Part shown: piece after piece, positions 1-64,000 of the stretch | Numbering within the stretch: the first letter of the stretch is position 1 | Layout of the letters: the number at the start of each line of letters is the position of its first letter | Assembly: GCA_963767005.1 (NCBI GenBank) | Contig: CAVYCN010000010.1 | Coordinates: 100,059 to 164,058 of the forward strand | DNA length: 64,000 nucleotides | Reading direction: 5' to 3' | DNA from: an uncultured Actinomycetes bacterium | Lineage (GTDB): Bacteria > Actinomycetota > Thermoleophilia > UBA2241 | Position numbers and translations under genes: made by a program | The notes under the pieces: model-generated | What the model was told of the DNA's origin: nothing | Database searches by the model: none | Seen by the model: the letters and a program-made list of their open reading frames with translations, nothing else

Positions 1-942
1 CGCCGGCGGCACCGTGTACGAGGGCGCGCCGGCCGGCGCGCCTGCGTGCTGAGCAAGCCGGACCTCGGGCGTGTGGCGCGCCAGCCAGCTCCTTCCGTTG
101 AAGGCGTCGAGCACATTCGCCCGCCAGTACGAGGCCACGGGCGATTCGACCTGGAACACACGCGCGTTGTTCCGGGGATCGAGCAGGCTGGGGAAGTTGA
201 GCATCCAGTCGAAGCTCACCCGCGACGTCGCCGCGCCGGGCGCTCCCCAAGTGGTCCAGTCGCGCCAGGGCTTGCCCGCGGCGACCGGCGTGACGGCGAG
301 CAGGAGGAGCGCGCAGCCCATCGCGACCACGGCGAGGCCGGTCCCGGCGACGGCGCCGGACGGCGCGCCGTCGGTGCGCTGCAGTGAGCGCGAGAGCGCG
401 AGCAGGCAGCCGGCGAGCGGCAGGAAGGCGAGCGGCAGGGCGACCACGCTGGCGGCGCCGTCGACCGTGAGGCCGTAGCCCATGACGACGAGGAGGACGA
501 CGACGGCCGGCAGGGCGCGCCGCAGGCTGAGGGCAGCAAAGGCGGCAAGGCCCGTCGTGCCGTAGACGATGAGCGTGAGCAGCAGGCGCAGATCGCCGGC
601 TCCGGTCAGGTCGAAGGGGAACGTGCGCACCGAGTAGTCGTGGGCGCCGGCGCGCAGGGCGCTCAGATAGAAGCCGATCCTGAGGTCGTAGGCGTGCGCG
701 CCCGTCGCTGGCGGCAGCACGAGCCGGGCGGCCATGTAGGCCCCGAGCGGCAGCAGGACGAGCGCCACCGGCCAGAGCCGGCGGCGCACGAGACCGGGGG
801 CACCGGCGAGCGTGGCGAGCAGCGCCGTCCAGACCAGGGCGGGTGCGAGACCCGGGCGGGCGACGCGCGCCATGGCGAGGGCCGCGATGATCGCGAGCGC
901 CGCGAGACAGGCGAGGCAGAGGAAGCGAGCGGTGAGCCTCAT
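1..942 (-). CDS. Transglutaminase (TgpA/DUF3488-type) membrane protein, N-terminal part; runs off the window start
   Basis: Manual translation from ATG at 942 (MRLTARFLCLACLAALAII...) is open to base 1, with several TM segments and a YWRANVLDAFNGRSW motif typical of DUF3488; lies downstream of MoxR and DUF58 as in the usual trio. Confidence 0.8.
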   Translation of the reverse strand, partial: MRLTARFLCLACLAALAIIAALAMARVARPGLAPALVWTALLATLAGAPGLVRRRLWPVALVLLPLGAYMAARLVLPPATGAHAYDLRIGFYLSALRAGAHDYSVRTFPFDLTGAGDLRLLLTLIVYGTTGLAAFAALSLRRALPAVVVLLVVMGYGLTVDGAASVVALPLAFLPLAGCLLALSRSLQRTDGAPSGAVAGTGLAVVAMGCALLLLAVTPVAAGKPWRDWTTWGAPGAATSRVSFDWMLNFPSLLDPRNNARVFQVESPVASYWRANVLDAFNGRSWLARHTPEVRLAQHAGAPAGAPSYTVPPA

Positions 943-949
943 CGCCGTC

Positions 950-2269
950 TCAGCGGCCGCGCACCTGGAGCGCGAGGTCGCCGGCGTCGCGCTCGGCCCG
1001 GCCGAGCGAGAGGGCGGTCCGCAGATCGTCGTCGGCGCGCAGCGTGAGGCAGACCACGCCGGCGGCGGCGAGCGCGACGAGCGCCCCGCGGTCGGGCGGT
1101 GCGCCCGGCTGCGTCGCAGCTCCGTGCGTGGCCTCGGTGACCGCCGCCGCCCGCGCGCCGTCGAACGAGCCGGCATCGACGACGATCGCCCGCGTGTGGA
1201 CGCCCTCGCGGTGCAGGCCGATGAGCGCGCGCGAGAGGTCGCGGTCGAGCGTGAGCGCCACGACCACCAGGGTGCGGGTCGGCGTGGCCCGGCCGCCGTT
1301 CGTGCGGAGGTGCTGGAGCGACGTGGCAAGCGGCGCCCGGGCGCTGGGACGCACGGCGGCCAGGGTGTCGAGCAGGCGACGCCGGCCCTGCGCGTCGGCC
1401 GCCAGGCGCGTCGGCCGCCAGGCGCCGTCGTGCACGAGCAGGACGGCGTCGTGCCCGGCCGACAGCACGAAGTCGGCTACCGAGGCGGCCGCCTGCACGG
1501 CGAGCTCGAAGCTCGTGAACGGCTCCGCGCCGGCGACGCCGGCCGACGTGCCGTCGAGCAGCACGGTGACGTCGCCGCTATCGGGGTCGTCCATCTCGCG
1601 CAGCATGAGGGTGGCGGTCTTGGCCGTGGCCTTCCAGTCGACGTGGCTCAGGGGTTCGCCCGGCTGGTGGGGCCTGATGCCGCGCAGCTCGGTCGCGCCG
1701 CCGCGCGCAAGGCCGCGGCGCGCGAGGCCGCGACGGCTGCCGAGCTCGGCGAAGAGCGCGCACGAGCCGAGCTCGACGAGCCGGGGGTAGACCGTGACGT
1801 CGAGCGAGTCGCCGAGCCGGCGTCGCGCACGCCAGAGGCCGAGCGCGTCCTCGGCTTCGACGTGCGGCGGCGGCAGGACGTGCACGCCGCGTCGGGCCGG
1901 CAGCGGCGGGCTCATGGCGACCCGTTCCTGGTAGGAGCCGAGGCTCGGGAAGGCGATCGTCGAAGCGGCGGCGTGGATGCCTGCGGTGGCGTCGGGCAGG
2001 GTGACTTCGAGCCCGGGGAGCTGGGAGCCGTTGATCGCGCGAAACGCCACCACGAGGTCGTCGCCGGCGGTCGGGTGACTCGGATGCAGCGTGCGCACGA
2101 TCAAGAGGCGCCGGCTGGTCGCCAGCACGAGCAGCCACGCGACGACCGCGGTGGCGACGAAGGTCAGCGCCACGAAGTACAGCTCCCACGTGCCGACGAT
2201 GCGGGCGGCCAGGTACGTGGCGACGGCCACGGCGAGCAGGGCGAGGCCGCGGCGGGTCGGGCGGATGAT
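950..2269 (-). CDS. DUF58 family (VWA-like) MoxR partner protein
   Basis: ELRGIRPHQPGEPLSHVDWKATAK and VTVLLD motifs; N-terminal IRPTRRG plus TM; first canonical start is 2230, but the conserved-looking N-terminus begins at about 2269. Confidence 0.85.
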   Translation of the reverse strand: MIRPTRRGLALLAVAVATYLAARIVGTWELYFVALTFVATAVVAWLLVLATSRRLLIVRTLHPSHPTAGDDLVVAFRAINGSQLPGLEVTLPDATAGIHAAASTIAFPSLGSYQERVAMSPPLPARRGVHVLPPPHVEAEDALGLWRARRRLGDSLDVTVYPRLVELGSCALFAELGSRRGLARRGLARGGATELRGIRPHQPGEPLSHVDWKATAKTATLMLREMDDPDSGDVTVLLDGTSAGVAGAEPFTSFELAVQAAASVADFVLSAGHDAVLLVHDGAWRPTRLAADAQGRRRLLDTLAAVRPSARAPLATSLQHLRTNGGRATPTRTLVVVALTLDRDLSRALIGLHREGVHTRAIVVDAGSFDGARAAAVTEATHGAATQPGAPPDRGALVALAAAGVVCLTLRADDDLRTALSLGRAERDAGDLALQVRGR

Positions 2270-2270
2270 G

Positions 2271-3254
<984 letters not shown>

Positions 3255-3325
3255 GCGACGTCTCCCGCTCCGTCGGGCCGGTCGACGACCGACCGATCCG
3301 GCCGGCGACCCTCGCTCGTATCACT

Positions 3326-5347
3326 CTATTCCCACAGCGAACGGATGCCCGCACGGATCGCCGCTGTTGCGAGCGGCTCGAGCGGCCTGCCGTCGGCGTC
3401 GGCCTGGACGGCGGGCTGGAGCTGCGCGAAGTGGGTGGCGACGGCATCGGTGAGAAAGCGCGAGCGCTGGGCGTAGCCGTGCGTGTCGGCTTTGGCCCAG
3501 GGCTGGCTGTAGTAGCGCAGTGGATGAGTGACGTAGAGCTGGTCGCGCGCTCTGGTGCAGGCCACGTAGAACAGGCGGCGCTCCTCGTCGATCTCGGCGT
3601 CGGTGCCCGTGGCCATGTCGGACGGCACGTTGCCGTCGGCGGCGTGGATGACGAAGACGACGTCGAACTCGAGACCCTTGGCGGAGTGCATGGTCGACAG
3701 CACGAGGTAGTCCTCGTCGAGCAGGGGCGGGCCGGCGAGGTCCTGGGCCGAAGACGGCGGGTCGAGCACGAGGTCGGCAAGGAAACGGGCGCGGTCGGCA
3801 GAGCGGCCGGCGACGATCTCGATCTGCTCGAGGTCGCGCAGACGGGCCGTCGCGTCGTCGTAGCGCCGTTCGAGGAGCGGCTGGTACACGGCTCGCACGG
3901 CGTGGATCTGGGCCGGGACGTCGCCTGGCGCGGCGCCCGCGAGCCGGCGCAGCAGGGCGACGAGCCCGGGCCAGACGGCGCGCGCGGCCTCGGGCACCCG
4001 CGCCGGGGCCCAGGCGGCGAAGTCGCCGCTCCCGGCGAGCAGGGTCTCGCGCAGCGTGGCCGCCGTGGCCGGGCCGATGCCGGGCACGAGACCGAGCACA
4101 CGCAGGCCCGCCGTGGCGTCGCGCGGGTTTTCGGCGAGGCGCAGGAAGGCGGCGAGGTCTTTGACGTGGGCCGTCTCGGCGAAGCGCAGGCCGCCGTACT
4201 TGCGAAACGGCACGTTGCGCCGCGACAGCTCGATCTCGAGGGCGAGCGAGTGGTGCTGCGCGCGGAAAAGCACGGCCTGGCGCGTGAGCGGGGTGCCCTG
4301 TTCGCGATGCTCGAGGATGCGCTCGCAGACGTAGGCCGTCTGCTCGTCTTCGTCGCGGCAGGTCACGAGGATGGGGCGGGCGCCGCCCGGTCGCTCGGTC
4401 CAGAGCGTCTTGTCGCGGCGCTCGGCGGCCGCGGCCATGATGGCGTTCGTGGCAGCGAGGATGGGGGCGGTGGAGCGGTAGTTGCGTTCGAGCGTGAGCA
4501 CGGTGGCGCCCGGGAAGCGCTGCTCGAAGTCGAGGATGTTGCGCACCGTCGCGGCGCGAAACCCGTAGATCGCCTGCGCGTCGTCGCCGACGCAGGTGAC
4601 GCCGCGGCCGCCCGGCCGCAGGAACGAGACGATGTCGGCCTGCAGGACGTTGGTGTCCTGGAACTCGTCGACGAGCACGTGGTCGAAGCGGGCGCGCACT
4701 CGGGCGCCGGCCGCGGGGTCGGCGAGCAGCGCGCGCCAGAACAGCAGCAGGTCGTCGTAGTCGAGTACCTGTTGCTCGTCTTTGGCGTCGGTGTAGCGCG
4801 CGAAGAGGAGCGCGAGCCCCTCGCGGGCCGGCTCGCACCAGGGGAACGCGACGGGCAGCACCTCGGCGAGCGGCGCCTGCGAGTCGATGCAGCGCGAGTA
4901 GATGTCGAGGCAGGTCGACTTCTGCGGGAAGCGTACGCCGTCGCCCCCCAACCGCAGCGCCGTGCGGGCCACGTGGAGGAGGTCCTCGGCGTCGGCGCGG
5001 TCGAGGATGGTGAAGTCGGGCTGCAGCCCCAGGTCGCGGGCGTGGATGCGCAGCAGGCGGGCGGCGACCGCGTGGAACGTGCCGCCCCAGACACGGCCGC
5101 CGGCGCGGCCGCCGCCCGCCTGCCGGTCGGCGAGCAGCGCGTCGACGCGGCGCAGCATCTCGGCGGCGGCGCGTCGGGTGAAGGTGAGCAGCAGGATGCG
5201 CCCAGGGTCGGCGCCGCCTTCGATCAGGCGGGCCACGCGGTGCACGAGGGTGGCCGTCTTGCCGGTGCCGGCGCCGGCCACGATGAGCAGGGGGTCGTGG
5301 CCGAACTCGACGGCGGCGCGCTGTTCGGCGTTCAACTCGAGCCGCAT
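3326..5347 (-). CDS. UvrD/PcrA/Rep family ATP-dependent DNA helicase
   Basis: AGAGTGKT, VLVDEFQDTN, VGDDAQAIYGFR, LERNYRS, STMHSAKGLEFD, EERRLFYVACTRA; start taken at ATG 5347. Confidence 0.92.
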   Translation of the reverse strand: MRLELNAEQRAAVEFGHDPLLIVAGAGTGKTATLVHRVARLIEGGADPGRILLLTFTRRAAAEMLRRVDALLADRQAGGGRAGGRVWGGTFHAVAARLLRIHARDLGLQPDFTILDRADAEDLLHVARTALRLGGDGVRFPQKSTCLDIYSRCIDSQAPLAEVLPVAFPWCEPAREGLALLFARYTDAKDEQQVLDYDDLLLFWRALLADPAAGARVRARFDHVLVDEFQDTNVLQADIVSFLRPGGRGVTCVGDDAQAIYGFRAATVRNILDFEQRFPGATVLTLERNYRSTAPILAATNAIMAAAAERRDKTLWTERPGGARPILVTCRDEDEQTAYVCERILEHREQGTPLTRQAVLFRAQHHSLALEIELSRRNVPFRKYGGLRFAETAHVKDLAAFLRLAENPRDATAGLRVLGLVPGIGPATAATLRETLLAGSGDFAAWAPARVPEAARAVWPGLVALLRRLAGAAPGDVPAQIHAVRAVYQPLLERRYDDATARLRDLEQIEIVAGRSADRARFLADLVLDPPSSAQDLAGPPLLDEDYLVLSTMHSAKGLEFDVVFVIHAADGNVPSDMATGTDAEIDEERRLFYVACTRARDQLYVTHPLRYYSQPWAKADTHGYAQRSRFLTDAVATHFAQLQPAVQADADGRPLEPLATAAIRAGIRSLWE

Positions 5348-5499
5348 GAATCGACTCCCGGGTGGCTTGGCCGGCAGGCTATCACGCGGTGGCGACGGCA
5401 AAGCCGGTCCTGGACGAGCCCGAGCGACGCGCCCGCGAGGTGCGGGCGGCGGGACCGCCACACGCGCGTCCGCGCCGGCGAGGCGCTAGAGTGGAGCCT

Positions 5500-7008
5500 G
5501 TGAAGCACACTTCGGCCCGCGTCATCATGCTTCAGGGGACGGCCTCGCACGCCGGCAAGACGGTGCTCGCGGCCGCGTTGTGCCGGCTGTACGCGCAGCG
5601 CGGTCTCGCAGTGGCGCCGTTCAAGGCCCAGAACATGGCGCTGAACTCGGCCGTGACCGCGGCCGGCGACGAGATCGGCCGCGCCCAGGTCTTCCAGGCG
5701 GCGGCCGCCGGCGTCGAGCCGGTGGTCGACATGAACCCGGTGCTGCTCAAGCCGACCACGGGCGGCGCGAGCCAGGTCGTCGTCATGGGCCGTCCGGTCG
5801 GCGAGATGGCGGTGCCCGCCTATCAGGCCTACCAGGCGACCGTCTGGCCCGTCGTGACCGCGGCGCTGGCGCGTCTGCGGGCGACCCACGACCTGATCGT
5901 GATCGAGGGGGCGGGCAGCTCCGCCGAGGTCAACCTGCGCCACGCCGACATCGTCAACATGCGGCTCGCGCGGCACGCGAGCGCGCCGGTGCTGCTCGTC
6001 GGCGACATCGACCGGGGCGGCGTGTTCGCGGCGCTGCTCGGCCACATGGAGCTCTTCACGCCGGACGAGCGCGCGCTGGTCGCCGGCTTCATCGTCAACA
6101 AGTTCCGCGGCGACGCCGCGCAGCTCGCGTCCGGGCTCGAGCTGCTCGAGGCGCGCACGGGCGTGCCGACGCTCGGCGTTGTGCCGTTCCTCGAGGGCTG
6201 GCGCGGCGACGAAGAGGACTCGCTGGCGCTCGACGCGCCGCCGTCGCGCCGCTCGCGCGACGGCGTCGTGGTCGCCGTGGTGCGGCTCCCGTACCTCAGC
6301 AACACGACCGACTTCGACGCCCTGGCCGCCGAGCCCGACGTGGTCGTGCGCTACGCACGCACGCCCGCCGAGCTGAGCGGGGCGAACCTGATCGTGCTGC
6401 CCGGCACCAAGAGTACGATGGCCGACCTCGCCTGGCTGCGCGAGCGAGCGCTCGACGCGGCGATCCTGGGCGCCGCCCGCGCCGGCGTGCCGGTCGCCGG
6501 CATCTGCGGCGGCTACCAGATGCTCGGCCGGCGCCTGCGCGACCCCGGGCACGTGGAGTCGCCCGTCGCGCAGTGCGCGGGGCTCGGACTGCTCGACGTG
6601 ACGAGCACGTTCACCGGCCGCAAGCGGACGATGCGGGTGCACGGCAGCACCCGCGGCGGGGGCCTCGTCGCCGAGGGAGCGGAGCTGTGCGGCTACGAGA
6701 TCCACGTGGGCAGGACGCGGCGGGCCGCCGGGGTCCGCCCGTTCGCGCGTCTGCGGCCGCGCGGCGGACCGGCCCGCGACGACGGTGCGGTCTCGGCCGA
6801 CGGGGCGGTCTTCGGTACGTACGTGCATGGCCTCTTCGACGCGCCCGGGCTGCGAGCCGCGCTGCTGAACCGGTTGCGCGTGGCGGCCGGGCTGCCGGAG
6901 CGGCCGCCGGCCGCCGTCGAGTCCGACCTGGACCGGCTCGCGCGCCACGTCGAGGAGCACCTCGACGTCGGGCGCCTCGATGAGATCGTCGGTATTCGCT
7001 CAAACTGA
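5500..7008 (+). CDS. cobQ: Cobyric acid synthase
   Basis: MLQGTASHAGKT, APFKAQNMALNS, MNPVLLKP, EGAGSSAEVNL, DIDRGGVFA, GICGGYQMLG, GTYVHGLFD. Confidence 0.93.
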   Translation: MKHTSARVIMLQGTASHAGKTVLAAALCRLYAQRGLAVAPFKAQNMALNSAVTAAGDEIGRAQVFQAAAAGVEPVVDMNPVLLKPTTGGASQVVVMGRPVGEMAVPAYQAYQATVWPVVTAALARLRATHDLIVIEGAGSSAEVNLRHADIVNMRLARHASAPVLLVGDIDRGGVFAALLGHMELFTPDERALVAGFIVNKFRGDAAQLASGLELLEARTGVPTLGVVPFLEGWRGDEEDSLALDAPPSRRSRDGVVVAVVRLPYLSNTTDFDALAAEPDVVVRYARTPAELSGANLIVLPGTKSTMADLAWLRERALDAAILGAARAGVPVAGICGGYQMLGRRLRDPGHVESPVAQCAGLGLLDVTSTFTGRKRTMRVHGSTRGGGLVAEGAELCGYEIHVGRTRRAAGVRPFARLRPRGGPARDDGAVSADGAVFGTYVHGLFDAPGLRAALLNRLRVAAGLPERPPAAVESDLDRLARHVEEHLDVGRLDEIVGIRSN

Positions 7009-7141
7009 ACGGCCCTGCGGTCGATGATGTGAGCGACGGCGCCGCCGGCGGCCTCACCGCGGGCAGCTTTGCCGCCGGCCGCCTTGGCCGGGCGCCGCGG
7101 TTGCCGGCTGCTATCGGCGCCAAAACGGGAAGAGAGGCTGC

Positions 7142-8296
7142 GTGATCCGCTCCAGGAGACTGCCGACCGTCCTGCTGCTCGCGCTCGCCTTCGTCGCGGG
7201 CTTCGGCCTCGCGACGCTGCTCGCGTCCGTCGGAGGCACCGCAGGAGCGCGCGGTCAGGAGCGGCTGTATCGCCAGGTCCTGCAGGACGTGCAGAGCGAT
7301 TACTACCGGCCCGTCGACGTCTCGGGGCTCGGGCAGGCCGGCATCGCCGGCCTGCTCGCCTCGCTGCACGACCCGTACACGGTCTACTTCACGCATCAGC
7401 AAGCCACCGCCTTCGACCAGGAGCTGAGCGGCACCTACACGGGCATCGGCACCGAGGTCGATTCGAGCCACGGCCGGCTCGTCATCACGCGGGTCTTCGC
7501 CGGCTCGCCGGCGGCGCGCGCCGGCGTGCGCGCCGGCGACGTGATCGTGTCGGTCGACGGCGTCTCCACCACCGGCCACTCGGTGAACGACGTCGTGAGC
7601 CGGATCCTCGGTCCGGCCGGCACGCACGTTTCCGTGCGGCTGCGCCGCGGCACGAGCTTCGTCGCACTGACGCTGACACGTGGCACGATCACCCGGCCGC
7701 TCACCGTGTCGCGCCTGATCGTCGATCACGGTACGAAGGTCGGCTACGTGTCGCTCTCCGCCTTTGCCTCGGGCGCCGGCCAGCAGGTCGGCCACGACGT
7801 CGCGGCGCTGCAGGACGGCGGCGCGCGGGCGATCATCCTCGATCTGCGCGACAACGGCGGCGGCCTCGTCGCGGAGGCCGTGAAGGTGGCGAGCGATTTC
7901 CTGCCGCCCGGCCGCGTGGTCGCGACCGAGAAGGGCCTGCACGTGCCGACGACGGTCCTGAAGACCGTGGCCGGCCACGCCACGAGCCTGCCGCTGGTCG
8001 TGCTCGTCAACGGCAACACCGCGAGCGCCTCGGAGATCGTCACGGGAGCGCTGCAGGACGACCGGCGAGCCACGGTGATCGGGACGCGGACGTTCGGCAA
8101 AGGGGTCGTGCAGACCGTGCTGCCCCTGCCGGGCGGCGCGAGCCTCAAGATCACGATCGCGGCCTACCTCACGCCGCGCGGGCGCGACATCAACCACAAG
8201 GGTCTCCAGCCCGACATTGTGGTCTCCCAGCCCGCCGGCACGACCGCCGACCGCGCCCTCCAGCGAGCCCTGCGCTTCATCGCCATCGGACGCTGA
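7142..8296 (+). CDS. S41 family carboxy-terminal processing protease (PDZ + peptidase)
   Basis: Signal/TM N-terminus, DPYTVY, GIG PDZ motif, LDLRDNGGG, TASASEIV, RTFGKGVVQ. Confidence 0.92.
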   Translation: MIRSRRLPTVLLLALAFVAGFGLATLLASVGGTAGARGQERLYRQVLQDVQSDYYRPVDVSGLGQAGIAGLLASLHDPYTVYFTHQQATAFDQELSGTYTGIGTEVDSSHGRLVITRVFAGSPAARAGVRAGDVIVSVDGVSTTGHSVNDVVSRILGPAGTHVSVRLRRGTSFVALTLTRGTITRPLTVSRLIVDHGTKVGYVSLSAFASGAGQQVGHDVAALQDGGARAIILDLRDNGGGLVAEAVKVASDFLPPGRVVATEKGLHVPTTVLKTVAGHATSLPLVVLVNGNTASASEIVTGALQDDRRATVIGTRTFGKGVVQTVLPLPGGASLKITIAAYLTPRGRDINHKGLQPDIVVSQPAGTTADRALQRALRFIAIGR

Positions 8297-8436
8297 CGGC
8301 GCTGCTCCCGGCGGCGCGCGCGGCGCACGCTTGGGCCGCCCTGCTGCGGGGAACGTAGCGGCGACGGTCACGAGCACGCCCCCGGGGTGGAGCCGGCGTG
8401 GCCGCCTCCGTCGTCGAGGCAGGGGAGGACGCCGTC

Positions 8437-9042
8437 ATGCTCACGCGCAGCAGCGTCGGTCTGACCTGGGTGCTCGATGAGCCGCTCGCGCGTGCCTCAC
8501 ATGCCCTCGTCGACGACGGCAGGGTGTGGTTCGTCGACCCGACCGACGAGCCCGCGGCGCTCGAAGCGGCGCTCGCGCTCGGCCGGCCGGTCGCCGTGCT
8601 GCAGCTCCTCGACCGCCACAACCGCGACTGCGCGCGCCTCGCCGAGCGCCTCGCCGTCCCTCACCTGAGGGTGCCGGCGGTGGTGCTCGACTCGCCCTTC
8701 GAGGTCGTCCCGGTGGTCGACTGGCGGTTCTGGAGCGAGGTCGCCCTGTGGTGGCCGGCGCGGCGCGCGCTCGTGGTGGCCGAGGCGATCGGGACCTCGC
8801 CCGGCTACGCGCCGGCCAGCCTGGGAGCCGGGGTCAGCGTCGGCCTGCGGCCGTGGCCGCCACGCCGGCTGGCCGCGCTCGAACCCGAGCACCTGCTGGT
8901 CGGTCACGGCCCGCCGCTGCACGGGCTGGGCGCGGCGCCGGCCCTGCGCGAGGCCCTGCGGCGCGCTCGGGTCGATCTGCCGCGCGCCGTCGTCGCCCTG
9001 CCGCTGGCGCTGGCCGGGGCGCGGTCGCGACGGCCGGCCTGA
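8437..9042 (+). CDS. Hypothetical protein, degenerate metallo-beta-lactamase-like fold
   Basis: GGAGG RBS before ATG 8437; LDRHNRD and HLLVGHG motifs. Confidence 0.6.
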   Translation: MLTRSSVGLTWVLDEPLARASHALVDDGRVWFVDPTDEPAALEAALALGRPVAVLQLLDRHNRDCARLAERLAVPHLRVPAVVLDSPFEVVPVVDWRFWSEVALWWPARRALVVAEAIGTSPGYAPASLGAGVSVGLRPWPPRRLAALEPEHLLVGHGPPLHGLGAAPALREALRRARVDLPRAVVALPLALAGARSRRPA

Positions 9043-9076
9043 CGACCGGCGCCGCGAAGCGGGTATCACCAGCGTC

Positions 9077-10216
9077 ATGGAGGCAGCCCCAATCAGGGTA
9101 GCGACGCCCTCGGCGCGGACCGCTCGCAGCGACGTCGTCGGCAGCCTGCTGCGCCCGCCCGAGCTCCTCGCCGCGCGCGAGGCCTACGCCGCGGGCCGCC
9201 TGTCGGCGGCGGCCTTCAAGGCCGTCGAGGACGCGGCCGTGGACCAGGCGATCGCGCTGCAGGTCGAGGCCGGGCTCGACGTGGTGACCGACGGCGAGAT
9301 GCGGCGTCTCTCGTTCCAGAGTCAGCTTGCCGAGGCCGTCGACGGCCTCGGCGACTGGGACATCGACGCGTTCCTGTGGGGCGAGTGGCGCAGCGACGAA
9401 CTCGGCGAGCGTCACATCGAACGTCCGTCCATGGGGGTGACCGGCAAGCTCACGCGGCGCCGGTTCCTGTCGGCCGAGGAGCTCACCTACGCGCGCGGCC
9501 GCACCGATCGCGTGGTCAAGGTGACGCTGCCCAGCCCCAGCCTCTTCGCCAACTTCTGGGACCCGCGGGGCTCCCTCGCGGCCTACGCCGACCTCGACGC
9601 GTTCCTGGCCGACGTCGCCGACATCCTGCGCGGCGAGGTCGACGAGCTCGTGCGTCTCGGCGCCACCTACATCCAGCTCGACGCGCCTCACTACCCGCTG
9701 CTCGTCGACCCGTCGTACCGCGCGTTCTACGAGAGCCGCGGCTGGCCCGCGGAGCGCTGGATCGCGCGCGGCGTCGAGCTCGACAACGAGGTGATCGGCG
9801 ACCACCCCGGCGTCACGTTCGGCATGCATCTCTGTCGCGGTAACCAGATGAGCCGCTGGCTCGCACGCGGCGGCTACGAGCAGATCGCGCGGCAGGTGTT
9901 CGGCAGCGTCCACGTGCAGCGGCTGCTGCTGGAATACGACGACGCGCGCTCGGGCGGGTTCGAGCCGCTGCGCGAGGTGCCCGACGACGTGGTGGTGGTC
10001 CTCGGTCTCGTGACCACCAAGCACGGCGGTCTCGAGCCGGTCGACGACCTCGTGCGCCGTGTCCACGAGGCCGCGGCGTTCGTGCCGCTCGAGCGGCTCG
10101 CGCTCTCGCCACAGTGCGGTTTCGCCACGTCGATCGTCGGCAACGACCTGACCGTGGAGCAGCAACGCGCCAAGCTGGGCGTCGTCGCCGAGGCGGCGCG
10201 CCTGGTCTGGACTTGA
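9077..10216 (+). CDS. Cobalamin-independent methionine synthase II family protein, catalytic domain only (YxjH-like)
   Basis: VGSLLRP, DVVTDGEMRR, IQLDAP, and Zn ligands MHLCRGN, LLEYD, LSPQCGF; about half the length of full MetE. Confidence 0.88.
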   Translation: MEAAPIRVATPSARTARSDVVGSLLRPPELLAAREAYAAGRLSAAAFKAVEDAAVDQAIALQVEAGLDVVTDGEMRRLSFQSQLAEAVDGLGDWDIDAFLWGEWRSDELGERHIERPSMGVTGKLTRRRFLSAEELTYARGRTDRVVKVTLPSPSLFANFWDPRGSLAAYADLDAFLADVADILRGEVDELVRLGATYIQLDAPHYPLLVDPSYRAFYESRGWPAERWIARGVELDNEVIGDHPGVTFGMHLCRGNQMSRWLARGGYEQIARQVFGSVHVQRLLLEYDDARSGGFEPLREVPDDVVVVLGLVTTKHGGLEPVDDLVRRVHEAAAFVPLERLALSPQCGFATSIVGNDLTVEQQRAKLGVVAEAARLVWT

Positions 10217-10369
10217 CGCCGCCAGGTTTCTCACCCGTGACGCTTTGAAACGCCCGCGCTCGCGAGTAGACTCGGCCGGCGGCCGCCGCGGGCAGCGGCG
10301 GTCACGGGTGCCGAGGCCGTGCGCAGGCGCCGACGCGACAAGCGCGACCGCGGGGAAGGGGGAGACGGT

Positions 10370-10729
10370 ATGACCGACGGACAGCAGTTCGCAGTGACGC
10401 TCGAACGACCGGCCGAAGGGGTCGCCGTCGTCGTGCTCGAAGGAGAGGTCGACCTCTACACCGCCCCGCGGTTCAAGGACGTGCTTCTGCAGGCGATCGA
10501 CGACGGTGCGCGCCACGTGATCGTCGACCTCGCCGACGTCAGCTTCGTCGACTCGACCGCCCTCGGTGTGCTCGTGAGCGGCGGCAAGCGCCTGCAGCAG
10601 TCGTCGGGCACTCTCGCGATCGGCTGTCCGGACCAGAAGATCCGGCGCATCCTCGAGATCACCGGGCTCGACACCGTGTTCGGCGTTTACGCAAGCCGCG
10701 ACGAGGCGCTCGCGGCCGACAAGGCCTAG
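10370..10729 (+). CDS. STAS-domain anti-sigma factor antagonist (RsbV/BldG-like)
   Basis: LEGEVDLYTAP, VDLADVSFVDSTALGVL, ILEITGL; GGAG RBS. Confidence 0.92.
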   Translation: MTDGQQFAVTLERPAEGVAVVVLEGEVDLYTAPRFKDVLLQAIDDGARHVIVDLADVSFVDSTALGVLVSGGKRLQQSSGTLAIGCPDQKIRRILEITGLDTVFGVYASRDEALAADKA

Positions 10730-10786
10730 GTCGACGACCGACTTCGGCGCCGGCGCTCGGCCTGGCGTCACGTCGTCGTGCGCCTG
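10730..10786 (+). repeat. Single diverged copy of a ~58-bp dispersed repeat family
   Basis: ggcgctcggcctggcgtcacgtcgtcgtgcgcctg aligns with ggcgctcaggcttgcgtgacttcgttgcgcgcctg in the 23225-23282 unit. Confidence 0.55.
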
Positions 10787-10883
10787 AGCCGCTGTCGCAC
10801 CCCCTGCCGGCGGGCGCCCTCAGAAGGTCTCGACCGCTCCGATCAGCCCACCGTCGCGGTGTGACGGCTCGTCGTGGCGTCGG

Positions 10884-11327
10884 TCAGGAAGCGGCGCGGT
10901 CGTCGGTCACCGAAGCGACCGCCTCGTCGTCGACGATGGTCGCCTCGTCGGCCTCGATCGGTGTGACGTCGACCGGCTCGTCGACGATCGTGACATCGCC
11001 GGGATCGACGACCTCGTCGACCGGGGTGGTCGCCGCGGGCGGAAGGCCGTCGTCGGCTGTCGCGGCCGCGTCCGTGTGGGCCGGCGCCGGCGTCGCGGTC
11101 GCCGCCTCGACCGGCGTGTCGACCGCCGCCGTTACGGCGGGCGTCTCGGCCGGCTGCTCGAGCGCATCGGGCTCGTCGTCGCTCAGACCGGCGATGCCGC
11201 TGCGGAACTCATGGATGCCGTGCCCCAGCGACTTGCCGAGGCCGGGCAGGCGCTGGGCGCCGAAGAGGAAGAAGATGATGACGAACAGTATCAGCAGGAT
11301 CTCGGGCTTGAACAGGTCTTCGATCAC
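10884..11327 (-). CDS. tatA: Twin-arginine translocase TatA/E subunit with long acidic tail
   Basis: PEILLILFVIIFFLFGAQRLPGLGKSLGHGIHEFR; GGAGG RBS. Confidence 0.88.
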   Translation of the reverse strand: MIEDLFKPEILLILFVIIFFLFGAQRLPGLGKSLGHGIHEFRSGIAGLSDDEPDALEQPAETPAVTAAVDTPVEAATATPAPAHTDAAATADDGLPPAATTPVDEVVDPGDVTIVDEPVDVTPIEADEATIVDDEAVASVTDDRAAS

Positions 11328-11396
11328 CAGGTACCTCCGCGTGCTCGCGCGCTAGTTGGATTCCTTCCAGCATGGTCGCCCCCACGGCCGGGGCCG

Positions 11397-12302
11397 TCAA
11401 GTCTCGCCGGCGTCGACGGTCCGCTCGGTCGCGCCGGGCCGGCCGCTCGCCGGGTGCCGCGAGGTGCCGAGCAGCGAGCCGCCCAGGATCAGCGGCAGGG
11501 CGATGACGATCCCCGCGCCGAGACGCTCGTGCAGGAACACCACGCCGAGGAACACGGCGACCAGGGGGTTGACGTAGGTGATGACGGTGGCGCGTCCCGG
11601 TCCGACCTCGACGATCAGCGCGAAGAAGAGGATGAAGGCCAGGGCGGTGCAGACCAGGGCGAGCGTGGCCACCGCCGCGATCGTCTCGCCCGACACCGAC
11701 GAAGGCAGCTCGGCCAGGCCGAGTGGTGCGTAGAGCAGCGCGGTGATCACGAGCGAGGCGGCCACCACGGCGAGTCCCGGCAGGTCGGCCAGACGCCGGC
11801 TGATGATCAACGGCCCGGTGGCGTAGCCGAGCGCGACCACGAGGACCTCGGCGACGGCGATCGGGCCGGCTCCGCTCGTGCTGTCGAAGCCGACGAGCGC
11901 GGCGACGCCGACGAAGCCGAGCACGAGGCCGGCCAGGCGCCGGCGGCTCAGGCGCTCGGCGTCGCCGGCTAGGCGGTAGAGCACGGCCCCCATGAGCGGC
12001 ACGGTGGCGACCAGCAGCCCGGCGATCGAGCTCGACAGACGCTGTTCGGCGTGTGCCAGCAGCAGCCAGGGTACAGCGAGCTCGGCGATGGAGTAGGCGA
12101 ACACCCAGCGCCAGCGTCCGCGCAATGCCTCGCGGCCGCCGCGGCGCACGACGAAGGGCAGCATGAGCAGCGCGACGGGGGCGGTGCGGGCCAGCACCAG
12201 CGTGGCGGGCGGCAGCTCGCGTACGGCGATCCTGATCAGCAGGTAGGGGATGCCCCAGACCAGGCAGAGCGTGCCGAAGAGCAGCCAGCCCTTGCGCGAC
12301 AC
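11397..12302 (-). CDS. EamA/DMT family transporter
   Basis: About 10 TM segments, LVWGIPYLLIR, TYVNPLVAVFLG; GGAGG RBS. Confidence 0.9.
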   Translation of the reverse strand: MSRKGWLLFGTLCLVWGIPYLLIRIAVRELPPATLVLARTAPVALLMLPFVVRRGGREALRGRWRWVFAYSIAELAVPWLLLAHAEQRLSSSIAGLLVATVPLMGAVLYRLAGDAERLSRRRLAGLVLGFVGVAALVGFDSTSGAGPIAVAEVLVVALGYATGPLIISRRLADLPGLAVVAASLVITALLYAPLGLAELPSSVSGETIAAVATLALVCTALAFILFFALIVEVGPGRATVITYVNPLVAVFLGVVFLHERLGAGIVIALPLILGGSLLGTSRHPASGRPGATERTVDAGET

Positions 12303-12524
12303 GCGTCACCTCCGATGCTGGCCGGAAAGCCGCGGGCGCGGGGGCGGCCACCGGCGGACGGCCGAACGACGCCGCGACGGCGACGCCTGCACGGCGCGAC
12401 GGCCGCAGCGTAGCGGCGGGTCGTCCGAGAAGCAAACGGGCGACGGCCGGCCGGCGCCGGGCTCGTCTGGCGTTGCGCACTCCCGTAGACTACGAGGCGC
12501 GTAGGCGAGCGAGGGGATGGAGTC

Positions 12525-14618
12525 ATGCGAGCAGCGGCCAGGCACCGGCTGGTCATGGGCGGTCACGTCAGTGTCGTCATCATCGTCTCTCTGCTTGCCC
12601 TCGGCGGCACCGCCTGGGCGCTCGCCGGTTGGGTGACGCAGCCCTCGGGCATGAACACCGGCCTCGCCGCTGTCGCCCTATCCGGGTCGAGCGACGGCTG
12701 GGCCGTGGGCGCCGGCGGCGTCATCCTGCATACGACCGATGGTGGCAGCGCCTGGGCGGCCCAGACCTCCGGGCTGGGCAGCGACCTTGCGGGCGTCGCC
12801 TTCGCCGACGCCGCCGACGGCTGGGCCGTGGGCGCCGGCGGCGTCATCCTGCATACGACCGATGGTGGCAGCGCCTGGGCGGCCCAGACCTCCGGGCTGG
12901 GCAGCGACCTTGCGGGCGTCGCCTTCGCCGACGCCGCCGACGGCTGGGCCGTGGGCGCCGGCGGCGTCATCCTGCATACGACCGATGGTGGCAGCGCCTG
13001 GGCGGCCCAGACCTCCGGGCTGGGCAGCGACCTTGCGGGCGTCGCCTTCGCCGACGCCGCCGACGGCTGGGCCGTGGGCGCCGGCGGCGTCATCCTGCAT
13101 ACGACCGATGGTGGCAGCGCCTGGGCGGCCCAGACCTCCGGGCTGGGCAGCGACCTTGCGGGCGTCGCCTTCGCCGACGCCGCCGACGGCTGGGCCGTGG
13201 GCGCCGGCGGCGTCATCCTGCATACGACCGATGGTGGCAGCGCCTGGGCGGCCCAGACCTCCGGGCTGGGCAGCGACCTTGCGGGCGTCGCCTTCGCCGA
13301 CGCCGCCGACGGCTGGGCCGTGGGCGCCGGTGGCGTCATCCTGCATACGACCGATGGTGGCGCGAGCTGGACCTCGCAGACAGCGCCGGCCGGCACGACC
13401 GGCCTCGTCGCGGTGGCGGCGGTGAGCGCGCGACGGGCGAGCGCGGTCGGCGCGCAGGGGGCGATCTGCGCGACGGTGAGCAGCGGCGAGACCGATGCCA
13501 CGCCGCCGACGACCGTCGCGACGGGGCTCGAGACCGACGCCCACAGCGGCTGGCGCGACACCGCGGCGACCGTGTCCCTGGCCGCCACCGACACCGGCTC
13601 AGGCGTCGCCGCCACCTACGTCAGCGTCGACGGCGTCACGGCCAGGGCCTACGCGGCGCCCTTCACGATCTCGGCAGCCGGGTCGCATACCGTCGCGTAC
13701 TGGTCGGTCGACGGCGCCGGCAACGTCGAGGCCCGCCAGACCGGCTACGTGAACATCGACAAGGGTCGCCCTACGTGCCTCGCGATCTCTCGCGTCGACA
13801 CGCGGCCCGACACGACCGTGAGCTTCGTCTTTCGGGTCAACGACCCGCTGCCGAGCTGCGGCAAGGCCGACGTGAAGATCGTGGTCAAGCGCGGCGGCAA
13901 GGTGCTCCAGACGATCACCCTGGCCGCTCTGCGCGTCAACGTGCGGCATACCTACAGCGAGCATCTGCACCTGGGCTACGGCGCCTACACGTGGGTCGTG
14001 ACCGCGACCGACCTGGCCGGCAACGCCCAGCGCAGGGCCGGCAGCAACGCGCTACGCATCGTGTTGTGGCCGATCCACACCACGGCCGACGTGCAGCGCT
14101 GCCTCGTACACCTCAAGTACCTGCCGTCCGGCGCGGTCAGCGGTCGGCTCGACTACCGCACCGAGCAGGCGCTCACGGCCTTCCAGGCCTGGACCGGGCT
14201 CGTCCGCGACGGGATCGACGGCGTGAAGACGCGCAACGCGCTCGAGATGGCGAGATCGCCGCAGCCCCGGCGCGAGTCGGCGAGCGGCCACTACGCCGAA
14301 GTGTTCCGCAGCCTGGGTGTGCTGATCTGCGTGAACGACGGCAAGCTCGTCCGGGTCGTGCACTGCTCGACCGGCCGTCCCAGCCTGCCGACGCCTGCCG
14401 GGCGCTTCAGCATCTTCGTGAAGTCGCTCGACTGGTGGTCGACCGCCTACGGCGACTGGATGCCGTTCGCGAGCTTCTTCTCGGGCGGCGATGCCATCCA
14501 CGGCTTCCCCTACGTGCCCGCCTATCCGGCGTCGCACGGCTGCGTGCGCATCTCGATGCCCGAGGCGCCGTGGGTCTACACGTTCATGTACTACGGCGCG
14601 GCCGTCTTCGTCTACTGA
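12525..14618 (+). CDS. Secreted L,D-transpeptidase with Ycf48/BNR-like beta-propeller repeats, Ig-like and PG-binding domains
   Basis: Signal peptide; GWAVGAGGVILHTTDGG repeats; YWSVDGAGNVE Ig-like module; AFQAWTGLVRDGIDG PG-binding; AIHG...ASHGCVR YkuD active site. Confidence 0.85.
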   Translation: MRAAARHRLVMGGHVSVVIIVSLLALGGTAWALAGWVTQPSGMNTGLAAVALSGSSDGWAVGAGGVILHTTDGGSAWAAQTSGLGSDLAGVAFADAADGWAVGAGGVILHTTDGGSAWAAQTSGLGSDLAGVAFADAADGWAVGAGGVILHTTDGGSAWAAQTSGLGSDLAGVAFADAADGWAVGAGGVILHTTDGGSAWAAQTSGLGSDLAGVAFADAADGWAVGAGGVILHTTDGGSAWAAQTSGLGSDLAGVAFADAADGWAVGAGGVILHTTDGGASWTSQTAPAGTTGLVAVAAVSARRASAVGAQGAICATVSSGETDATPPTTVATGLETDAHSGWRDTAATVSLAATDTGSGVAATYVSVDGVTARAYAAPFTISAAGSHTVAYWSVDGAGNVEARQTGYVNIDKGRPTCLAISRVDTRPDTTVSFVFRVNDPLPSCGKADVKIVVKRGGKVLQTITLAALRVNVRHTYSEHLHLGYGAYTWVVTATDLAGNAQRRAGSNALRIVLWPIHTTADVQRCLVHLKYLPSGAVSGRLDYRTEQALTAFQAWTGLVRDGIDGVKTRNALEMARSPQPRRESASGHYAEVFRSLGVLICVNDGKLVRVVHCSTGRPSLPTPAGRFSIFVKSLDWWSTAYGDWMPFASFFSGGDAIHGFPYVPAYPASHGCVRISMPEAPWVYTFMYYGAAVFVY
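12693..13361 (+). repeat. Intragenic tandem repeat: 5 full 123-bp units plus a 54-bp partial unit
   Basis: Units start at 12693, 12816, 12939, 13062, 13185 and 13308 and are essentially identical at DNA level (41-aa unit). Confidence 0.95.
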
Positions 14619-14654
14619 CGCGTCCCGGCTACGCGAGGGTGCAGGCGGCGCCGG

Positions 14655-14975
14655 TCAGGCGACCCGCCGCAGCTCGCGTTCACGCGTGACGAGCGGTACC
14701 GCCGGGCGACCATGGCGCGAGGGAGCCGCGACCCAGGTGGGCTTGTCGGGCACGCGCGCGAGGCATGTCGCGCAGAGCGCGATGTCGCGTTCGAAGCGGC
14801 GCACGTGGGCGACCGGCTCGCCCATCACTATGGTCCGTCCGCAGCGGTCGCATGCCTCGACCGCCCAGCGAGCGGCGAATGCCACCCCCTCGTCGCGTCC
14901 TGCCCGGGTCGCGCCGCCCTTGCGGCGTGTGGACCGTTGCTGGACGTTCGACGGATATCCCCGACCACTACTCAT
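14655..14975 (-). CDS. Small hypothetical protein with CxxC...CxxC (possible Zn ribbon)
   Basis: GAGAGAGG RBS before ATG 14975; CDRC and CATC. Confidence 0.5.
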   Translation of the reverse strand: MSSGRGYPSNVQQRSTRRKGGATRAGRDEGVAFAARWAVEACDRCGRTIVMGEPVAHVRRFERDIALCATCLARVPDKPTWVAAPSRHGRPAVPLVTRERELRRVA

Positions 14976-15066
14976 GACGCCCTCTCTCCCCGTCCCCGCG
15001 CATCCCTCCGGCGGGCTGTGATCGCCTGATTCCCAGCGGCGCGCCGGCAGTAACGCGGAATCGGCG

Positions 15067-16533
15067 CTAGCGTCGCGGGCCGCCGCCGGTCCCGGCGGCG
15101 GCCCGCGACGGCCGATCGTCGCGGCACATCCCAGGGGCATCGATCGGGCATGAGTAGCGCAGGCTCTCCTGGACCGCGGCCGGGGACGCCGGCGCGCGAC
15201 GGATGGTGATCGCCGACACCACGCCGCCGAGCGCGCAGGCGCCCCCGGTCAGCCACATCGCCAGGCGAAAGCCGGCGCCGAAGCTCGCCGGATGCAGGTA
15301 GCTCGAGGCCGCCAGTCCGGCCGCGGCCGGCACCACGGCCACGGCGATCAGCCCGGCGGCCCGGGCGACGGCGTTGTTGACCGCCGACGCGAGGCCGGCG
15401 TGCTCGACCGGAGCGGCGGCCAGCACGGTCGCCGTGAGCGGCGACACGGTGAGGGCCAGGCCGAGGGAGAACACGACAATGGCCGGCAGGAAGACGCTCG
15501 CGTACGAGGTGCCGGCCTGCACACGCGAGAGCGCGGCGAGGCCGGCGCCGGCGACGATCGGTCCCAGGGTCATGGGCAGGCGTGGGCCGATCCGCTGGGA
15601 CAGTTTGCCGGCCTGGGGCGACAGCACGAGCATCACCAGCGTGATGGGCAACAGGGCGGTGCCGGCCTCGAAAGGGGAGTACCCGAGCACCTGCTGGAGC
15701 TGGATCGGGATGAGGAACAGCGCGCCGCCGAGGGCGCCGTAGACCGCGAAGGTCGCGAGGTTGGCGCCGCTGAACTGGCGGGCGCGGAAGATGCCGAGCG
15801 GCAGCATCGGCTGCGCGGTGCGGCGCTCGACGAGCACGAACACGAGGGTCGCGACGATGGCGACCGCCAGGGCAGCCACGACGCGGCCCGCCGACCAGCC
15901 GGCGGCGGTCCCCTCGATCAAGCCGTAGATCAGCGCGCCGAGGCCCACGGTGGCAAGAGCGGCGCCGGGCGCGTCGAGCCGGCCGGCCGTCGGGTCGCGC
16001 GTCTCCGGCACGTGACGCAGGGCGATCCAGACGACCGCGACGACGAGCGGCAGGTTGATCAGGAAGATGAGCCGCCACGACACGGCCTGGATGAGGTAGC
16101 CGCCCACGAACGGCCCGACCGCGGTCGCGACGCCGGCGAGGCCCGACCAGGCGCCGATCGCCTGGGCGCGGTCACGCGGGTCGAAGGTCGCCTGCAGGAT
16201 CGCGAGGCTTTCGGGCGTGAGCAGGGCCGCGCCGACGCCCTGCAGGGCTCGCGCGAGGATGAGGACGGCCGGGCTCGGCGCGAGGCCGCAGGCCGCCGAG
16301 GCGAGGGCGAACCACACGACGCCGATCACGAAGCCGCGGCGGCGACCGTACCGGTCGCCGATCGAGCCGCCGACGAGGATGAACGAGGCGAGCGTCAGGG
16401 TGTACGCGGTCACCGTCCACTGCAGGGTGGTGAGGCCGCTGTGGAAGGTGCGCCCGATCGCCGGCAGCGCCACGTTGACGACCGTGCCGTCGAGCATCAC
16501 GATGCCGGCGCCCAGGACCGCGGCCGCGACCAC
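15067..16533 (-). CDS. DHA2 (EmrB/QacA-like) 14-TM MFS transporter
   Basis: MLDGTVVNVALPAI, GGSIGDRYGRRR, WRLIFLINLP; the true start is probably upstream (about 16590). Confidence 0.92.
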   Translation of the reverse strand: MVAAAVLGAGIVMLDGTVVNVALPAIGRTFHSGLTTLQWTVTAYTLTLASFILVGGSIGDRYGRRRGFVIGVVWFALASAACGLAPSPAVLILARALQGVGAALLTPESLAILQATFDPRDRAQAIGAWSGLAGVATAVGPFVGGYLIQAVSWRLIFLINLPLVVAVVWIALRHVPETRDPTAGRLDAPGAALATVGLGALIYGLIEGTAAGWSAGRVVAALAVAIVATLVFVLVERRTAQPMLPLGIFRARQFSGANLATFAVYGALGGALFLIPIQLQQVLGYSPFEAGTALLPITLVMLVLSPQAGKLSQRIGPRLPMTLGPIVAGAGLAALSRVQAGTSYASVFLPAIVVFSLGLALTVSPLTATVLAAAPVEHAGLASAVNNAVARAAGLIAVAVVPAAAGLAASSYLHPASFGAGFRLAMWLTGGACALGGVVSAITIRRAPASPAAVQESLRYSCPIDAPGMCRDDRPSRAAAGTGGGPRR

Positions 16534-16603
16534 CCAGCGGCCCTGCGCGCTGTGGAGCCGCAGGCCGGCGGAGCGTGTCTCGCGCTCGATCGGTCTGCCG
16601 CGC

Positions 16604-16819
16604 TCAGGCTGCGTCGCGGCCCTCGGCGAGCGGGTCGAGTCCGAGATGACGGCGGACCGTCACGGCGAGCGCCGCGAGGCGCTCGTCGCAGACGGCGAGC
16701 TCGTCGATCACATCGCCGGGCAGCTCCAGCAGGAGCATACCAGCCACCAGGGCGCGGCAGCCCTCGACGTCCTCGAGGATCTGGGCGAGCAGATACGTGT
16801 GGTTGTCGTTGAGACTCAC
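16604..16819 (-). CDS. Small hypothetical protein (71 aa)
   Basis: Compact helical-looking ORF with host-like codon use, co-oriented upstream of the MFS gene. Confidence 0.45.
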   Translation of the reverse strand: MSLNDNHTYLLAQILEDVEGCRALVAGMLLLELPGDVIDELAVCDERLAALAVTVRRHLGLDPLAEGRDAA

Positions 16820-16980
16820 AGAAGCACCAACGCCGATGCGAGCTTTCCGGAGTCGCCGGTCGACGGTCCTCAGCCGATCGCCGGCCGGCTACGGTCTCTT
16901 CTTCGCAATACCCCGGCGCCGCGCGGGATAGCCCATTAGCGTGGCGGTCGTCGCCCCGGCTGCGGCGGTCGTCGCCCCGG

Positions 16981-18015
16981 CTACGGCGTGGCGAGATCGG
17001 GCAGCGCGTCGGTGAGCGAGCCCAGGCCCGCCGTCAGGGCCTCTGAGAGCCGGTCGTCGATCTCGCCGGTGGTCGCGTCGACCGCGACCACCCGGCGGGC
17101 GGCGCCCTGCCGCAGCACGGCGGCGTAGACGGGCAGGTGGCAGGCGACGGTCTCGTCGATCGTGAGGGAGTCGGCCGGCAGCGGCAGGCCGAGCTCCTCG
17201 GCGGCGAGCTCCCAGCGCCGGCGGGTGGCCTCGCGCGTCACGGTCCGCCAGCGCGCGAACGTGGTCTCGATCTCGCGGCGCAGCGCCGCCGGCCTGACGC
17301 GGGTGGGCAGGCGATGGGCGCCGAGCACGACCTCGCCGGGACGGGGGTCGTCGGCGTAGCTTGCCAGCAAACGTCCGTCGAGCGCCTCGTAGAGGTTATA
17401 GACGGACGAGTGCCGGGCGTGGCGGCGCAGGCGGCCTTGCTCACGCGTGCAGCCCAGCGTGAGCAGCAGGCAGGGCAGCCACAGCAGGTCGAACCACAGG
17501 ACCTCCTCGGCGCCGAGGCCGAGCACGCCCTTGCCGCGGCGGCGCTCCGCGAGGCGGGCGGCGCGCTCGGGGGCGACGGTGACGGCGAAGCCGAGCGCCG
17601 CCGCCCCCGAGCGCGCCGCCCCGAGCTGGGCGAGGCGCGCCCGGCCGAGACGCCGCTCGAGCTCGTCCGGTCCCCAGACCTCGACGCCGAGCTCGCTCGC
17701 CGACAGCCCGGCGCCGTCGGTCGCGCCGCTCAGGGCGACGACGATCGTCTTGTCGGCGCCGACGTCGGCGCTCACGAAGGCCGCCTTGGCCAGCACCTGC
17801 TTGTCGACCGGATGGCCCCAGGCCTTGCACTCCACGACGAGGGAGAAGGACGTGAGGCCGTCGTTCTTCTCGGCGTAGACGTCGATCTCGTGCCGCGCGC
17901 CGGAGCGCCCGGTGAGCACGACGTTGCGGCGGGCGGCATAGCCGCCCGCCGCCAGCGCCTCGGCCACCTCGGCCTCGAGGCGCCGACCCTTCTCTGACTC
18001 ACGCTCGTCGGACAC
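16981..18015 (-). CDS. Mrr-like PD-(D/E)XK restriction endonuclease domain protein
   Basis: GRRLEAEVAEAL...GRSGARHEIDVYAE...VVECKAW; start taken at GTG 18015. Confidence 0.75.
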   Translation of the reverse strand: MSDERESEKGRRLEAEVAEALAAGGYAARRNVVLTGRSGARHEIDVYAEKNDGLTSFSLVVECKAWGHPVDKQVLAKAAFVSADVGADKTIVVALSGATDGAGLSASELGVEVWGPDELERRLGRARLAQLGAARSGAAALGFAVTVAPERAARLAERRRGKGVLGLGAEEVLWFDLLWLPCLLLTLGCTREQGRLRRHARHSSVYNLYEALDGRLLASYADDPRPGEVVLGAHRLPTRVRPAALRREIETTFARWRTVTREATRRRWELAAEELGLPLPADSLTIDETVACHLPVYAAVLRQGAARRVVAVDATTGEIDDRLSEALTAGLGSLTDALPDLATP

Positions 18016-18181
18016 AGTCGCTCGATGAGAGGGGCAGCGGCCGGTCTCGCGGTCGTCCCGGATGGAGCGCCGCCCTCGGTCTCGCCTCAGAGTTCGACAT
18101 CGCCGGAGTCTTTCTTGCCGCCGCCGGCGCTGTAGACTTGGCGACGGCTCGAGCCAAAACGACTGGTAGCGGAGGGAGCAC

Positions 18182-18790
18182 ATGAGCCTGGCCAAGCGAC
18201 TCGACGCGCTGCGCGAGCGGGCGCAGCGCGACGTCATCAACTACGACGACGATGCGCTGCTGTCGTCTCGTGCGACGGCGATCCCGGGCGAGGTGGCCGA
18301 CCGGCACTACCTCGCCCCCGTGCGCCTGCGCGGCGTGATGTTCGACACGCCCCGGTCGGTGCTCATGGGCGTGGCCGGCGAGCCCGGCCTCGAGGCGCCC
18401 GGCGGCCAGCCGGTCGTGGTCCGCGGCACCCGCGTGAACCTGTACGTGACGGTCGACGGCGTCTCGTCGCTCGCCTTCCTGCACGAAGAGGACGAAGACT
18501 TCGCGCAGGCCCACATCGAGGTCGAACCCGAAGAGCGGCGCCTGGTCGTCCGTTACCTCGCCGAGCACCCCGACGCCGCCCAGGCCAACCAGTTCTTCGA
18601 GCGCAGCGTCAAGTACATCGAGGCCGAGGTGAAGCGCGCCAACGAGGTGGTGCGGGAGTTCAACGACGGCCTCGTGCCGGCCCTGACCGACGCGCTCGAA
18701 CGGGCCTGTAAGTGGGCCAAGGAGCGCCGCGACTTCGCGAACAAGCTCACGCCGCCGCGCCTCCAGGAGGGCATCTGGTCGCGGGGCTGA
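18182..18790 (+). CDS. Hypothetical protein (202 aa)
   Basis: GGAGGGAG RBS and strong host-like GC3 codon bias. Confidence 0.75.
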   Translation: MSLAKRLDALRERAQRDVINYDDDALLSSRATAIPGEVADRHYLAPVRLRGVMFDTPRSVLMGVAGEPGLEAPGGQPVVVRGTRVNLYVTVDGVSSLAFLHEEDEDFAQAHIEVEPEERRLVVRYLAEHPDAAQANQFFERSVKYIEAEVKRANEVVREFNDGLVPALTDALERACKWAKERRDFANKLTPPRLQEGIWSRG

Positions 18791-18941
18791 CGGGAGCCCG
18801 CAGACACCGGCGCCGCGCCGCGCCGCTCTTCTCCGTGCGAGGCCGTTAACCGAACGCCGGTTTCGGCCGATGTAGGGACCGTGGGTGACGGACCGCCCGC
18901 GCGACGGCGACGGCCCGGCCGGGTCTGCGTGAGGAGAGCGA

Positions 18942-20210
18942 GTGCTCCTGCAGGGAAATCTCAAGGAATTCAGCCTTCCGAACGTCCTTCAGCTCGTCAA
19001 GATGAGCGCCAAGACCGGCGCCCTGTCGATCACGCGGCAGGGCGAGTCGGGCAAGATCTTCTTCCGCGCGGGCCAGGTCTACTTTGCGACGGCCGATCCG
19101 GGCACAATGCCGCTCGGCGAGCGCCTCGTGAAATCCGGCCATCTCACGAACAAGCAACTGCGTACCGCGCTCAGCGAGCAGAAGAAGCAGGCGGCCAAGG
19201 GGCGGATCGGGGCCATCCTTCTCGAGCACGGCTACATCGACCGGCCCACGCTCGAGCAGGCCGTGCGCGACCAGATCGAAGACGTCACCTTCAACTTCTT
19301 CAGCTGGACCGACGGCGACTTCATGTTCGAGGCCGACGAGGCCGTGACCGACGAAGACATCTTCGTCGAGATGAACGTCGAATCGGTCATCATGGAGGGC
19401 TGCCGGCGCATCGACGAGTGGGAGCTGATCTTCGCGACGCTCGGCTCGCTCGAGCGCGTGCCGCACCTTGCCTACGACGAGCGGGTCGAGAAGGACGGCG
19501 GCGTCGAGCTCACCGCCGACCAGTGGCGCGTCGCCTGCCTGGTCGACGGACGCCACGACATCAACACGGTGCTCACCGAGTGCGGCCTCGACCGTTTCAA
19601 CGGCGCCAAGATCATCTACGAGCTGCACCAGTCGGGGCTGGTCGCCGTCGAGGACTCGGCCATCGAGGAGATCGGCCGCAGCCGCACCATCATGGTGCGC
19701 GGCCCGATCGACGTGTACAACCAGGTCTTCATCAACACGCTGGCCGACAGCAACGTGACCGAGCATCTGCGCGTCGAGCTCGTCAACGACCGCGAGGTCG
19801 AGGTGCCGATGTTCGCCGCGAGCTACGCCGGCAACGGTGCGGGGCACAGCGACGGGTCGCCTGCCGGCGACGGCGACACGCTGGTCGTGACGGCGACCGT
19901 GAGCTCGCCTGAAGAGATCTGGCGGCGCTTCGCCGAGCAGAGCGCCGCCTTCATCGTGCTCGCCAACGCCAACTCGATCGACAGCCTCAAGGCGTCGGTG
20001 CGCGACCTGGGCTTCGTGCGCAAGCTCGGCGAGATGCCGATCGTGGTCGCCACCTACGTGTCGATGGAAGAGGACTTGCTCGAGGCCAGTACCGTGGCCA
20101 AGACCCTGGGCCTCGCCGATACCATCCCCGTGCTGTCCTGCGTCCTGCGCGACCGGGCTTCGGTCGAGGCCGTCGTGCACCGCGCGATCGAGCTCACCGC
20201 CGGCGGCTGA
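18942..20210 (+). CDS. DUF4388 (PatA-N-like) protein with a C-terminal degenerate small-GTPase-like domain
   Basis: LQGNLKEFSLPNVLQLVKMSAKTGALSI, LGERLV, FSWTDGDFMF, IMEGCRRIDEW; GAGGAG RBS. Confidence 0.8.
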   Translation: MLLQGNLKEFSLPNVLQLVKMSAKTGALSITRQGESGKIFFRAGQVYFATADPGTMPLGERLVKSGHLTNKQLRTALSEQKKQAAKGRIGAILLEHGYIDRPTLEQAVRDQIEDVTFNFFSWTDGDFMFEADEAVTDEDIFVEMNVESVIMEGCRRIDEWELIFATLGSLERVPHLAYDERVEKDGGVELTADQWRVACLVDGRHDINTVLTECGLDRFNGAKIIYELHQSGLVAVEDSAIEEIGRSRTIMVRGPIDVYNQVFINTLADSNVTEHLRVELVNDREVEVPMFAASYAGNGAGHSDGSPAGDGDTLVVTATVSSPEEIWRRFAEQSAAFIVLANANSIDSLKASVRDLGFVRKLGEMPIVVATYVSMEEDLLEASTVAKTLGLADTIPVLSCVLRDRASVEAVVHRAIELTAGG

Positions 20211-20359
20211 CCGCGGCCCGGGTCTGCACCCTGCGACCGGCGCACCAGGCAGAGCCGGTGCCCCCCGCGACATCGGCGGCGGTCTTGTCAGCGCGCGCCG
20301 GCGGGGAATAGATTCCTGGCAGCCCCGACCGGGCCTCGCCTATGGAAGGACCTGATCAC

Positions 20360-21343
20360 ATGTACTACCCCGCCTACCGCATGCGGCGTCTGCGGCGTAC
20401 GCCCACGATCCGGCGCATGATGCGCGAGACCGCGCTGTCCCCCGACGACCTCATCTACCCGTTGTTCGTGACGCACGGCGAGAACGTCAAGCGGGCGATC
20501 CCCTCGATGCCCGGCTGCGAGCAGCTCTCAATCGGCAACCTCCTGCCCGAGGTGCGCGAGATCAGCAAGCTCGGCATTCCCGCCGTCCTGCTGTTCGGCA
20601 TCCCCTCGCACAAGGACTCGGCGGCGAGTAGCGCCTACGATCCCGAGGGCGTGGTGCAGCTCGCCATCAGGGCGATCAAGGACGAGGTCCCCGACCTCGT
20701 CGTCATGACCGACGTCTGCCTGTGCGAGTACATGGACCATGGCCACTGCGGTGTCGTGCAGAACGGCGAGATCGCGAACGACGTCACTCTCGAGCTGCTC
20801 GCCAAGATGGCGGTCAGCCACGTCGAGGCCGGCGCCGACGTCGTGGCGCCGTCCGACATGATGGACGGCCGCGTCGCGGCCATCCGCGCCGCGCTCGACG
20901 ACGAGGGCTACACCGACGCCATCATCATGGCCTACTCGGCGAAGTTCGCGTCGGCCTTCTACGGTCCGTTCCGCGACGCCGCCGAGTCGCCGCCCCTGTT
21001 CGGCGACCGCAAGACCTATCAGATGGACATCGCCAACGGCGAAGAGGCCGTGCGCGAGGCCCTGCTCGACATCGAAGAGGGCGCCGACATCGTCATGGTC
21101 AAGCCGGCGCTCTCCTACCTGGACGTCGTCAAGATGGTGAAGCAGGAGACCAAGTTCCCGCTCGCCGCCTACAACGTGAGTGGCGAGTACGCGATGATCA
21201 AGGCGGCCGCCAAGAACGGCTGGCTCGACGAGCGCGCCTGCGTCATGGAGGCGCTGACGTCGATCAAGCGGGCCGGCGCCGACCTCATCATCACCTATCA
21301 CGCCAAGGACGCCGTGCGCTGGATGGCAGAGGAGGAGTTCTAG
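20360..21343 (+). CDS. hemB: Porphobilinogen synthase (ALA dehydratase)
   Basis: [64 protein letters not shown]. Confidence 0.97.
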
Positions 21344-21377
21344 GCGCGGAAGAGAGCGGCCTGGCGCGGCGTGGCCC

Positions 21378-21430
21378 GCGGGCGACGGGGGCGGGCAACG
21401 GCCGCGCCGTTGCCCGCCCCCGTCGCCCGC
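21378..21430. terminator. 25-bp perfect inverted repeat (3-nt loop) between hemB and the radical SAM gene
   Basis: gcgggcgacgggggcgggcaacggc-cgc-gccgttgcccgcccccgtcgcccgc; no U-tract. Confidence 0.6.
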
Positions 21431-21447
21431 TCCATACTCCCCTTCGG

Positions 21448-22674
21448 ATGAGCGACACCGCCAGCAGCCAACCCGGCCACGGTCCGGCACCCACCGGGCC
21501 CGCTCCCGCCGACGCGAGCGGCGTGGGCAGCGGCCTCGACCCCACGGCCGACGGCCTCGCCGCCGCCGACGCCGTGGCGCGCGAGCCGCGGCGGCGCCGC
21601 GGTCTGCTCGACGCCGGCACCCCGCGCGTCGTCGCCTGGGAGGTCACCCGCAGCTGCAACCTGTCCTGCGCGCACTGCCGCGCGTCGGCTGCGCACGGGC
21701 CGTACGAGGGCGAGCTCTCGACCGCCGAGTGTCTCGAGCTCGTCGCGCAGATCGCCGCCGTGGGCAAGCCGATCCTCATCCTCACCGGCGGCGAGCCGCT
21801 CTTGCGCGACGATGTCTTCACGATCGCCGCGGCCGCCCGCGACGCCGGTCTGCGGCCGGTCATGGCGCCCAACGGCACGCTCGTCACGGCCGCCGCCGCG
21901 GCCCGCATGAAGGCCGCCGGCATCGGCCGCATCAGCGTCTCCATCGACTTTCCCGACGCCGCGGCGCACGACCGCTTCCGCGGCTGTCCCGGCGCCTTCG
22001 ACGCGGCCCTCGTCGGCATGCGCAACGCCCAGGACGCCGGCGTCGAGTTCCAGTTGAACGCAACGATCACGCGCCTGAACGTCGCCGAGCTGCCCCGCCT
22101 GGTGGCGCTGGCAGAGGAGCTCGGCGCGGTCAGCTTCCACCCCTTCATGCTGGTGCCGACCGGGCGCGGCAAGGAGCTTGCCGAGCAGGAGCTCGCGCCC
22201 GACGACTACGAGGCCGCGCTCAACTGGATCTACGACGCGCAGCGCTCGTCGCCGCTGTTCTTCAAGCCCACCGACGTGCCGCACTACTGGCGCGTCATGC
22301 GCCAACGGGCGCGGGCCGACGGCATGGCGCTCCAGGTCCATCCGCACGCCCACGGCGGCCTGGACACGCTGAGTCGCGGCTGCCTCGCCGGCGTGGGTTT
22401 CTGCTTCGTGTCGCACGTCGGCGACGTGCAGCCCTGCGGCTACTTCGACCGGTCGGCCGGCAACGTGCGGCGCGCCTCGTTCGGCGACATCTGGCGGGAC
22501 TCCGCTTTGTTCGCCGACCTGCGCGACCTGGCGGCGCTCAAGGGCAAGTGCGGCGCCTGCGACTTCAAGCGCGTCTGCGGCGGCTGCCGGGCGCGGGCCT
22601 ACGAGCGTACCGGCGACTACCTGGCCGAGGAGCCCTACTGCGCCTACCTGCCGCCGGGCTGGCCACCGGCCTGA
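21448..22674 (+). CDS. ahbD: Radical SAM/SPASM heme biosynthesis enzyme, AhbD (heme b synthase)-like
   Basis: VAWEVTRSCNLSCAHCRA, LTGGEPL, LVPTGRG, RGCLAGVGFCF, CGACDFKRVCGGCRARAY; located next to hemB and hemL. Confidence 0.75.
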   Translation: MSDTASSQPGHGPAPTGPAPADASGVGSGLDPTADGLAAADAVAREPRRRRGLLDAGTPRVVAWEVTRSCNLSCAHCRASAAHGPYEGELSTAECLELVAQIAAVGKPILILTGGEPLLRDDVFTIAAAARDAGLRPVMAPNGTLVTAAAAARMKAAGIGRISVSIDFPDAAAHDRFRGCPGAFDAALVGMRNAQDAGVEFQLNATITRLNVAELPRLVALAEELGAVSFHPFMLVPTGRGKELAEQELAPDDYEAALNWIYDAQRSSPLFFKPTDVPHYWRVMRQRARADGMALQVHPHAHGGLDTLSRGCLAGVGFCFVSHVGDVQPCGYFDRSAGNVRRASFGDIWRDSALFADLRDLAALKGKCGACDFKRVCGGCRARAYERTGDYLAEEPYCAYLPPGWPPA

Positions 22675-22701
22675 GGCGCGCCGCACGACGCGGCGCCCGC
22701 C

Positions 22702-23154
22702 TCAGAAGTGGTACTCGAGCTGGAGCGACTCGTCGACGAAGCCGTGCTTGCGATACAGCGCGGCCGCAGGGTCGTTGCCGAACATGGTCGAGACGGCCGC
22801 CTCGCGGCAACCGGCGGCGCGGAACCGCCGCAGCGCCTCGAGCAGCAGGGCGTCGCCGACGCCGCGGCCGCGGGCGCTCGCCGTCACGATGAGCTCGTCG
22901 ACGTAGCCCCAGCGGCCGCCGTGGAACAGGCCGGGGCGCATGAAGTAGGTGAGGGCGCCGATCGTGCGGCCGCCGAGCTCGGCCACGAGCACGCCGCTGT
23001 CGGGGTGGTCCTGGTAGGCCAGCACCTGCGCGGCGTCGACGCCGCTCTCGACGTCTTCGCCTTCGGCCAGCTCGCGGATGAGCTCGGCGACGGCCGCGGC
23101 CTCGTCGCCGCGGGCGTCGCGCACCAGGATGTCAGACGGCGACGAACCGGCCAT
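22702..23154 (-). CDS. GNAT family N-acetyltransferase
   Basis: VDELIVTASARGRGVG, NDPAAALYRKHGF; GGAGG RBS. Confidence 0.88.
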   Translation of the reverse strand: MAGSSPSDILVRDARGDEAAAVAELIRELAEGEDVESGVDAAQVLAYQDHPDSGVLVAELGGRTIGALTYFMRPGLFHGGRWGYVDELIVTASARGRGVGDALLLEALRRFRAAGCREAAVSTMFGNDPAAALYRKHGFVDESLQLEYHF

Positions 23155-23206
23155 GGGCGCCCTCCAACAGCGGGGAATCATGGTTGCCGTGGCCCGGCAC
23201 AGTAAT

Positions 23207-23224
23207 ATGTACTCTAAATCACAA
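23207..23224 (+). promoter_or_regulatory. Possible Rex operator upstream of the hemL-rex operon
   Basis: ATGTACTctaaATCACAA versus consensus TTGTGAA-N4-TTCACAA (9/14 match, good right half-site) in an AT-rich promoter-like patch. Confidence 0.35.
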
Positions 23225-23348
23225 GTCCGCCAAGGAACTACGTTACTGGCGCTCAGGCTTGCGTGACTTCGTTGCGCGCCTGGTCCGCCAAAGGACTACG
23301 TCGATGGCGCTCGGGCCGGGAGTGACCTGATCGAGCGCCTGGTCCGCC
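23225..23348 (+). repeat. Two tandem 58/59-bp units plus the start of a third, from the dispersed repeat family, in the hemL leader
   Basis: gtccgcc recurs at 23225, 23283 and 23342; the units share gtccgccaa..gactacgt...tggcgctc.gg...gtgac.t...gcgcctg. Confidence 0.75.
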
Positions 23349-23362
23349 GCTTGGGGAGGGGT

Positions 23363-24649
23363 GTGGGCACCGACACGTCGGCGCGCCTGTTCGACGAGGC
23401 CAGGCGCTTCATTCCGGGTGGGGTCAACTCGCCCGTCCGCGCGATGCAGGGCGTCGGCATGCCGCACCCCCTGTTCATCGAGCGGGCGAGCGGCGCGCAC
23501 GTGTGGGACGCCGACGGCAACGAGCTCGTCGACCTCGTCTCGTCGTGGGGTCCCATGATCCTGGGCTGGGGCCGGCCCGAGGTCGTCGCCGCGCTGCACG
23601 AGCAGGTCGAGCGCGGCACCAGCTTCGGCGCGCCGACCGCGCTCGAGGTCGAGCTCGCGCGGCTCGTCTGCGAGGCGGTGCCCTCGGTCGAGCTGGTGCG
23701 CATGGTCAACTCGGGCACCGAGGCGACCATGAGCGCGCTGCGCGTCGCGCGGGGCTTCACCGGCCGCGACAAGGTGGTCAAGTTCGTGGGCTGCTACCAC
23801 GGCCACGCCGACCCGTTCCTCGCGGCCGCCGGCAGCGGCGTGCTCACGCTGGCGCTGCCCGACAGTCCCGGCGTGACCAAGGGCACGACCGAGGACACCC
23901 TGCTCGTCGAGTTCAACGACGCGGCCGGCCTGAGCGAGCTCTTCGCCGCGCGTGGCGACGAGATCGCCTGCGTGATCGTCGAGCCGGTCGCCGGCAACAT
24001 GGGCGTGGTACCGCCCGAGCCCGGCTTTCTCGAGACCGCCCGCCGGCTGTGCACCGACGCCGGCGCCCTGCTTATCTTCGACGAGGTCATCACCGGCTTC
24101 CGCGTGGCCTGGGGCGGCGCCCAGGCGCGCTTCGATGTGACGCCCGACCTGACGACGCTCGGCAAGATCATCGGCGGCGGCCTGCCGGTCGGCGCCTTCG
24201 GCGGCCGGCGCGAGATCATGGAGACGGTGGCGCCGCTCGGCGCCACCTACCAGGCAGGCACGCTGTCGGGCAACCCGCTCGCTATGGCGGCTGGCGTCGC
24301 CACGCTGCGCGTGCTGGCCGAGCCCGGCACCTACGAGCGCCTCGAGACGCGCGCCCTGCAGCTCTGCGAGCCGCTCGTCGAGGCCGCGCTCGCGGCCGGC
24401 GCGGCGGTCACGCTCAACCGCGTCGGCGCGATGATGACGCTGTTCTTCTGCGAAGGTCCGGTGCGCGATTTCGCCGGCGCGCGGCGCGCCGACACGGCGC
24501 TCTACGCGCGCTGGTTCCGGCACATGCTCGCGCACGGCGTGTACGTGGCGCCCTCGCAGTTCGAGGCGGCGATGGTCTCGCTCGCCCTGACCGACGCCGA
24601 CACGGCCGCCGTGGCGGACGCGGCGGCGTCGTTCTTCGCGGGCCTGTAG
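23363..24649 (+). CDS. hemL: Glutamate-1-semialdehyde 2,1-aminomutase
   Basis: [65 protein letters not shown]. Confidence 0.97.
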
Positions 24650-24651
24650 CG

Positions 24652-25308
24652 GTGGCGCGCCCCCTCGACAAGAGCCTTGTGCCGGCGGTCACCGTGCCGC
24701 GCCTCAGCATGTACCTGCGCAAGCTGCGCGAGCTGCAGGCGCGCGGGGTCGAGCGCGTGTCGTCGAAGCAGCTCGCCGAGATGATCGACCTGAACGCCGC
24801 CCAGATCCGCAAGGACTTCTCGTACTTCGGCGAGTTCGGGACACGCGGCGTCGGGTACGAGGTCGAGCGCCTGGTCGACGAGATCAAGCGCTGCCTGGGC
24901 CTCGAGCGCTCCTGGAACGTGATCATCGTCGGCGCCGGCTCGCTGGGCACCGCCCTCGCCCGCTACCGGGGCTTCGCCGAGCAGGGCTTCCGCCTGATCG
25001 CCATGTTCGACGCCTCGCGCCGCAAGGTGGGAGCGAGCTTCGGCGACGGGCGCACGGTGCGCGACGTCGCCGGCCTCGAGGCCTTCTGCCGCGAAGAGCC
25101 GGTCGACATCGCGATCGTGGCCGTGCCGGCCCACGCCGCCCAGTCGATCATCGACCGCCTCACCGGCCTCGAGCCCGAGCGTCGCGTGCGCGCCGTCCTC
25201 AACTTCGCGCCGGTCAAGGTGTTCGCGCCGCGCGACGTCGTCGTGCGCCAGGTCGACTTCTCGAGCGAGCTCATGTTCCTGTCGTTCTACCTCGACCGCG
25301 AGGCCTGA
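24652..25308 (+). CDS. rex: Redox-sensing transcriptional repressor Rex
   Basis: RLSMYLRKL, AAQIRKDFSYFGEFGTRGVGY, IVGAGSLGTAL, VLNFAP. Confidence 0.95.
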   Translation: MARPLDKSLVPAVTVPRLSMYLRKLRELQARGVERVSSKQLAEMIDLNAAQIRKDFSYFGEFGTRGVGYEVERLVDEIKRCLGLERSWNVIIVGAGSLGTALARYRGFAEQGFRLIAMFDASRRKVGASFGDGRTVRDVAGLEAFCREEPVDIAIVAVPAHAAQSIIDRLTGLEPERRVRAVLNFAPVKVFAPRDVVVRQVDFSSELMFLSFYLDREA

Positions 25309-25312
25309 GGCC

Positions 25313-25960
25313 GTGGACGAGCAGGCGATCCGCGAAGCGCTGCGGGCGGCGGCGGCGCCGTTTGCGACGGCGCCGCCGCCGCCCGCCCTCGATCTCGTCT
25401 ACGCCCCGCTGTTCCGCGCCCTGGCTCCGACGGGCGCCGCGGCGCACGCGCTGGCCCTCGAGTTCGTCTACGAGGGCTACCTCGCCCACTACCGCGCGCC
25501 GCGCGTGCTCGCGCCCGGCACGACGCTCTCCACCCGACTGCTCGCCGGCGACCACTTCGACGCGAGCGGCTTGCGCCTGGTCGCCCGTCAGGGCGACCTC
25601 GACGCGGTCAAGCTGCTGACGAAGCTGATGGCGAGCCTGTCCTGGCTGCGCGCCGAGCAGCATCCGTTCGCCTACGACGACGACCTGTGGGCGCTGTGCG
25701 TGGCCGGCATCGCGTCGGCCGCGGCGGGCGGCAACGCGGTCGCCGCGCTGCACGCCTTCGGCGAGGTCGGCCGGCTCTACGAGCGCGACCGCGTCCAGCG
25801 CCTGCCCGATCTGGTGCGGCGCTCGGCGGCGTCGCTGTGGCTGCGCGACCCGGCGCCGCTGCGCGCCGCGCTGCGACTCGACGACGCCGAGAGCGCCCCG
25901 CCGGCCGGCCCCGAGCCGCCGGCCGCCGACGACGTCCTGCCCGGCGAGGCGGCGCTGTGA
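25313..25960 (+). CDS. Hypothetical protein, possible isoprenoid-synthase-fold small subunit (HepS-like)
   Basis: EFVYEGYLAHY and LLAGDHF motifs; embedded in the operon with a GTGA overlap to the next gene. Confidence 0.65.
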   Translation: MDEQAIREALRAAAAPFATAPPPPALDLVYAPLFRALAPTGAAAHALALEFVYEGYLAHYRAPRVLAPGTTLSTRLLAGDHFDASGLRLVARQGDLDAVKLLTKLMASLSWLRAEQHPFAYDDDLWALCVAGIASAAAGGNAVAALHAFGEVGRLYERDRVQRLPDLVRRSAASLWLRDPAPLRAALRLDDAESAPPAGPEPPAADDVLPGEAAL

Positions 25961-27432
25961 GCCTGCGCGACTTCGTCGAGCTGCTGCGCCGCGAGGGCGA
26001 GCTCGCCGTCGTGTCGGCGCCGGTCGACCCCTACCTCGAGATGGCCGAGATCGCCGACCGGGCAAGCAAGGCGCAGGGGCCGGCGCTGCTCTTCGAGCGG
26101 CCCGAGCCCGCGACCGCGACCGGCGGTTCGCCGCCGGCCAACGCCCACCGCGCGCGCGGGCCACTCCCGCCGGTGCTCATGAACCAGTTCGGCTCGTACC
26201 GGCGGCTCGAGCTCGCCCTGGGCGCGCCCCTCGACGAGATCGCCGGCCGCATCGCCGGGCTCGTCGAGCTCCAGGTCCCGCGTGGCCTCGTCGGCAAGGT
26301 CAAGGCCCTCGGTCAGCTCCGCGAGCTCGCCTCGTTCACGCCGAAGGTCGTCGGCAAGGCGGCGTTTCGCGAGGTCGTGGTCGAGCCGCCCGACCTCGCG
26401 CGCCTGCCGGTGCTCACCACCTGGCCGGGCGACGGCGGACCGTTCGTCACGCTGCCGGTCTGCGTCACCAAGGACGCCGAGGGCCGCCGCAACGCCGGCA
26501 TGTACCGCCTGCAGGTCTACGACGGGCGCACGACCGGCATGCACTGGCACGTGCATCACGACGGCGCCGCCAACTTCCGCGAGGCCGACGGCCGCCTCGA
26601 GGTGGCCGTCGCCCTGGGCACCGACCCGGCCGTCACCTACGCGGCCACGGCGCCGCTGCCGGCCGGCATCGACGAGCTCATGTTCGCCGGCTTCCTGCGC
26701 GGCCGGCCGGTCGAGCTTGCGGCCTGCTCCACGGTCGACCTCGAGGTGCCGGCCGACGCCGAGATCGTGCTCGAGGGCTACGTCGACAAAGGCGAGCTGC
26801 GTCGCGAGGGACCGTTCGGCGACCACACCGGGTACTACTCGCTCGCCGACGACTACCCCGTCTTCCACCTCACGGCGATGAGCATGCGGCGCGACGCGAC
26901 CTACCCGGCGACGATCGTGGGGCGGCCGCCCATGGAGGACTGCTTCCTGGGCAAGGCCACCGAGCGCCTCTTCCTGCCGCTGCTGCGCCTGACCCTGCCC
27001 GAGATCGTCGACCTCGAGCTGCCCATCGAGGGCGTCTTCCACGACTGCGCCGTCGTCTCGATCCGCAAGGCCTACCCGGGGCACGCGCGCAAGGTGATGA
27101 GCGCCGTCTGGGGCATGGGGCAGATGATGTTCACCAAGTTCGTCGTCGTGGTCGACGAGCACGTCGACGTGCACGACCCGCGCGAGGTCGCCTGGCGGGT
27201 CTTCAACAACGTCGACCCGCGGCGCGACACGATGATCGTCGACGGGCCGCTCGACGTGCTCGACCACTCGAGCCCGACCGCCGGCCACGGCGCGAAGATG
27301 GGCATCGATGCCACCAAGACCTGGCCCGACGAGGGCCACCCGCGCGAGTGGCCCGACGAGCTCACCATGGACCCGGCGGTGAAGGCCCGGGTCGAGGCGC
27401 GCTGGGCGGAGCTCGGCCTGGACTTCCGGTAG
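25957..27432 (+). CDS. ubiD: UbiD-family menaquinone biosynthesis decarboxylase (MqnL-like)
   Basis: GPALLFE, RNAGMYRLQ, EGPFGDHTGYY, GRPPMED, KMGIDAT. Confidence 0.92.
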   Translation: MSLRDFVELLRREGELAVVSAPVDPYLEMAEIADRASKAQGPALLFERPEPATATGGSPPANAHRARGPLPPVLMNQFGSYRRLELALGAPLDEIAGRIAGLVELQVPRGLVGKVKALGQLRELASFTPKVVGKAAFREVVVEPPDLARLPVLTTWPGDGGPFVTLPVCVTKDAEGRRNAGMYRLQVYDGRTTGMHWHVHHDGAANFREADGRLEVAVALGTDPAVTYAATAPLPAGIDELMFAGFLRGRPVELAACSTVDLEVPADAEIVLEGYVDKGELRREGPFGDHTGYYSLADDYPVFHLTAMSMRRDATYPATIVGRPPMEDCFLGKATERLFLPLLRLTLPEIVDLELPIEGVFHDCAVVSIRKAYPGHARKVMSAVWGMGQMMFTKFVVVVDEHVDVHDPREVAWRVFNNVDPRRDTMIVDGPLDVLDHSSPTAGHGAKMGIDATKTWPDEGHPREWPDELTMDPAVKARVEARWAELGLDFR

Positions 27433-27438
27433 GCCGTC

Positions 27439-28320
27439 GTGGCGTCCGCGTCCCACTCGTCCGGCGCCCTGCGGCCGGCCCTGTTCGCCCGTCTCGTCAA
27501 GGTCGAGCACAGCGTCTACGCGCTGCCCTTCGCCTACGCCGGCGCCTTCCTCGCGGAGCGGCGCGTGCCGTCGTGGCAGACGCTCGTCTGGATCACGGTG
27601 GCGATGGTCGCGGCGCGCAGCGCGGCGATGGCCCTGAACCGCCTGATCGACGCCGGCATCGACGCCCGCAACCCGCGCACGGCACAGCGCGAGCTGCCCA
27701 CCGGCCTGCTGTCGAAAGCCGAGGTCGTCGGCTTCACGGCCGCCTCGCTCGGCGTGCTCGTGCTGGCCGCCTTCTACCTGTCGCCGCCCTGCCGCTACCT
27801 GTGGCCGATCGTCGTCGTGGCTTTCATCGTCTACCCGTACACCAAGCGCTTCACCTGGTTCTGCCACTACGCGCTCGGCCTCACCGACGGTCTCGCGCCG
27901 GCCGCCGCCTGGGTCGCGGTCTCGGGCCACATCGCGCTCGCGCCGGTGCTGCTGTTCGTGGCGGTCGGCCTGTGGGTGGGCGGCTTCGATGTGATCTACG
28001 CGATCTTCGACATCGACTTCGACCGTCGCGAGGGCATCCACTCGATCCCGGTGTCGCTCGGCACGGGCCGCTCGCTCGGCGTCGCCGCGCTCTCGCATCT
28101 GGTCGCGATCGCCCTGCTACTCGCCGTCGGCCCGCTGGTCGGCCTCGGCTGGGTGTACGCGGCCGGTTGCCTGGTCGTGGCGGCGTTGCTCGCCGGCTCG
28201 CACGTCGACATCGCGCGTCGCGGCCTCGACCGCGTCGGCATGGGCTTCATGACCGTGAACGGCGTCGTGGGGGTGGTCTACGGCGTGGTCGCGATCGTGG
28301 CGGTCGTGCTGCGGGCGTGA
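27439..28320 (+). CDS. mqnP: UbiA-family polyprenyltransferase (MqnP-like)
   Basis: VKVEHSVYALPF, NRLIDAGIDARNPRT, YPYTKRF, GFDVIYA. Confidence 0.88.
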   Translation: MASASHSSGALRPALFARLVKVEHSVYALPFAYAGAFLAERRVPSWQTLVWITVAMVAARSAAMALNRLIDAGIDARNPRTAQRELPTGLLSKAEVVGFTAASLGVLVLAAFYLSPPCRYLWPIVVVAFIVYPYTKRFTWFCHYALGLTDGLAPAAAWVAVSGHIALAPVLLFVAVGLWVGGFDVIYAIFDIDFDRREGIHSIPVSLGTGRSLGVAALSHLVAIALLLAVGPLVGLGWVYAAGCLVVAALLAGSHVDIARRGLDRVGMGFMTVNGVVGVVYGVVAIVAVVLRA

Positions 28321-28347
28321 GCGGCGAGCGTCGTGAAAGGCGCGGTA

Positions 28348-28394
28348 GGATAGGGGCGGTCGCCGCGCCGCCGGCGCGGCGACCGCCCCTATCC
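28348..28394. repeat. 22-bp perfect inverted repeat, REP-like, within the menaquinone operon
   Basis: ggataggggcggtcgccgcgcc-gcc-ggcgcggcgaccgcccctatcc, with GTAG at its 5' edge. Confidence 0.6.
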
Positions 28395-28417
28395 CGGCGA
28401 CCCGAGGAGCGCCCGAC

Positions 28418-29026
28418 GTGACGCAGCCGCCCACCAGCCTGTTCGTCGGCATCACCGGCGCGAGCGGCGCACGCTACGCCCTGCGCCTGCTGCAGGCGCT
28501 CGGCGAGCACGGCTGCGAACTCTCGCTGTGCGTCTCCGACGCCGGGGTGGCCGTGGTGGCCCACGAGCTCGAGCTCGGCCTGAGCGGCCGCGCCGAGGTC
28601 GAGGCCGCTCTGCTCGCGGCCGCCGGGGTCGCGGCGCGGGTCTACGGCCCCGACGACATCGGGGCGCCCATGGCGAGCGGCAGCAACTTCCCCGACGCCG
28701 CCGTGATCTGCCCGTGCTCACTGTCGTCGGTCGCCCACATCGCGCTCGGCACGAGCCGCACGCTGATCCACCGGGTCGGCGACGTCGCCCTCAAAGAGGG
28801 CCGGCCGCTCGTGCTCGTGCCGCGCGAGACGCCGCTGTCCGAGATCCACCTCGCCCGCCTGCTCGAGGTGCGCCGCGCCGGCGCCGTCGTCGTGCCGCCC
28901 ATGCCGGGCTTCTACGGCCTGCCGCGCAGCCTCGACGACGTCGTCGACTTCGTGACCGGCAAGGTGCTGCAGGCCCTCGGGTTCGAGCAGCGGCTCGCGC
29001 CGCCTTGGCGGGGGGAGCGGTCGTGA
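28418..29026 (+). CDS. ubiX: UbiX-family flavin prenyltransferase
   Basis: VGITGASG, ASGS, PCSLSS, LKEGRPLVLVPRETP, PPMPGFY. Confidence 0.93.
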   Translation: MTQPPTSLFVGITGASGARYALRLLQALGEHGCELSLCVSDAGVAVVAHELELGLSGRAEVEAALLAAAGVAARVYGPDDIGAPMASGSNFPDAAVICPCSLSSVAHIALGTSRTLIHRVGDVALKEGRPLVLVPRETPLSEIHLARLLEVRRAGAVVVPPMPGFYGLPRSLDDVVDFVTGKVLQALGFEQRLAPPWRGERS

Positions 29027-29736
29027 GCGCGACCGCTCCCGACCGCGACCCGCAGCGCATCGTCGGCATGTTCGACCGCATCGTGCCGCGCTACGACCTC
29101 ATGAACCGGCTCATGACCGCCGGCCTCGACCGGCGCTGGCGGGCGGCGGCGGCCGCCGCCGCCGCGCCGCCGCCCGCGGCCCCGCTGCTCGACGTCTGCT
29201 GCGGCACGGGTGACCTCACGCTGGCCTTGGCCGCTGCCTACCCCGGCACCCCGCTGACCGGCCTCGATGCCTCGCGCGCCATGCTCACGCAGGCGCGCGC
29301 CAAGGCGGCGCGGGCCGGCGTCGCCGTCGAGTTCGTGCGTGGCGACCTGCTCGCTCTGCCCTTCGCAGACGACACCTTCGGAGCCGTGACCGTGGGCTGG
29401 GGCGTGCGCAACGTCGCCGATCTCGAGCGCGCCTTCGCCGAGATGACGCGGGTCGCGCGACCGGGCGCGCACGTGGTCTGCCTCGAGGCGACCACCCCGC
29501 TCAGCGCGTCCGGGCGCCGTTTTCACGCCGTCTGGTTCGAGCGCGTCGTACCCGCCATGGGGGCGCTCGTCGCCGGCGACGCCGAGGCTTATGCGTACCT
29601 GCCGGCCTCGGTGCGCGCGTTCCCCGACGTCGAGGGCCTGGCCGCGGTCATGCGCGGCGCCGGCCTGCGCCACGTGCGCTACCGGCTGTTTGGCTTCGGC
29701 GCCATGGCCCTGCACCTGGGCGAGACGCCGTCGTGA
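29023..29736 (+). CDS. menG: Demethylmenaquinone methyltransferase (MenG/UbiE)
   Basis: MFDRIVPRYDLMNRLMTAGLDRRWR, LDVCCGTGD, GVRNV, AYAYLPASV. Confidence 0.9.
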   Translation: MSATAPDRDPQRIVGMFDRIVPRYDLMNRLMTAGLDRRWRAAAAAAAAPPPAAPLLDVCCGTGDLTLALAAAYPGTPLTGLDASRAMLTQARAKAARAGVAVEFVRGDLLALPFADDTFGAVTVGWGVRNVADLERAFAEMTRVARPGAHVVCLEATTPLSASGRRFHAVWFERVVPAMGALVAGDAEAYAYLPASVRAFPDVEGLAAVMRGAGLRHVRYRLFGFGAMALHLGETPS

Positions 29737-30716
29737 AACCGGCCGACATCCTGTCGTGGCGCTCGGCCGCCCAGCGCCACCGCGTCGCCGCCGGCCTCGC
29801 GGCGGTCGAGGAGCGCCTGCAGCGCACCGTCTCGGCGCTGCCGGGGCGGCTCGGCGAGGCGGCCGGCTCGACCCTGGCCGCCGGCGGCAAGCGCCTGCGT
29901 CCGCTGCTCGTGCTGCTGGCGGCGCGCAACACCGGCCCGCTCGACGGGCCGGTGTTGCGCGCCGCCAGCGCCGTCGAGCTCGTCCACATGGCGACGCTCG
30001 TACACGACGACGTGCTCGATCACGCCGACCTGCGTCGCGGCCTGCCGACCGTGGCCCGCAGCTACGGCGACGAGATGGCCGTCTCGACCGGCAACTTCCT
30101 GCTGGCCCAGGCCTTCGCCGAGCTCGCCGACACAGGCGACGCGGGTGCCGTAGCCGACCTGTCCGAGGTCGCCTGGGGCCTGTCCGAGGGCGAGCGCCTG
30201 CAGGCCGACGACGCCTTCCGCCTGACGGTCACGGTCGACGACTACCTGCGCCGCTGCCGTCTGAAGACAGCCGACCTGTTCGCGGTGGCCTGCCGGCTCG
30301 GCGCTCAGCTCTCGGGGCTGGGCGACGAGAACGTGGCGGCCCTCGGCGCGTTCGGCGACTCGCTCGGGCTCTCGTTCCAGATCCTCGACGACATCCTCGA
30401 CCTGACCGGCGACGAGGCCGTCACCGGCAAGCGCCGCGGCACCGACCTGCGCGACGGCACCGTGACCCTGCCGATCGTGCTCGCCCTCGAGGCGCGGCCC
30501 GAGATCGGGCCGCGCCTCGTCACCTGTCGCGACAACGAGACCTGCCTGGAGCAGGTCGTCGACGACGTGCTGAGCTGCGGCTCGATCGACGGCGCCCGGG
30601 CGATCGCGCTCGACTTCATGAACAGGGCGCGCGACCTGCTCGCAGCCTGTCCGGGTGGCTTCGAGCGCGAGCTGCTCGACGAGCTCGCCGCCTCGATGGT
30701 CGACCGCTACAACTGA
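29733..30716 (+). CDS. Polyprenyl diphosphate synthase (HepT-like)
   Basis: GGKRLRP, ELVHMATLVHDDVLD, RRG, KTA, FQILDDILD, GTDL. Confidence 0.92.
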   Translation: MKPADILSWRSAAQRHRVAAGLAAVEERLQRTVSALPGRLGEAAGSTLAAGGKRLRPLLVLLAARNTGPLDGPVLRAASAVELVHMATLVHDDVLDHADLRRGLPTVARSYGDEMAVSTGNFLLAQAFAELADTGDAGAVADLSEVAWGLSEGERLQADDAFRLTVTVDDYLRRCRLKTADLFAVACRLGAQLSGLGDENVAALGAFGDSLGLSFQILDDILDLTGDEAVTGKRRGTDLRDGTVTLPIVLALEARPEIGPRLVTCRDNETCLEQVVDDVLSCGSIDGARAIALDFMNRARDLLAACPGGFERELLDELAASMVDRYN

Positions 30717-30833
30717 AGAAGGGCAGAAGACGAGCACGACGGGCGGCTGCCGGCGACGCAGCCCGGCGACGAAGGAAGGCAACGACGGACGGGCTCGCGA
30801 GCGCCGGTGCGCGGTGAGCCGAGCGGAAGTGAG

Positions 30834-31967
30834 ATGAGCGTGGACGAGCAACGGATCGAAGCCCTGAGCCGGCGCGCCGGCCTGGCGGCGGTGTGGGACA
30901 AGGTGGCGGCCGGCGAGCGCCTGTCGGCCGACGACGCGCGCGAGCTGCTCGTGTGCGACGACCTGATCGCGGTCGGCGCTCTCGCCGACCACGCGCGGCG
31001 GCGCGCGGTGGGCGACGACGTGTTCTTCATCGCCAACCGCCACATCAACCACACGAACGTCTGCCGCAACCGCTGTCTGTTCTGCGCTTTCAGCCACGAC
31101 GACGGCGACGCCGACGCGTTCACCCTGTCGGTCGACGAGGTGCTCGACAAGGCGCGCGAGACCTTGACGGGCGGCATCACCGAGATCCACATCGTCGGCG
31201 GCGAGCACCCCGACCTGCCCTTCGACTACTACCTCGAGATGCTGCGCGGCTTGAAGGAGCTCGCCCCCGACGTGCACATCCAGGCCTTCACGGCGAGCGA
31301 GGTCGCGCACCTCGCCAGGGTGAGCGGCCTGGGGGTGCCCGCCACCCTGCAGGCGCTCAAGGAGGCCGGCCTGGGTTCGCTGCCGGGCGGCGGCGCCGAG
31401 GTCTTCAGCGGCCGCGTGCGCAACCTGATCTGCGAGCGCAAGATCTCCGGCGAGGAGTGGCTCGACGTCATGCGCGCGGCCCACGCCGTCGGGCTCAAGT
31501 CCAACGCCACGATGCTCTACGGGCACGTCGAGACGGCCGAGGAGCTCGCCGACCACCTGGTGCGTCTGCGCGCGCTGCAGGACGAGACCGGCGGCTTCAA
31601 CGCCTTCATCCCGCTCTCGTTCCAGCCCGCCAACACCGGCCTCGCCGAGCTGCCCGGCCCGACCGGCTACGACGACCTGCGCGTGCTGGCCGCCGGGCGT
31701 CTCGTGCTCGACAACTTCCGCCACATCAAGGCCTTCTGGATCAACGTCGGGCTCAAGCTCGCCCAGGTGTCGCTCTCCTTTGGCGTGAACGACCTGGACG
31801 GCACCGTGGTCGAGGAGAAGATCAGCCACGCGGCCGGCGTCGACACCGGTCAGGAGCTCACCCGGGCCGAGCTCGTGCGCGTGATCCGCGGCGCCGGCCG
31901 CGTGCCGGTCGAGCGCGACACGCTCTACAACGTCGTGCGCCGCCACGACGAGGCGGTGCCCGCATGA
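30834..31967 (+). CDS. mqnE: Aminofutalosine synthase MqnE (radical SAM)
   Basis: NHTNVCRNRCLFCAF, EIHIVGG, PGGGAE, SNATMLYGH, HIKAFW, DLDGTVVEEKI. Confidence 0.92.
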   Translation: MSVDEQRIEALSRRAGLAAVWDKVAAGERLSADDARELLVCDDLIAVGALADHARRRAVGDDVFFIANRHINHTNVCRNRCLFCAFSHDDGDADAFTLSVDEVLDKARETLTGGITEIHIVGGEHPDLPFDYYLEMLRGLKELAPDVHIQAFTASEVAHLARVSGLGVPATLQALKEAGLGSLPGGGAEVFSGRVRNLICERKISGEEWLDVMRAAHAVGLKSNATMLYGHVETAEELADHLVRLRALQDETGGFNAFIPLSFQPANTGLAELPGPTGYDDLRVLAAGRLVLDNFRHIKAFWINVGLKLAQVSLSFGVNDLDGTVVEEKISHAAGVDTGQELTRAELVRVIRGAGRVPVERDTLYNVVRRHDEAVPA

Positions 31968-32809
31968 GCGCCGCGGCGCGCGTGGCCCGCGTGGGCCGCA
32001 TCGCCTTCGTCAACTGCTTCCCGCTCTACTGCCACTTCGCGGAGGAGCTCGACCGGCTCGGCTACCGGGCTGAGATCGTCGAGGGCACACCGGCCCAGCT
32101 GAACGCGCTGCTCGTCGCCGGCGAGATCGACGTGGCGCTGCCGTCGTCGATCGAGTTCGCCCGGCACGCCGACGGGCTCGGCCTGCTGCCCGGCATCTCG
32201 ATCAGCTCGTTCGGCGCCGTCGATTCGATCCAGCTTTTCACGCAGATCCCGCGCGAGCAGCTCGAGAGCGTCGCCCTGACCGAGCAGAGCGCGACCTCGG
32301 TCTGCCTGCTCAAGGTGCTCTGCCACGAGTGGGGCATCGCGCCGTCGTTTGCGCCCCGCCAGGGCCCCCTGGCTCAGGCGCTCGCCAACTTCGGCGGCCT
32401 GCTGCTGATCGGCGACGAGGCCCTCCATATCCTGCGCGCCGGCGTGTACCCGCACAGCTACGACCTGGGCGAGGAGTGGCGCCGCGTGACCGGCCTGCCG
32501 ATGGTCTACGCGGTCTGTGCGGCGCGCCGCGAGTTTCTGGCCACGCGCCCGGACGGGGCCGCGGCGATCGAAGCGGCCCTCGTCGCCTCGCGCGACCGCT
32601 GCGCCGCCCACCCGCTCGACACGGCCGCCGCCGCCGCGCAGCTCTACGACTTCAGCGCGGCCTATCTCGGCCACTACTTCGACCAGCTCAAGTACGGTTT
32701 CCCGGCCGACTACCGGCGCGGCCTGCTCGAGTTCTACCGCCGCGCCGCTGAGCTCGGCGAGCTCGCCGCCGTGCCCGACCTCGGGCCGCAGCCGGCCGCG
32801 ACGGCCTAG
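31964..32809 (+). CDS. mqnA: Chorismate dehydratase MqnA
   Basis: RVGRIAFVNCFPL, SATSVCLL, LLIGDEAL, DLGEEW..TGLPMVYAV. Confidence 0.9.
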   Translation: MSAAARVARVGRIAFVNCFPLYCHFAEELDRLGYRAEIVEGTPAQLNALLVAGEIDVALPSSIEFARHADGLGLLPGISISSFGAVDSIQLFTQIPREQLESVALTEQSATSVCLLKVLCHEWGIAPSFAPRQGPLAQALANFGGLLLIGDEALHILRAGVYPHSYDLGEEWRRVTGLPMVYAVCAARREFLATRPDGAAAIEAALVASRDRCAAHPLDTAAAAAQLYDFSAAYLGHYFDQLKYGFPADYRRGLLEFYRRAAELGELAAVPDLGPQPAATA

Positions 32810-32822
32810 GGCGGTGGCGACG

Positions 32823-33389
32823 ATGCCGCAAGGGGAGAGCGTGCAGGCAGCCGGCGCCGGGCCCGACGCCACCGGCGCAGCATCCGACGCGGCCGCCCCC
32901 GGCGGGCTGGTCGTGCGGCAGGCCCGCGCCGCGGACTGGGAGCGCGTGGTGGCGGTCATGCCCGAATGGTGGGGCGGCCGCGACCTCGCGCACCTGCTGC
33001 CGCGCATCTTCTTCGAGCACTTCCGCGCCACGTCGTGGGTCGCCGACGAGCCCGGCGGCGAGCTCGCCGGCTTTCTCGTCGGCTTCCTGTGCCCCGACCA
33101 CCCCGACGAGGCCTACTGTCACTTCGTCGGCGTCGCGCCCGGCTGGCGGCGCAGCGGCCTGGCGCGCAGCCTCTACGAGCGCCTCATCGATGTCGCTCGT
33201 GCCGACCGACGCAGCGCGGTGCGCGCCGTCACGGCGGTCGTCAATCGCGACTCGATCGCCTTTCACCGGCGCCTGGGCTTCGCCCTGCTGCCGGGCGAGC
33301 TCGAGCTCGACGGCCTGCCGGCGTCGGGCGACCCCAACGTGCCCGAGGGCGCTGTCGTCAAGTTCGAGCTCAGGTTGAGCCATGAGTGA
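32823..33389 (+). CDS. GNAT family N-acetyltransferase
   Basis: WWGGRDL, LPRIFFEHF, YCHFVGVAPGWRRSGLA, NRDSIAFHRRLGF. Confidence 0.85.
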   Translation: MPQGESVQAAGAGPDATGAASDAAAPGGLVVRQARAADWERVVAVMPEWWGGRDLAHLLPRIFFEHFRATSWVADEPGGELAGFLVGFLCPDHPDEAYCHFVGVAPGWRRSGLARSLYERLIDVARADRRSAVRAVTAVVNRDSIAFHRRLGFALLPGELELDGLPASGDPNVPEGAVVKFELRLSHE

Positions 33390-34434
33390 CGACGACCGGC
33401 AGCGCCTGACCGACGCCGAGGCGCTCGACCTGCTCGAGCACGCCGACCTGCTCGAGGTAGGGGCGGCGGCCGACGACGTCCGCCGCCGCCTGCACCCCGA
33501 GCGCGAGGTCACCTTCGTCGTCGACCGCAACATCAACTACACCGACTACTGCATCTCGGGTTGCCGCTTCTGCGCCTTCTACAAGGAGCCGGGCAGCGGC
33601 GCCGGCTATCTGCTGACGCGCGACGAGATCTTTCGCAAGATCGAGGAGACGCTCGATCTGGGCGGCACGGCCATTATGATGCAGGGCGGCCTCTCGCCCG
33701 ACCTCGACGTGTGCTGGTTCGAGCGCGTCTTCGCCGACATCAAGGCGCGCTACCCCATCCACATCCACTCGCTGTCACCGCCCGAGATCGTGCACATCGC
33801 CCGGCAGAGCGACCTGACGGTCGCCGAGACGTTGCTCCGCCTGCGCGACGCCGGCCTCGACTCGCTGCCCGGCGGTGGCGCCGAGGTGCTGGTCGACCGC
33901 GTGCGCCACGAGATCAGCCCGCACAAGATCGGGGTCGACACCTGGCTGGGCGTCATGCGCGAGGCCCACGCTCTGGGCATGCGCACGACGGCGACGATGA
34001 TGTTCGGCTCGGTCGACACGCCGGCCGAGCGCGTCGAGCACCTGCGCCGCATCCGCGACCTGCAGGATGAGACCGGCGGTTTCACGGCGTTCATCCCCTG
34101 GACCTTCGCCGCGACGAACACCGCGCTCGCCGACGGCCACCTGCCGCCGACCGGCCTCGACTACCTGCGTCTGCTCGCCGTGAGCCGGATCTACCTCGAC
34201 AACGTGGCGAACCTGCAGGCGTCGTGGGTCACGCAGGGCCTGCGCATGGGCCAGGTGGCCCTCGCTTTCGGCGCCAACGACATCGGTTCGACCATGATCG
34301 AGGAGAACGTCGTGCGGGCCGCCGGCGTGAGCCACGCGGTGACGGTCGAGGAGCTCGTGCGGCTCATCGGCGCCGCCGGCTTCGTGCCGGTGCAGCGCGA
34401 CACACTCTACGGCGAGGTGCGGCGCTTCGCCTGA
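33382..34434 (+). CDS. mqnC: Cyclic dehypoxanthine futalosine synthase MqnC (radical SAM)
   Basis: VDRNINYTDYCISGCRFCAF, MQGG, PGGGAE, TATMMFG, QASWVTQG, GSTMIEENVV. Confidence 0.93.
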   Translation: MSDDDRQRLTDAEALDLLEHADLLEVGAAADDVRRRLHPEREVTFVVDRNINYTDYCISGCRFCAFYKEPGSGAGYLLTRDEIFRKIEETLDLGGTAIMMQGGLSPDLDVCWFERVFADIKARYPIHIHSLSPPEIVHIARQSDLTVAETLLRLRDAGLDSLPGGGAEVLVDRVRHEISPHKIGVDTWLGVMREAHALGMRTTATMMFGSVDTPAERVEHLRRIRDLQDETGGFTAFIPWTFAATNTALADGHLPPTGLDYLRLLAVSRIYLDNVANLQASWVTQGLRMGQVALAFGANDIGSTMIEENVVRAAGVSHAVTVEELVRLIGAAGFVPVQRDTLYGEVRRFA

Positions 34435-34500
34435 GCGGCGAGGTGGCCCGTGACGTCGGCGGCGCCGGCCTTGCGCCCTGGCAGAGCCGGCCCGCGGTCT

Positions 34501-34908
34501 CTACTGCTGCCCTGGAGTCCAGACGTGGTAGGGGGCCGTGTCGGTGAAGTCCGGCTCGCGCTCCTCGCCATTGGGATTGGGCCCCCACAGGTTGTCGCCC
34601 TTCTCGCTCGCCTTGAGCATGAACCACAGAAGGAGGAGGTCGCCGACGATCGGGACCAGACCGACGAAGATGTACCAGCCGCTCATCCCGGTGTCGTGCA
34701 GCCGCCGGACGCTGACCGCAAGCCCCGGAAGCAGGGTCGCCAGGGCAAAGACAAAGCGCACGATCAGCAGGTGAGGGATCGGGAGGAGGATGAGGGCGAT
34801 CACGCCATTTACGATGCTGAACGTCCAGTACTCGGTCCGGCCGGCCCTTCCCCTGAAGGTCACGTACGTACGCCACGGCTGGATGTACCACTGCCAGTAC
34901 TCGGCCAT
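34501..34908 (-). CDS. DUF805 family membrane protein
   Basis: FRGRAGRTEYW, AVSVRRLHDTGMSGW, GDNLWGPNP; GGGAGG RBS. Confidence 0.92.
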   Translation of the reverse strand: MAEYWQWYIQPWRTYVTFRGRAGRTEYWTFSIVNGVIALILLPIPHLLIVRFVFALATLLPGLAVSVRRLHDTGMSGWYIFVGLVPIVGDLLLLWFMLKASEKGDNLWGPNPNGEEREPDFTDTAPYHVWTPGQQ

Positions 34909-35239
34909 GCGTCCTCCCGGTCAGGATCGCACTCGCGGCGGGCGGGCCCCTATCGGTCCCGCCACGGTTCGCACCGAGTATCGGCAGCTCCACGGGCTAG
35001 GTTGACTTGCGCGGGTATCGGCAGCCGCGCGCACGAGGTCGACTTGCGGCTCGGGCGGGCTGCCGTCACGGGGGTGCGGCGTGCTCCAGCTTGTCGCAAC
35101 GGCGCATCAACCGTTTACCACTATGTACACAGGGAATTCCCTATCAGCCGTTCTGGCCCCGGTGGACCGAACGACACCTGCGTAACGCATGGCGGAAGGG
35201 GACTCCGCCCCTCCGCCCTGGCACTGGGAAGGAGGGACG

Positions 35240-36877
35240 TTGGAAGGTGCAGTAGTGCCGCTCCCTGAACCGGCCAGGAGCGACGAAGCGGCAGCCCAGT
35301 CCGACGCCGCCAAAGGCCTCAAGACCAACGCGGTCGGGATGCTGTCGAGCATCGTGATCGGGGTCGCCTCGACCGCGCCCGCCTACAGTCTGGCCGTCAC
35401 GCTGGGACTGGTCGTGGCCGTCGCGGGCATCGGGCTCAAGTCGCCGGCCATCATGCTGATCTCGTTCGTACCCATGATCCTCATCGCGGCGTCGTACTAC
35501 TACTTGAACAAGGCTGATCCCGACTGTGGTACGACCTTCAGCTGGGTCACCCGCGCCATCGGGCCCAGGACGGGCTGGGTCACCGGCTGGGTGATGGTAG
35601 CCGCCGACATCATCGTCATGGCCAGCCTCGCGCAGATCACCGGCACCTACTTCTTCTCGCTGATCGGTGCCAATGGTCTCGCGAACTCGCTCTTCTGGGT
35701 GACGTTCGTGGGTGTCGCCTTTCTCATCATCATGTGCGTCGTCACGGCGATCGGTATCGAGGTGTCGGCTCGTCTGCAGTGGTTCCTGCTGGGCTTCGAG
35801 TACCTCATGCTCGTCATCTTCTCGGTGGTCGCTCTGACCAAGGTCTACACGTCGCACCCGGCTGGGGCAGTGCATCCGGCGGCCTCGTGGTTCGTACCCA
35901 ACATGAACCTCGGGGCGCTGGCCGGCGGCGTGCTGCTCGCCCTGTTCATCTACTGGGGCTGGGACACGGCCGTCTCGGTGAACGAGGAGACCGAGCGCAA
36001 GTCGATCGTGCCGGGTATCGCCGCCATCCTGAGCACCGTGGCCCTGGTCTTCATCTATGTCCTGGCCACCACGGCGGCCCAGGCGTTCCACGGGCCCGCG
36101 TACCTGAGCAACAACTCGGCCGACGTGCTCAGCCCGCTCGGCAACGCCGTGCTCGGCTCCGGGCTCGACAAGCTGCTGATCGCCGTCGTGCTGACGTCGG
36201 CGACGGCGTCGACGCTGACCACCATCCTGCCCGGGGCACGCACGACCCTGTCGATGGCGTCGCACCGGGCGATCCCCGGCATCTGGGCGAGGGTGAGCCC
36301 GCGGTTCCAGACGCCGGTCTGGGGCACGGCGATCTACGGCGTCGCCTCGGTCGTGTGGTACGTGGGGCTGACGCTGCTCAGTCAGAACGTGCTGGCCGAC
36401 TCGATCGCGGCGCTCGGCATCACGATCGCCTTCTACTACGGCATCAACGGCTACGCCGTGCCGCTCTTCTACCGTCACCACCTCTTCGCGAGCTGGAAGA
36501 GCGTGCTGCTGCTGCTCGTCTTTCCGCTGGTCGGCGCCGCCATGCTGACCTGGGTGCTGGTGGCATCGTTCGACCAGCTCTGGTACCCGGCCAACTCGGC
36601 CTCGGGGACCTCGTGGTTCGGGGTGGGGCCGCCGTTCATCCTCGGCGCGGCGTTCCTGGTCACGGGTGTGATCGGCATGCTGGCGTTCTGGGCCTTCTCC
36701 AAGCGCTCGCGGCCGTTCTTCGCGCGCCGTATGGAGACGGTCGACGCGATGGTGCCGTGGGCCGAGGAGCTGGAAGGGCTCGCGCCGACCACGGCGGTCG
36801 AGACGCTGACGGCGCCGCCGACGGGTGCGGCTCCGCCGCCGCCGCCGGACTCGGAACGCCCCGGTCGGGCGGCCTGA
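35240..36877 (+). CDS. APC-family amino acid/polyamine permease
   Basis: GVASTAPAYS, PDCGTTFSW, YWGWDTAVSVNEET, about 12 TM; start TTG 35240 after GGAGG. Confidence 0.9.
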   Translation: MEGAVVPLPEPARSDEAAAQSDAAKGLKTNAVGMLSSIVIGVASTAPAYSLAVTLGLVVAVAGIGLKSPAIMLISFVPMILIAASYYYLNKADPDCGTTFSWVTRAIGPRTGWVTGWVMVAADIIVMASLAQITGTYFFSLIGANGLANSLFWVTFVGVAFLIIMCVVTAIGIEVSARLQWFLLGFEYLMLVIFSVVALTKVYTSHPAGAVHPAASWFVPNMNLGALAGGVLLALFIYWGWDTAVSVNEETERKSIVPGIAAILSTVALVFIYVLATTAAQAFHGPAYLSNNSADVLSPLGNAVLGSGLDKLLIAVVLTSATASTLTTILPGARTTLSMASHRAIPGIWARVSPRFQTPVWGTAIYGVASVVWYVGLTLLSQNVLADSIAALGITIAFYYGINGYAVPLFYRHHLFASWKSVLLLLVFPLVGAAMLTWVLVASFDQLWYPANSASGTSWFGVGPPFILGAAFLVTGVIGMLAFWAFSKRSRPFFARRMETVDAMVPWAEELEGLAPTTAVETLTAPPTGAAPPPPPDSERPGRAA

Positions 36878-36923
36878 GGCTGAGGGGCCGGCGCGACCGG
36901 CCCCAGGGTCGAGGGGGCACGAA

Positions 36924-36964
36924 GGACGGGGCGGCGGCGGCCGCAGGCCGCCGCCGCCCCGTCC
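36924..36964. terminator. 19-bp perfect inverted repeat between convergent genes
   Basis: ggacggggcggcggcggcc-gca-ggccgccgccgccccgtcc. Confidence 0.65.
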
Positions 36965-36979
36965 GCGCCGGAGGGTGCG

Positions 36980-37573
36980 TCAGAGGTTGCCCATGCGGCC
37001 GAGTGGCCAGTACGTGAAGAAGGCCCGCCCGATGATGGCGGTGCGCGGCACGGTGCCCCAGTAACGGCTGTCGCTCGAGTCGGTGCGATTGTCGCCCATC
37101 ACGAAGTAGTGTCCGGCCGGCACGCGGAAGGGGTGCTCGAGCGACCAAGGCGCGTCGGGGTCGCTGCTTGCGTAGGGGTCGGCTGCGGTCGTCGGCTCGG
37201 TCAGGCCGTCGACCTTGTCGACGAACGAGTCGGGCGCCTGCACCCCGTTCACGTAGAGCCGATTGCCGTGCAGCGACAGCAGGTCGCCCGGCAGCCCGAC
37301 GACCCGCTTGATGAGCACGTCGTGGGGCGGCTCGGGGCGGCGGAAGACGATGATGTCGCCGCGGTGCACGCTGCGATAGCGGTAGACGAGACGGTCGACC
37401 AGCACGCGCTGGCCGGGCACGAGCGTGTTGGCCATCGAGGTCGATGGGATCAGGTACGGCTTGACGACGAACGACTGCACGGCGATCGCCAGCCCGACGG
37501 CGATGAGCGCCGTGAGGGCGTAGTCGATGATGGTGCGGCGCGGGCCGCTCTTGGGACGGATCTTCTCGAGCAT
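36980..37573 (-). CDS. lepB: Signal peptidase I
   Basis: IPSTSMANTL (catalytic Ser), LIKRVVGLPGD (catalytic Lys), MGDNRTDSSDSRYWG. Confidence 0.93.
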   Translation of the reverse strand: MLEKIRPKSGPRRTIIDYALTALIAVGLAIAVQSFVVKPYLIPSTSMANTLVPGQRVLVDRLVYRYRSVHRGDIIVFRRPEPPHDVLIKRVVGLPGDLLSLHGNRLYVNGVQAPDSFVDKVDGLTEPTTAADPYASSDPDAPWSLEHPFRVPAGHYFVMGDNRTDSSDSRYWGTVPRTAIIGRAFFTYWPLGRMGNL

Positions 37574-37669
37574 CGGCACCTGTCTGCGGGATAGGACCTC
37601 GAACAACGTTACTCCGGCATCGGCCGACCTTCAATCGCGCATGAGCGGCCTCGCGCGCCGGGCGGCGGG

Positions 37670-39070
37670 TCAGGGCAGGGGCGCGCGCTCGTCGTCGAAG
37701 CCGACGCCATGGGCCGACGGGGCGAGGCGCTCAGCCTCTGCGAGGCTGAGCGCCTCGCCCCCGGCCGCGATGCGCTTCCAGGCGCGGCCCAGGACCGGCG
37801 CGGCGCAGGCGAGGCCGCCGAGGGCGAGAAAGCCGCCCACGCCGATCGCGTCGCCGCTGATCCAGGTGAACAGGAGAGGCGCCGTGAGGGTGCCCACCAG
37901 GGCGGCGAGCTGCATCGAGGTCTGCTCCATGCCCTGGATGGTGCCGAGCCAGCGGCGCGGGCTGCACTGCACGAGGAAGGCCTGCTTGGCCGGCATGGAG
38001 ATCGCCACGGCCACGCCCTCGAAGACGTTGAAGAGCAGGAAGACCGTGAGGTTGCGGGTGAAGCCGTAGACGATCCACGAGCACGCCGAGAAGGCGTAGC
38101 CGGCGAACATGAGGCGGAAGCGGTTGCCCTTCTCGGCCAGTATGCCGCCGGCAAACGAGAAGAGCATCGGCACGGAGAAGGCGATCCAGGTGAGGCTCAC
38201 GAAGGCCATCGAAGCGCCCAGGTGGCGCAGCCAGAGGCTCCAGAGAACCTCCCAGCCGCCCATGGCGAAGTGGCTCGTCGCGGCGATGAGCAAGAAGCCG
38301 GCCACGGGCGGTGTGATGAGCGAGAAGTAGCTCAACAAGGTGCCCGTCACCGAGCGCCACAGGTAGCGGCCCAGGGCGACCGGATGAAGCGGCGACGGCG
38401 CGCGTTCGGGGGCGCGGGCGGGCTCGGCGGCGAGTGCGCGGCGGCGCGCGGCCGCCTGGGCGGGCTCTCTGAGCAGGGCCAGGACCAGCACGGCCATGGC
38501 CAGGGTCATGGCGCTGCCCACCAGGAAGATGGTGTAGAAGCCGCGCCGGCCACCGCCGCCCAGGTCGTTCAGCAGGACGGCGAGCGCCGGTCCGATGACG
38601 AGGCCGCCGAACTGGGCGCTCGTCAGCAGGCCGTAGGCGCGGCCGCGCGTGTCGTCGTCGCTGACGTCGGCGATGATGGCGCTGCCGGCGGGGCCGACCG
38701 AGGCGGCGCCGATGCCCTCGCAGAGCCGGAACAGCAGGAACCACCAGGCGTTCACCGTGGTGACGAACAGGAACGTGGCGAGCGCGTAGAGGAACAGACC
38801 GACCACGATGACCGGCTTGCGGCCGACGCGGTCGCTCAGCCGGCCGAGCGGCGACGAGAAGATGAACGTGCCGGCGTAGTACCCGGCCGCGATCACGCCG
38901 ATCATCTGCACCGACGCGTGGGCCTGCTCGTGCAGGAACACGGGCAGGTACGGCAGGATAGCGCCGAAGCCGGACCACACCACGAACGACGCGAAGCAGA
39001 CCAGCGCAAGCTGCGACCAGTCGGTGTCGTGGGACGCCGGCGCCCCGCCGGTGTCGGCTGTCGCGGTCAC
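37670..39070 (-). CDS. MFS transporter (DHA1-like)
   Basis: GRLSDRVGRKP motif A, 12 TM; start GTG 39070 after GGGAAGGA. Confidence 0.9.
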   Translation of the reverse strand: MTATADTGGAPASHDTDWSQLALVCFASFVVWSGFGAILPYLPVFLHEQAHASVQMIGVIAAGYYAGTFIFSSPLGRLSDRVGRKPVIVVGLFLYALATFLFVTTVNAWWFLLFRLCEGIGAASVGPAGSAIIADVSDDDTRGRAYGLLTSAQFGGLVIGPALAVLLNDLGGGGRRGFYTIFLVGSAMTLAMAVLVLALLREPAQAAARRRALAAEPARAPERAPSPLHPVALGRYLWRSVTGTLLSYFSLITPPVAGFLLIAATSHFAMGGWEVLWSLWLRHLGASMAFVSLTWIAFSVPMLFSFAGGILAEKGNRFRLMFAGYAFSACSWIVYGFTRNLTVFLLFNVFEGVAVAISMPAKQAFLVQCSPRRWLGTIQGMEQTSMQLAALVGTLTAPLLFTWISGDAIGVGGFLALGGLACAAPVLGRAWKRIAAGGEALSLAEAERLAPSAHGVGFDDERAPLP

Positions 39071-39176
39071 GATGTCCTTCCCCAAAAAGCCGGCCGGCGA
39101 GCGCCGGCCAGGCTCTGAGCCCCGCGCCTAGGCTACCATGTCGCACGCACGCGGCGGAACGGGCCGCGGCGCCGGC

Positions 39177-40403
39177 TCAGATATCGCGCACCACGGGCAC
39201 GAAGAAGCCGATCAGGGCCGGCACGAAGACGATCGCCCCGCACACGCCGAAGAGCGGCCCGAGGCTGACCACCGCGGCGAGCCCGCCGGCGGCGAGCACG
39301 CCGATCGCGTACACCCCCTGTGTGAGCGTGAATCGGGCGCCCCAGACGCGCCCGCGCAGGTACTCCGGCACGACCGACTGCACGTACGTGTCGATCGAGA
39401 TCAGCATCACTGCGTTGGCCGCTCCTAGCACGACGAAGTCGCCGAGGACGAGCGGGAGGGTGCCGAGCAAAGTAGGCACAGCTGCGCACATCCCCATGAT
39501 CATTAGCCCGACTGTAATCGCGAGACCCTTGCGGATTCGTTTGGCCAACCAAGCTGTGCCGAGCGAGGCAGCCAAGAAGCCCAACGCCAGTCCTGCCTCC
39601 ATGAACCCAAAAGACCGCAGACTGTTGAAGTGCCTCACGGCGAGCAAGAACGAGAGGGGGTAGAAGGCTCCGATGCCGGCCGCGGCAGCCACAGCCATGG
39701 CGGTGTTCGCTCGAAGTCCCCTGTGACGCACCGTATATGCGATACCCTCGCGCGCACTTGCCCACAGCCTTAGGGTGGTCTGGGCATCGCTTCGAGCAGC
39801 GGTCGCAGAGGCGCCGGCCGTTGTCATCGCCAGTAACGTCACGGCTGACACTCCGAAAGTCGCCGCATCTACGGCGAAGGTCGTGTGAAGTGGGAGCCAG
39901 GCGACGACCAAGCCAGCAGCCGCGAATCCAACGACCTCTGTCGATTGCATACTCGCCGAGAGCAGGGAGTTGGCGCGGAGCAGGTCGCGCTCCCGCACGA
40001 TCTCAGGGAGGAACGCCATCAGGCCTGGCTCGAAGAATGCGGTGGCCGTGGCGGTAGCGAAAGCCAACACGAAGAGCCCATCGATGGACCGCTGGGCGAC
40101 ATACGGGACGCTCAACACGAGCCCACCCCGCATGACGTCTGCTGCAATCATCACCGCCCGTTTGTTGAGCCGGTCCAGCAACACACCAGCGGCCGTGCCA
40201 AATGCGACATAGGGCAGCGTAAAGATGGCCAGCATCAAACCGGTCGACATTGCTGAATGGGTACGGTGGTAAACGAGCCAAGGTAGAGCGACCATGGCGA
40301 GACGGTCGCCCATTTGTGAGACGAACTGACCTGCCAGAAGCAGGTCAAAGTTCGCATTCTTGGCCAGTGAGTGGCTTTCTTGTCGCTCCTGGGTGACGGT
40401 CAT
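39177..40403 (-). CDS. MFS transporter (DHA3/EntS/Mef-like), divergent from the small-peptide gene
   Basis: GQFVSQMGDRL..VALPW, GVLLDRLNKRAVMIAADVMR, FFEPG, LLRANSL, VPEYLRGRV. Confidence 0.9.
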   Translation of the reverse strand: MTVTQERQESHSLAKNANFDLLLAGQFVSQMGDRLAMVALPWLVYHRTHSAMSTGLMLAIFTLPYVAFGTAAGVLLDRLNKRAVMIAADVMRGGLVLSVPYVAQRSIDGLFVLAFATATATAFFEPGLMAFLPEIVRERDLLRANSLLSASMQSTEVVGFAAAGLVVAWLPLHTTFAVDAATFGVSAVTLLAMTTAGASATAARSDAQTTLRLWASAREGIAYTVRHRGLRANTAMAVAAAAGIGAFYPLSFLLAVRHFNSLRSFGFMEAGLALGFLAASLGTAWLAKRIRKGLAITVGLMIMGMCAAVPTLLGTLPLVLGDFVVLGAANAVMLISIDTYVQSVVPEYLRGRVWGARFTLTQGVYAIGVLAAGGLAAVVSLGPLFGVCGAIVFVPALIGFFVPVVRDI

Positions 40404-40649
40404 CGCCTAGTCGCGTGCCCAGAAGCCCTTTTCAGCTCCATCAAGCTGCTTGCCCCCGCAATGCCGCATGTCCCGACGGGCGGTCCTGTGAAGTAGGTCT
40501 TGCGCACACGAGACTAAGGTGTATACCATCTTGGCCACAGTCAATCGTCAACCTTCTTTTATCGGCAGGTTGGCGCAGCTACTTTAGGGGGCTCGGTGAC
40601 CCGCAAGCAGCTCAAGATCCACTAGGCGAGTAGCAATTAGAAGGTATCG

Positions 40650-40727
40650 ATGAAGAAGATCGAAAACGCTCTTGCGTCGATAGTCCTTGTGCTGGTCGCG
40701 TCAGGCGGAAGCGGCAAGATCCATTAG
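40650..40727 (+). CDS. Putative 25-aa signalling-peptide precursor MKKIENALASIVLVLVASGGSGKIH
   Basis: ATG 40650 preceded by AGAAGGT; stop TAG 40725-40727; basic N-terminus, hydrophobic core and short polar tail; immediately upstream of the HD-GYP gene; below the ORF-track length cutoff. Confidence 0.65.
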   Translation: MKKIENALASIVLVLVASGGSGKIH

Positions 40728-40805
40728 GAAACCCGCATCGCCCTAAAGCGCAGCCCTCGGCGCGCCGATACATACGTGTTGCACGTGGTGCTGCGCGAGG
40801 TGCGG

Positions 40806-42236
40806 GTGGATCACCGGGAACGCAATTTCAAGGTGCTCGCTGCTACGGCGAGTGCTGTTGCCATTGTCTGCGTAGGCTATGCCGGGCGCATTGCGTCCGG
40901 CGTGGGCGTATCGCATAGCGCTCTGAGCACTGTCATCCTCGCTCTTATCGCCATCATCGCAGAGGAGATGGCGGTGGAGGTGCGGGAGCGCGTCACAATG
41001 ACTGCGGGCAACCTGCCTGTGCTTCTTGCGCTCATGTTCTTGGGCCCCATCCCTGCCATGGCCGTCGCAGCAATCGTAGGCTTGTGGGGTGCTTGGCGGG
41101 AGAACTCCCGGTCCGTAGTCATCTACAACTGCTCTCAGCTCGTCATATCGGCCTTCGTGGCAGGCGGCTTGTTTGCTGTTCTGAGACAAAGGTTCGACAT
41201 CCCCTTGGACAGCGTCACTGTTCCCTTGCTAGCAGCCGGCGCGGTCAGCGGGGTCACCTACGAGGCGGTCAACAATCTCCTGATCAGTCTGGCTGCGCTT
41301 GCTAAGTACGGAACGTCACTCACAGCTTTCTGGCGGGATGACATGCCGTCGCTGTTGCTCCGTTCCCTCGTGTTTGTGGTCGGACTGGGACTGGCCATGG
41401 CTGCGCTCTACGCAACTGCCGGAGTAACCGCTGTGGCGCTGCTTTTCATCCCCGTGTTTGCTAGCCAGTACATGTTCAAACTCTTGGTCAGAGAGAGGGC
41501 TCACGTCGCCAAACAACAGGAGCTCACGGACAAGTATCTGGAGATGAACCTCGGTCTGGCGGTCGCCATGGTCGTCCTCCTCGACAGCAAGGACCAGTAC
41601 ACCGCCGACCACTCCGCCGCCGTCGCAATGTACTGTCGCGACATGGCCCTGGCGGCCGGCATGGGCGAGGCCGAGGCCGAGGAGATCCACCTCGCCGGCC
41701 TCCTCCACGATTTGGGGAAGGTCGGCACGCCCGACGCGATCCTGCGCAAGGATTCGAGTCTGGACGACGACGAGTGGGGCTACATCCAGCAGCATCCCGA
41801 GAAGGGCGCCGAAGTCCTCTCGCATCTGGCCGCCTATCAGAACGTCGCCGACATCGTGCGCTACCACCACGAGCGGCTTGACGGCACCGGCTATCCATTC
41901 GGCCTCACGAGCGAGTCGATCCCTGAAGCCAGCAAGATGCTCGCGGTCGCCGACACGTACCACGCCATGACGTCGGACCGTCCGTACCGCCGGGCGCTGA
42001 GTTCTTTCGAAGCCCTGAAGGAGATACGAGCAATGGCGGGCGTTGCGCTCGATGCGCGCTGGGTCGAGATTCTCGCCGGCATCCTGCGAGACAAGGATCT
42101 CGCCTACCGTGACGGCAGCGCGACCGACTTCATGGACGAGTACGAGCGCGGGCGCCTGAACCTGCGCCTCAGGGGCGAGGCGCTGGCCGATCTGCGCGGG
42201 CTCTCGCGGTCGCGTCAGGACCCAGCGGCAGGCTGA
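40806..42236 (+). CDS. HD-GYP c-di-GMP phosphodiesterase with N-terminal multi-TM sensor domain
   Basis: About 6-7 TM N-terminus; KDQYTADHS, LLHDLGKVG, HPEKG, HHERLDGTGYP, MTSDRPYR; start GTG 40806 after GAGG (the track start is 40776). Confidence 0.9.
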   Translation: MDHRERNFKVLAATASAVAIVCVGYAGRIASGVGVSHSALSTVILALIAIIAEEMAVEVRERVTMTAGNLPVLLALMFLGPIPAMAVAAIVGLWGAWRENSRSVVIYNCSQLVISAFVAGGLFAVLRQRFDIPLDSVTVPLLAAGAVSGVTYEAVNNLLISLAALAKYGTSLTAFWRDDMPSLLLRSLVFVVGLGLAMAALYATAGVTAVALLFIPVFASQYMFKLLVRERAHVAKQQELTDKYLEMNLGLAVAMVVLLDSKDQYTADHSAAVAMYCRDMALAAGMGEAEAEEIHLAGLLHDLGKVGTPDAILRKDSSLDDDEWGYIQQHPEKGAEVLSHLAAYQNVADIVRYHHERLDGTGYPFGLTSESIPEASKMLAVADTYHAMTSDRPYRRALSSFEALKEIRAMAGVALDARWVEILAGILRDKDLAYRDGSATDFMDEYERGRLNLRLRGEALADLRGLSRSRQDPAAG

Positions 42237-42753
42237 CCAGAGCCCTTGCGACAATGGCTGCGGCGACGGCCTTCGCAACGTCGCCCGGCAGGAACTGGAG
42301 GACCCCTCCCCACACGACGACGTGGAAGCTGTTCGTTTGCAGTTGCAGTGCAAGCCAGGTTGCGCCGAGCGCGTAGATCGGCACAAGCCCGGCCAGTGCG
42401 ACGGGGAGCGCGGCCCGGAGGGTGCGCGGCTTGAGCCGATCCGAGAGCCAGCCGACCAGGCCAGCCGCGACCACGAACCCGAACAGATAGCCGCCTGCCG
42501 GGCCGGCCAGAGCACCTGGCCCTGACGCGCCCTGCGCGTACACGGGCGCGACCAGCCCCATCAGGAGATAGACCGTGAGGCTCAGCACGCCCAGCCGAGC
42601 GCCGAGAACGAGGCCGGCGAGCAGGACGAACGCTACCTGCAGGGTGAACGGCACCGGCCCGAAGAACGGCGCCGAAACGAACGCTCCGAGCGACACCAGC
42701 GCCGCGAACAACGCGGCGAGCGCGAGATCACGGGGTGTGAGGCGGGAGAACAA
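42169..42753 (-). CDS. bioY: Biotin transporter BioY
   Basis: GPVPFTLQ, AGLVLGARLG, GPAGGYLFGF, FLPGDVAKA; downstream of birA. Confidence 0.9.
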   Translation of the reverse strand: MFSRLTPRDLALAALFAALVSLGAFVSAPFFGPVPFTLQVAFVLLAGLVLGARLGVLSLTVYLLMGLVAPVYAQGASGPGALAGPAGGYLFGFVVAAGLVGWLSDRLKPRTLRAALPVALAGLVPIYALGATWLALQLQTNSFHVVVWGGVLQFLPGDVAKAVAAAIVARALVSLPLGPDATARARADRPAPRP

Positions 42754-42788
42754 TTGTCAACTCGCAGAGACCACAGCGAGTTGACAAT
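42753..42788. promoter_or_regulatory. BirA-operator-like palindrome abutting the bioY start
   Basis: ATTGTCAACTCGC-N10-GCGAGTTGACAAT (TGTCAAC-N18-GTTGACA core), resembling the BirA box TGTtAAC-N14-16-GTTaACA. Confidence 0.7.
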
Positions 42789-42839
42789 GTAGCGGCTCGG
42801 GCGGCGCCCTGTAAAGGGTGCGGCCCGAGCCCGCTCGCG

Positions 42840-43859
42840 CTACCGGTGCAGCGTCACGTCACCCGAGTGGAACCGCCTGATGTGGCGGTCGGGGAGCTCG
42901 ACCAGTAGCGCCCCGCGGTCGTCGATGCCGGCGGCCTCACCCATGACGAGCCCTTCACGGGTCTGCATGCTCACGCTGCGATGGAGGAGGTAGTCGCGCT
43001 CGCGGAACTCGCGGAGGGTGCGCTCGAAGCCGTTCGCGAGACAGTCGAGGTAGGTCTTCTCGAGCGTGAGCAGGATCCGTGCCAGGAGCACGCTGCGATC
43101 GACCGTCTTGTCGGTCGCCATCTTGAGCGACGTCGCCGTCTTGCGCAGCGCGACGGGCAGCTCGGTGAACTCGACGTTGACGTTGATGCCGATGCCGGCG
43201 ACTACCCAGTCCACCCGGTCCTGCTCGCCGGAGACCTCGAGCAGGATGCCGCCGGCCTTCTTGTTGTCGATGATGATGTCGTTCGGCCACTTCAGGTGCA
43301 CGGGGATCTTCGCCTGCGCCTCGATCGCCTCAGCCACGGCGTCGCCGGTCGTCAGCGTGAGCATGTGAGCGTCGGTCATCGCGAGGCTGGGCCGCAGGAT
43401 GACCGAGAAAAGCAGGCCCTTGCCGGGCGGAGACGTCCAGGTGCGCCCGAGCCTGCCCCTGCCCTTGAGCTGGCTCTCGGCGACGACGACGGTGCCTTCG
43501 GGCGCGCCCTCGGTCGCGAGGCGGCGGCCTTCGGTGTTGGTCGACTCGATCTCGTCGTAGTAGCGAAACGACTTTCCGAGCGCCGACTTCTCGGTGAGCT
43601 TGGCCACAACGGGCATGACCAGACGCCTCGGCTCTTCCTCGAGCCGATAGCCGCGGCGCGAGATGCCGAGGATGCGGAAGCCACGTGCGCGCAGGGAGTT
43701 GACGTGCTTGTGGACCGCGTTGCGCGAGATGCCGAGCGAGTCGCTGATCGCCTGACCGGAGACGAAGCCAGGATTGTCGCGGAGGATCTCGATGACAGTC
43801 TTCTTGCGTGGGCTCATGCGCTGTGACTCAACGAAGACGATGGATGCGGATGATTCCAT
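42840..43859 (-). CDS. birA: Bifunctional biotin-protein ligase / biotin repressor BirA
   Basis: N-terminal HTH (VSGQAISDSLGISRNAVHKHV), STN, QLKGRGRLGRTW, KWPND, KAGGIL, GIGIN; GGAGG RBS. Confidence 0.95.
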   Translation of the reverse strand: MESSASIVFVESQRMSPRKKTVIEILRDNPGFVSGQAISDSLGISRNAVHKHVNSLRARGFRILGISRRGYRLEEEPRRLVMPVVAKLTEKSALGKSFRYYDEIESTNTEGRRLATEGAPEGTVVVAESQLKGRGRLGRTWTSPPGKGLLFSVILRPSLAMTDAHMLTLTTGDAVAEAIEAQAKIPVHLKWPNDIIIDNKKAGGILLEVSGEQDRVDWVVAGIGINVNVEFTELPVALRKTATSLKMATDKTVDRSVLLARILLTLEKTYLDCLANGFERTLREFRERDYLLHRSVSMQTREGLVMGEAAGIDDRGALLVELPDRHIRRFHSGDVTLHR

Positions 43860-43915
43860 GGCCCCCCTCCGGTGTGGTTGTGGGAGGAGGCTAGCGGTCT
43901 GAGCTCAGGGGCGAA

Positions 43916-46777
43916 TCAGTCCCCGGTTGTATCTTGTCCGGTCCGCGGTTCGATGTACGCGCGATAGTACAGCACGGCCTGGACGCGGTCGCTGACGCCG
44001 AGCTTCGTGAAGATGTGGTTGACATGCGTCTTGACGGTCTTCTCGGAAAGGAACAGGCGTCTCGCAATCTCTGGATTCCGATGGCCGGCGGCGATGAGGC
44101 TCAGGACTTGCTCTTCTCGGCCGGTGAGCTCTGAGACTGGGGATGGCCCATCGTGACGCGGGAGGGCTCTGCGGATGGCGCGGAGCTCACGGATCTGACC
44201 GCCCTTCCTAGCCTCGACAAGCAATTGCTGAACTACGGCTTCAGGCGCGTCGTGCGTGCAGATTTCTACCACAAGGGCGCGAAGACTGCGGTCATCTGCC
44301 TGTAGCATCCGCACAAGCAGCGGCACTGACCTCTGGCTGTGTAGGAGCGCTTTGATCAGGGCCGCTCGCCAAGCTTTCAGGTTCTCGTCGTGACCTGCTT
44401 GAAGCCCTAAGTCAGGCCACTGAGCGAACTCTTGGCAGAGGAAGTCGACGTGTCCCAGGCACAGTTGTGCCGGCAGACACCGGCGGAGCGCTTCCATGGC
44501 TGTGTCTGCCTCACCCGCCCGTGAGGCTAGGATGGCGCTGAAGAAGTCGCATTCGTTTGCGATGAAAGCTAGGTCGAGACTTTCGCACCTACGCCGAAGC
44601 TCCCCCAGCCTGTCTAGTCCTCCACCATGGAGTAGGCCGTGGGACAAGTGCAGGCCCGCTTCGGCCGACAGGAGTGGGGAAGGCGCCTGCGTCTTGCGTC
44701 CTGACTCGATCGCGGCCTGGTACAGTTCGAGAGCTTCCTCCACTCGCCCCGCGTGTCTAAGAGCGTCCGCCAGTCCGCAGAGCGTTGTGGGAAGGGACCA
44801 GGTGTCCTGCGCAATTCGGGAAGACTCCGCCAGCCGTTCGAAGATGTCTTTGGCTGCGCCCAAGTCACCGTTCGCTGCCAAGAGACGAGCGAATCCCTCG
44901 TCGAACATGTGCCGCAGGTGGTCCAGACCGAGTCGCTCACACTGATCGATGCAAAGATGGGCTGTCGCAGCCGCCTCGTTGTAGCGCCCCAAGTCACGCA
45001 AGAGATCCGTGAGAACCCCGATGAGGGTGACTTTGAGTTGCCCTGAACCCGAGGTCTCGACGAACGGGAGGACCTGCCTGAGACCTGACTCTGCGTCCAG
45101 GAAGCATCCGCGGAGGTATTTCACATTGGCGCGCAACGCCGCGAGTCGTGCGCTTTCTTGAGGGCACACGGAGTGCATTGACTCGGCCTCGCTCCACAGG
45201 CGCTCGGCTTCTCTCCAGCGGCACACGTAGCTGCGTGCCGAGCCGAGGCTCACGAGCGTGTGCACTCTTTGCTCGGTCGTGGTGGCGGCCTCCAACGCTG
45301 CCTCGCAGTACGTCGCCGCCTGTTCGAAGTCGCCCTTCCAGAACCAGATGGCCTCGATTGCGCTCAGCGCGTGGTACACGCCCCACTGATCGTTGCGGGC
45401 ACGAAGCTGGGCCTCGGCGCGAGTGAGCGCGGCCAGGGCTCGGGTCGAGTCGCCCTCGCGCAACGCGAGCTGACCGGCCAGGAAGAGGACCCACGGGTCG
45501 TCTTCGGACGTGTTCGGCGCGAGGCGCTCGAGCCACGATCGGAGAGCGCCAAAGCGGCAGTTGTCGGTGACGAGCTCGCCGCTCCGCGACACTACTCCGA
45601 GCGCCCGCTCAGGCTCGTTCGCTGCGAAGTAGAGCTCGATCGCCGTTTCGGGGTCGCCGGCGCCCTCGACCGACGCTGCCGTGTGGAGTTGCTGGCTGCG
45701 GAAGGCGTCGGCGCCGTATTCGTTCGCGTACCACTGTTGCAGGTAGTCGCGAAGAAGCTGGTGGTAGCGGTACGTGCCCGTCGCACGGTCGACGAATGTG
45801 AAGACGTTGTGGGCAACAAGGCGCTCCAGCGAACGCCGTGCGTGATCGGACCTGGCGACCGTGTCGGCGAGCTGGATGGTCATGGATTCGAGGCAGCAGG
45901 TAGAAAGCAAGAATGCGACCGTCTCCGCGTCTTCTCGCCTGAACGCCTCTTCGGAGAGATAGGAGAAGACATCGCTTGTGAGCCGGGGGTCGACGAGCGC
46001 GTGCTCGATCGAACCGAGGCTCGTCCAGTCGAGCGCTCGACTGATGAGGACGAGGCTCGCAGGCCAGCCTTCGGTAAGCTCGACCAGGCGGCTTGCCTGG
46101 TCGAGATCGAGTCGCACGCCCGATCGGTGGGCGAAGAGCTCAACGACCTGGGGTGGGTCGAGTCTGAGGTCTTCGAAGGTCACCTCGGCGAGCGCGTCCT
46201 CGAGCTTCAGGCGCGCGGTGGGGACGGCGGGCTGAAACCGAGTGATCAAGACGAGATGAATGAGCGACGGCAAGTTCGCGAGCACGTAGTCGAGCGCGCG
46301 ATTGAGCTCGGCCGACGCGATGGCTTGCTGGTAGTCGTCGACGACGATGTGCAGCTCGTCGGCGACCTCGTCGCGCAGCTCGGAGACCAGTAGGGCGGTC
46401 ATCTCGGACGGCGACATGGGCGTCTCATGTGCCTCGGCGAAGCGTTCCATGAGGATGTCCCCGAACGTGGGGACGCACTCGCGGATCGCCTGTACGAGCG
46501 ACGCGACGAACACGGCCGGGTCGTGGTCGAGGACGTCGACGCGGTACCAGGCCGCTCGCCACCCCAGCCGCCGAGCGGCTTCGGCGATGACGACTGTCTT
46601 TCCGTAGCCGGCCGGTGCGCGCACCGTGAGAAGGCGCTTGCGTGCCCCAGCGGCGATCTTGCCGAGGACGTCGTCTCGGATGAGTGCCTGCCCGACGCTC
46701 GGTGTTGCGATCTTGGCGGCGACGAACGCCGGTGCCCCTGCCGGCACGCGGCGCGCCGAGCTTTGGTGGTCCCCCAC
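43916..46777 (-). CDS. MalT-type (STAND ATPase-TPR-LuxR HTH) transcriptional regulator
   Basis: RAPAGYGKT, VVDDYQ, TEGWPA, YRYHQLLRDYL, TPR-like helical repeats, ELTGREEQVL..IAAGHRNPEIARRLFLSEKTVKTHVNHIFTKL; start GTG 46777. Confidence 0.9.
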   Translation of the reverse strand: MGDHQSSARRVPAGAPAFVAAKIATPSVGQALIRDDVLGKIAAGARKRLLTVRAPAGYGKTVVIAEAARRLGWRAAWYRVDVLDHDPAVFVASLVQAIRECVPTFGDILMERFAEAHETPMSPSEMTALLVSELRDEVADELHIVVDDYQQAIASAELNRALDYVLANLPSLIHLVLITRFQPAVPTARLKLEDALAEVTFEDLRLDPPQVVELFAHRSGVRLDLDQASRLVELTEGWPASLVLISRALDWTSLGSIEHALVDPRLTSDVFSYLSEEAFRREDAETVAFLLSTCCLESMTIQLADTVARSDHARRSLERLVAHNVFTFVDRATGTYRYHQLLRDYLQQWYANEYGADAFRSQQLHTAASVEGAGDPETAIELYFAANEPERALGVVSRSGELVTDNCRFGALRSWLERLAPNTSEDDPWVLFLAGQLALREGDSTRALAALTRAEAQLRARNDQWGVYHALSAIEAIWFWKGDFEQAATYCEAALEAATTTEQRVHTLVSLGSARSYVCRWREAERLWSEAESMHSVCPQESARLAALRANVKYLRGCFLDAESGLRQVLPFVETSGSGQLKVTLIGVLTDLLRDLGRYNEAAATAHLCIDQCERLGLDHLRHMFDEGFARLLAANGDLGAAKDIFERLAESSRIAQDTWSLPTTLCGLADALRHAGRVEEALELYQAAIESGRKTQAPSPLLSAEAGLHLSHGLLHGGGLDRLGELRRRCESLDLAFIANECDFFSAILASRAGEADTAMEALRRCLPAQLCLGHVDFLCQEFAQWPDLGLQAGHDENLKAWRAALIKALLHSQRSVPLLVRMLQADDRSLRALVVEICTHDAPEAVVQQLLVEARKGGQIRELRAIRRALPRHDGPSPVSELTGREEQVLSLIAAGHRNPEIARRLFLSEKTVKTHVNHIFTKLGVSDRVQAVLYYRAYIEPRTGQDTTGD

Positions 46778-46964
46778 TGATCGGCCCCCGTTTGGAGCGT
46801 GCGCTCCTGCCCCAGTGCGCTTACTATAGCAGTCGCACGAGTGTCGGTACCTGGGACTGCCGCGGTGAAGGTTGACATAGCGATGATGGCGGACGTGACG
46901 ATGGCCGGGCGGCTGCCGGTGCTGCGTACCCACGCGCTCGGCGGCGCGTTGTCCGTCCGTTAAT

Positions 46965-49121
46965 ATGACCGTGATGAGTCAAACCCCCCAGAGACCTCCG
47001 CGGCGACGCAAGAAGAAGGAGCCGTTCGCCGTCGTCATCCTTGCGCTTGTGGTCGCGCTCGTGGCGTGGCCGTTCGAGCGGCTGGCCGGGCGCGGGCGCG
47101 AGCCGCAGGGTCGCGGCGGCGCCCGGCGGCGCCGGCCTGCCCGGCCGGCGACCGGGAGCCGGCGAGAGGCGGTCGCGAGGCCGGCCGGCGACGCCTGGGA
47201 GCCGGCGCCCGAGTTCGGCGAAGGCTGGGTGCGCGTCGGCGAGCGCGAACCGCGCGCCGCGGGCGCCGCTGAGCCGTCCGCGCGCGGCTCACGGCAGCGC
47301 GCGGGCGGTCGCGGCGGCCCCTCGCAGCGCCGCCTGGCGATCCTGCTGGTCGTGGGCGTCGTCGTGGCGCTGCTCGTCGCGGCGGTGGCCTTCGCCGAGG
47401 CGACCCAGGGCTCGGCGATCGGTCGCCACGTGAGCGTGAACGGTGTTGCGCTCGGCGGCCTCACCGTGGACCAGGCGGCGCGCAAGCTCGACAGCGTCGA
47501 GCTGACCGCCGGCGGCCTGCGGCTGACCTGGCGGGGCCACGACTGGACCCTGACCGGTCGCGCCCTGCACGCCCGCATCGAGGCGCGCCAGACGGCGCAG
47601 CTCGCCTACGCCTACACGCGCTCGGGCAACGTCGTGGCGCGCCTGTGGGACCGCTTTGCGCTGCTCTTCTCGGGCCACACGGTCGAGCCGACCGTCACCT
47701 ACGGTGAACCGGTCACGCGCGAGCGCCTCGACGCCATCACTCGCGCCGTCGACGTGAAGCCCGTCGAGGGCGCCGTCACGCTCCGCGGGGTCGATCCGGT
47801 CGCGCATGCGGCCAAGGACGGCCGCGCGGTCGACCGCGCGGCCGTCCTTGGCCTGCTGGATGCCGCGCTGCTTGCGCAGACTCACGCGAGCGTCGCTCTG
47901 CCGGTGACCACGATCAGCCCGTCGGTGTCGACGTCCGACGCCAAGGCGGCGGCCGCCACCGCGCGCGACTGGCTGTCGGGTCCGCTCTCGCTCACGCACG
48001 CCGGCCACACCTGGACGATCTCACGCCAGGACCTGGGCCAGTACCTCGCCTTCGTGCGCCAGCAGGGTTCGCCGCACCTGCGCGTGACCTTCGATTCGCC
48101 CGTCACGCGCGGCTACTTCTCGTACATCACCGCGCAGGTCGGGCAGCCCGGCAGGAACGCCACCTTCACCCTGAGCAGCGGCGGCAAGCGCGTGTGGGTC
48201 AAGCCCGGCACCACGGGCTACGGCGTCGTGCCGGGGCCGACCATCGCCAACATGGACGCGGCCGCCGCGGGCGGCGGCAGCCGCGTCGCGGCCGCGGTCT
48301 TCGGCAAGGCGCCGCCGGCCCTGAGCTACGCCGACGCCAAGGCGCTGCGCATCACGACGCGCATCGGCACTTACACCACGGGCGTGGCCGGCACCACCAA
48401 CCGCCTCGACAACGTCGCGCTCGGCTCGTCGCTGCTCAACAACACGCTGATCGCGCCGGGCAAGATCTTCTCGGTCAACGCCACGACCGGCGAGCGCACC
48501 GCGGCCAAGGGCTTCAAGATGGCGCCGACCATCATCAACGGCAAGCTCGAGGACTCGGTCGGCGGCGGCATGTGCCAGGTCTCGACGACGGTCTTCAACG
48601 CCGCCTTCGAGGCCGGCCTGCAGATCGTCGAGCGCCACAACCACGAGCTCTACATCTCGCACTACCCGCTGGGCCGCGACGCGACGGTGAGCTACGGCTC
48701 CTACGACCTCAAGTTCCGCAACGACACGCCCAACTGGATCCTGCTCAAGACCGACTTCACGGGCTGGGCGCTCACCGTGTCGCTCTACAGCGCGCCGCTG
48801 CACCGCCGGGTCGTGGCCTGGACCAACAGCTGGTACGACATCGTGCCCTTCACCGTGCACAAGTCGCGCGACCCAGCGCTGCCGAAGGGGCAGACCACGG
48901 TGCAGACGCCGGGCGTCGACGGCATGAGCCTCGACTGCTTCCGCAAGGTGTACGACGCAAGCGGCAAGCTCCTCTGGAACGACGACTTCAAGAGCGTCTA
49001 CTCGATGGTCCGCGAGATCCTTCTGGTCGGCACCAAGCAGCCGACCCCGAGCCCCAGCGGGTCGGCCACGGCGACGAGCTCGCCAAAACCCAAGCCGAGC
49101 ACGTCGTCGAGCCCGCACTGA
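46965..49121 (+). CDS. VanW-family protein with PG-binding-4 domains and a G5-like C-terminus
   Basis: NRLDNV, IAPGKIFSVN..TGERT, GGGMCQVSTTVFNAA, ERHNH, YPLGRDATV, DLKFRNDT. Confidence 0.9.
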   Translation: MTVMSQTPQRPPRRRKKKEPFAVVILALVVALVAWPFERLAGRGREPQGRGGARRRRPARPATGSRREAVARPAGDAWEPAPEFGEGWVRVGEREPRAAGAAEPSARGSRQRAGGRGGPSQRRLAILLVVGVVVALLVAAVAFAEATQGSAIGRHVSVNGVALGGLTVDQAARKLDSVELTAGGLRLTWRGHDWTLTGRALHARIEARQTAQLAYAYTRSGNVVARLWDRFALLFSGHTVEPTVTYGEPVTRERLDAITRAVDVKPVEGAVTLRGVDPVAHAAKDGRAVDRAAVLGLLDAALLAQTHASVALPVTTISPSVSTSDAKAAAATARDWLSGPLSLTHAGHTWTISRQDLGQYLAFVRQQGSPHLRVTFDSPVTRGYFSYITAQVGQPGRNATFTLSSGGKRVWVKPGTTGYGVVPGPTIANMDAAAAGGGSRVAAAVFGKAPPALSYADAKALRITTRIGTYTTGVAGTTNRLDNVALGSSLLNNTLIAPGKIFSVNATTGERTAAKGFKMAPTIINGKLEDSVGGGMCQVSTTVFNAAFEAGLQIVERHNHELYISHYPLGRDATVSYGSYDLKFRNDTPNWILLKTDFTGWALTVSLYSAPLHRRVVAWTNSWYDIVPFTVHKSRDPALPKGQTTVQTPGVDGMSLDCFRKVYDASGKLLWNDDFKSVYSMVREILLVGTKQPTPSPSGSATATSSPKPKPSTSSSPH

Positions 49122-49184
49122 CGGGCTGACGGTGCGCGCTCGCCGCGTCGCGCGCCGCCGCGGCCCCGCCTGGTGGGGCCGGAC

Positions 49185-49676
49185 CTACGAAGGCCGAGAG
49201 TCGCCCGCCAGGGCGACGGCGAGCTCGACGGCCCGCGGCGCGTCGGCGGCCCGGTGCAGGCCGTCGAGCTCGCCGTCGGCGGCCGCCACCCTCCAGCTTT
49301 CGAGCAGCACCACCTGACGGCCGATCGAGCGCGCCAGGCCGATCTCGGACAGCGTGCCCCAGGCGCCGTCCAGGGCGATCACCACGTCGCCGCTGGCCAC
49401 CACCGCCAGGTTGCGGGCGTGGCCGATGCCGGTGGCGACCGTCACCGTGAGGTCGGGGGCCGCGTCGCGGCGGTCGAGGCCCGGCAGGATGCCCACGCTG
49501 CAGCCGCCGCGCCGGCGCACGCCGCGCGCGACGGCCTCCATGACGCCCGACTTGCCGCCGCAGACCACCGTGCAGCCGCGCTCGGCGAGCAGCTCGCCGA
49601 GCTGCTCGCCGAGCGCGGCGATGCGCGCCGTGCAGGTGCTGCCGCCGATCACGCTCACGCAGATGCCGTCCATCAC
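49185..49676 (-). CDS. TIGR00725 / LOG family protein
   Basis: VVCGGKSGVMEA, VGILPG, TGIGHARN, GAWGTLSEI. Confidence 0.9.
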   Translation of the reverse strand: MMDGICVSVIGGSTCTARIAALGEQLGELLAERGCTVVCGGKSGVMEAVARGVRRRGGCSVGILPGLDRRDAAPDLTVTVATGIGHARNLAVVASGDVVIALDGAWGTLSEIGLARSIGRQVVLLESWRVAAADGELDGLHRAADAPRAVELAVALAGDSRPS

Positions 49677-49728
49677 TCTCCGCCGTGCCGCGTCGTTTTG
49701 CCGAGCACGCTCACCGCGACGCCGGTCA

Positions 49729-50325
49729 TCAGTCCTCGCCGTGCGACGCCGTCTCGGGCGTCTCGTCGGGGGCCGCCTCGGCGACGGCGCGTCGCCCGGC
49801 GATCCAGCCGTGCAGCAGGTGGAAGCCGTCGCGAAAGCCGCGGCGCTGATAGAACCGTCGCGCGCCGTCGTTGACCGTGTCGACGCCGATGCAGTACTGG
49901 TCGATGCCGCGCGCCAGCAGGCGGTCTTCGGCGGCGTCGAGCAGGACCGTGCCGATGCCGCCGCCGCGCTCGCCGGGCGCCACCGACAGCGAGGTGAGCT
50001 CGGCGAAGTGTGCGCCGGTGTCCCAGACCGGGTCGGGCGGCTGGACGCGCATGACGGCGTAGCCGATCAGCCGCTCGCCGCGCCAGGCGCCCAGGGCGAA
50101 CGAGTCGCCGCCGGAAAGGACCTCTTCGTAGAGCGCCCGGCGGCGCGGCCACGACACCTCGTGCGGCACGAGCCGGACGACCGAATCGGACTCGCGCAGG
50201 TGGTCGATCAGCGCGCGCCAGAGCGGTTCGACCGCGTCGAGATGGCCGGCGTCGAGCGGCCCGACGACCACGCCGTCGACTGTCGCGCGCCCGGCGGCCG
50301 CGCCGGCGCTCGTGCCGGCGCTCAT
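49729..50325 (-). CDS. GNAT family N-acetyltransferase
   Basis: ELTSLSVAPGERGGGIG, NDGARRFYQRRGF. Confidence 0.85.
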   Translation of the reverse strand: MSAGTSAGAAAGRATVDGVVVGPLDAGHLDAVEPLWRALIDHLRESDSVVRLVPHEVSWPRRRALYEEVLSGGDSFALGAWRGERLIGYAVMRVQPPDPVWDTGAHFAELTSLSVAPGERGGGIGTVLLDAAEDRLLARGIDQYCIGVDTVNDGARRFYQRRGFRDGFHLLHGWIAGRRAVAEAAPDETPETASHGED

Positions 50326-50335
50326 GTGAGCATCC

Positions 50336-52615
50336 TCATGTTCGAATTCCCCCTTCGGCGTCGGTGGCCGTGATCGCCCGCAGGAGCGCAAGCGCCCCCT
50401 GCTTGTGGAGCGGTTCGTTCAAGTTACCGCACTTGGGGCTCTGGACGCACGAGGGACAGCCCGCCTCGCACGGGCACTCGGCGATCAGCAGGGCCGCGTC
50501 GGCGGCGAGGTCGGTGAAGGCCTCGAAGGCGCGCCGCGTGAGGCCGATGCCGCCCTGGTGGCCATCGTAGATGAAGACGGTGGCGAGGTCGGTCTGCCAG
50601 TGCCAGGCCGTCGACAGACCGCCGATGTCCCAGCGGTCGCACATGGCGTAGAGCGGCAGCACGGCGATGCAGGTGTGCTCGGCGGCGTGCAGCGCGCCGA
50701 GCACGGCGCCTTCGTCGAGGTGGGCCGCCAGCAGCGCGGGCGGCAGCGTGAACCAGAGCGCCTCGGTGGTGAAGACCTGCTCGGGCAGGTCGAGCGTGAC
50801 CGTGTCGATCACCTCGCCGTCGTCGACGCCGCGCTTCTGGTAGGCGACGACCCGCTCGGTCACCTCGATCGTGCCGAACGACAGCACGGCGCCGCCGGCC
50901 AGCGGGTGCGGCGAGCCGCCGCCGGCGATGGCGACGTGCTTCTCGACCTTGGCCTGCGTGTAGTAGGCGCCGCGGAAGGGCTCGACCATCACGCCGGCGG
51001 CGTCGAGGTCGAGATGGCGCACCAGGTAGCTTTCGCCGAGGTGCAGGTAGACGGCGCCGGGGTGGGCGGCGCGAAAGACGCGATCGCTCTCGACAGTGCC
51101 GAGCACCGTACCGTCGCGGCCGTCGGCGATCACGAAGTTGCGGTCGGAGGCCGAGCGCAGGCCGGTCCGCAGGGCAGGGGAGTGGGAGCGGCCCCAGGCG
51201 AGGGCGCCCGTCGCGGTGCGGCGCAGCTCGCCGCGAGCGGCGAGCTGCGCCGCCCGCGCCATGCCGGCCTCGCCGAACCAGGCCTCGTCGCCTTCGTCGA
51301 GCGGCCGCTCGTAGGCTGCCGCCGCCAGGTGGGCCGCGAGGATGTGGGGGTTGGTGAGGTCGACGATCGCGTCTTCGACCGCGCGCGACAGCAGGCGCTC
51401 GGGCTCGCGCATGAAGTACTGGTCGAGGGCGTCCTGGCCGGCGACGAGGACGGCCCAGCCCTTGCCGGCCCGGCCGGCCCGGCCCCAGCGCTGCCAGAGG
51501 CTCGTCATGGTGCCGGGAAAGCCGGTGACCAGGGCGAGGTCGAGGCCGCCCACGTCGATGCCGAGCTCAAGCGCGCTGGTCGCCACCACGGCGCGCAGCT
51601 CGCCGTCGAACAGGCGCCGCTCGATCTCGCGGCGCTGCTCGGGCGTGTAGCCGGCACGGTAGGGCATGACGCCATCGGCCGCCGACGGGTCGCGGTCGGT
51701 CAGGCGGCGGCGCACGAAGCCGTAGACGAGCTCGGCGGCCTTGCGCGTGGGGGCGAAGTCGATCGCCCGGCGGCCGGCCAGCACGGTCTCGGCGAGCACG
51801 TAGCTCGACTCGGCGAGGGCGCTCTTGCGCACGCCGAGGGCAACGTCGAGCAGCGGCGGGTTCCAGAGCACGATGGTGCGCTCGGGCTGCGGCGCGCCGC
51901 TGTCGTCGATCGCCGTGAACGGCAGGCCGACGAGCCGCTCGGCGAAGGGCTGCGGATTGGCGATGGTGGCCGAGGCGAGCACGAAGCGGGGATCGGCGCC
52001 GTAGGCGGCGCACAGCCGCCGCAACCGGCGCACGACCTGGGCGACGTGCGAGCCGAACACGCCCCGGTACACGTGCGCCTCGTCGAGCACGACGAAGCGC
52101 AGCTGGTGCAGGAACTCGGCCCAGCGCTCGTGGGCCGGCAGGATGCCGGCGTGCAGCATGTCGGGGTTGGTGAGCACGATGGTCGCGGCCGAGCGCACCC
52201 GGGCGCGCTCGGCGCGCGGTGTGTCGCCGTCGTAGAGGGCGACGACGGCGCCGGGCAGCCGCAGCGCCGCGAGCTTGCGGGCCTGGTCCTGGGCGAGCGC
52301 CTTGGTCGGGTACACGAAGAGCGCCCGGCTGGCGCGGTCGCGGGCGAAGGCGTCGAGCGTGGGCAGGGCGAAGGCGAGCGACTTGCCGCTGGCCGTGCCG
52401 GTCGCGACCACGACGTTGTCGCCGGCGGCGAGGTGGTCCCACACCCGGCGCTGGTGGCTGTAGAGCGCGTCGATGCCCTGGCCGCGTAGGGCGGCGGCGA
52501 TGCCGGGATCGAGGTCGCCGGGCAGGGGCTCGTGCCGCGCCGGCCGCGCGGCGCGGTGCGTGACGTAGACGACCTGCTCGTGGGAGCCGTCGGTCAGAAA
52601 GGCCACGTCGGGCAT
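50336..52615 (-). CDS. DEAH helicase with DUF1998 (MrfA/SftH/Hrq1-like DNA repair helicase)
   Basis: LYSHQ, TGTASGKS, YPTKALAQDQ, DEAH, SAT, QRWGRAGR, AMCDRWD, CPCEAGCPSC. Confidence 0.93.
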   Translation of the reverse strand: MPDVAFLTDGSHEQVVYVTHRAARPARHEPLPGDLDPGIAAALRGQGIDALYSHQRRVWDHLAAGDNVVVATGTASGKSLAFALPTLDAFARDRASRALFVYPTKALAQDQARKLAALRLPGAVVALYDGDTPRAERARVRSAATIVLTNPDMLHAGILPAHERWAEFLHQLRFVVLDEAHVYRGVFGSHVAQVVRRLRRLCAAYGADPRFVLASATIANPQPFAERLVGLPFTAIDDSGAPQPERTIVLWNPPLLDVALGVRKSALAESSYVLAETVLAGRRAIDFAPTRKAAELVYGFVRRRLTDRDPSAADGVMPYRAGYTPEQRREIERRLFDGELRAVVATSALELGIDVGGLDLALVTGFPGTMTSLWQRWGRAGRAGKGWAVLVAGQDALDQYFMREPERLLSRAVEDAIVDLTNPHILAAHLAAAAYERPLDEGDEAWFGEAGMARAAQLAARGELRRTATGALAWGRSHSPALRTGLRSASDRNFVIADGRDGTVLGTVESDRVFRAAHPGAVYLHLGESYLVRHLDLDAAGVMVEPFRGAYYTQAKVEKHVAIAGGGSPHPLAGGAVLSFGTIEVTERVVAYQKRGVDDGEVIDTVTLDLPEQVFTTEALWFTLPPALLAAHLDEGAVLGALHAAEHTCIAVLPLYAMCDRWDIGGLSTAWHWQTDLATVFIYDGHQGGIGLTRRAFEAFTDLAADAALLIAECPCEAGCPSCVQSPKCGNLNEPLHKQGALALLRAITATDAEGGIRT

Positions 52616-52697
52616 GGCACGATCTTAGACCATGGCCGCGACGGCTCGGGTGGATGGGCACCGACGGCGCCGGCGGCCCGCAAGGGGGCAGAGACGA

Positions 52698-52737
52698 GGA
52701 CGGCCGCGGCGGCCCTGCAGGGCCGCCGCGGCCGTCC
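52698..52737. terminator. 40-bp perfect palindrome downstream of the CAP gene
   Basis: ggacggccgcggcggccctg|cagggccgccgcggccgtcc. Confidence 0.6.
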
Positions 52738-52751
52738 CGACGCTGTGCCGG

Positions 52752-53261
52752 CTACGTCGTGCGGGCGCCGCAGTCGAGCGTGAAGAACACGACGCCCGAG
52801 AGGCCGTCGTAGGAGCCCTTGGCACGCCCCAGGCCGACCTTGCGAAAACGGCCGCAGAGGATGACGGCGCGGTGTGGCGCGCTGTGCATCCAGGCCCGGA
52901 AGATCGCCTTCGGCGAGCCCAGGCTACCGGAGCCCCAGGCGATGCACTCGCCGACGGTCCAGCTCTTGCAGCCGGACGGCGAGAAGCCGAAGCGGATCAG
53001 GCGCTGCGCGAAGGTGTTGCCGTTGTACGAGGAGTGGCTGAAGTAGCCACGCCGCACCATCTCACGCGAGTGGGCGTTGGCCGCCCTCTGCAGGCACGGC
53101 GCCACGCCGAGCTTGTGAAGGTGGTGCTTGACACGCGTGTGGTTGATCAGAGCGAGGAGCTGGCGCTCGGGCTTGGTCAGGTTCGCCGCCCGGGCCGGCA
53201 CCGGCCCGAGGACGAGCACCGCGAGCGCGGCGAGGACGATACAGATCGTGAGTCGCTTCAC
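52752..53261 (-). CDS. Secreted CAP/SCP domain protein
   Basis: Signal peptide; LINHTR, AHSREM..GYFSH, GECIAWG, WMHSAPHRAVIL; GGAGG RBS before GTG 53261. Confidence 0.88.
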   Translation of the reverse strand: MKRLTICIVLAALAVLVLGPVPARAANLTKPERQLLALINHTRVKHHLHKLGVAPCLQRAANAHSREMVRRGYFSHSSYNGNTFAQRLIRFGFSPSGCKSWTVGECIAWGSGSLGSPKAIFRAWMHSAPHRAVILCGRFRKVGLGRAKGSYDGLSGVVFFTLDCGARTT

Positions 53262-53484
53262 GGCCGCCTCCGAACGCGTCCCGGCGACCCGCCGGGACGT
53301 TTTTGTGAACCGCATCCTGGTAGCGGTATCGGAGGTGGCGCGCACGACTTGAGCGCGCGCCCGGTGGCTGTGCGGCGGGCACGTCGCAAAGTCGTTGCCG
53401 AGTCGGGCAACGACGCTCGTCGCGGCGTCCGGCCGGAGCGCCGCAGCTTGCCAGGAACGGGCGGCCGCGTATACCCTCAGGAGC

Positions 53485-54264
53485 ATGCACAGCCTGAGTT
53501 ACGAACGACGGCAGGCGAAGAGGGCTCGCCGGCGTCAGGTCAGGCGCCGGCGTTTCGTGGCCATCCTGGTGGTCGTTCCTCTCGTCATCGGCGCGATTTG
53601 CGCGGCCTACGCCTGGCCGGCGTCCAAGCCGGCGCGGGTGCCCTCGGCCAACGTGGTCTCGCAGTTCGGTCAGTCCGGCACGGTCGTGCGGCACATCGTG
53701 GTGGCGCGGGTCGAGGGCATCGACCTGCTCCTGCCGGTCAGGCTCGAGGCCTCGACAGCCGTCGCCTTCCACCCGGTCGACAACCGCAACAGCGTCGCCC
53801 TGCGGCCGGTCGGTCGGCAGGGCGATCCCTCGGGGGTCGCCGGCACGCTGGCCGACCTCTTCGCGAGCGGCGGCATGCGCTACTACGAGATGGGCGGCGA
53901 TGCCAGCGACGCCTCGTCGAGCACCGCCGGCCTCGACGTCGGCGCGGTGCCCGGCGCCTTCATCTACAGCCCGGTCGACGGCCGCGTGATCGCGGTCACG
54001 TCGTACCGCCTGCTCGGCCGCTACGCCGATACCGAGATCGACCTCCAGCTCGCCGACGACCCCAGCCTGCTGCTGATCATCACGCACGTCGTCGGGGCGC
54101 AGGTGAAGATCGGCGCCGACGTCACCGCCGGCCAGAGCGTGCTCGGCGAGGTGCGCGCCTTCCCGCGCAGCCTGCACCAGGACCTGCGCCAGTTCACGAC
54201 CGACAACGGCGACCACGTGCAGCTCGTCGCCGTGCGCGAGCCCACCCAGATCTCGGGGTTCTGA
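53485..54264 (+). CDS. Membrane-anchored degenerate M23/LytM-like protein
   Basis: Basic N-terminus plus TM; TAGLDVGAVPGAFIYSPVDGRV, VKIGADVTAGQSVLG; canonical Zn-binding His residues appear absent. Confidence 0.6.
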   Translation: MHSLSYERRQAKRARRRQVRRRRFVAILVVVPLVIGAICAAYAWPASKPARVPSANVVSQFGQSGTVVRHIVVARVEGIDLLLPVRLEASTAVAFHPVDNRNSVALRPVGRQGDPSGVAGTLADLFASGGMRYYEMGGDASDASSSTAGLDVGAVPGAFIYSPVDGRVIAVTSYRLLGRYADTEIDLQLADDPSLLLIITHVVGAQVKIGADVTAGQSVLGEVRAFPRSLHQDLRQFTTDNGDHVQLVAVREPTQISGF

Positions 54265-54267
54265 CCG

Positions 54268-55092
54268 GTGGCCACTCGCGCCGTCCCGGCCGCTCGTCTG
54301 GCCCTGATCGGCGGCTCGGCGACCCAGGGCGGCCCGTTCCCGGGCGACCTGCACGCCGACGTCGTGCCGCTCGCCGACGACCTCGTCTTCGACACGCCCT
54401 ACGGCGGCAGCCCGCCGTTCCGGTTGTTCGAGCTCGCCGGCCGGCCGGTCCTGCACGTGCGCATGCACGGCTGGCGGCCGGGCGTGCCCCGCGGCCGGGC
54501 GTCGCGTCAGGTGTTCAGCGTGCTGCACCGGGCGGGTGTGAGCCGCATCCTCTCCGAGGCGGGAGTGGGCAGCCTCAACCAGCTGCTCGACCCCGGCGAC
54601 CTCGTGGTCTGCGACGACTTCGTCGACCTCTCGACCGACCGCGCCGGCGAGGGCGTCATCGGCGACCACCTGCTGATCATGCGCGAGCCGGTCTGCCCGG
54701 TCGGGCGCGAGGCGCTGCTCGCGAGCGCGCGGCGCCTCGCGCCCGACCGGCGCCTGTTCGGTCGCGGGACCTACGTGGTCACCGAGGGGCCGCGCTTCGA
54801 GTCGCCGGCCGAGGTGCGCCACCTGCGCAGCCTCGGCGACGTCGTCGGCCAGAGCTTCTCGCCCGAGGTCTGGCTGGCCCGCGACATCGGCGCCTGCTAC
54901 GCCGGCATCTACCTCATCGTCAACTACGGCGAGGGCGTCGTCGCGGACTGGAGCCACGACGAGCTCAAGCGCCGCTTCACCGACGACGCCACGATCATGG
55001 GACGGATCGTGCTCGACGCGGCCGCCGCGCTGCCCGACGACGCGCCGGGCTGCCGCTGCCGCGAGCTGCGCAAGCCCACGCTGCTGCGCTAG
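54268..55092 (+). CDS. MTAP-family purine nucleoside phosphorylase
   Basis: LIGGS, FDTPYG, GVGSL, DDFVD, VTEGPRFESPAE, DVVGQ, PEVWLARD, VNYG. Confidence 0.85.
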   Translation: MATRAVPAARLALIGGSATQGGPFPGDLHADVVPLADDLVFDTPYGGSPPFRLFELAGRPVLHVRMHGWRPGVPRGRASRQVFSVLHRAGVSRILSEAGVGSLNQLLDPGDLVVCDDFVDLSTDRAGEGVIGDHLLIMREPVCPVGREALLASARRLAPDRRLFGRGTYVVTEGPRFESPAEVRHLRSLGDVVGQSFSPEVWLARDIGACYAGIYLIVNYGEGVVADWSHDELKRRFTDDATIMGRIVLDAAAALPDDAPGCRCRELRKPTLLR

Positions 55093-55137
55093 GTGCGCCC
55101 GGCGGCGAGGCCCACGGAGCGGCGCCCGCCGGCGCCC

Positions 55138-56283
55138 CTAGCTCTTCGTCTTGACGAACCACCACGCGACGATGCCGACCGCGTTGAAGATCGCGTGGAG
55201 CGTCATGTTCGTGTAGATCGACTTCGTCCAGTAGAAGGCGGCGGCCAGCACCAGGCCGAGCCCGAAGATCGGGATGAGCACCGATAGCTGCTGGTGCCAC
55301 GCCGCGAAGATCAGGGCCGACACGATGCCGCCCGCGATCGGCCCCCACGTGCGCGACAGTCCTTGAAAGACGAAGGCGCGGAAGAAGGTCTCCTCGAGGA
55401 CGGGCGCGATCAGCACGGCGAGGATGGCGAACAACACGAGTCCCGACGAGCTGTGCGGGAAGATCGTCACCACGTTCTCCTGCGGCACCGGCCCGACGAC
55501 CTGCTTGTACAGGTAGTCGCTGACGATCCCGAGCGCATTGGTGGCGATCAGACCGCCGACGATCAGGGCGAAGGCGATGGCCCAGGCGCTGCGCTCCTCG
55601 TAGCGGCGAAAGCCCCAGGCAGCGAACGGCAGGTGGTACTTGCGCAGCGAGAAGAACCACGCCCAGAACACGAGCCAGCCGTCGACCAGCACGGTCGACA
55701 CGATCGCCGCCAGGGCGAAGCCCGAGGTGGGCGTCTGCTGCGTGCCCGTCGCCGAGCCGGCGAGCATGCCGAGCACGGTCAGTGCGAGGATCGGGGCGCC
55801 CGCGACCACGATCGCCAGCAGCACGTCGCGCCAGGCCCAGGGCACCTGCCCGGGACGCGCGCCGCCCACGCGCCCGAAGACCGCGTGGGCATCGACCGCC
55901 CGCGTCTCCTGTGGCCCCGGGCCGTAGGCATACTGCGCGACCGGCGCCGATGGGGCCGCGTACGGATACGAGCCGGGCTGCGCCGGCGCTCCCGCGCCGT
56001 ACGGATACTGTCCGGCTGGCGCCGGCGCTCCCGCGCCGTACGGAGAGGGACCGGCCGGCTGCTGCCACACGGCCTGCCACGTGCCGTCGGGCGCCTGCAC
56101 CCAGCCTGCGGGCTGCTGCCAGACGGGTTGCCAGCTGCCGTCCGGCGCCTGCCACCAGCCGGCCGGCTGGGGCGGGCCGAACGCGGCGCCGCCGGGTGGG
56201 GGGGAACCGGCGGCGGGTTCGGGCGGCGGGGCCCCGCCGGCAGAACCCACGTTGGTGTCCTGTCTCGTGGGGTCGTCGTCCAC
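55138..56283 (-). CDS. CPBP/Abi (type II CAAX) intramembrane glutamic endopeptidase with a repeat-rich N-terminus
   Basis: APVLEETFFRAFVF, SALIFAAWH, LHAIFN; N-terminal GWxQAPDGxWQ twice. Confidence 0.88.
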   Translation of the reverse strand: MDDDPTRQDTNVGSAGGAPPPEPAAGSPPPGGAAFGPPQPAGWWQAPDGSWQPVWQQPAGWVQAPDGTWQAVWQQPAGPSPYGAGAPAPAGQYPYGAGAPAQPGSYPYAAPSAPVAQYAYGPGPQETRAVDAHAVFGRVGGARPGQVPWAWRDVLLAIVVAGAPILALTVLGMLAGSATGTQQTPTSGFALAAIVSTVLVDGWLVFWAWFFSLRKYHLPFAAWGFRRYEERSAWAIAFALIVGGLIATNALGIVSDYLYKQVVGPVPQENVVTIFPHSSSGLVLFAILAVLIAPVLEETFFRAFVFQGLSRTWGPIAGGIVSALIFAAWHQQLSVLIPIFGLGLVLAAAFYWTKSIYTNMTLHAIFNAVGIVAWWFVKTKS

Positions 56284-56317
56284 TGCTCACCTGTCTCCGG
56301 TCGCCGTCGATTCTACA

Positions 56318-56435
56318 CACTAGGCGCGCCACGAAGTCTCGCCAGCCTGAGCGACGACAGCGAAGTCCTTCGTCGGCACTAGGCGCGCGACGGAGACTCG
56401 CCAGCCTGAGCGTCAGCGACGAAGCCGACTGGCGC
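56318..56435 (-). repeat. Two tandem 59-bp units of the dispersed repeat family, in reverse orientation to 23225-23348
   Basis: cactaggcgcgc(c/g)acg(a/g)ag(t/a)ctcgccagcctgagcg at 56318 and 56377; matches the reverse complement of the hemL-leader unit. Confidence 0.8.
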
Positions 56436-56583
56436 CATGGTTGAGCGGGCGCACCCCGGGGCAGACCGGTCCTTGGAGATGGCTCGGCAAGGTTTGGCGG
56501 TGCGGATCGGTCTGCTATACTCACGCCTCGCCGGGGGCCCGACCGGGCTGCGGCCGACGCTCGCGCCGGTCGTCGCCGGTTCG

Positions 56584-56612
56584 TTGACCCCCTCGCGAGG
56601 GCCTGCTATCCT
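56584..56612 (+). promoter_or_regulatory. Sigma70-type promoter for rpmG
   Basis: TTGACC-N17-TATCCT. Confidence 0.7.
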
Positions 56613-56640
56613 AACTTGCTTTCTGTGAAAGGGAGACAGC

Positions 56641-56790
56641 GTGCGCCAACTGGTGACTCTCGCTTGCCAGGAATGCAAGCGTCGCAACTACCATACGAAC
56701 AAGAACAAGAAGAACGACCCCGACCGCATCGAACTCAAGAAGTACTGCCGGTGGTGCGGGCGGCAGACCGTCCACAAGGAAACTCGTTAG
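56641..56790 (+). CDS. rpmG: 50S ribosomal protein L33 (Zn-binding form)
   Basis: Manual translation [49 protein letters not shown]; GGGAG RBS. Confidence 0.97.
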
Positions 56791-56838
56791 GACCGGCGGT
56801 GTTCCGTCCGCACGGGCGGGACGGCGCGCGGCTTCCTT

Positions 56839-56914
56839 AGGGCTGTAGCTCAATTGGTAGAGCACCGGTCTCCAAAACCGGGGGTCGGGGGTTCGAGTCC
56901 CTCCAGCCCTGCCA
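56839..56914 (+). tRNA. tRNA-Trp (CCA)
   Basis: AGGGCTG acceptor stem, TAGCTCAATTGGTAGAGC D-arm, CCGGT-CTCCAAA-ACCGG anticodon arm, GGTTCGAGTCC T-loop, 3' CCA; canonical position before secE. Confidence 0.97.
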
Positions 56915-56935
56915 GCTGAACAACGGGAGCAGGTC

Positions 56936-57292
56936 GTGGCGAAAGCCGTGAGGAACAACCAGGCGGGGCCGGGCAAGCGGTCCGACTCCACGCAGACCGG
57001 CAAGCGCGACGGGCGCTCCGGCAAGGGCGGCGCGCCGGCCAAGCGCGGCAGCACGCGCGTCAACCAGGCGCGCCAGCGGGCTCAGCAGCGGTCCGGCCAG
57101 AAGCAGGGTTTCACTTGGTCCAAGTTCCTGCGCGACGTGCGCGTCGAACTGTCCAAGGTCACCTGGCCGACGCGCAGCGAGCTCCTCATGTCGACCGTCG
57201 TGGTGCTTGTCGCGGTGGCCATCGCCGGCGCCTACACCGGCGCGCTCGACTACGTGTTCGGCCACCTGATCAACCTCGTCATACCCAAATAA
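56936..57292 (+). CDS. secE: Preprotein translocase subunit SecE
   Basis: FLRDVRVELSKVTWPTRSEL plus a TM helix. Confidence 0.95.
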   Translation: MAKAVRNNQAGPGKRSDSTQTGKRDGRSGKGGAPAKRGSTRVNQARQRAQQRSGQKQGFTWSKFLRDVRVELSKVTWPTRSELLMSTVVVLVAVAIAGAYTGALDYVFGHLINLVIPK

Positions 57293-57307
57293 CGAAACGG
57301 AGTCGGT

Positions 57308-57832
57308 GTGTTCCAGTGGTATGTGGTCAACACGTACTCGGGCCACGAGAACAAAGTCAAAGAGAACCTCGAGCACCGCATCGTCTCGATGGCTCAGCAA
57401 GACGCGATCGTGCGCGTCGTCGTGCCGACTGAGCAGGTCGTCGAGACCAAGGACGGCGAGAAGATCACGAGCGAGAAGCGCGTGTTCCCGGGCTATGTCC
57501 TGGTGCAGATGGAGCTCACCGACGAATCCTGGTCGGCTGTCAAGAACACGCCGGGCGTGACCGGGTTCGTGGGGGCGGCCAACAAGCCGGTCGCGCTGTC
57601 GCGCGCCGAGGTCGACCGCATCCTCCACACCGCCTCGGTCGAGCGTCCCAAGCAGAAGGCGGAGTTCTCGGTCGGCGAGGTCGTGCGGGTCACATCGGGC
57701 CCGCTGTCCGACTTCTCCGGCGAGGTCTCCGAGGTCAACGCCGACCAGAACAAGCTCAAAGTGATGGTCTCGATCTTCGGCCGCGAAACACCCGTCGAGC
57801 TCGGGTTCGAGCAGGTCAAGAAGACCGGCTAA
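57308..57832 (+). CDS. nusG: Transcription termination/antitermination factor NusG
   Basis: [42 protein letters not shown]. Confidence 0.98.
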
Positions 57833-57865
57833 GAGCACTGATCCCACCGACGAAGCGAGGCTGAC

Positions 57866-58288
57866 GTGGCCAAGAAGGTCATGACCGTGATCAAGCTGCA
57901 GATCCCTGCCGGGGCGGCCAACCCGGCGCCGCCCGTGGGCCCCGCCCTGGGCCAGCACGGCGTCAACATCATGGAGTTCTGCAAGGCGTTCAACGCGCGT
58001 ACGCAGGCTCAGACGGGCACGATCATCCCGGTCGAGATCTCGGTCTTCGAAGACCGCTCGTTCACGTTCATCACCAAGACGCCGCCGGCCGCCGTGCTGC
58101 TGCGCGAGGCGGCCGGCGTCGACAAGGGCTCGGGCGAGCCCAACCGTACCAAGGTGGCGAGCGTGTCGCGCGACAAGGTGCGCGAGATCGCCGAGCTCAA
58201 GATGCCCGACCTGAACGCCAACGACGTCGAGGCCGCGATGCGCATCATCGAAGGCACGGCGCGCAGCATGGGCATCACCGTCGAGTAG
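57866..58288 (+). CDS. rplK: 50S ribosomal protein L11
   Basis: [34 protein letters not shown]. Confidence 0.98.
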
Positions 58289-58337
58289 CCGCTCGACGAC
58301 CGACAGGTAAAGGAGCGGGCGCCTGCCGGCGCCCGCG

Positions 58338-58373
58338 GTGGGAGGCGGCCCGCGGGGCCGCCGCCAGGACCAC
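58338..58373 (+). promoter_or_regulatory. Putative L1-binding autoregulatory leader hairpin before rplA
   Basis: GTGGGAG-gcggccc..ggggccgc-...ACCAC immediately before the rplA RBS. Confidence 0.55.
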
Positions 58374-58385
58374 GAGGAGGCACAC

Positions 58386-59090
58386 ATGGCCCACGGCCGC
58401 AAGTACCAGGCAGCACGCGCTGCCATCGACCCCGACCGCGTCTACAGCCCGCTCGAGGCCGTCCGTCTGCTCAAGGCGCTCGACACCGCGAAGTTCGACG
58501 AGACCGTCGAGGTCCACTTTCGTCTGGGCGTCGACGTGCGCCACGCCGATCAGATCGTGCGCGGCACCACCATCCTGCCGCACGGCACCGGCCGCTCCGT
58601 GCGGATCGCCGTGTTCGCCGAGGGCGAGAAGGCGCGCGAGGCGACCGAGGCCGGCGCCGACATCGTCGGCTCCGACGACCTCGCCAAGCGTGTGCAGGAC
58701 GGCCAGCTCGACTTCGACGTCGCGATCGCCACGCCCGACATGATGGGCACCGTCGGCCGCCTGGGCCGCATCCTCGGCCCCCGTGGCCTCATGCCGAACC
58801 CCAAGTCCGGGACGGTCACCTTCGACGTGGGCAAGGCGATCACCGACGCCAAGGCTGGCAAGGTCGAGTACCGCACCGACCGCAGCGGCATCATCCACCT
58901 GAGCATCGGCAAGAAGTCGTTCGACGAGACGCAGCTCGTCGAGAACTACGGGGCCGTGCTCGACGAGATCGTGCGTGCCAAGCCGTCCGCCTCGAAGGGC
59001 CGCTATCTGAAGAGCGTGAACCTCACCTCGACGATGGGCCCCTCGATCGAGCTCGACTCGACCCGCACGCGCGACCTGCTCGAAGGCTAG
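58386..59090 (+). CDS. rplA: 50S ribosomal protein L1
   Basis: [38 protein letters not shown]. Confidence 0.98.
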
Positions 59091-59099
59091 CCGTCGTAT

Positions 59100-59136
59100 C
59101 GCGGGGCGGGCGGGCCTGCGGCCCGCCCGCCCCGCG
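59100..59136 (+). terminator. GC-rich hairpin after rplA
   Basis: cgcggggcgggcgggcc-tgc-ggcccgcccgccccgcg. Confidence 0.6.
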
Positions 59137-59188
59137 CCGGCCGGTCGCCCGAAAGCGACCGGCCGGCGGCTCCATCAGGCACGCGCAG

Positions 59189-59217
59189 TTGCCGGAGCGC
59201 CCGAAAGGGCATATACT
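59189..59217 (+). promoter_or_regulatory. Sigma70-type promoter for rplJL
   Basis: TTGCCG-N17-TATACT. Confidence 0.7.
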
Positions 59218-59244
59218 GCGCCGTCGCGGCGCGTGTGAGCGCCG

Positions 59245-59360
59245 CAGCCGAAGAAGGTCGGTGCCCCCCAGGGGGCCCAAGGGGCCGGCAGGCCCGCCCG
59301 CCCGAGGCGAGAAGCGCGACCACACCGTGGCCCGCTCCCCGTCCGGGAGCGGTTTTTTTG
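59245..59360 (+). ncRNA. Putative L10 leader with attenuator terminator
   Basis: gccgaaga...ccgagg structured leader followed by ccgctccc-cgtcc-gggagcgg-TTTTTTT upstream of rplJ. Confidence 0.6.
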
Positions 59361-59382
59361 TGGAGCGACAGCGAGGTCTCCC

Positions 59383-59913
59383 ATGCTGCGAAAAGACAAA
59401 GAAGCGGTGGTCGAAGAGGCGACCAAGCTGCTCGCCGCGACCGAGGCGCTCTACCTGAGCGACTACCGTGGCCTGACCGTGTCAGAGCTCACCGAGCTGC
59501 GCGGCAAGCTGCGCGAGGGCGGCGCCGTGCTGCACGTCCTCAAGAACACCCTGGCGCGCCGCGCCGCCGCCGATGCCGGGCGCGACCAGATCGTGCCGCT
59601 GCTCTCGGGTCCGACGGCGGTCACCTTCTGCAGCGACGACCCGGTCGCGCCGGCCAAGGCGCTCGTCGACTTCATGCGGACGCACCCGCAGCTCGTCGTG
59701 CGCGGCGGCCTGCTGCAGGGCCAGGCGATCGACGTCGATGGTGTGCGCTCGCTGTCGGCGCTGCCGTCGCGGACCGTGCTCATCGGGCAGGTCGTGGGCA
59801 CCATGGCGGCGCCGCTCTCCGGCCTCGTCACCGTGCTCCAGGGCACGATCAGCGGTTTCGCGCGGGCGCTGCAGCAGATCGTGGAGCAACGCACGGCGGC
59901 CGGCGAGGCCTGA
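59383..59913 (+). CDS. rplJ: 50S ribosomal protein L10
   Basis: DYRGLTVSELTELR, VLKNTLARRA, LSGPTA, LSALPS. Confidence 0.97.
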   Translation: MLRKDKEAVVEEATKLLAATEALYLSDYRGLTVSELTELRGKLREGGAVLHVLKNTLARRAAADAGRDQIVPLLSGPTAVTFCSDDPVAPAKALVDFMRTHPQLVVRGGLLQGQAIDVDGVRSLSALPSRTVLIGQVVGTMAAPLSGLVTVLQGTISGFARALQQIVEQRTAAGEA

Positions 59914-59997
59914 GCGGCCTCACCCGGCACCCGGCAGACAGAGACTGAAAGTAGTAAGAGACGAACGAGACCCGTTCCGACGACGAGGTGAACTGAC

Positions 59998-60387
59998 GTG
60001 GCAGACAAGACCCTCACCAAAGAAGAGCTCATCGAGCAGATCAAGAAGATGAGCGTGCTCGACCTCGCCGAGCTCGTGCACGCCCTCGAAGATGAGTTCG
60101 GCGTGAGCGCGGCCGCTCCGGTCGCCGTCGCCGCCGGCCCCGCCGCCGCGGCCGAGGCCGAGCCGGCCGAGGAGCAGACGAGCTTCGACGTCGTCCTGCA
60201 GGCCTTCGGCGAGAAGAAGATCGAGGTCATCAAGGTCGTACGCGCCCTCACCGGGCTCGGCCTGAAAGAAGCCAAGGCGGCCGTCGAAGAGGCGCCCAGG
60301 GCCATCAAGGAGGGCGTCAACAAGGACGAGGCCGAGGAGGCCAAGAAGCAGCTCGAGGCGGCCGGCGCCACCGTCGAGATCAAATAG
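59998..60387 (+). CDS. rplL: 50S ribosomal protein L7/L12
   Basis: [37 protein letters not shown]. Confidence 0.98.
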
Positions 60388-60474
60388 ACAGGTTCCCCCC
60401 GTGAGGGGGCTGTCGGCGGCCTTCCGCGAGCGTGGTTTGGAGGGCGTCGGTTGTGGGCACCCACAACTGGCGCC

Positions 60475-60503
60475 TTGCCATGCTTTGCCAACTCGTGTAA
60501 TCT
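60475..60503 (+). promoter_or_regulatory. Sigma70-type promoter for rpoB
   Basis: TTGCCA-N17-TAATCT. Confidence 0.7.
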
Positions 60504-60594
60504 ATGCGGTCGTGCCGTCCGCCGCGTTCAGCTATAGCCCAGCCTCCCCGCGGCTTGCCGTCCGCTGCTTCAGCCTACCGAGAGGAGTCTCCAC

Positions 60595-64000
<3,406 letters not shown>

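What the first reader, a model, noticed from the sequence alone, without database searches (positions are those of the whole stretch)
39177..46777. Candidate undescribed peptide-signalling system: micro-peptide + membrane-sensor HD-GYP + MFS transporter + MalT-type TPR-LuxR regulator
Seen: an unannotated 25-aa ORF (40650-40727) sits 78 nt upstream of a gene with about 6-7 TM helices fused to an HD-GYP domain with its core motifs present. A DHA3-type MFS is transcribed divergently from the same AT-richer intergenic region, and a 953-aa STAND-TPR-LuxR regulator lies about 1.7 kb beyond the HD-GYP gene. All four share atypical lower-GC sequence. Known: agr-type systems place a peptide gene beside a multi-TM receptor, RRNPP regulators bind peptides through TPRs, and HD-GYP domains hydrolyse c-di-GMP. 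Inference: a quorum-sensing-like circuit in which a processed peptide is moved by the MFS and read by the membrane sensor (output: c-di-GMP) and/or the TPR regulator (output: transcription). I know of no characterised system with this combination.
Basis: partly seen in the sequence, partly recalled or inferred. Interest (0 to 1): 0.85.

Follow-up and report, generated by a model that had tools for sequence, protein, structure and literature searches.

The report
Ultra-short peptides beside a c-di-GMP sensor
Two hidden genes of only 9 and 25 codons, both ending in the same three amino acids, sit between a transporter gene and the gene for a membrane enzyme of the type that destroys the bacterial messenger c-di-GMP; the peptides are likely the unknown signal for this sensor, read in a pocket predicted to face the inside of the cell.

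Summary
The 25-codon ORF is real: 127 of 133 related loci, pN/pS 0.33. A sister family has a 6-codon ORF ending W/F/Y in 24 of 24 loci (control 0).

The sensor is MASE9-HD-GYP. Its model has the ECF S-component fold, apparently inverted, so the conserved pocket faces the cytoplasm. WhiG-type promoters drive the sensor and the divergent MFS, and the genome has WhiG and RsiG. The arms do not covary, so this is no RNA helix. MFS genes beside MASE9 genes group together in a tree. The MalT-type gene shares an upstream box with the peptide genes, but no receptor role is shown.

Best reading: peptide tails switch the phosphodiesterase, feeding back through c-di-GMP, RsiG and WhiG; the MFS moves the leaderless peptide. 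Translation, binding and export are untested; co-folding was unavailable.

This scan found the MASE9-micropeptide pairing before on other DNA (8 notes). Eight paper searches found no description.

The parts
39177..40403 (-). DHA3-like MFS transporter, 408 aa; member of a group found next to MASE9 genes; candidate carrier of the leaderless peptide (inferred)
   Evidence: divergent in 107 of 109 loci with enough flank; found in 22 of 25 f1 genomes and 0 of 24 f6 genomes with this query; tree, SH-aLRT 93
40500..40529 (+). Candidate housekeeping (sigma-A type) promoter for the two peptide ORFs, TTGCGC-N18-TACCAT (inferred; the -35 is poorly conserved)
   Evidence: TAnnnT 12-30 nt before the GTCAAC box in 91 of 105 loci; not found by the generic sigma-70 scan
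40544..40553 (+). Conserved box ATCGTCAACC; candidate operator; binder unknown
   Evidence: GTCAAC in 125 of 129 loci, 12 in the reverse orientation; no matching -10 for a sigma-A -35 reading
40559..40586 (-). WhiG/sigma-28-type promoter (TAAA-N16-GCCGATAA) pointing to the MFS
   Evidence: strict match in 83 of 125 loci, 0 on the opposite strand; consensus from PMC8325347 and 10.64898/2026.01.14.699351
40596..40625 (+).
   Evidence: 129 of 133 loci; start codon plus SD in 138 of 146 ORFs, modal length 8-9 aa; 2-4 motif copies in 55 of 146
40650..40727 (+). ORF-B: 25-aa peptide, basic N-terminus, short hydrophobic/amphipathic helix, GG linker, K-x-H tail
   Evidence: 127 of 133 loci, pN/pS 0.33, G(-6) and H(-1) invariant in 107 distinct sequences; Kyte-Doolittle 19-residue maximum 1.46, at least 1.6 in only 10 of 71 variants
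40744..40771 (+). WhiG/sigma-28-type promoter (TAAA-N16-GCCGATAC) between the peptide ORFs and the sensor gene
   Evidence: strict match in 96 of 125 loci, 0 on the opposite strand
40806..42236 (+). MASE9-HD-GYP membrane phosphodiesterase, 476 aa; the MASE9 model has the ECF S-component fold, predicted inverted in the membrane
42169..43859 (-). bioY (42169-42753) and birA (42840-43859): syntenic neighbours in family f1, probably passengers
   Evidence: birA in 76 and bioY in 70 of 78 loci; absent from f6 loci
43916..46777 (-). MalT-type STAND-TPR-LuxR regulator, 953 aa; link to the module plausible (transcriptional), not shown
   Evidence: synteny; tree
46870..46878 (-). Second copy of the GTCAACC box, about 100 nt upstream of the MalT-type gene
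   Evidence: 44 of 74 loci at this position, 2 in the opposite orientation, 0 in an in-gene control window

Best explanation
Two conserved micro-genes with the same C-terminal K-x-H tail lie in front of a MASE9-HD-GYP gene, and their products likely act as the ligand of the MASE9 domain, which is predicted to bind them in an S-component-type pocket open to the cytoplasm. The 9-mer (ORF-A) would be a soluble, leaderless form. The 25-mer (ORF-B) would be a form held at the membrane by its amphipathic helix. Binding likely switches on c-di-GMP hydrolysis; the direction is inferred and could be the reverse. Lower c-di-GMP would free sigma factor WhiG from RsiG. WhiG would then transcribe more sensor (positive feedback) and the divergent MFS from the two promoters found here, along with pilin and PilT-like genes elsewhere in the genome. 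The MFS likely moves the leaderless peptide across the membrane, so the inside level depends on export and on how much peptide neighbours have released, giving a quorum-like switch. The MalT-type protein probably acts on transcription through the shared GTCAAC box. SHOWN here: the ORFs, their selection and their pairing with MASE9 genes, the promoter motifs, the presence of WhiG and RsiG, and the grouping of the MFS proteins. PREDICTED: the fold and its orientation. INFERRED: translation, binding, direction of control, transport, and the MalT role.
For: (1) The tail is kept at protein level: 273 K-x-H-stop tails in 133 upstream regions, against 2 on the reverse strand and 12 in 2.3 Mb elsewhere; all three stop codons are used. 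(2) The tail, not the helix, is the constant. ORF-A has no hydrophobic part and carries 2-4 motif copies in 55 of 146 cases. In L092 and L177 ORF-B has decayed while a 5-aa ORF-A (MIKIH), the MFS and the sensor remain. In family f5, 6-7-aa and 28-30-aa ORFs are interspersed on one sensor clade. (3) Family f4: a 6-codon SD-led ORF ending W/F/Y in 24 of 24 loci (reverse control 0 of 24), with variable middle residues; MFS directly downstream in 23 of 24. (4) Each sensor clade has its own tail type and its own conserved polar residues. (5) A promoter lies between peptide and sensor: WhiG-type in f1 (96 of 125) and f4 (18 of 24), TATAAT in f6. Peptide genes also occur as 2-3 identical copies and as a pair away from any MASE9 gene. 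Both fit a product acting in trans. (6) The MASE9 model matches ECF S-components: the top 14 of 48,161 chains, Z 10.8-14.8. Helix parity and K/R counts put loops L1, L3, L5 and most conserved polar residues inside. (7) WhiG 277 bits (cut-off 189.6) and RsiG 60 bits (cut-off 27) are in the genome. Three of only 7 strict promoter matches in 3.44 Mb are at MASE9 peptide loci; other strict or relaxed matches precede pilin, PilT-like and other signalling-type genes (read from N-terminal sequences, not family searches). This resembles the Rubrobacter WhiG regulon (PMC8325347). (8) MFS proteins next to MASE9 genes in three different gene orders group together apart from 17 other MFS rows of the tree.
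Against: No expression, translation, binding or transport data. ORF-A and ORF-B tails are identical in only 78 of 125 loci, 60 of them one KMH clade, so the concordance is largely shared ancestry. Exceptions exist: L043 has SWKLR ORFs and no ORF-B, and L237's ORF-A ends PFKLG. Three of 13 top f5 loci gave no clear candidate, and none of the 13 has an MFS within 1.5 kb; f6 loci have no MFS. So export is not a fixed part of the module. Ten of 11 other MASE9 loci (10 with a PP2C-like output, one untyped) follow a gene with W-rich C-terminal repeats. The one checked is a subtilase whose N-terminus looks like a signal peptide by eye; its repeats would be released outside, which sits badly with an inward pocket unless re-imported. 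Several long MASE9-HD-GYP(-GGDEF) genes and one own-genome paralogue show no clear micro-ORF. Topology rests on a model and the positive-inside rule. The MFS grouping has support 93 in a quick tree with a midpoint root. The loci are related and partly redundant, and the tail patterns were defined after seeing the data.
Confidence: 0.5

Rival explanations
1. Cell-internal modulators only. The peptides tune the MASE9 sensor inside the producing cell, as small membrane partners or as a read-out of translation or promoter activity, like MgrB on PhoQ (recalled). The MFS clears them or carries something else, and there is no cell-to-cell signal.
For: Inward-facing pocket. No MFS beside f6 sensors or within 1.5 kb of 13 f5 sensors. 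ORF-B-type peptides are the common form across Actinomycetota: 18 of 27 loci, control 4 of 27.
Against: An MFS of one group was kept beside MASE9 genes in three gene orders and shares the WhiG-type promoter. Hypervariable hexapeptides with fixed length and terminal residue look like strain-specific signals.
Confidence: 0.22
2. One reading: the 25-mer is exported and processed, and the mature tail is read from outside by the membrane sensor and/or, after re-import, by the TPR domain of the MalT-type regulator (RRNPP-like).
For: ORF-B has a basic N-terminus and a hydrophobic core, with a weak Phr_nterm hit (14.1 bits, cut-off 25). MalT-type genes lie beside the sensor in f1 (76 of 78) and in all 9 f6 loci with at least 4.9 kb downstream. 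A second MalT-family gene in this genome is followed by a 9-codon ORF MRYAKKWGG and an MFS, with no MASE9 gene seen in the region. Subtilase tail repeats of similar chemistry.
Against: Outer loops are short and unconserved (also 10.1101/2021.11.05.467447). The peptides track MASE9, not MalT, across f4, f5 and other classes. The MRYAKKWGG arrangement was a singleton among 30 MFS loci and 4 stand-alone MalT loci. The f6 MalT proteins are not shown to be orthologues.
Confidence: 0.15
3. Cis-acting leader: the micro-ORFs and a folded RNA gate translation or transcription of the HD-GYP gene (attenuation, translational coupling, His/Trp sensing), as several earlier notes of this scan proposed for other loci.
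For: The ORFs lie 78-200 nt upstream on the same strand. Complementary motifs flank them. In a fold of the long leader the HD-GYP start is paired. A read-through transcript is not excluded: no terminator was found between them.
Against: The flanking arms are two WhiG-type promoters: fixed 15-17-nt spacing, spacers only 33% alike; 66 of 92 loci deviate in an arm and only 6 are compensated; arm match 0.838 against 0.833 shuffled. The sensor has its own promoter downstream of the ORFs. K, x and H are all conserved, not His codons alone, and f4 ends in W, F or Y. No Rfam match.
Confidence: 0.08
4. The peptides are real genes but unrelated in function to the sensor (for example small toxins or antibiotic-protective mini-peptides cleared by the MFS), and are kept here by co-regulation.
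For: DHA3-type MFS relatives include drug-efflux pumps. Mini-gene peptides are known to act on ribosomes (recalled).
Against: The pairing with MASE9 persists across classes and into a Bacillota plasmid while other neighbours change.
Confidence: 0.05

Closest known systems
MASE9-HD-GYP proteins (TM1467, HdgA; Galperin and Chou, 10.1101/2021.11.05.467447, passages read)
   Same: Same domain pair and 8 membrane segments; the paper notes poorly conserved outer loops and an unknown ligand bound within the membrane.
   Different: The paper's main text has 0 hits for 'peptide'; the passages read give no fold, partner ORF, MFS or promoter.
Leaderless communication peptides, SIP-RopB (PMC10518010, passages read)
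   Same: 8-9-aa peptide from an ultra-small ORF with no secretion signal, read inside the cell, transport route unknown.
   Different: LCP receptors are soluble RRNPP transcription factors in Firmicutes. Here the linked partner is a membrane phosphodiesterase in Actinomycetota, the peptides are basic rather than hydrophobic, and a candidate transporter lies next door.
WhiG-(c-di-GMP)-RsiG switch (PMC8325347, passages; 10.64898/2026.01.14.699351, passages and section 8)
   Same: Same promoter consensus; both genes present; c-di-GMP enzymes and type IV pilus genes are known or predicted targets.
   Different: Neither main text mentions HD-GYP (0 hits each); no peptide input appears in the parts read.
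S-component-fold receptors, 5TMR/LytS-BtsS (PMC11109136, passages read)
   Same: S-component core plus an extra N-terminal helix, used as the sensor of a signalling enzyme.
   Different: Those have 7 helices, N-terminus outside and an outward pocket for small metabolites. MASE9 has an eighth helix and is predicted inverted. 'MASE' has 0 hits in that paper.
agr and RRNPP/Phr peptide quorum sensing (agr recalled; RRNPP as introduced in PMC10518010)
   Same: Peptide gene next to its receptor gene; active part at or near the C-terminus; variable tails.
   Different: No AgrB, cyclising Cys or histidine kinase; no N-terminal-HTH TPR receptor; the output is c-di-GMP.
Small membrane modulators of sensors, MgrB/SafA-PhoQ (recalled)
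   Same: ORF-B size and membrane affinity.
   Different: Cannot account for the soluble 5-9-aa forms or their tandem repeats.

Membership tests
MASE9-HD-GYP | PF20972 above cut-off, fused to HD-GYP | tested here: met
   28.4 against 24.3 bits; HD_5 133 bits; Atlas best clusters are MASE9
MASE9-HD-GYP | HD-GYP metal and substrate motifs intact | tested here: met
MASE9-HD-GYP | Hydrolyses c-di-GMP | not testable with these tools
   needs an assay; the best PDB sequence match was a cGAMP phosphodiesterase, so the substrate is not certain
ECF S-component fold | Six-helix core with L1 hairpin | tested here: met
   predicted model only; Z 10.8-14.8, 152-193 residues aligned, top 14 rows
5TMR/S-component receptors | N-out, 7 helices, pocket towards the outside | tested here: not met
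   8 helices; mean K/R 1.3-4.5 in L1, L3, L5 against 0.2-0.7 in the other loops; prediction, not experiment
LCP (SIP-RopB) | Ultra-small ORF for a mature peptide without leader | tested here: met
   ORF-A
LCP (SIP-RopB) | Adjacent RopB/RRNPP receptor | tested here: not met
   Pfam and NCBIfam of the neighbours give MFS, MASE9-HD-GYP, BioY, BirA and MalT-type; no Rgg/RopB
LCP (SIP-RopB) | Secreted, re-imported, active between cells | not testable with these tools
   needs experiments
RRNPP/Phr | Phr-type propeptide | tested here: not met
   TIGR04429 14.1 bits, cut-off 25
RRNPP/Phr | TPR domain binds the peptide | not tested
   no complex prediction could be run
agr | AgrB protease, AgrD with cyclising Cys/Ser, histidine kinase (features recalled) | tested here: not met
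   no such families among the ten neighbouring proteins scanned; no conserved Cys in ORF-B
WhiG regulon member | T(A/C)AA-N16-GCCGA within 200 nt of a start codon | tested here: met
WhiG regulon member | WhiG and RsiG encoded in the genome | tested here: met
WhiG regulon member | Transcription start at the motif, WhiG-dependent | not testable with these tools
   needs RNA data
Leader-peptide / RNA-helix attenuator | Compensatory changes in the long-range helix | tested here: not met
   6 of 66 deviating loci compensated; no excess over shuffles
MalT (equivalog) | NF003420 above cut-off | tested here: not met
   234.6 against 537 bits; MalT-type architecture only

The most novel reading that the evidence does not exclude
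MASE9 is a widespread peptide receptor built from an upside-down ECF S-component. It reads the C-terminal 3-6 residues of peptides made in three ways: leaderless ORFs of 5-9 codons (some as tandem polyproteins), membrane-tethered 25-30-mers, and repeats on a subtilase tail. With a dedicated MFS group it forms a cell-to-cell signalling circuit wired into the c-di-GMP-RsiG-WhiG switch, using some of the shortest functional genes known.
Probability: 0.35. Interest if true: 0.93.

Novelty: categorically new. Interest (0 to 1): 0.8.

Why it matters
The ligands of MASE-type sensors and the inputs of most c-di-GMP phosphodiesterases are unknown. This locus names exact, cheap-to-synthesise candidates (5-9-mers) and a predicted pocket, so the question becomes directly testable. 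It would extend leaderless peptide signalling beyond Firmicutes and beyond RRNPP receptors, offer a candidate transporter where LCP transport is unexplained, give an upstream input to the WhiG-RsiG switch, and show functional genes of six codons that annotation cannot see.

Tried and rejected
Not available or blank:
- The search of protein representatives never ran, so breadth outside Actinomycetota rests on one plasmid and on PF20972 hits in two control genomes.
- Sequencing runs: no RNA holder was listed.
- Rfam: nothing credible in 38900-47200.
- The generic sigma-70/terminator scan found no promoter, and no terminator between the ORFs and the sensor.
- tblastn of the 25-mer against the own genome found only itself.

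Considered and rejected:
- Long-range RNA helix around the ORFs.
- Local hairpin/palindrome over the minus-strand -10: only 40 of 108 loci reach 6 or more of 8 matches; left open.
- GTCAAC as a sigma-A -35 for the opposite strand: no -10 at the right spacing.
- Low-GC island or recent transfer.
- A general MalT + micro-ORF + MFS module: found once only.
- Orthology of f1 and f6 MalT-type genes: not shown; quick tree only, the careful tree did not finish.
- DUF5317 (next to paralogous modules) as a signal-peptidase-II-like processing enzyme: a recalled resemblance; no usable Atlas or PDB hit.

Paper searches without a description of the module: (open-licence PMC and bioRxiv only). Supplements of the two bioRxiv preprints could not be seen; Fig. 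S5 of the MASE9 paper and Table S4 of the WhiG paper may bear on these claims.

Full report
1. Observation. The window is G000:C10:100059-164058. All 80 genome relatives of the sensor carry Thermoleophilia, Gaiellales or generic Actinomycetes/Actinomycetota labels. HD-GYP motifs are intact. Lower GC is real here but not shared by the MFS in relatives (11 of 34).

2. The peptide genes are real, and there are two. I fetched 160 loci. Of these, 144 had at least 330 nt upstream and 133 were classed as family f1; one of the 133, L169, is a misfiled f6 locus. The sets overlap and are related, so counts are descriptive. ORF-B was found in 127 of 133 and a second ORF, ORF-A, in 129 of 133. Both end [KR][ILVM]H-stop: 273 such tails, against 2 on the reverse strand and 12 in 2.3 Mb of the other sequence. 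ORF-B has pN/pS 0.33 over 107 distinct sequences, third positions vary most, and all three stop codons occur. ORF-A has a start codon plus SD in 138 of 146 cases, mostly 8-9 aa. In the window it is MTRKQLKIH at 40596-40625. In 55 of 146 cases it is a tandem repeat, such as MRFGGKMH-IKFGGKMH-IRFGGKMH. Genome-wide, only these two of 2244 SD-led short ORFs end in this motif. Exceptions: L119 has neither ORF; L133 and L166 have frameshifted ORF-B; L092 and L177 have a decayed ORF-B and a 5-aa ORF-A; L043 has two SWKLR 8-mers; L237 ends PFKLG. A and B tails are identical in 78 of 125 loci, 60 of them one clade.

3. The pairing follows MASE9. Family f6 (10 loci with enough upstream DNA) has only B-type peptides with variable aromatic tails and no MFS. 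Family f4 has a 6-codon ORF ending W/F/Y in 24 of 24 loci (reverse control 0 of 24) and an MFS directly after the sensor in 23 of 24 (25 of 34 matches were fetched, one lacked upstream DNA). In f5, 6-7-aa and 28-30-aa ORFs alternate on one sensor clade; 3 of the top 13 loci gave no clear candidate and none had an MFS within 1.5 kb. Elsewhere in Actinomycetota, 18 of 27 MASE9 loci have a B-type ORF (control 4 of 27; rule set after viewing), sometimes in 2-3 identical copies. An unannotated one precedes an HD-GYP and DUF5317 gene on a Natranaerobius plasmid. The own genome has a paralogue with two B-type ORFs and DUF5317, and a second such pair away from any MASE9 gene. Ten of 11 further MASE9 loci (10 PP2C-like, one untyped) follow a gene with 5-10 W-rich pentapeptide repeats at its C-terminus; the one scanned is a subtilase. 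Several long MASE9-HD-GYP(-GGDEF) genes show no such ORF.

4. Promoters, not an RNA helix. Two complementary motifs flank the ORFs. Each matches the WhiG/sigma-28 consensus T(A/C)AA-N16-GCCGATAA (PMC8325347 and 10.64898/2026.01.14.699351; passages read). One points to the sensor, downstream of both ORFs; the other points to the MFS. Strict matches occur in 96 and 83 of 125 loci, and 0 on the opposite strands. The arms vary without compensation (6 of 66) and the spacers are unrelated. The genome encodes WhiG and RsiG above cut-off. It has only 7 strict matches, 3 at MASE9 peptide loci, against 0-3 at seven control spacings. Other matches precede pilin and PilT-like genes (judged from N-termini). 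A promoter also lies between ORF and sensor in f4 (18 of 24) and, as TATAAT, in f6 (by inspection). By the published mechanism, c-di-GMP-loaded RsiG holds WhiG, so a WhiG-driven phosphodiesterase gives positive feedback; c-di-GMP enzymes are the most widespread predicted WhiG targets.

5. The sensor. AlphaFold2 models have mean pLDDT 90. The MASE9 part matches ECF S-components in the top 14 of 48,161 chains (Z 10.8-14.8; NikM-type 4m5c over 193 residues). Foldseek ranks the same family first, but at E above 0.001. In transporters and 5TMR receptors the pocket lies towards the outside (PMC11109136, passages). Here an eighth helix precedes the cytoplasmic HD-GYP domain. K/R counts (57 f1 sequences) are high in L1, H3-H4 and H5-H6, and low in the alternate loops; most conserved polar residues lie on the K/R-rich side. 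I infer an inverted fold with an inward pocket. That suits a leaderless peptide. ORF-B is only marginally a transmembrane helix (10 of 71 variants reach Kyte-Doolittle 1.6), so it could lie on the inner leaflet with its tail on the same side. The MASE9 paper states no ligand and suggests binding within the membrane (10.1101/2021.11.05.467447, passages).

6. MFS and MalT. The MFS is divergent in 107 of 109 f1 loci and was found only in f1 with this query (22 of 25). It groups (SH-aLRT 93, quick tree) with the f4 MFS and with an MFS behind a paralogous module, apart from other DHA3-like proteins. I take it as part of the module, though not an obligatory one. The MalT-type gene is as syntenic as birA in f1 (76 of 78 each). 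In f6 one or two MalT-type genes follow the sensor directly (all 9 loci with at least 4.9 kb downstream), but they are 23-25% identical and form another clade. A GTCAAC box lies upstream of ORF-A (125 of 129) and at a fixed place upstream of the MalT-type gene (44 of 74; controls 2 and 0). f6 peptide promoters carry an AACYRTC box (10 of 10), in five loci as a direct repeat 23-24 nt apart. f4 and f5 largely lack these boxes (GTCAAC 1 of 24 and 1 of 13; AACYRTC 0 of 24 and 2 of 13). This suggests transcriptional control, binder unknown; in f6 an upstream LuxR response regulator is an alternative binder. One MalT paralogue in this genome is followed by MRYAKKWGG and an MFS, but this was not seen again.

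7. Mechanism. Best reading (0.5): the tails are ligands of MASE9, ORF-A soluble and ORF-B tethered. They switch the phosphodiesterase, probably on, and act through c-di-GMP, RsiG and WhiG on the sensor, the MFS and pilus genes. MFS transport makes the signal shareable. Rivals: cell-internal modulators only (0.22); outside or TPR reading as first proposed (0.15); cis-acting leader (0.08); unrelated function (0.05). Translation, binding, direction and transport are all untested.

8. Relation to known systems. It works like the leaderless peptides SIP/LCP (PMC10518010, passages) but has no RRNPP receptor, and it fails the agr and Phr tests. It is a member of MASE9-HD-GYP and, by motif, of the WhiG regulon. 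Eight searches of open-licence papers found no description of the module; subscription papers and preprint supplements were not covered. This scan's earlier notes (unchecked AI notes, not support) report the same micropeptide-MASE9 pairing in other genomes, two of them with a smaller companion ORF. Two further look-ups returned nothing. Added here from my own tests: the promoter reading in place of the RNA-leader reading for this clade, the inverted S-component fold, the six-codon family, the MFS group and the shared box.

9. Verdict. A real, conserved module, undescribed in the papers searched, with a testable mechanism. Interest 0.8.

Noticed in passing
G000:C2 about 589.5-592.6 kb (L003, L280); also L061, L064-L066, L069, L072-L074, L076: Subtilase with a signal-peptide-like N-terminus and a C-terminal tail of 5-10 pentapeptide repeats (RYSWS, TKFKW, TKFRW, ARSWG) directly upstream of MASE9-PP2C-type genes; the repeats resemble the f4 hexapeptides.
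   Followed up: partly
L368-L392 (family f4; L167 is labelled Gaiellales): Six-codon ORFs with strong SD and a terminal W/F/Y in 24 of 24 loci, followed by a WhiG-type promoter, MASE9-HD-GYP and MFS.
   Followed up: yes
G000:C11:89670 (-), L279 about 3640-3670: 9-codon ORF MRYAKKWGG with SD, then a strong GC hairpin, between a MalT-type paralogue and a DHA3 MFS with no clear start codon; not seen in relatives.
   Followed up: yes
G000:C2:654566 (+): Pair of B-type peptide ORFs (ending GAFKKWA and MWLKWD) like those of the C2:229 kb paralogue, but in front of an unrelated gene of about 400 aa.
   Followed up: partly
G000:C2:227-229.4 kb (L001, L282); L054-L057, L336: Paralogous operon: WhiG-type promoter, two different 30-32-aa peptides, MASE9-HD-GYP, DUF5317, and in G022 an MFS of the same group. 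DUF5317 had 0 hits in the paper search.
   Followed up: partly
window 40536-40552 (inferred): The predicted peptide transcript and the predicted MFS transcript start face to face and overlap by about 16 nt, over the GTCAAC box; mutual interference is possible. The minus-strand -35 abuts ORF-A's SD.
   Followed up: no
window 42169-42236: bioY and the HD-GYP gene overlap at their 3' ends by 68 nt. BioY is itself an ECF S-component, the fold predicted for MASE9; bioY is missing in 8 of 78 loci.
   Followed up: no
G000, one search list (for example C2:502088, C3:220834, C10:135063): Candidate WhiG regulon with pilin, PilT-like, sugar-nucleotide/glycosyl and signalling genes; C10:135063 is the DUF805 gene at window 34501-34908.
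   Followed up: partly
L136, L141, L142, L162, L164 (family f6): Direct repeat AACYRTC spaced 23-24 nt upstream of the peptide gene; a LuxR response regulator upstream (seen in L047/L048) and one or two MalT-type genes downstream.
   Followed up: partly
window 43916-46777 and relatives: The MalT-type protein diverges much faster (33-47% across genera) than BirA (64-81%) or the sensor (58-72%) in the same loci.
   Followed up: no
L418:2487-2582 (NZ_CP144220.1): Unannotated B-type peptide ORF before a membrane HD-GYP gene and DUF5317 on a Natranaerobius thermophilus plasmid record; both genes are split there, possibly by assembly errors.
   Followed up: partly
window 50336-52615 and 33382-34434: A DEAD/DEAH-type helicase-like ORF and a radical-SAM-like ORF flank the region; named from their sequences by recall, not scanned.
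   Followed up: no

Follow-up and report, generated by a model that had tools for sequence, protein, structure and literature searches.

A conserved small peptide gene and its leaderless twin beside a MASE9-HD-GYP gene in Thermoleophilia: a possible peptide input to c-di-GMP turnover

The locus and its two peptide genes

The DNA analysed (the window, 64,000 nucleotides) comes from an uncultured member of the Thermoleophilia. Two short open reading frames, designated A and B, lie in it between a divergent transporter gene and the gene for a predicted membrane phosphodiesterase. The features of the region are as follows.

39177..40403, minus strand: divergent MFS transporter (MFS_1/MFS_3 match, TIGR00900-like but below cut-off); candidate exporter of the leaderless peptide
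40500..40529, plus strand: predicted sigma70-type promoter of the A+B transcript; -10 TAnnnT conserved, -35 in some genera only
40547..40553, no strand assigned: 7-base box in the peptide leader; invariant, present at other intergenic sites too
40560..40586, minus strand: predicted sigma28/WhiG-type promoter toward the MFS gene; similar site at 44/61 loci
40584..40591, plus strand: Shine-Dalgarno-like run of ORF A; shares bases with the -35 of the sigma28-like promoter that points left
40596..40625, plus strand: ORF A; GTG start, 9 aa (MTRKQLKIH), no leader, K-I-H end; one to four tail units in relatives
40639..40645, plus strand: weak Shine-Dalgarno-like site of ORF B, AGAAGGT
40650..40727, plus strand: ORF B; 25 aa with a basic/amphipathic N-part, a short hydrophobic core, Gly-Gly and a 5-residue tail ending K-I-H
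40744..40770, plus strand: predicted sigma28/WhiG-type promoter after ORF B and before the HD-GYP gene; similar site at 45/63 loci
40806..42236, plus strand: predicted membrane phosphodiesterase with MASE9 and HD-GYP domains and intact HD and GYP motifs; start probably at 40806, in a frame open from 40776
42169..43859, minus strand: bioY and birA; between the HD-GYP and MalT-like genes in the window's own family only
43916..46777, minus strand: MalT-like ATPase-TPR-LuxR regulator, in a frame that stays open to 46933; linked partner and a candidate for activator or alternative receptor

Gene neighbourhoods were counted at 64 distinct loci from the Thermoleophilia family to which the window's genome belongs (here the own family), the denominators being the loci with enough DNA. 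The divergent MFS gene was present at 61/61 loci with enough upstream DNA, and the HD-GYP gene followed ORF B at 61/61 loci, including those retrieved by the peptide alone, which bears out an initial annotation that had tied ORF B to the adjacent membrane HD-GYP sensor. At loci long enough to show it, the MalT-like gene was linked in 38/39 cases; the exception, L152, keeps both A and B with no MalT-like regulator nearby. The birA gene was found at 38 loci and bioY at 36, and a second MFS gene is likewise kept. Because these three genes are also retained, synteny inside one family is weak evidence. The bioY and birA genes are probably passengers. The G+C content is 0.56-0.68 in the MFS-to-HD-GYP stretch and in the MalT-like gene, against 0.66-0.79 in the flanks.

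Orthologous loci were also found in another family of the same class (family f6). There a peptide of 25-28 aa with a Trp-type tail comes before the HD-GYP gene, and MalT-like genes directly adjoin that gene. A, bioY-birA and an upstream MFS match were all lacking at the orthologues examined, and 3/4 long family-f6 loci examined have an oligopeptide ABC transporter close by. Four family-f6 loci (L078, L084-L086) are flanked by a V4R-GGDEF-REC-LuxR hybrid gene plus one or two MalT-like genes. No Rfam family was matched within 39000-47500 besides one chance microRNA match. A modified-peptide (RiPP) reading was dropped, as no modifying enzyme was present among the scanned neighbours.

The 25-residue ORF B was found as first annotated, with its ATG at 40650, a TAG ending at 40727 and AGAAGGT at 40639-40645. 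Its conservation was determined over one orthologous HD-GYP locus per own-family genome; one locus lacking upstream DNA (L027) and one genome's second copy were excluded, leaving 28 loci. B was present at 26 of these and is under purifying selection, ie it is a real conserved small gene, as had been proposed. Nine same-genus copies gave pS 0.54 and pN 0.068; across 25 copies, one with a codon deletion being excluded, the values were 0.63 and 0.24, and neither the shifted frames nor the reverse strand of B displayed a comparable excess of pS over pN. Conservation spans the whole length: G20 and H25 are invariant in 22 aligned sequences, and Glu5 and Ser10 are among the conserved residues. In 62 B peptides G was observed at -7 in 60/62 and at -6 in 62/62 (Gly-Gly or Gly-Ala before the putative mature part).

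A profile of 22 B copies gave matches in 68/89 own-family genomes, nearly always once per genome. Among ten own-family genomes with no match, eight had no orthologous sensor by this query, one was cut at a contig end and one carried a cassette with indels. Of 164 genomes from other families the same profile matched four, weakly (E about 0.005) and within long frames. A search of representative proteins gave 20 matches, all of two peptide types, and is too insensitive for short proteins to size the family. No Pfam family was matched by B. The Shine-Dalgarno site of B is variable among relatives, and that of A is stronger.

The N-terminal part of B has a basic n-region and a short h-region, two of the elements looked for in a Sec signal peptide. 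Residues 2-12 are amphipathic (moment 1.93), and the best 11-residue hydropathy window reaches 3.0. The initial annotation had regarded B as essentially a signal peptide with almost no cargo. Only part of that description holds: B does have a cargo, since its tail is also encoded alone and in tandem by ORF A.

ORF A, which was overlooked in the initial annotation, sits 24 nt upstream of B and ends in the same K-[ILVM]-H tail; nothing but the tail is common to both. In the window's own genome (6.87 million strand-bases), A and B are the only Shine-Dalgarno-led ORFs of 26 aa or fewer that end [KR][ILVM]H-stop. A was present at 26/28 orthologous loci, 22 of them called by script and four more recognised in its further output, and both A and B were present at 24/28. 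For a wider test the 64 distinct loci were anchored on a conserved leader motif, which was found in 51, and the first Shine-Dalgarno-led start was taken. A clean ORF ending in the tail, 5 to 33 aa in length, was observed at 42/51 anchored loci. Seven of the other nine have single-base frameshifts, which are probably assembly errors, and two have starts outside the search rule. Among the 42 clean loci the tail unit occurs once in 21, twice in 8, three times in 12 and four times in 1 (example MRFGGKMHIKFGGKMHIRFGGKMH), and the change between single and multiple units maps to 5 events on the sensor tree.

Upstream of the tail A is barely constrained (pS 0.49, pN 0.43, n=11), its conservation being confined to the last three codons. 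At L069 a 5-codon A is retained and B has decayed; at L074 there are two A-type leaderless ORFs ending K-L-R and no B. The tails of A and B are identical at 9/21 loci. Co-variation between them gave a raw permutation P of 0.011, which does not survive a tree-based test (2/2 independent pairs for Met, p=0.5), and was dropped.

The sensor, its promoters and its relatives

The MASE9 domain of the downstream gene product scored 28.4 bits against a Pfam cut-off of 24.3, and HD_5 was also matched. The HD, HHE-GYP and downstream motifs are intact, the HD motif being identical in 56/57 aligned orthologues, and the protein is a predicted c-di-GMP phosphodiesterase. A structure model of the window's MASE9 domain had a pLDDT of 92. 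When it was compared with known structures the top 14 rows were all ECF S-components, the first 13 with Z of 12.6-15.5 and rmsd of 2.9-4.0, against 9.0 or less for non-ECF rows; the top match had Z 15.5 and rmsd 3.3 with 190 aligned. Foldseek placed the same ECF families first, at weak E-values. The MASE9 sensor domain is accordingly predicted, on the model, to have the ECF S-component fold, a six-helix core with a beta-hairpin loop. ECF S-components bind one small ligand tightly in an outward pocket, and such a pocket would suit a peptide of about five residues. A complex prediction for a relative's MASE9 domain and its B peptide, run without controls, scored 0.00 and was weighed neither for nor against binding. 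In the own family bioY, itself an S-component gene, adjoins the gene for the S-component-fold MASE9 protein, which is probably coincidence. Biotin was considered as the MASE9 ligand on account of the adjoining bioY-birA and dropped, the pair being absent from the family-f6 orthologues.

At two membrane positions, sensors with Trp-type tails have Phe (12/13 and 9/13), as against Asn (34/38) and Glu (36/38) in the own family. The family-f6 sensors have the same Asn and Glu yet Trp-type tails, so the Asn/Glu difference may reflect ancestry. The MASE9 region is more conserved than the TPR region of the MalT-like regulator in 15/16 relatives.

The two peptide genes have their own sigma70-like promoter and the HD-GYP gene another promoter-like site, downstream of B, so that co-transcription of the sensor with the peptides is not required. 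The own genome (G000) encodes a FliA/WhiG protein over cut-off, type IV pilus genes and an ORF with a single RsiG-like motif (contig C2, minus strand, and C2:446028-446705). Strict matches to the sigma28/WhiG consensus numbered 7 in the own genome, compared with 0-2 in five shuffles, and 3/7 lie at peptide-MASE9 loci; the consensus was taken from PMC8325347, and all promoters given here are predictions. That paper also reports that the RsiG of Thermoleophilia has a single motif and that in Rubrobacter the genes of c-di-GMP enzymes follow WhiG-type promoters.

The inverted pair TATCGGC/GCCGATA was considered as an RNA pairing or recombination site and rejected, because its fixed spacing and free middle better fit two sigma28-type promoters. 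The 7-base box of the peptide leader recurs at about 46870-46876, about 45 nt before the extended -10 of the MalT-like gene. The box or its reverse is found within 300 nt of that gene at 21/40 loci (background 9%), and 17/114 genome matches are at other intergenic sites; for that reason a shared operator is not claimed. In most relatives, including L151, L153, L154, L089 and L203, conserved TGTTGTCCA-type repeats occur about 60-100 nt upstream of the peptide promoter; they are degenerate in the window and are candidate activator sites.

Peptide genes are also found upstream of other MASE9 genes. At 17/29 of the best-scoring MASE9 loci across the phylum there is a Shine-Dalgarno-led hydrophobic ORF of 18-42 aa upstream, compared with 49/1243 other long genes in a control confined to the own genome. 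A Natranaerobius plasmid record likewise has a peptide ORF upstream of MASE9. The MASE9-SpoIIE loci have no such peptide upstream. The own genome carries a second MASE9-HD-GYP gene at L001 (G000:C2 about 227000-229500, minus strand), with two tandem 30-31-aa peptides bearing Trp-type tails, a sigma28-like site and DUF5317. This two-peptide layout recurs in six relatives' loci (L038-L041, L096, L106). The own genome's single DUF5317 copy is the one at L001; DUF5317 is not adjacent to the A/B cassette, and it occurs in 22/89 own-family genomes and in 17/68 of those bearing B. An orphan 31-aa peptide of the wider family at G000:C2:654566-654661 (plus strand) has no MASE9 gene directly downstream, which suggests action in trans.

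Two further arrangements were observed. At L113, L115 and L122, which belong to another family of the phylum, MASE9-HD-GYP is preceded by a tandem array of two or three identical genes for a 23-aa peptide, a gene-level amplification parallel to the unit repeats of A. In the own genome L003 (G000:C2 about 589700-593100) contains a MASE9-SpoIIE-like fusion after a gene ending in many RYSWS-type repeats, and that layout recurs in relatives.

Proposed mechanism and alternatives

That the tail is the active species is the simplest account of its being encoded behind a leader in one gene and by itself, in differing numbers of copies, in the other. MASE9 is the most constant partner, has a predicted ligand-binding fold with no known ligand, and is for these reasons read as the receptor. 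We propose that the cassette provides a peptide input to the predicted c-di-GMP phosphodiesterase through MASE9, with the MFS protein exporting the leaderless form and WhiG closing a loop, and give this reading a probability of roughly one in two. B would carry the tail to the membrane on its 20-residue leader, and present or release it after the Gly-Gly. A would make the tail without a leader, in one to four units, and its product may be exported by the divergent MFS transporter. The tail could bind the outward-facing pocket of the S-component-like MASE9 domain and so control the phosphodiesterase, in either direction; A and B might act alike or as agonist and antagonist. The transporter and phosphodiesterase genes both lie behind predicted WhiG-type promoters, and WhiG and an RsiG-like protein are encoded in the genome, so that a fall in c-di-GMP would release WhiG and increase both products, ie a feedback loop.

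Counted in favour of this reading are the purifying selection on B together with the HD-GYP gene after it at 61/61 loci, the absence of the orthologous sensor from 8/10 genomes that have no B match, the tail at the end of A at 42/51 loci with five changes of unit number on the tree, and the persistence of A where B has decayed (L069) or is absent (L074). The predicted S-component fold of MASE9, the Phe versus Asn/Glu positions and the greater conservation of MASE9 over the TPR region were also counted, as were the phylum-wide association (17/29 loci against 49/1243 genes) and the joint occurrence of A and the divergent MFS gene in the own family, with neither at the family-f6 orthologues examined. 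Counted against it are the lack of a C39 peptidase match in the own genome, the presence of DUF5317 in just 17/68 peptide-bearing genomes, the unconstrained pre-tail part of A, the identity of the A and B tails at only 9/21 loci with no significant co-change, and the internal units of A, which have no free C-terminus unless cut. The sensor's own promoter and the MASE9-SpoIIE proteins with no upstream peptide were placed on the same side.

The receptor could instead be the cytoplasmic MalT-like regulator, acting in an RRNPP-like manner: its TPR region would bind the tail (from A directly; from B after export and re-import) and switch transcription of the cassette, the HD-GYP gene being an output gene. 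No export of A is then needed. The linkage at 38/39 loci, the abutment of the regulator and HD-GYP genes in family f6 and the oligopeptide ABC transporter at 3/4 long loci there are consistent with this. The TPR region is predicted to form a generic TPR superhelix, with some invariant charged residues in the first TPRs, and among other TPRs its model resembles Rap-peptide complexes (4gyo, TM 0.59/0.70). However, the match is a generic one, eukaryotic TPRs ranking above Rap and MalT domain III, and sequence divergence is faster in the TPR region than in MASE9, with a tail that does not change. The peptide also travels with MASE9 across the phylum (the MalT-like gene was checked within the class only), and L152 keeps A and B with no regulator nearby. 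We regard the MalT-like receptor as unlikely.

A second alternative, which the initial annotation had raised beside its pheromone reading, is that B is an uncleaved membrane micro-protein. B would pack against MASE9 and insert its tail, and A would be a soluble mimic, competing with B from one side of the membrane; there would be no cell-to-cell signal. The conservation of B over its whole length, including Glu5 and Ser10, is beyond the needs of a disposable leader, no dedicated peptidase was found in the own genome, and binding of a MASE9 ligand within the membrane is proposed in the main text of 10.1101/2021.11.05.467447. Against this, the hydropathy of B over 19 residues, at most 1.46, falls short of that of a typical membrane span, A survives without B in two genomes, the orphan peptide of the own genome lies away from any MASE9 gene, and the linked MFS gene is left unexplained. 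A tail encoded alone and in tandem favours a pheromone-like product over a purely uncleaved membrane modulator, and the latter is considered rather improbable.

It is more doubtful still that A is a translational control element, ie a site of ribosome stalling or of His/Lys sensing at the tail codons, for B or the downstream gene, with only B functional. A is first in the transcript, has the stronger Shine-Dalgarno run and is conserved at the last three codons only, and its repeats would multiply the sensed codons. But B, which has no need of the tail under such a reading, ends in the same one. Between A and B the gap ranges from 5 to 76 nt and holds no conserved sequence, the HD-GYP gene has a separate promoter-like site downstream of B, and there are genomes with A but no B or with two separate copies of A. 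It is very improbable that A is an accidental ORF around a repeated DNA or RNA motif. The terminal triplets are alike at the DNA level (CAC 34/37 and AAG 27/37, in a set that includes six mis-sorted B ORFs), but five codons serve in the Lys/Arg exchange and eight, all for Ile, Leu, Val or Met, at the middle position, and the tail is preceded by a Shine-Dalgarno run and in-frame start at lengths of 5 to 33 aa.

Returning to the tail as a MASE9 ligand, MASE9 is widespread with no known ligand, and the locus offers a candidate that is cheap to synthesise, a 5-9-residue peptide ending K-[ILVM]-H. If the proposal is true, the leaderless twin would be a natural experiment from which the ligand of MASE9 emerges as a free peptide of 5-8 residues from the C-terminus, and genes of 5-9 codons such as A in the window would be among the shortest conserved bacterial genes. 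There would then be a direct route from a peptide to c-di-GMP and a new role for the S-component fold. We suggest, tentatively and at somewhat less than even odds, that the cassette represents an undescribed class of peptide signalling, in which MASE9, with its vitamin-transporter fold, would be a peptide receptor wired directly to c-di-GMP turnover. Its ligand would, in the own family, be encoded twice, once in a leader-borne precursor and once in a leaderless gene 5-33 codons long that holds up to four copies in tandem and whose product the MFS protein would export, all inside a WhiG loop.

Comparison with known systems

The Phr and SHP pheromones of RRNPP systems have a short precursor with a basic N-end, a hydrophobic core and a C-terminal active part of about 5 residues, encoded beside the target gene. 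B is alike in its short precursor, basic N-end, hydrophobic core and short C-terminal part, and in having its gene beside the presumed target. The initial annotation had likened B to precursors of the SHP/Phr type, and with the tail encoded separately a pheromone-like reading holds, but membership of those families does not: B scored 14.1 bits against a cut-off of 25 with the Phr N-terminal model TIGR04429 (NCBIfam), and no Rap, Rgg, NprR, PlcR or PrgX gene was found among the scanned neighbours (MFS, HD-GYP, BioY, BirA and the MalT-like STAND regulator). The neighbour of Phr and SHP genes is Rap or Rgg, whereas in the window it is a membrane phosphodiesterase. We know of no leaderless twin gene with tandem tail units in the Phr/SHP families.

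The double-glycine leader pheromones (ComC type) and the Agr peptides act on a membrane receptor. With the ComC type B shares the Gly-Gly before the tail and, as proposed here, a membrane receptor. No C39 peptidase was matched in the own genome in a search in which 7/14 controls were positive. Output in the ComC and Agr systems is through a histidine kinase and in the window would be through c-di-GMP, and the window peptides have no conserved ring-forming Cys/Ser motif. By analogy, the cassette appears to work like Gram-positive peptide signalling yet fails the tested membership features of the Phr, SHP and double-glycine families.

The MASE9-HD-GYP proteins TM1467 (Thermotoga maritima) and HdgA (Streptomyces venezuelae) have the same domain pair as the window's gene product. 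The main text of bioRxiv 10.1101/2021.11.05.467447 does not settle the ligand of MASE9, suggests that it is bound inside the membrane and contains no mention of an S-component or ECF. In the main text of PMC6205966 HdgA, the studied MASE9 member, had no phenotype, and its activating signals were perhaps missing under the test conditions. Neither main text mentions peptides, and the parts consulted describe no small genes upstream of MASE9-HD-GYP. The WhiG-RsiG-c-di-GMP switch is alike in having WhiG-type promoters before c-di-GMP turnover genes, and the parts consulted of PMC8325347 and PMC12871210 mention neither a peptide input nor a MASE9 protein. The literature searched, which did not extend to subscription journals or bioRxiv supplements, held no description of a peptide-MASE9 system in either its general or its leaderless-twin form.

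At the L001 and Natranaerobius loci, too, a homologous hydrophobic peptide is encoded upstream of MASE9, with a small-small residue pair ahead of its short tail. Compared with the L001-type loci and their aromatic-ended tails, the window has a K-x-H tail, no adjacent DUF5317, and in addition a leaderless ORF, an MFS gene and a MalT-like gene. With the leaderless twin, tail and hydrophobic leader come apart in the window, a separation that the other peptide-MASE9 loci do not offer.
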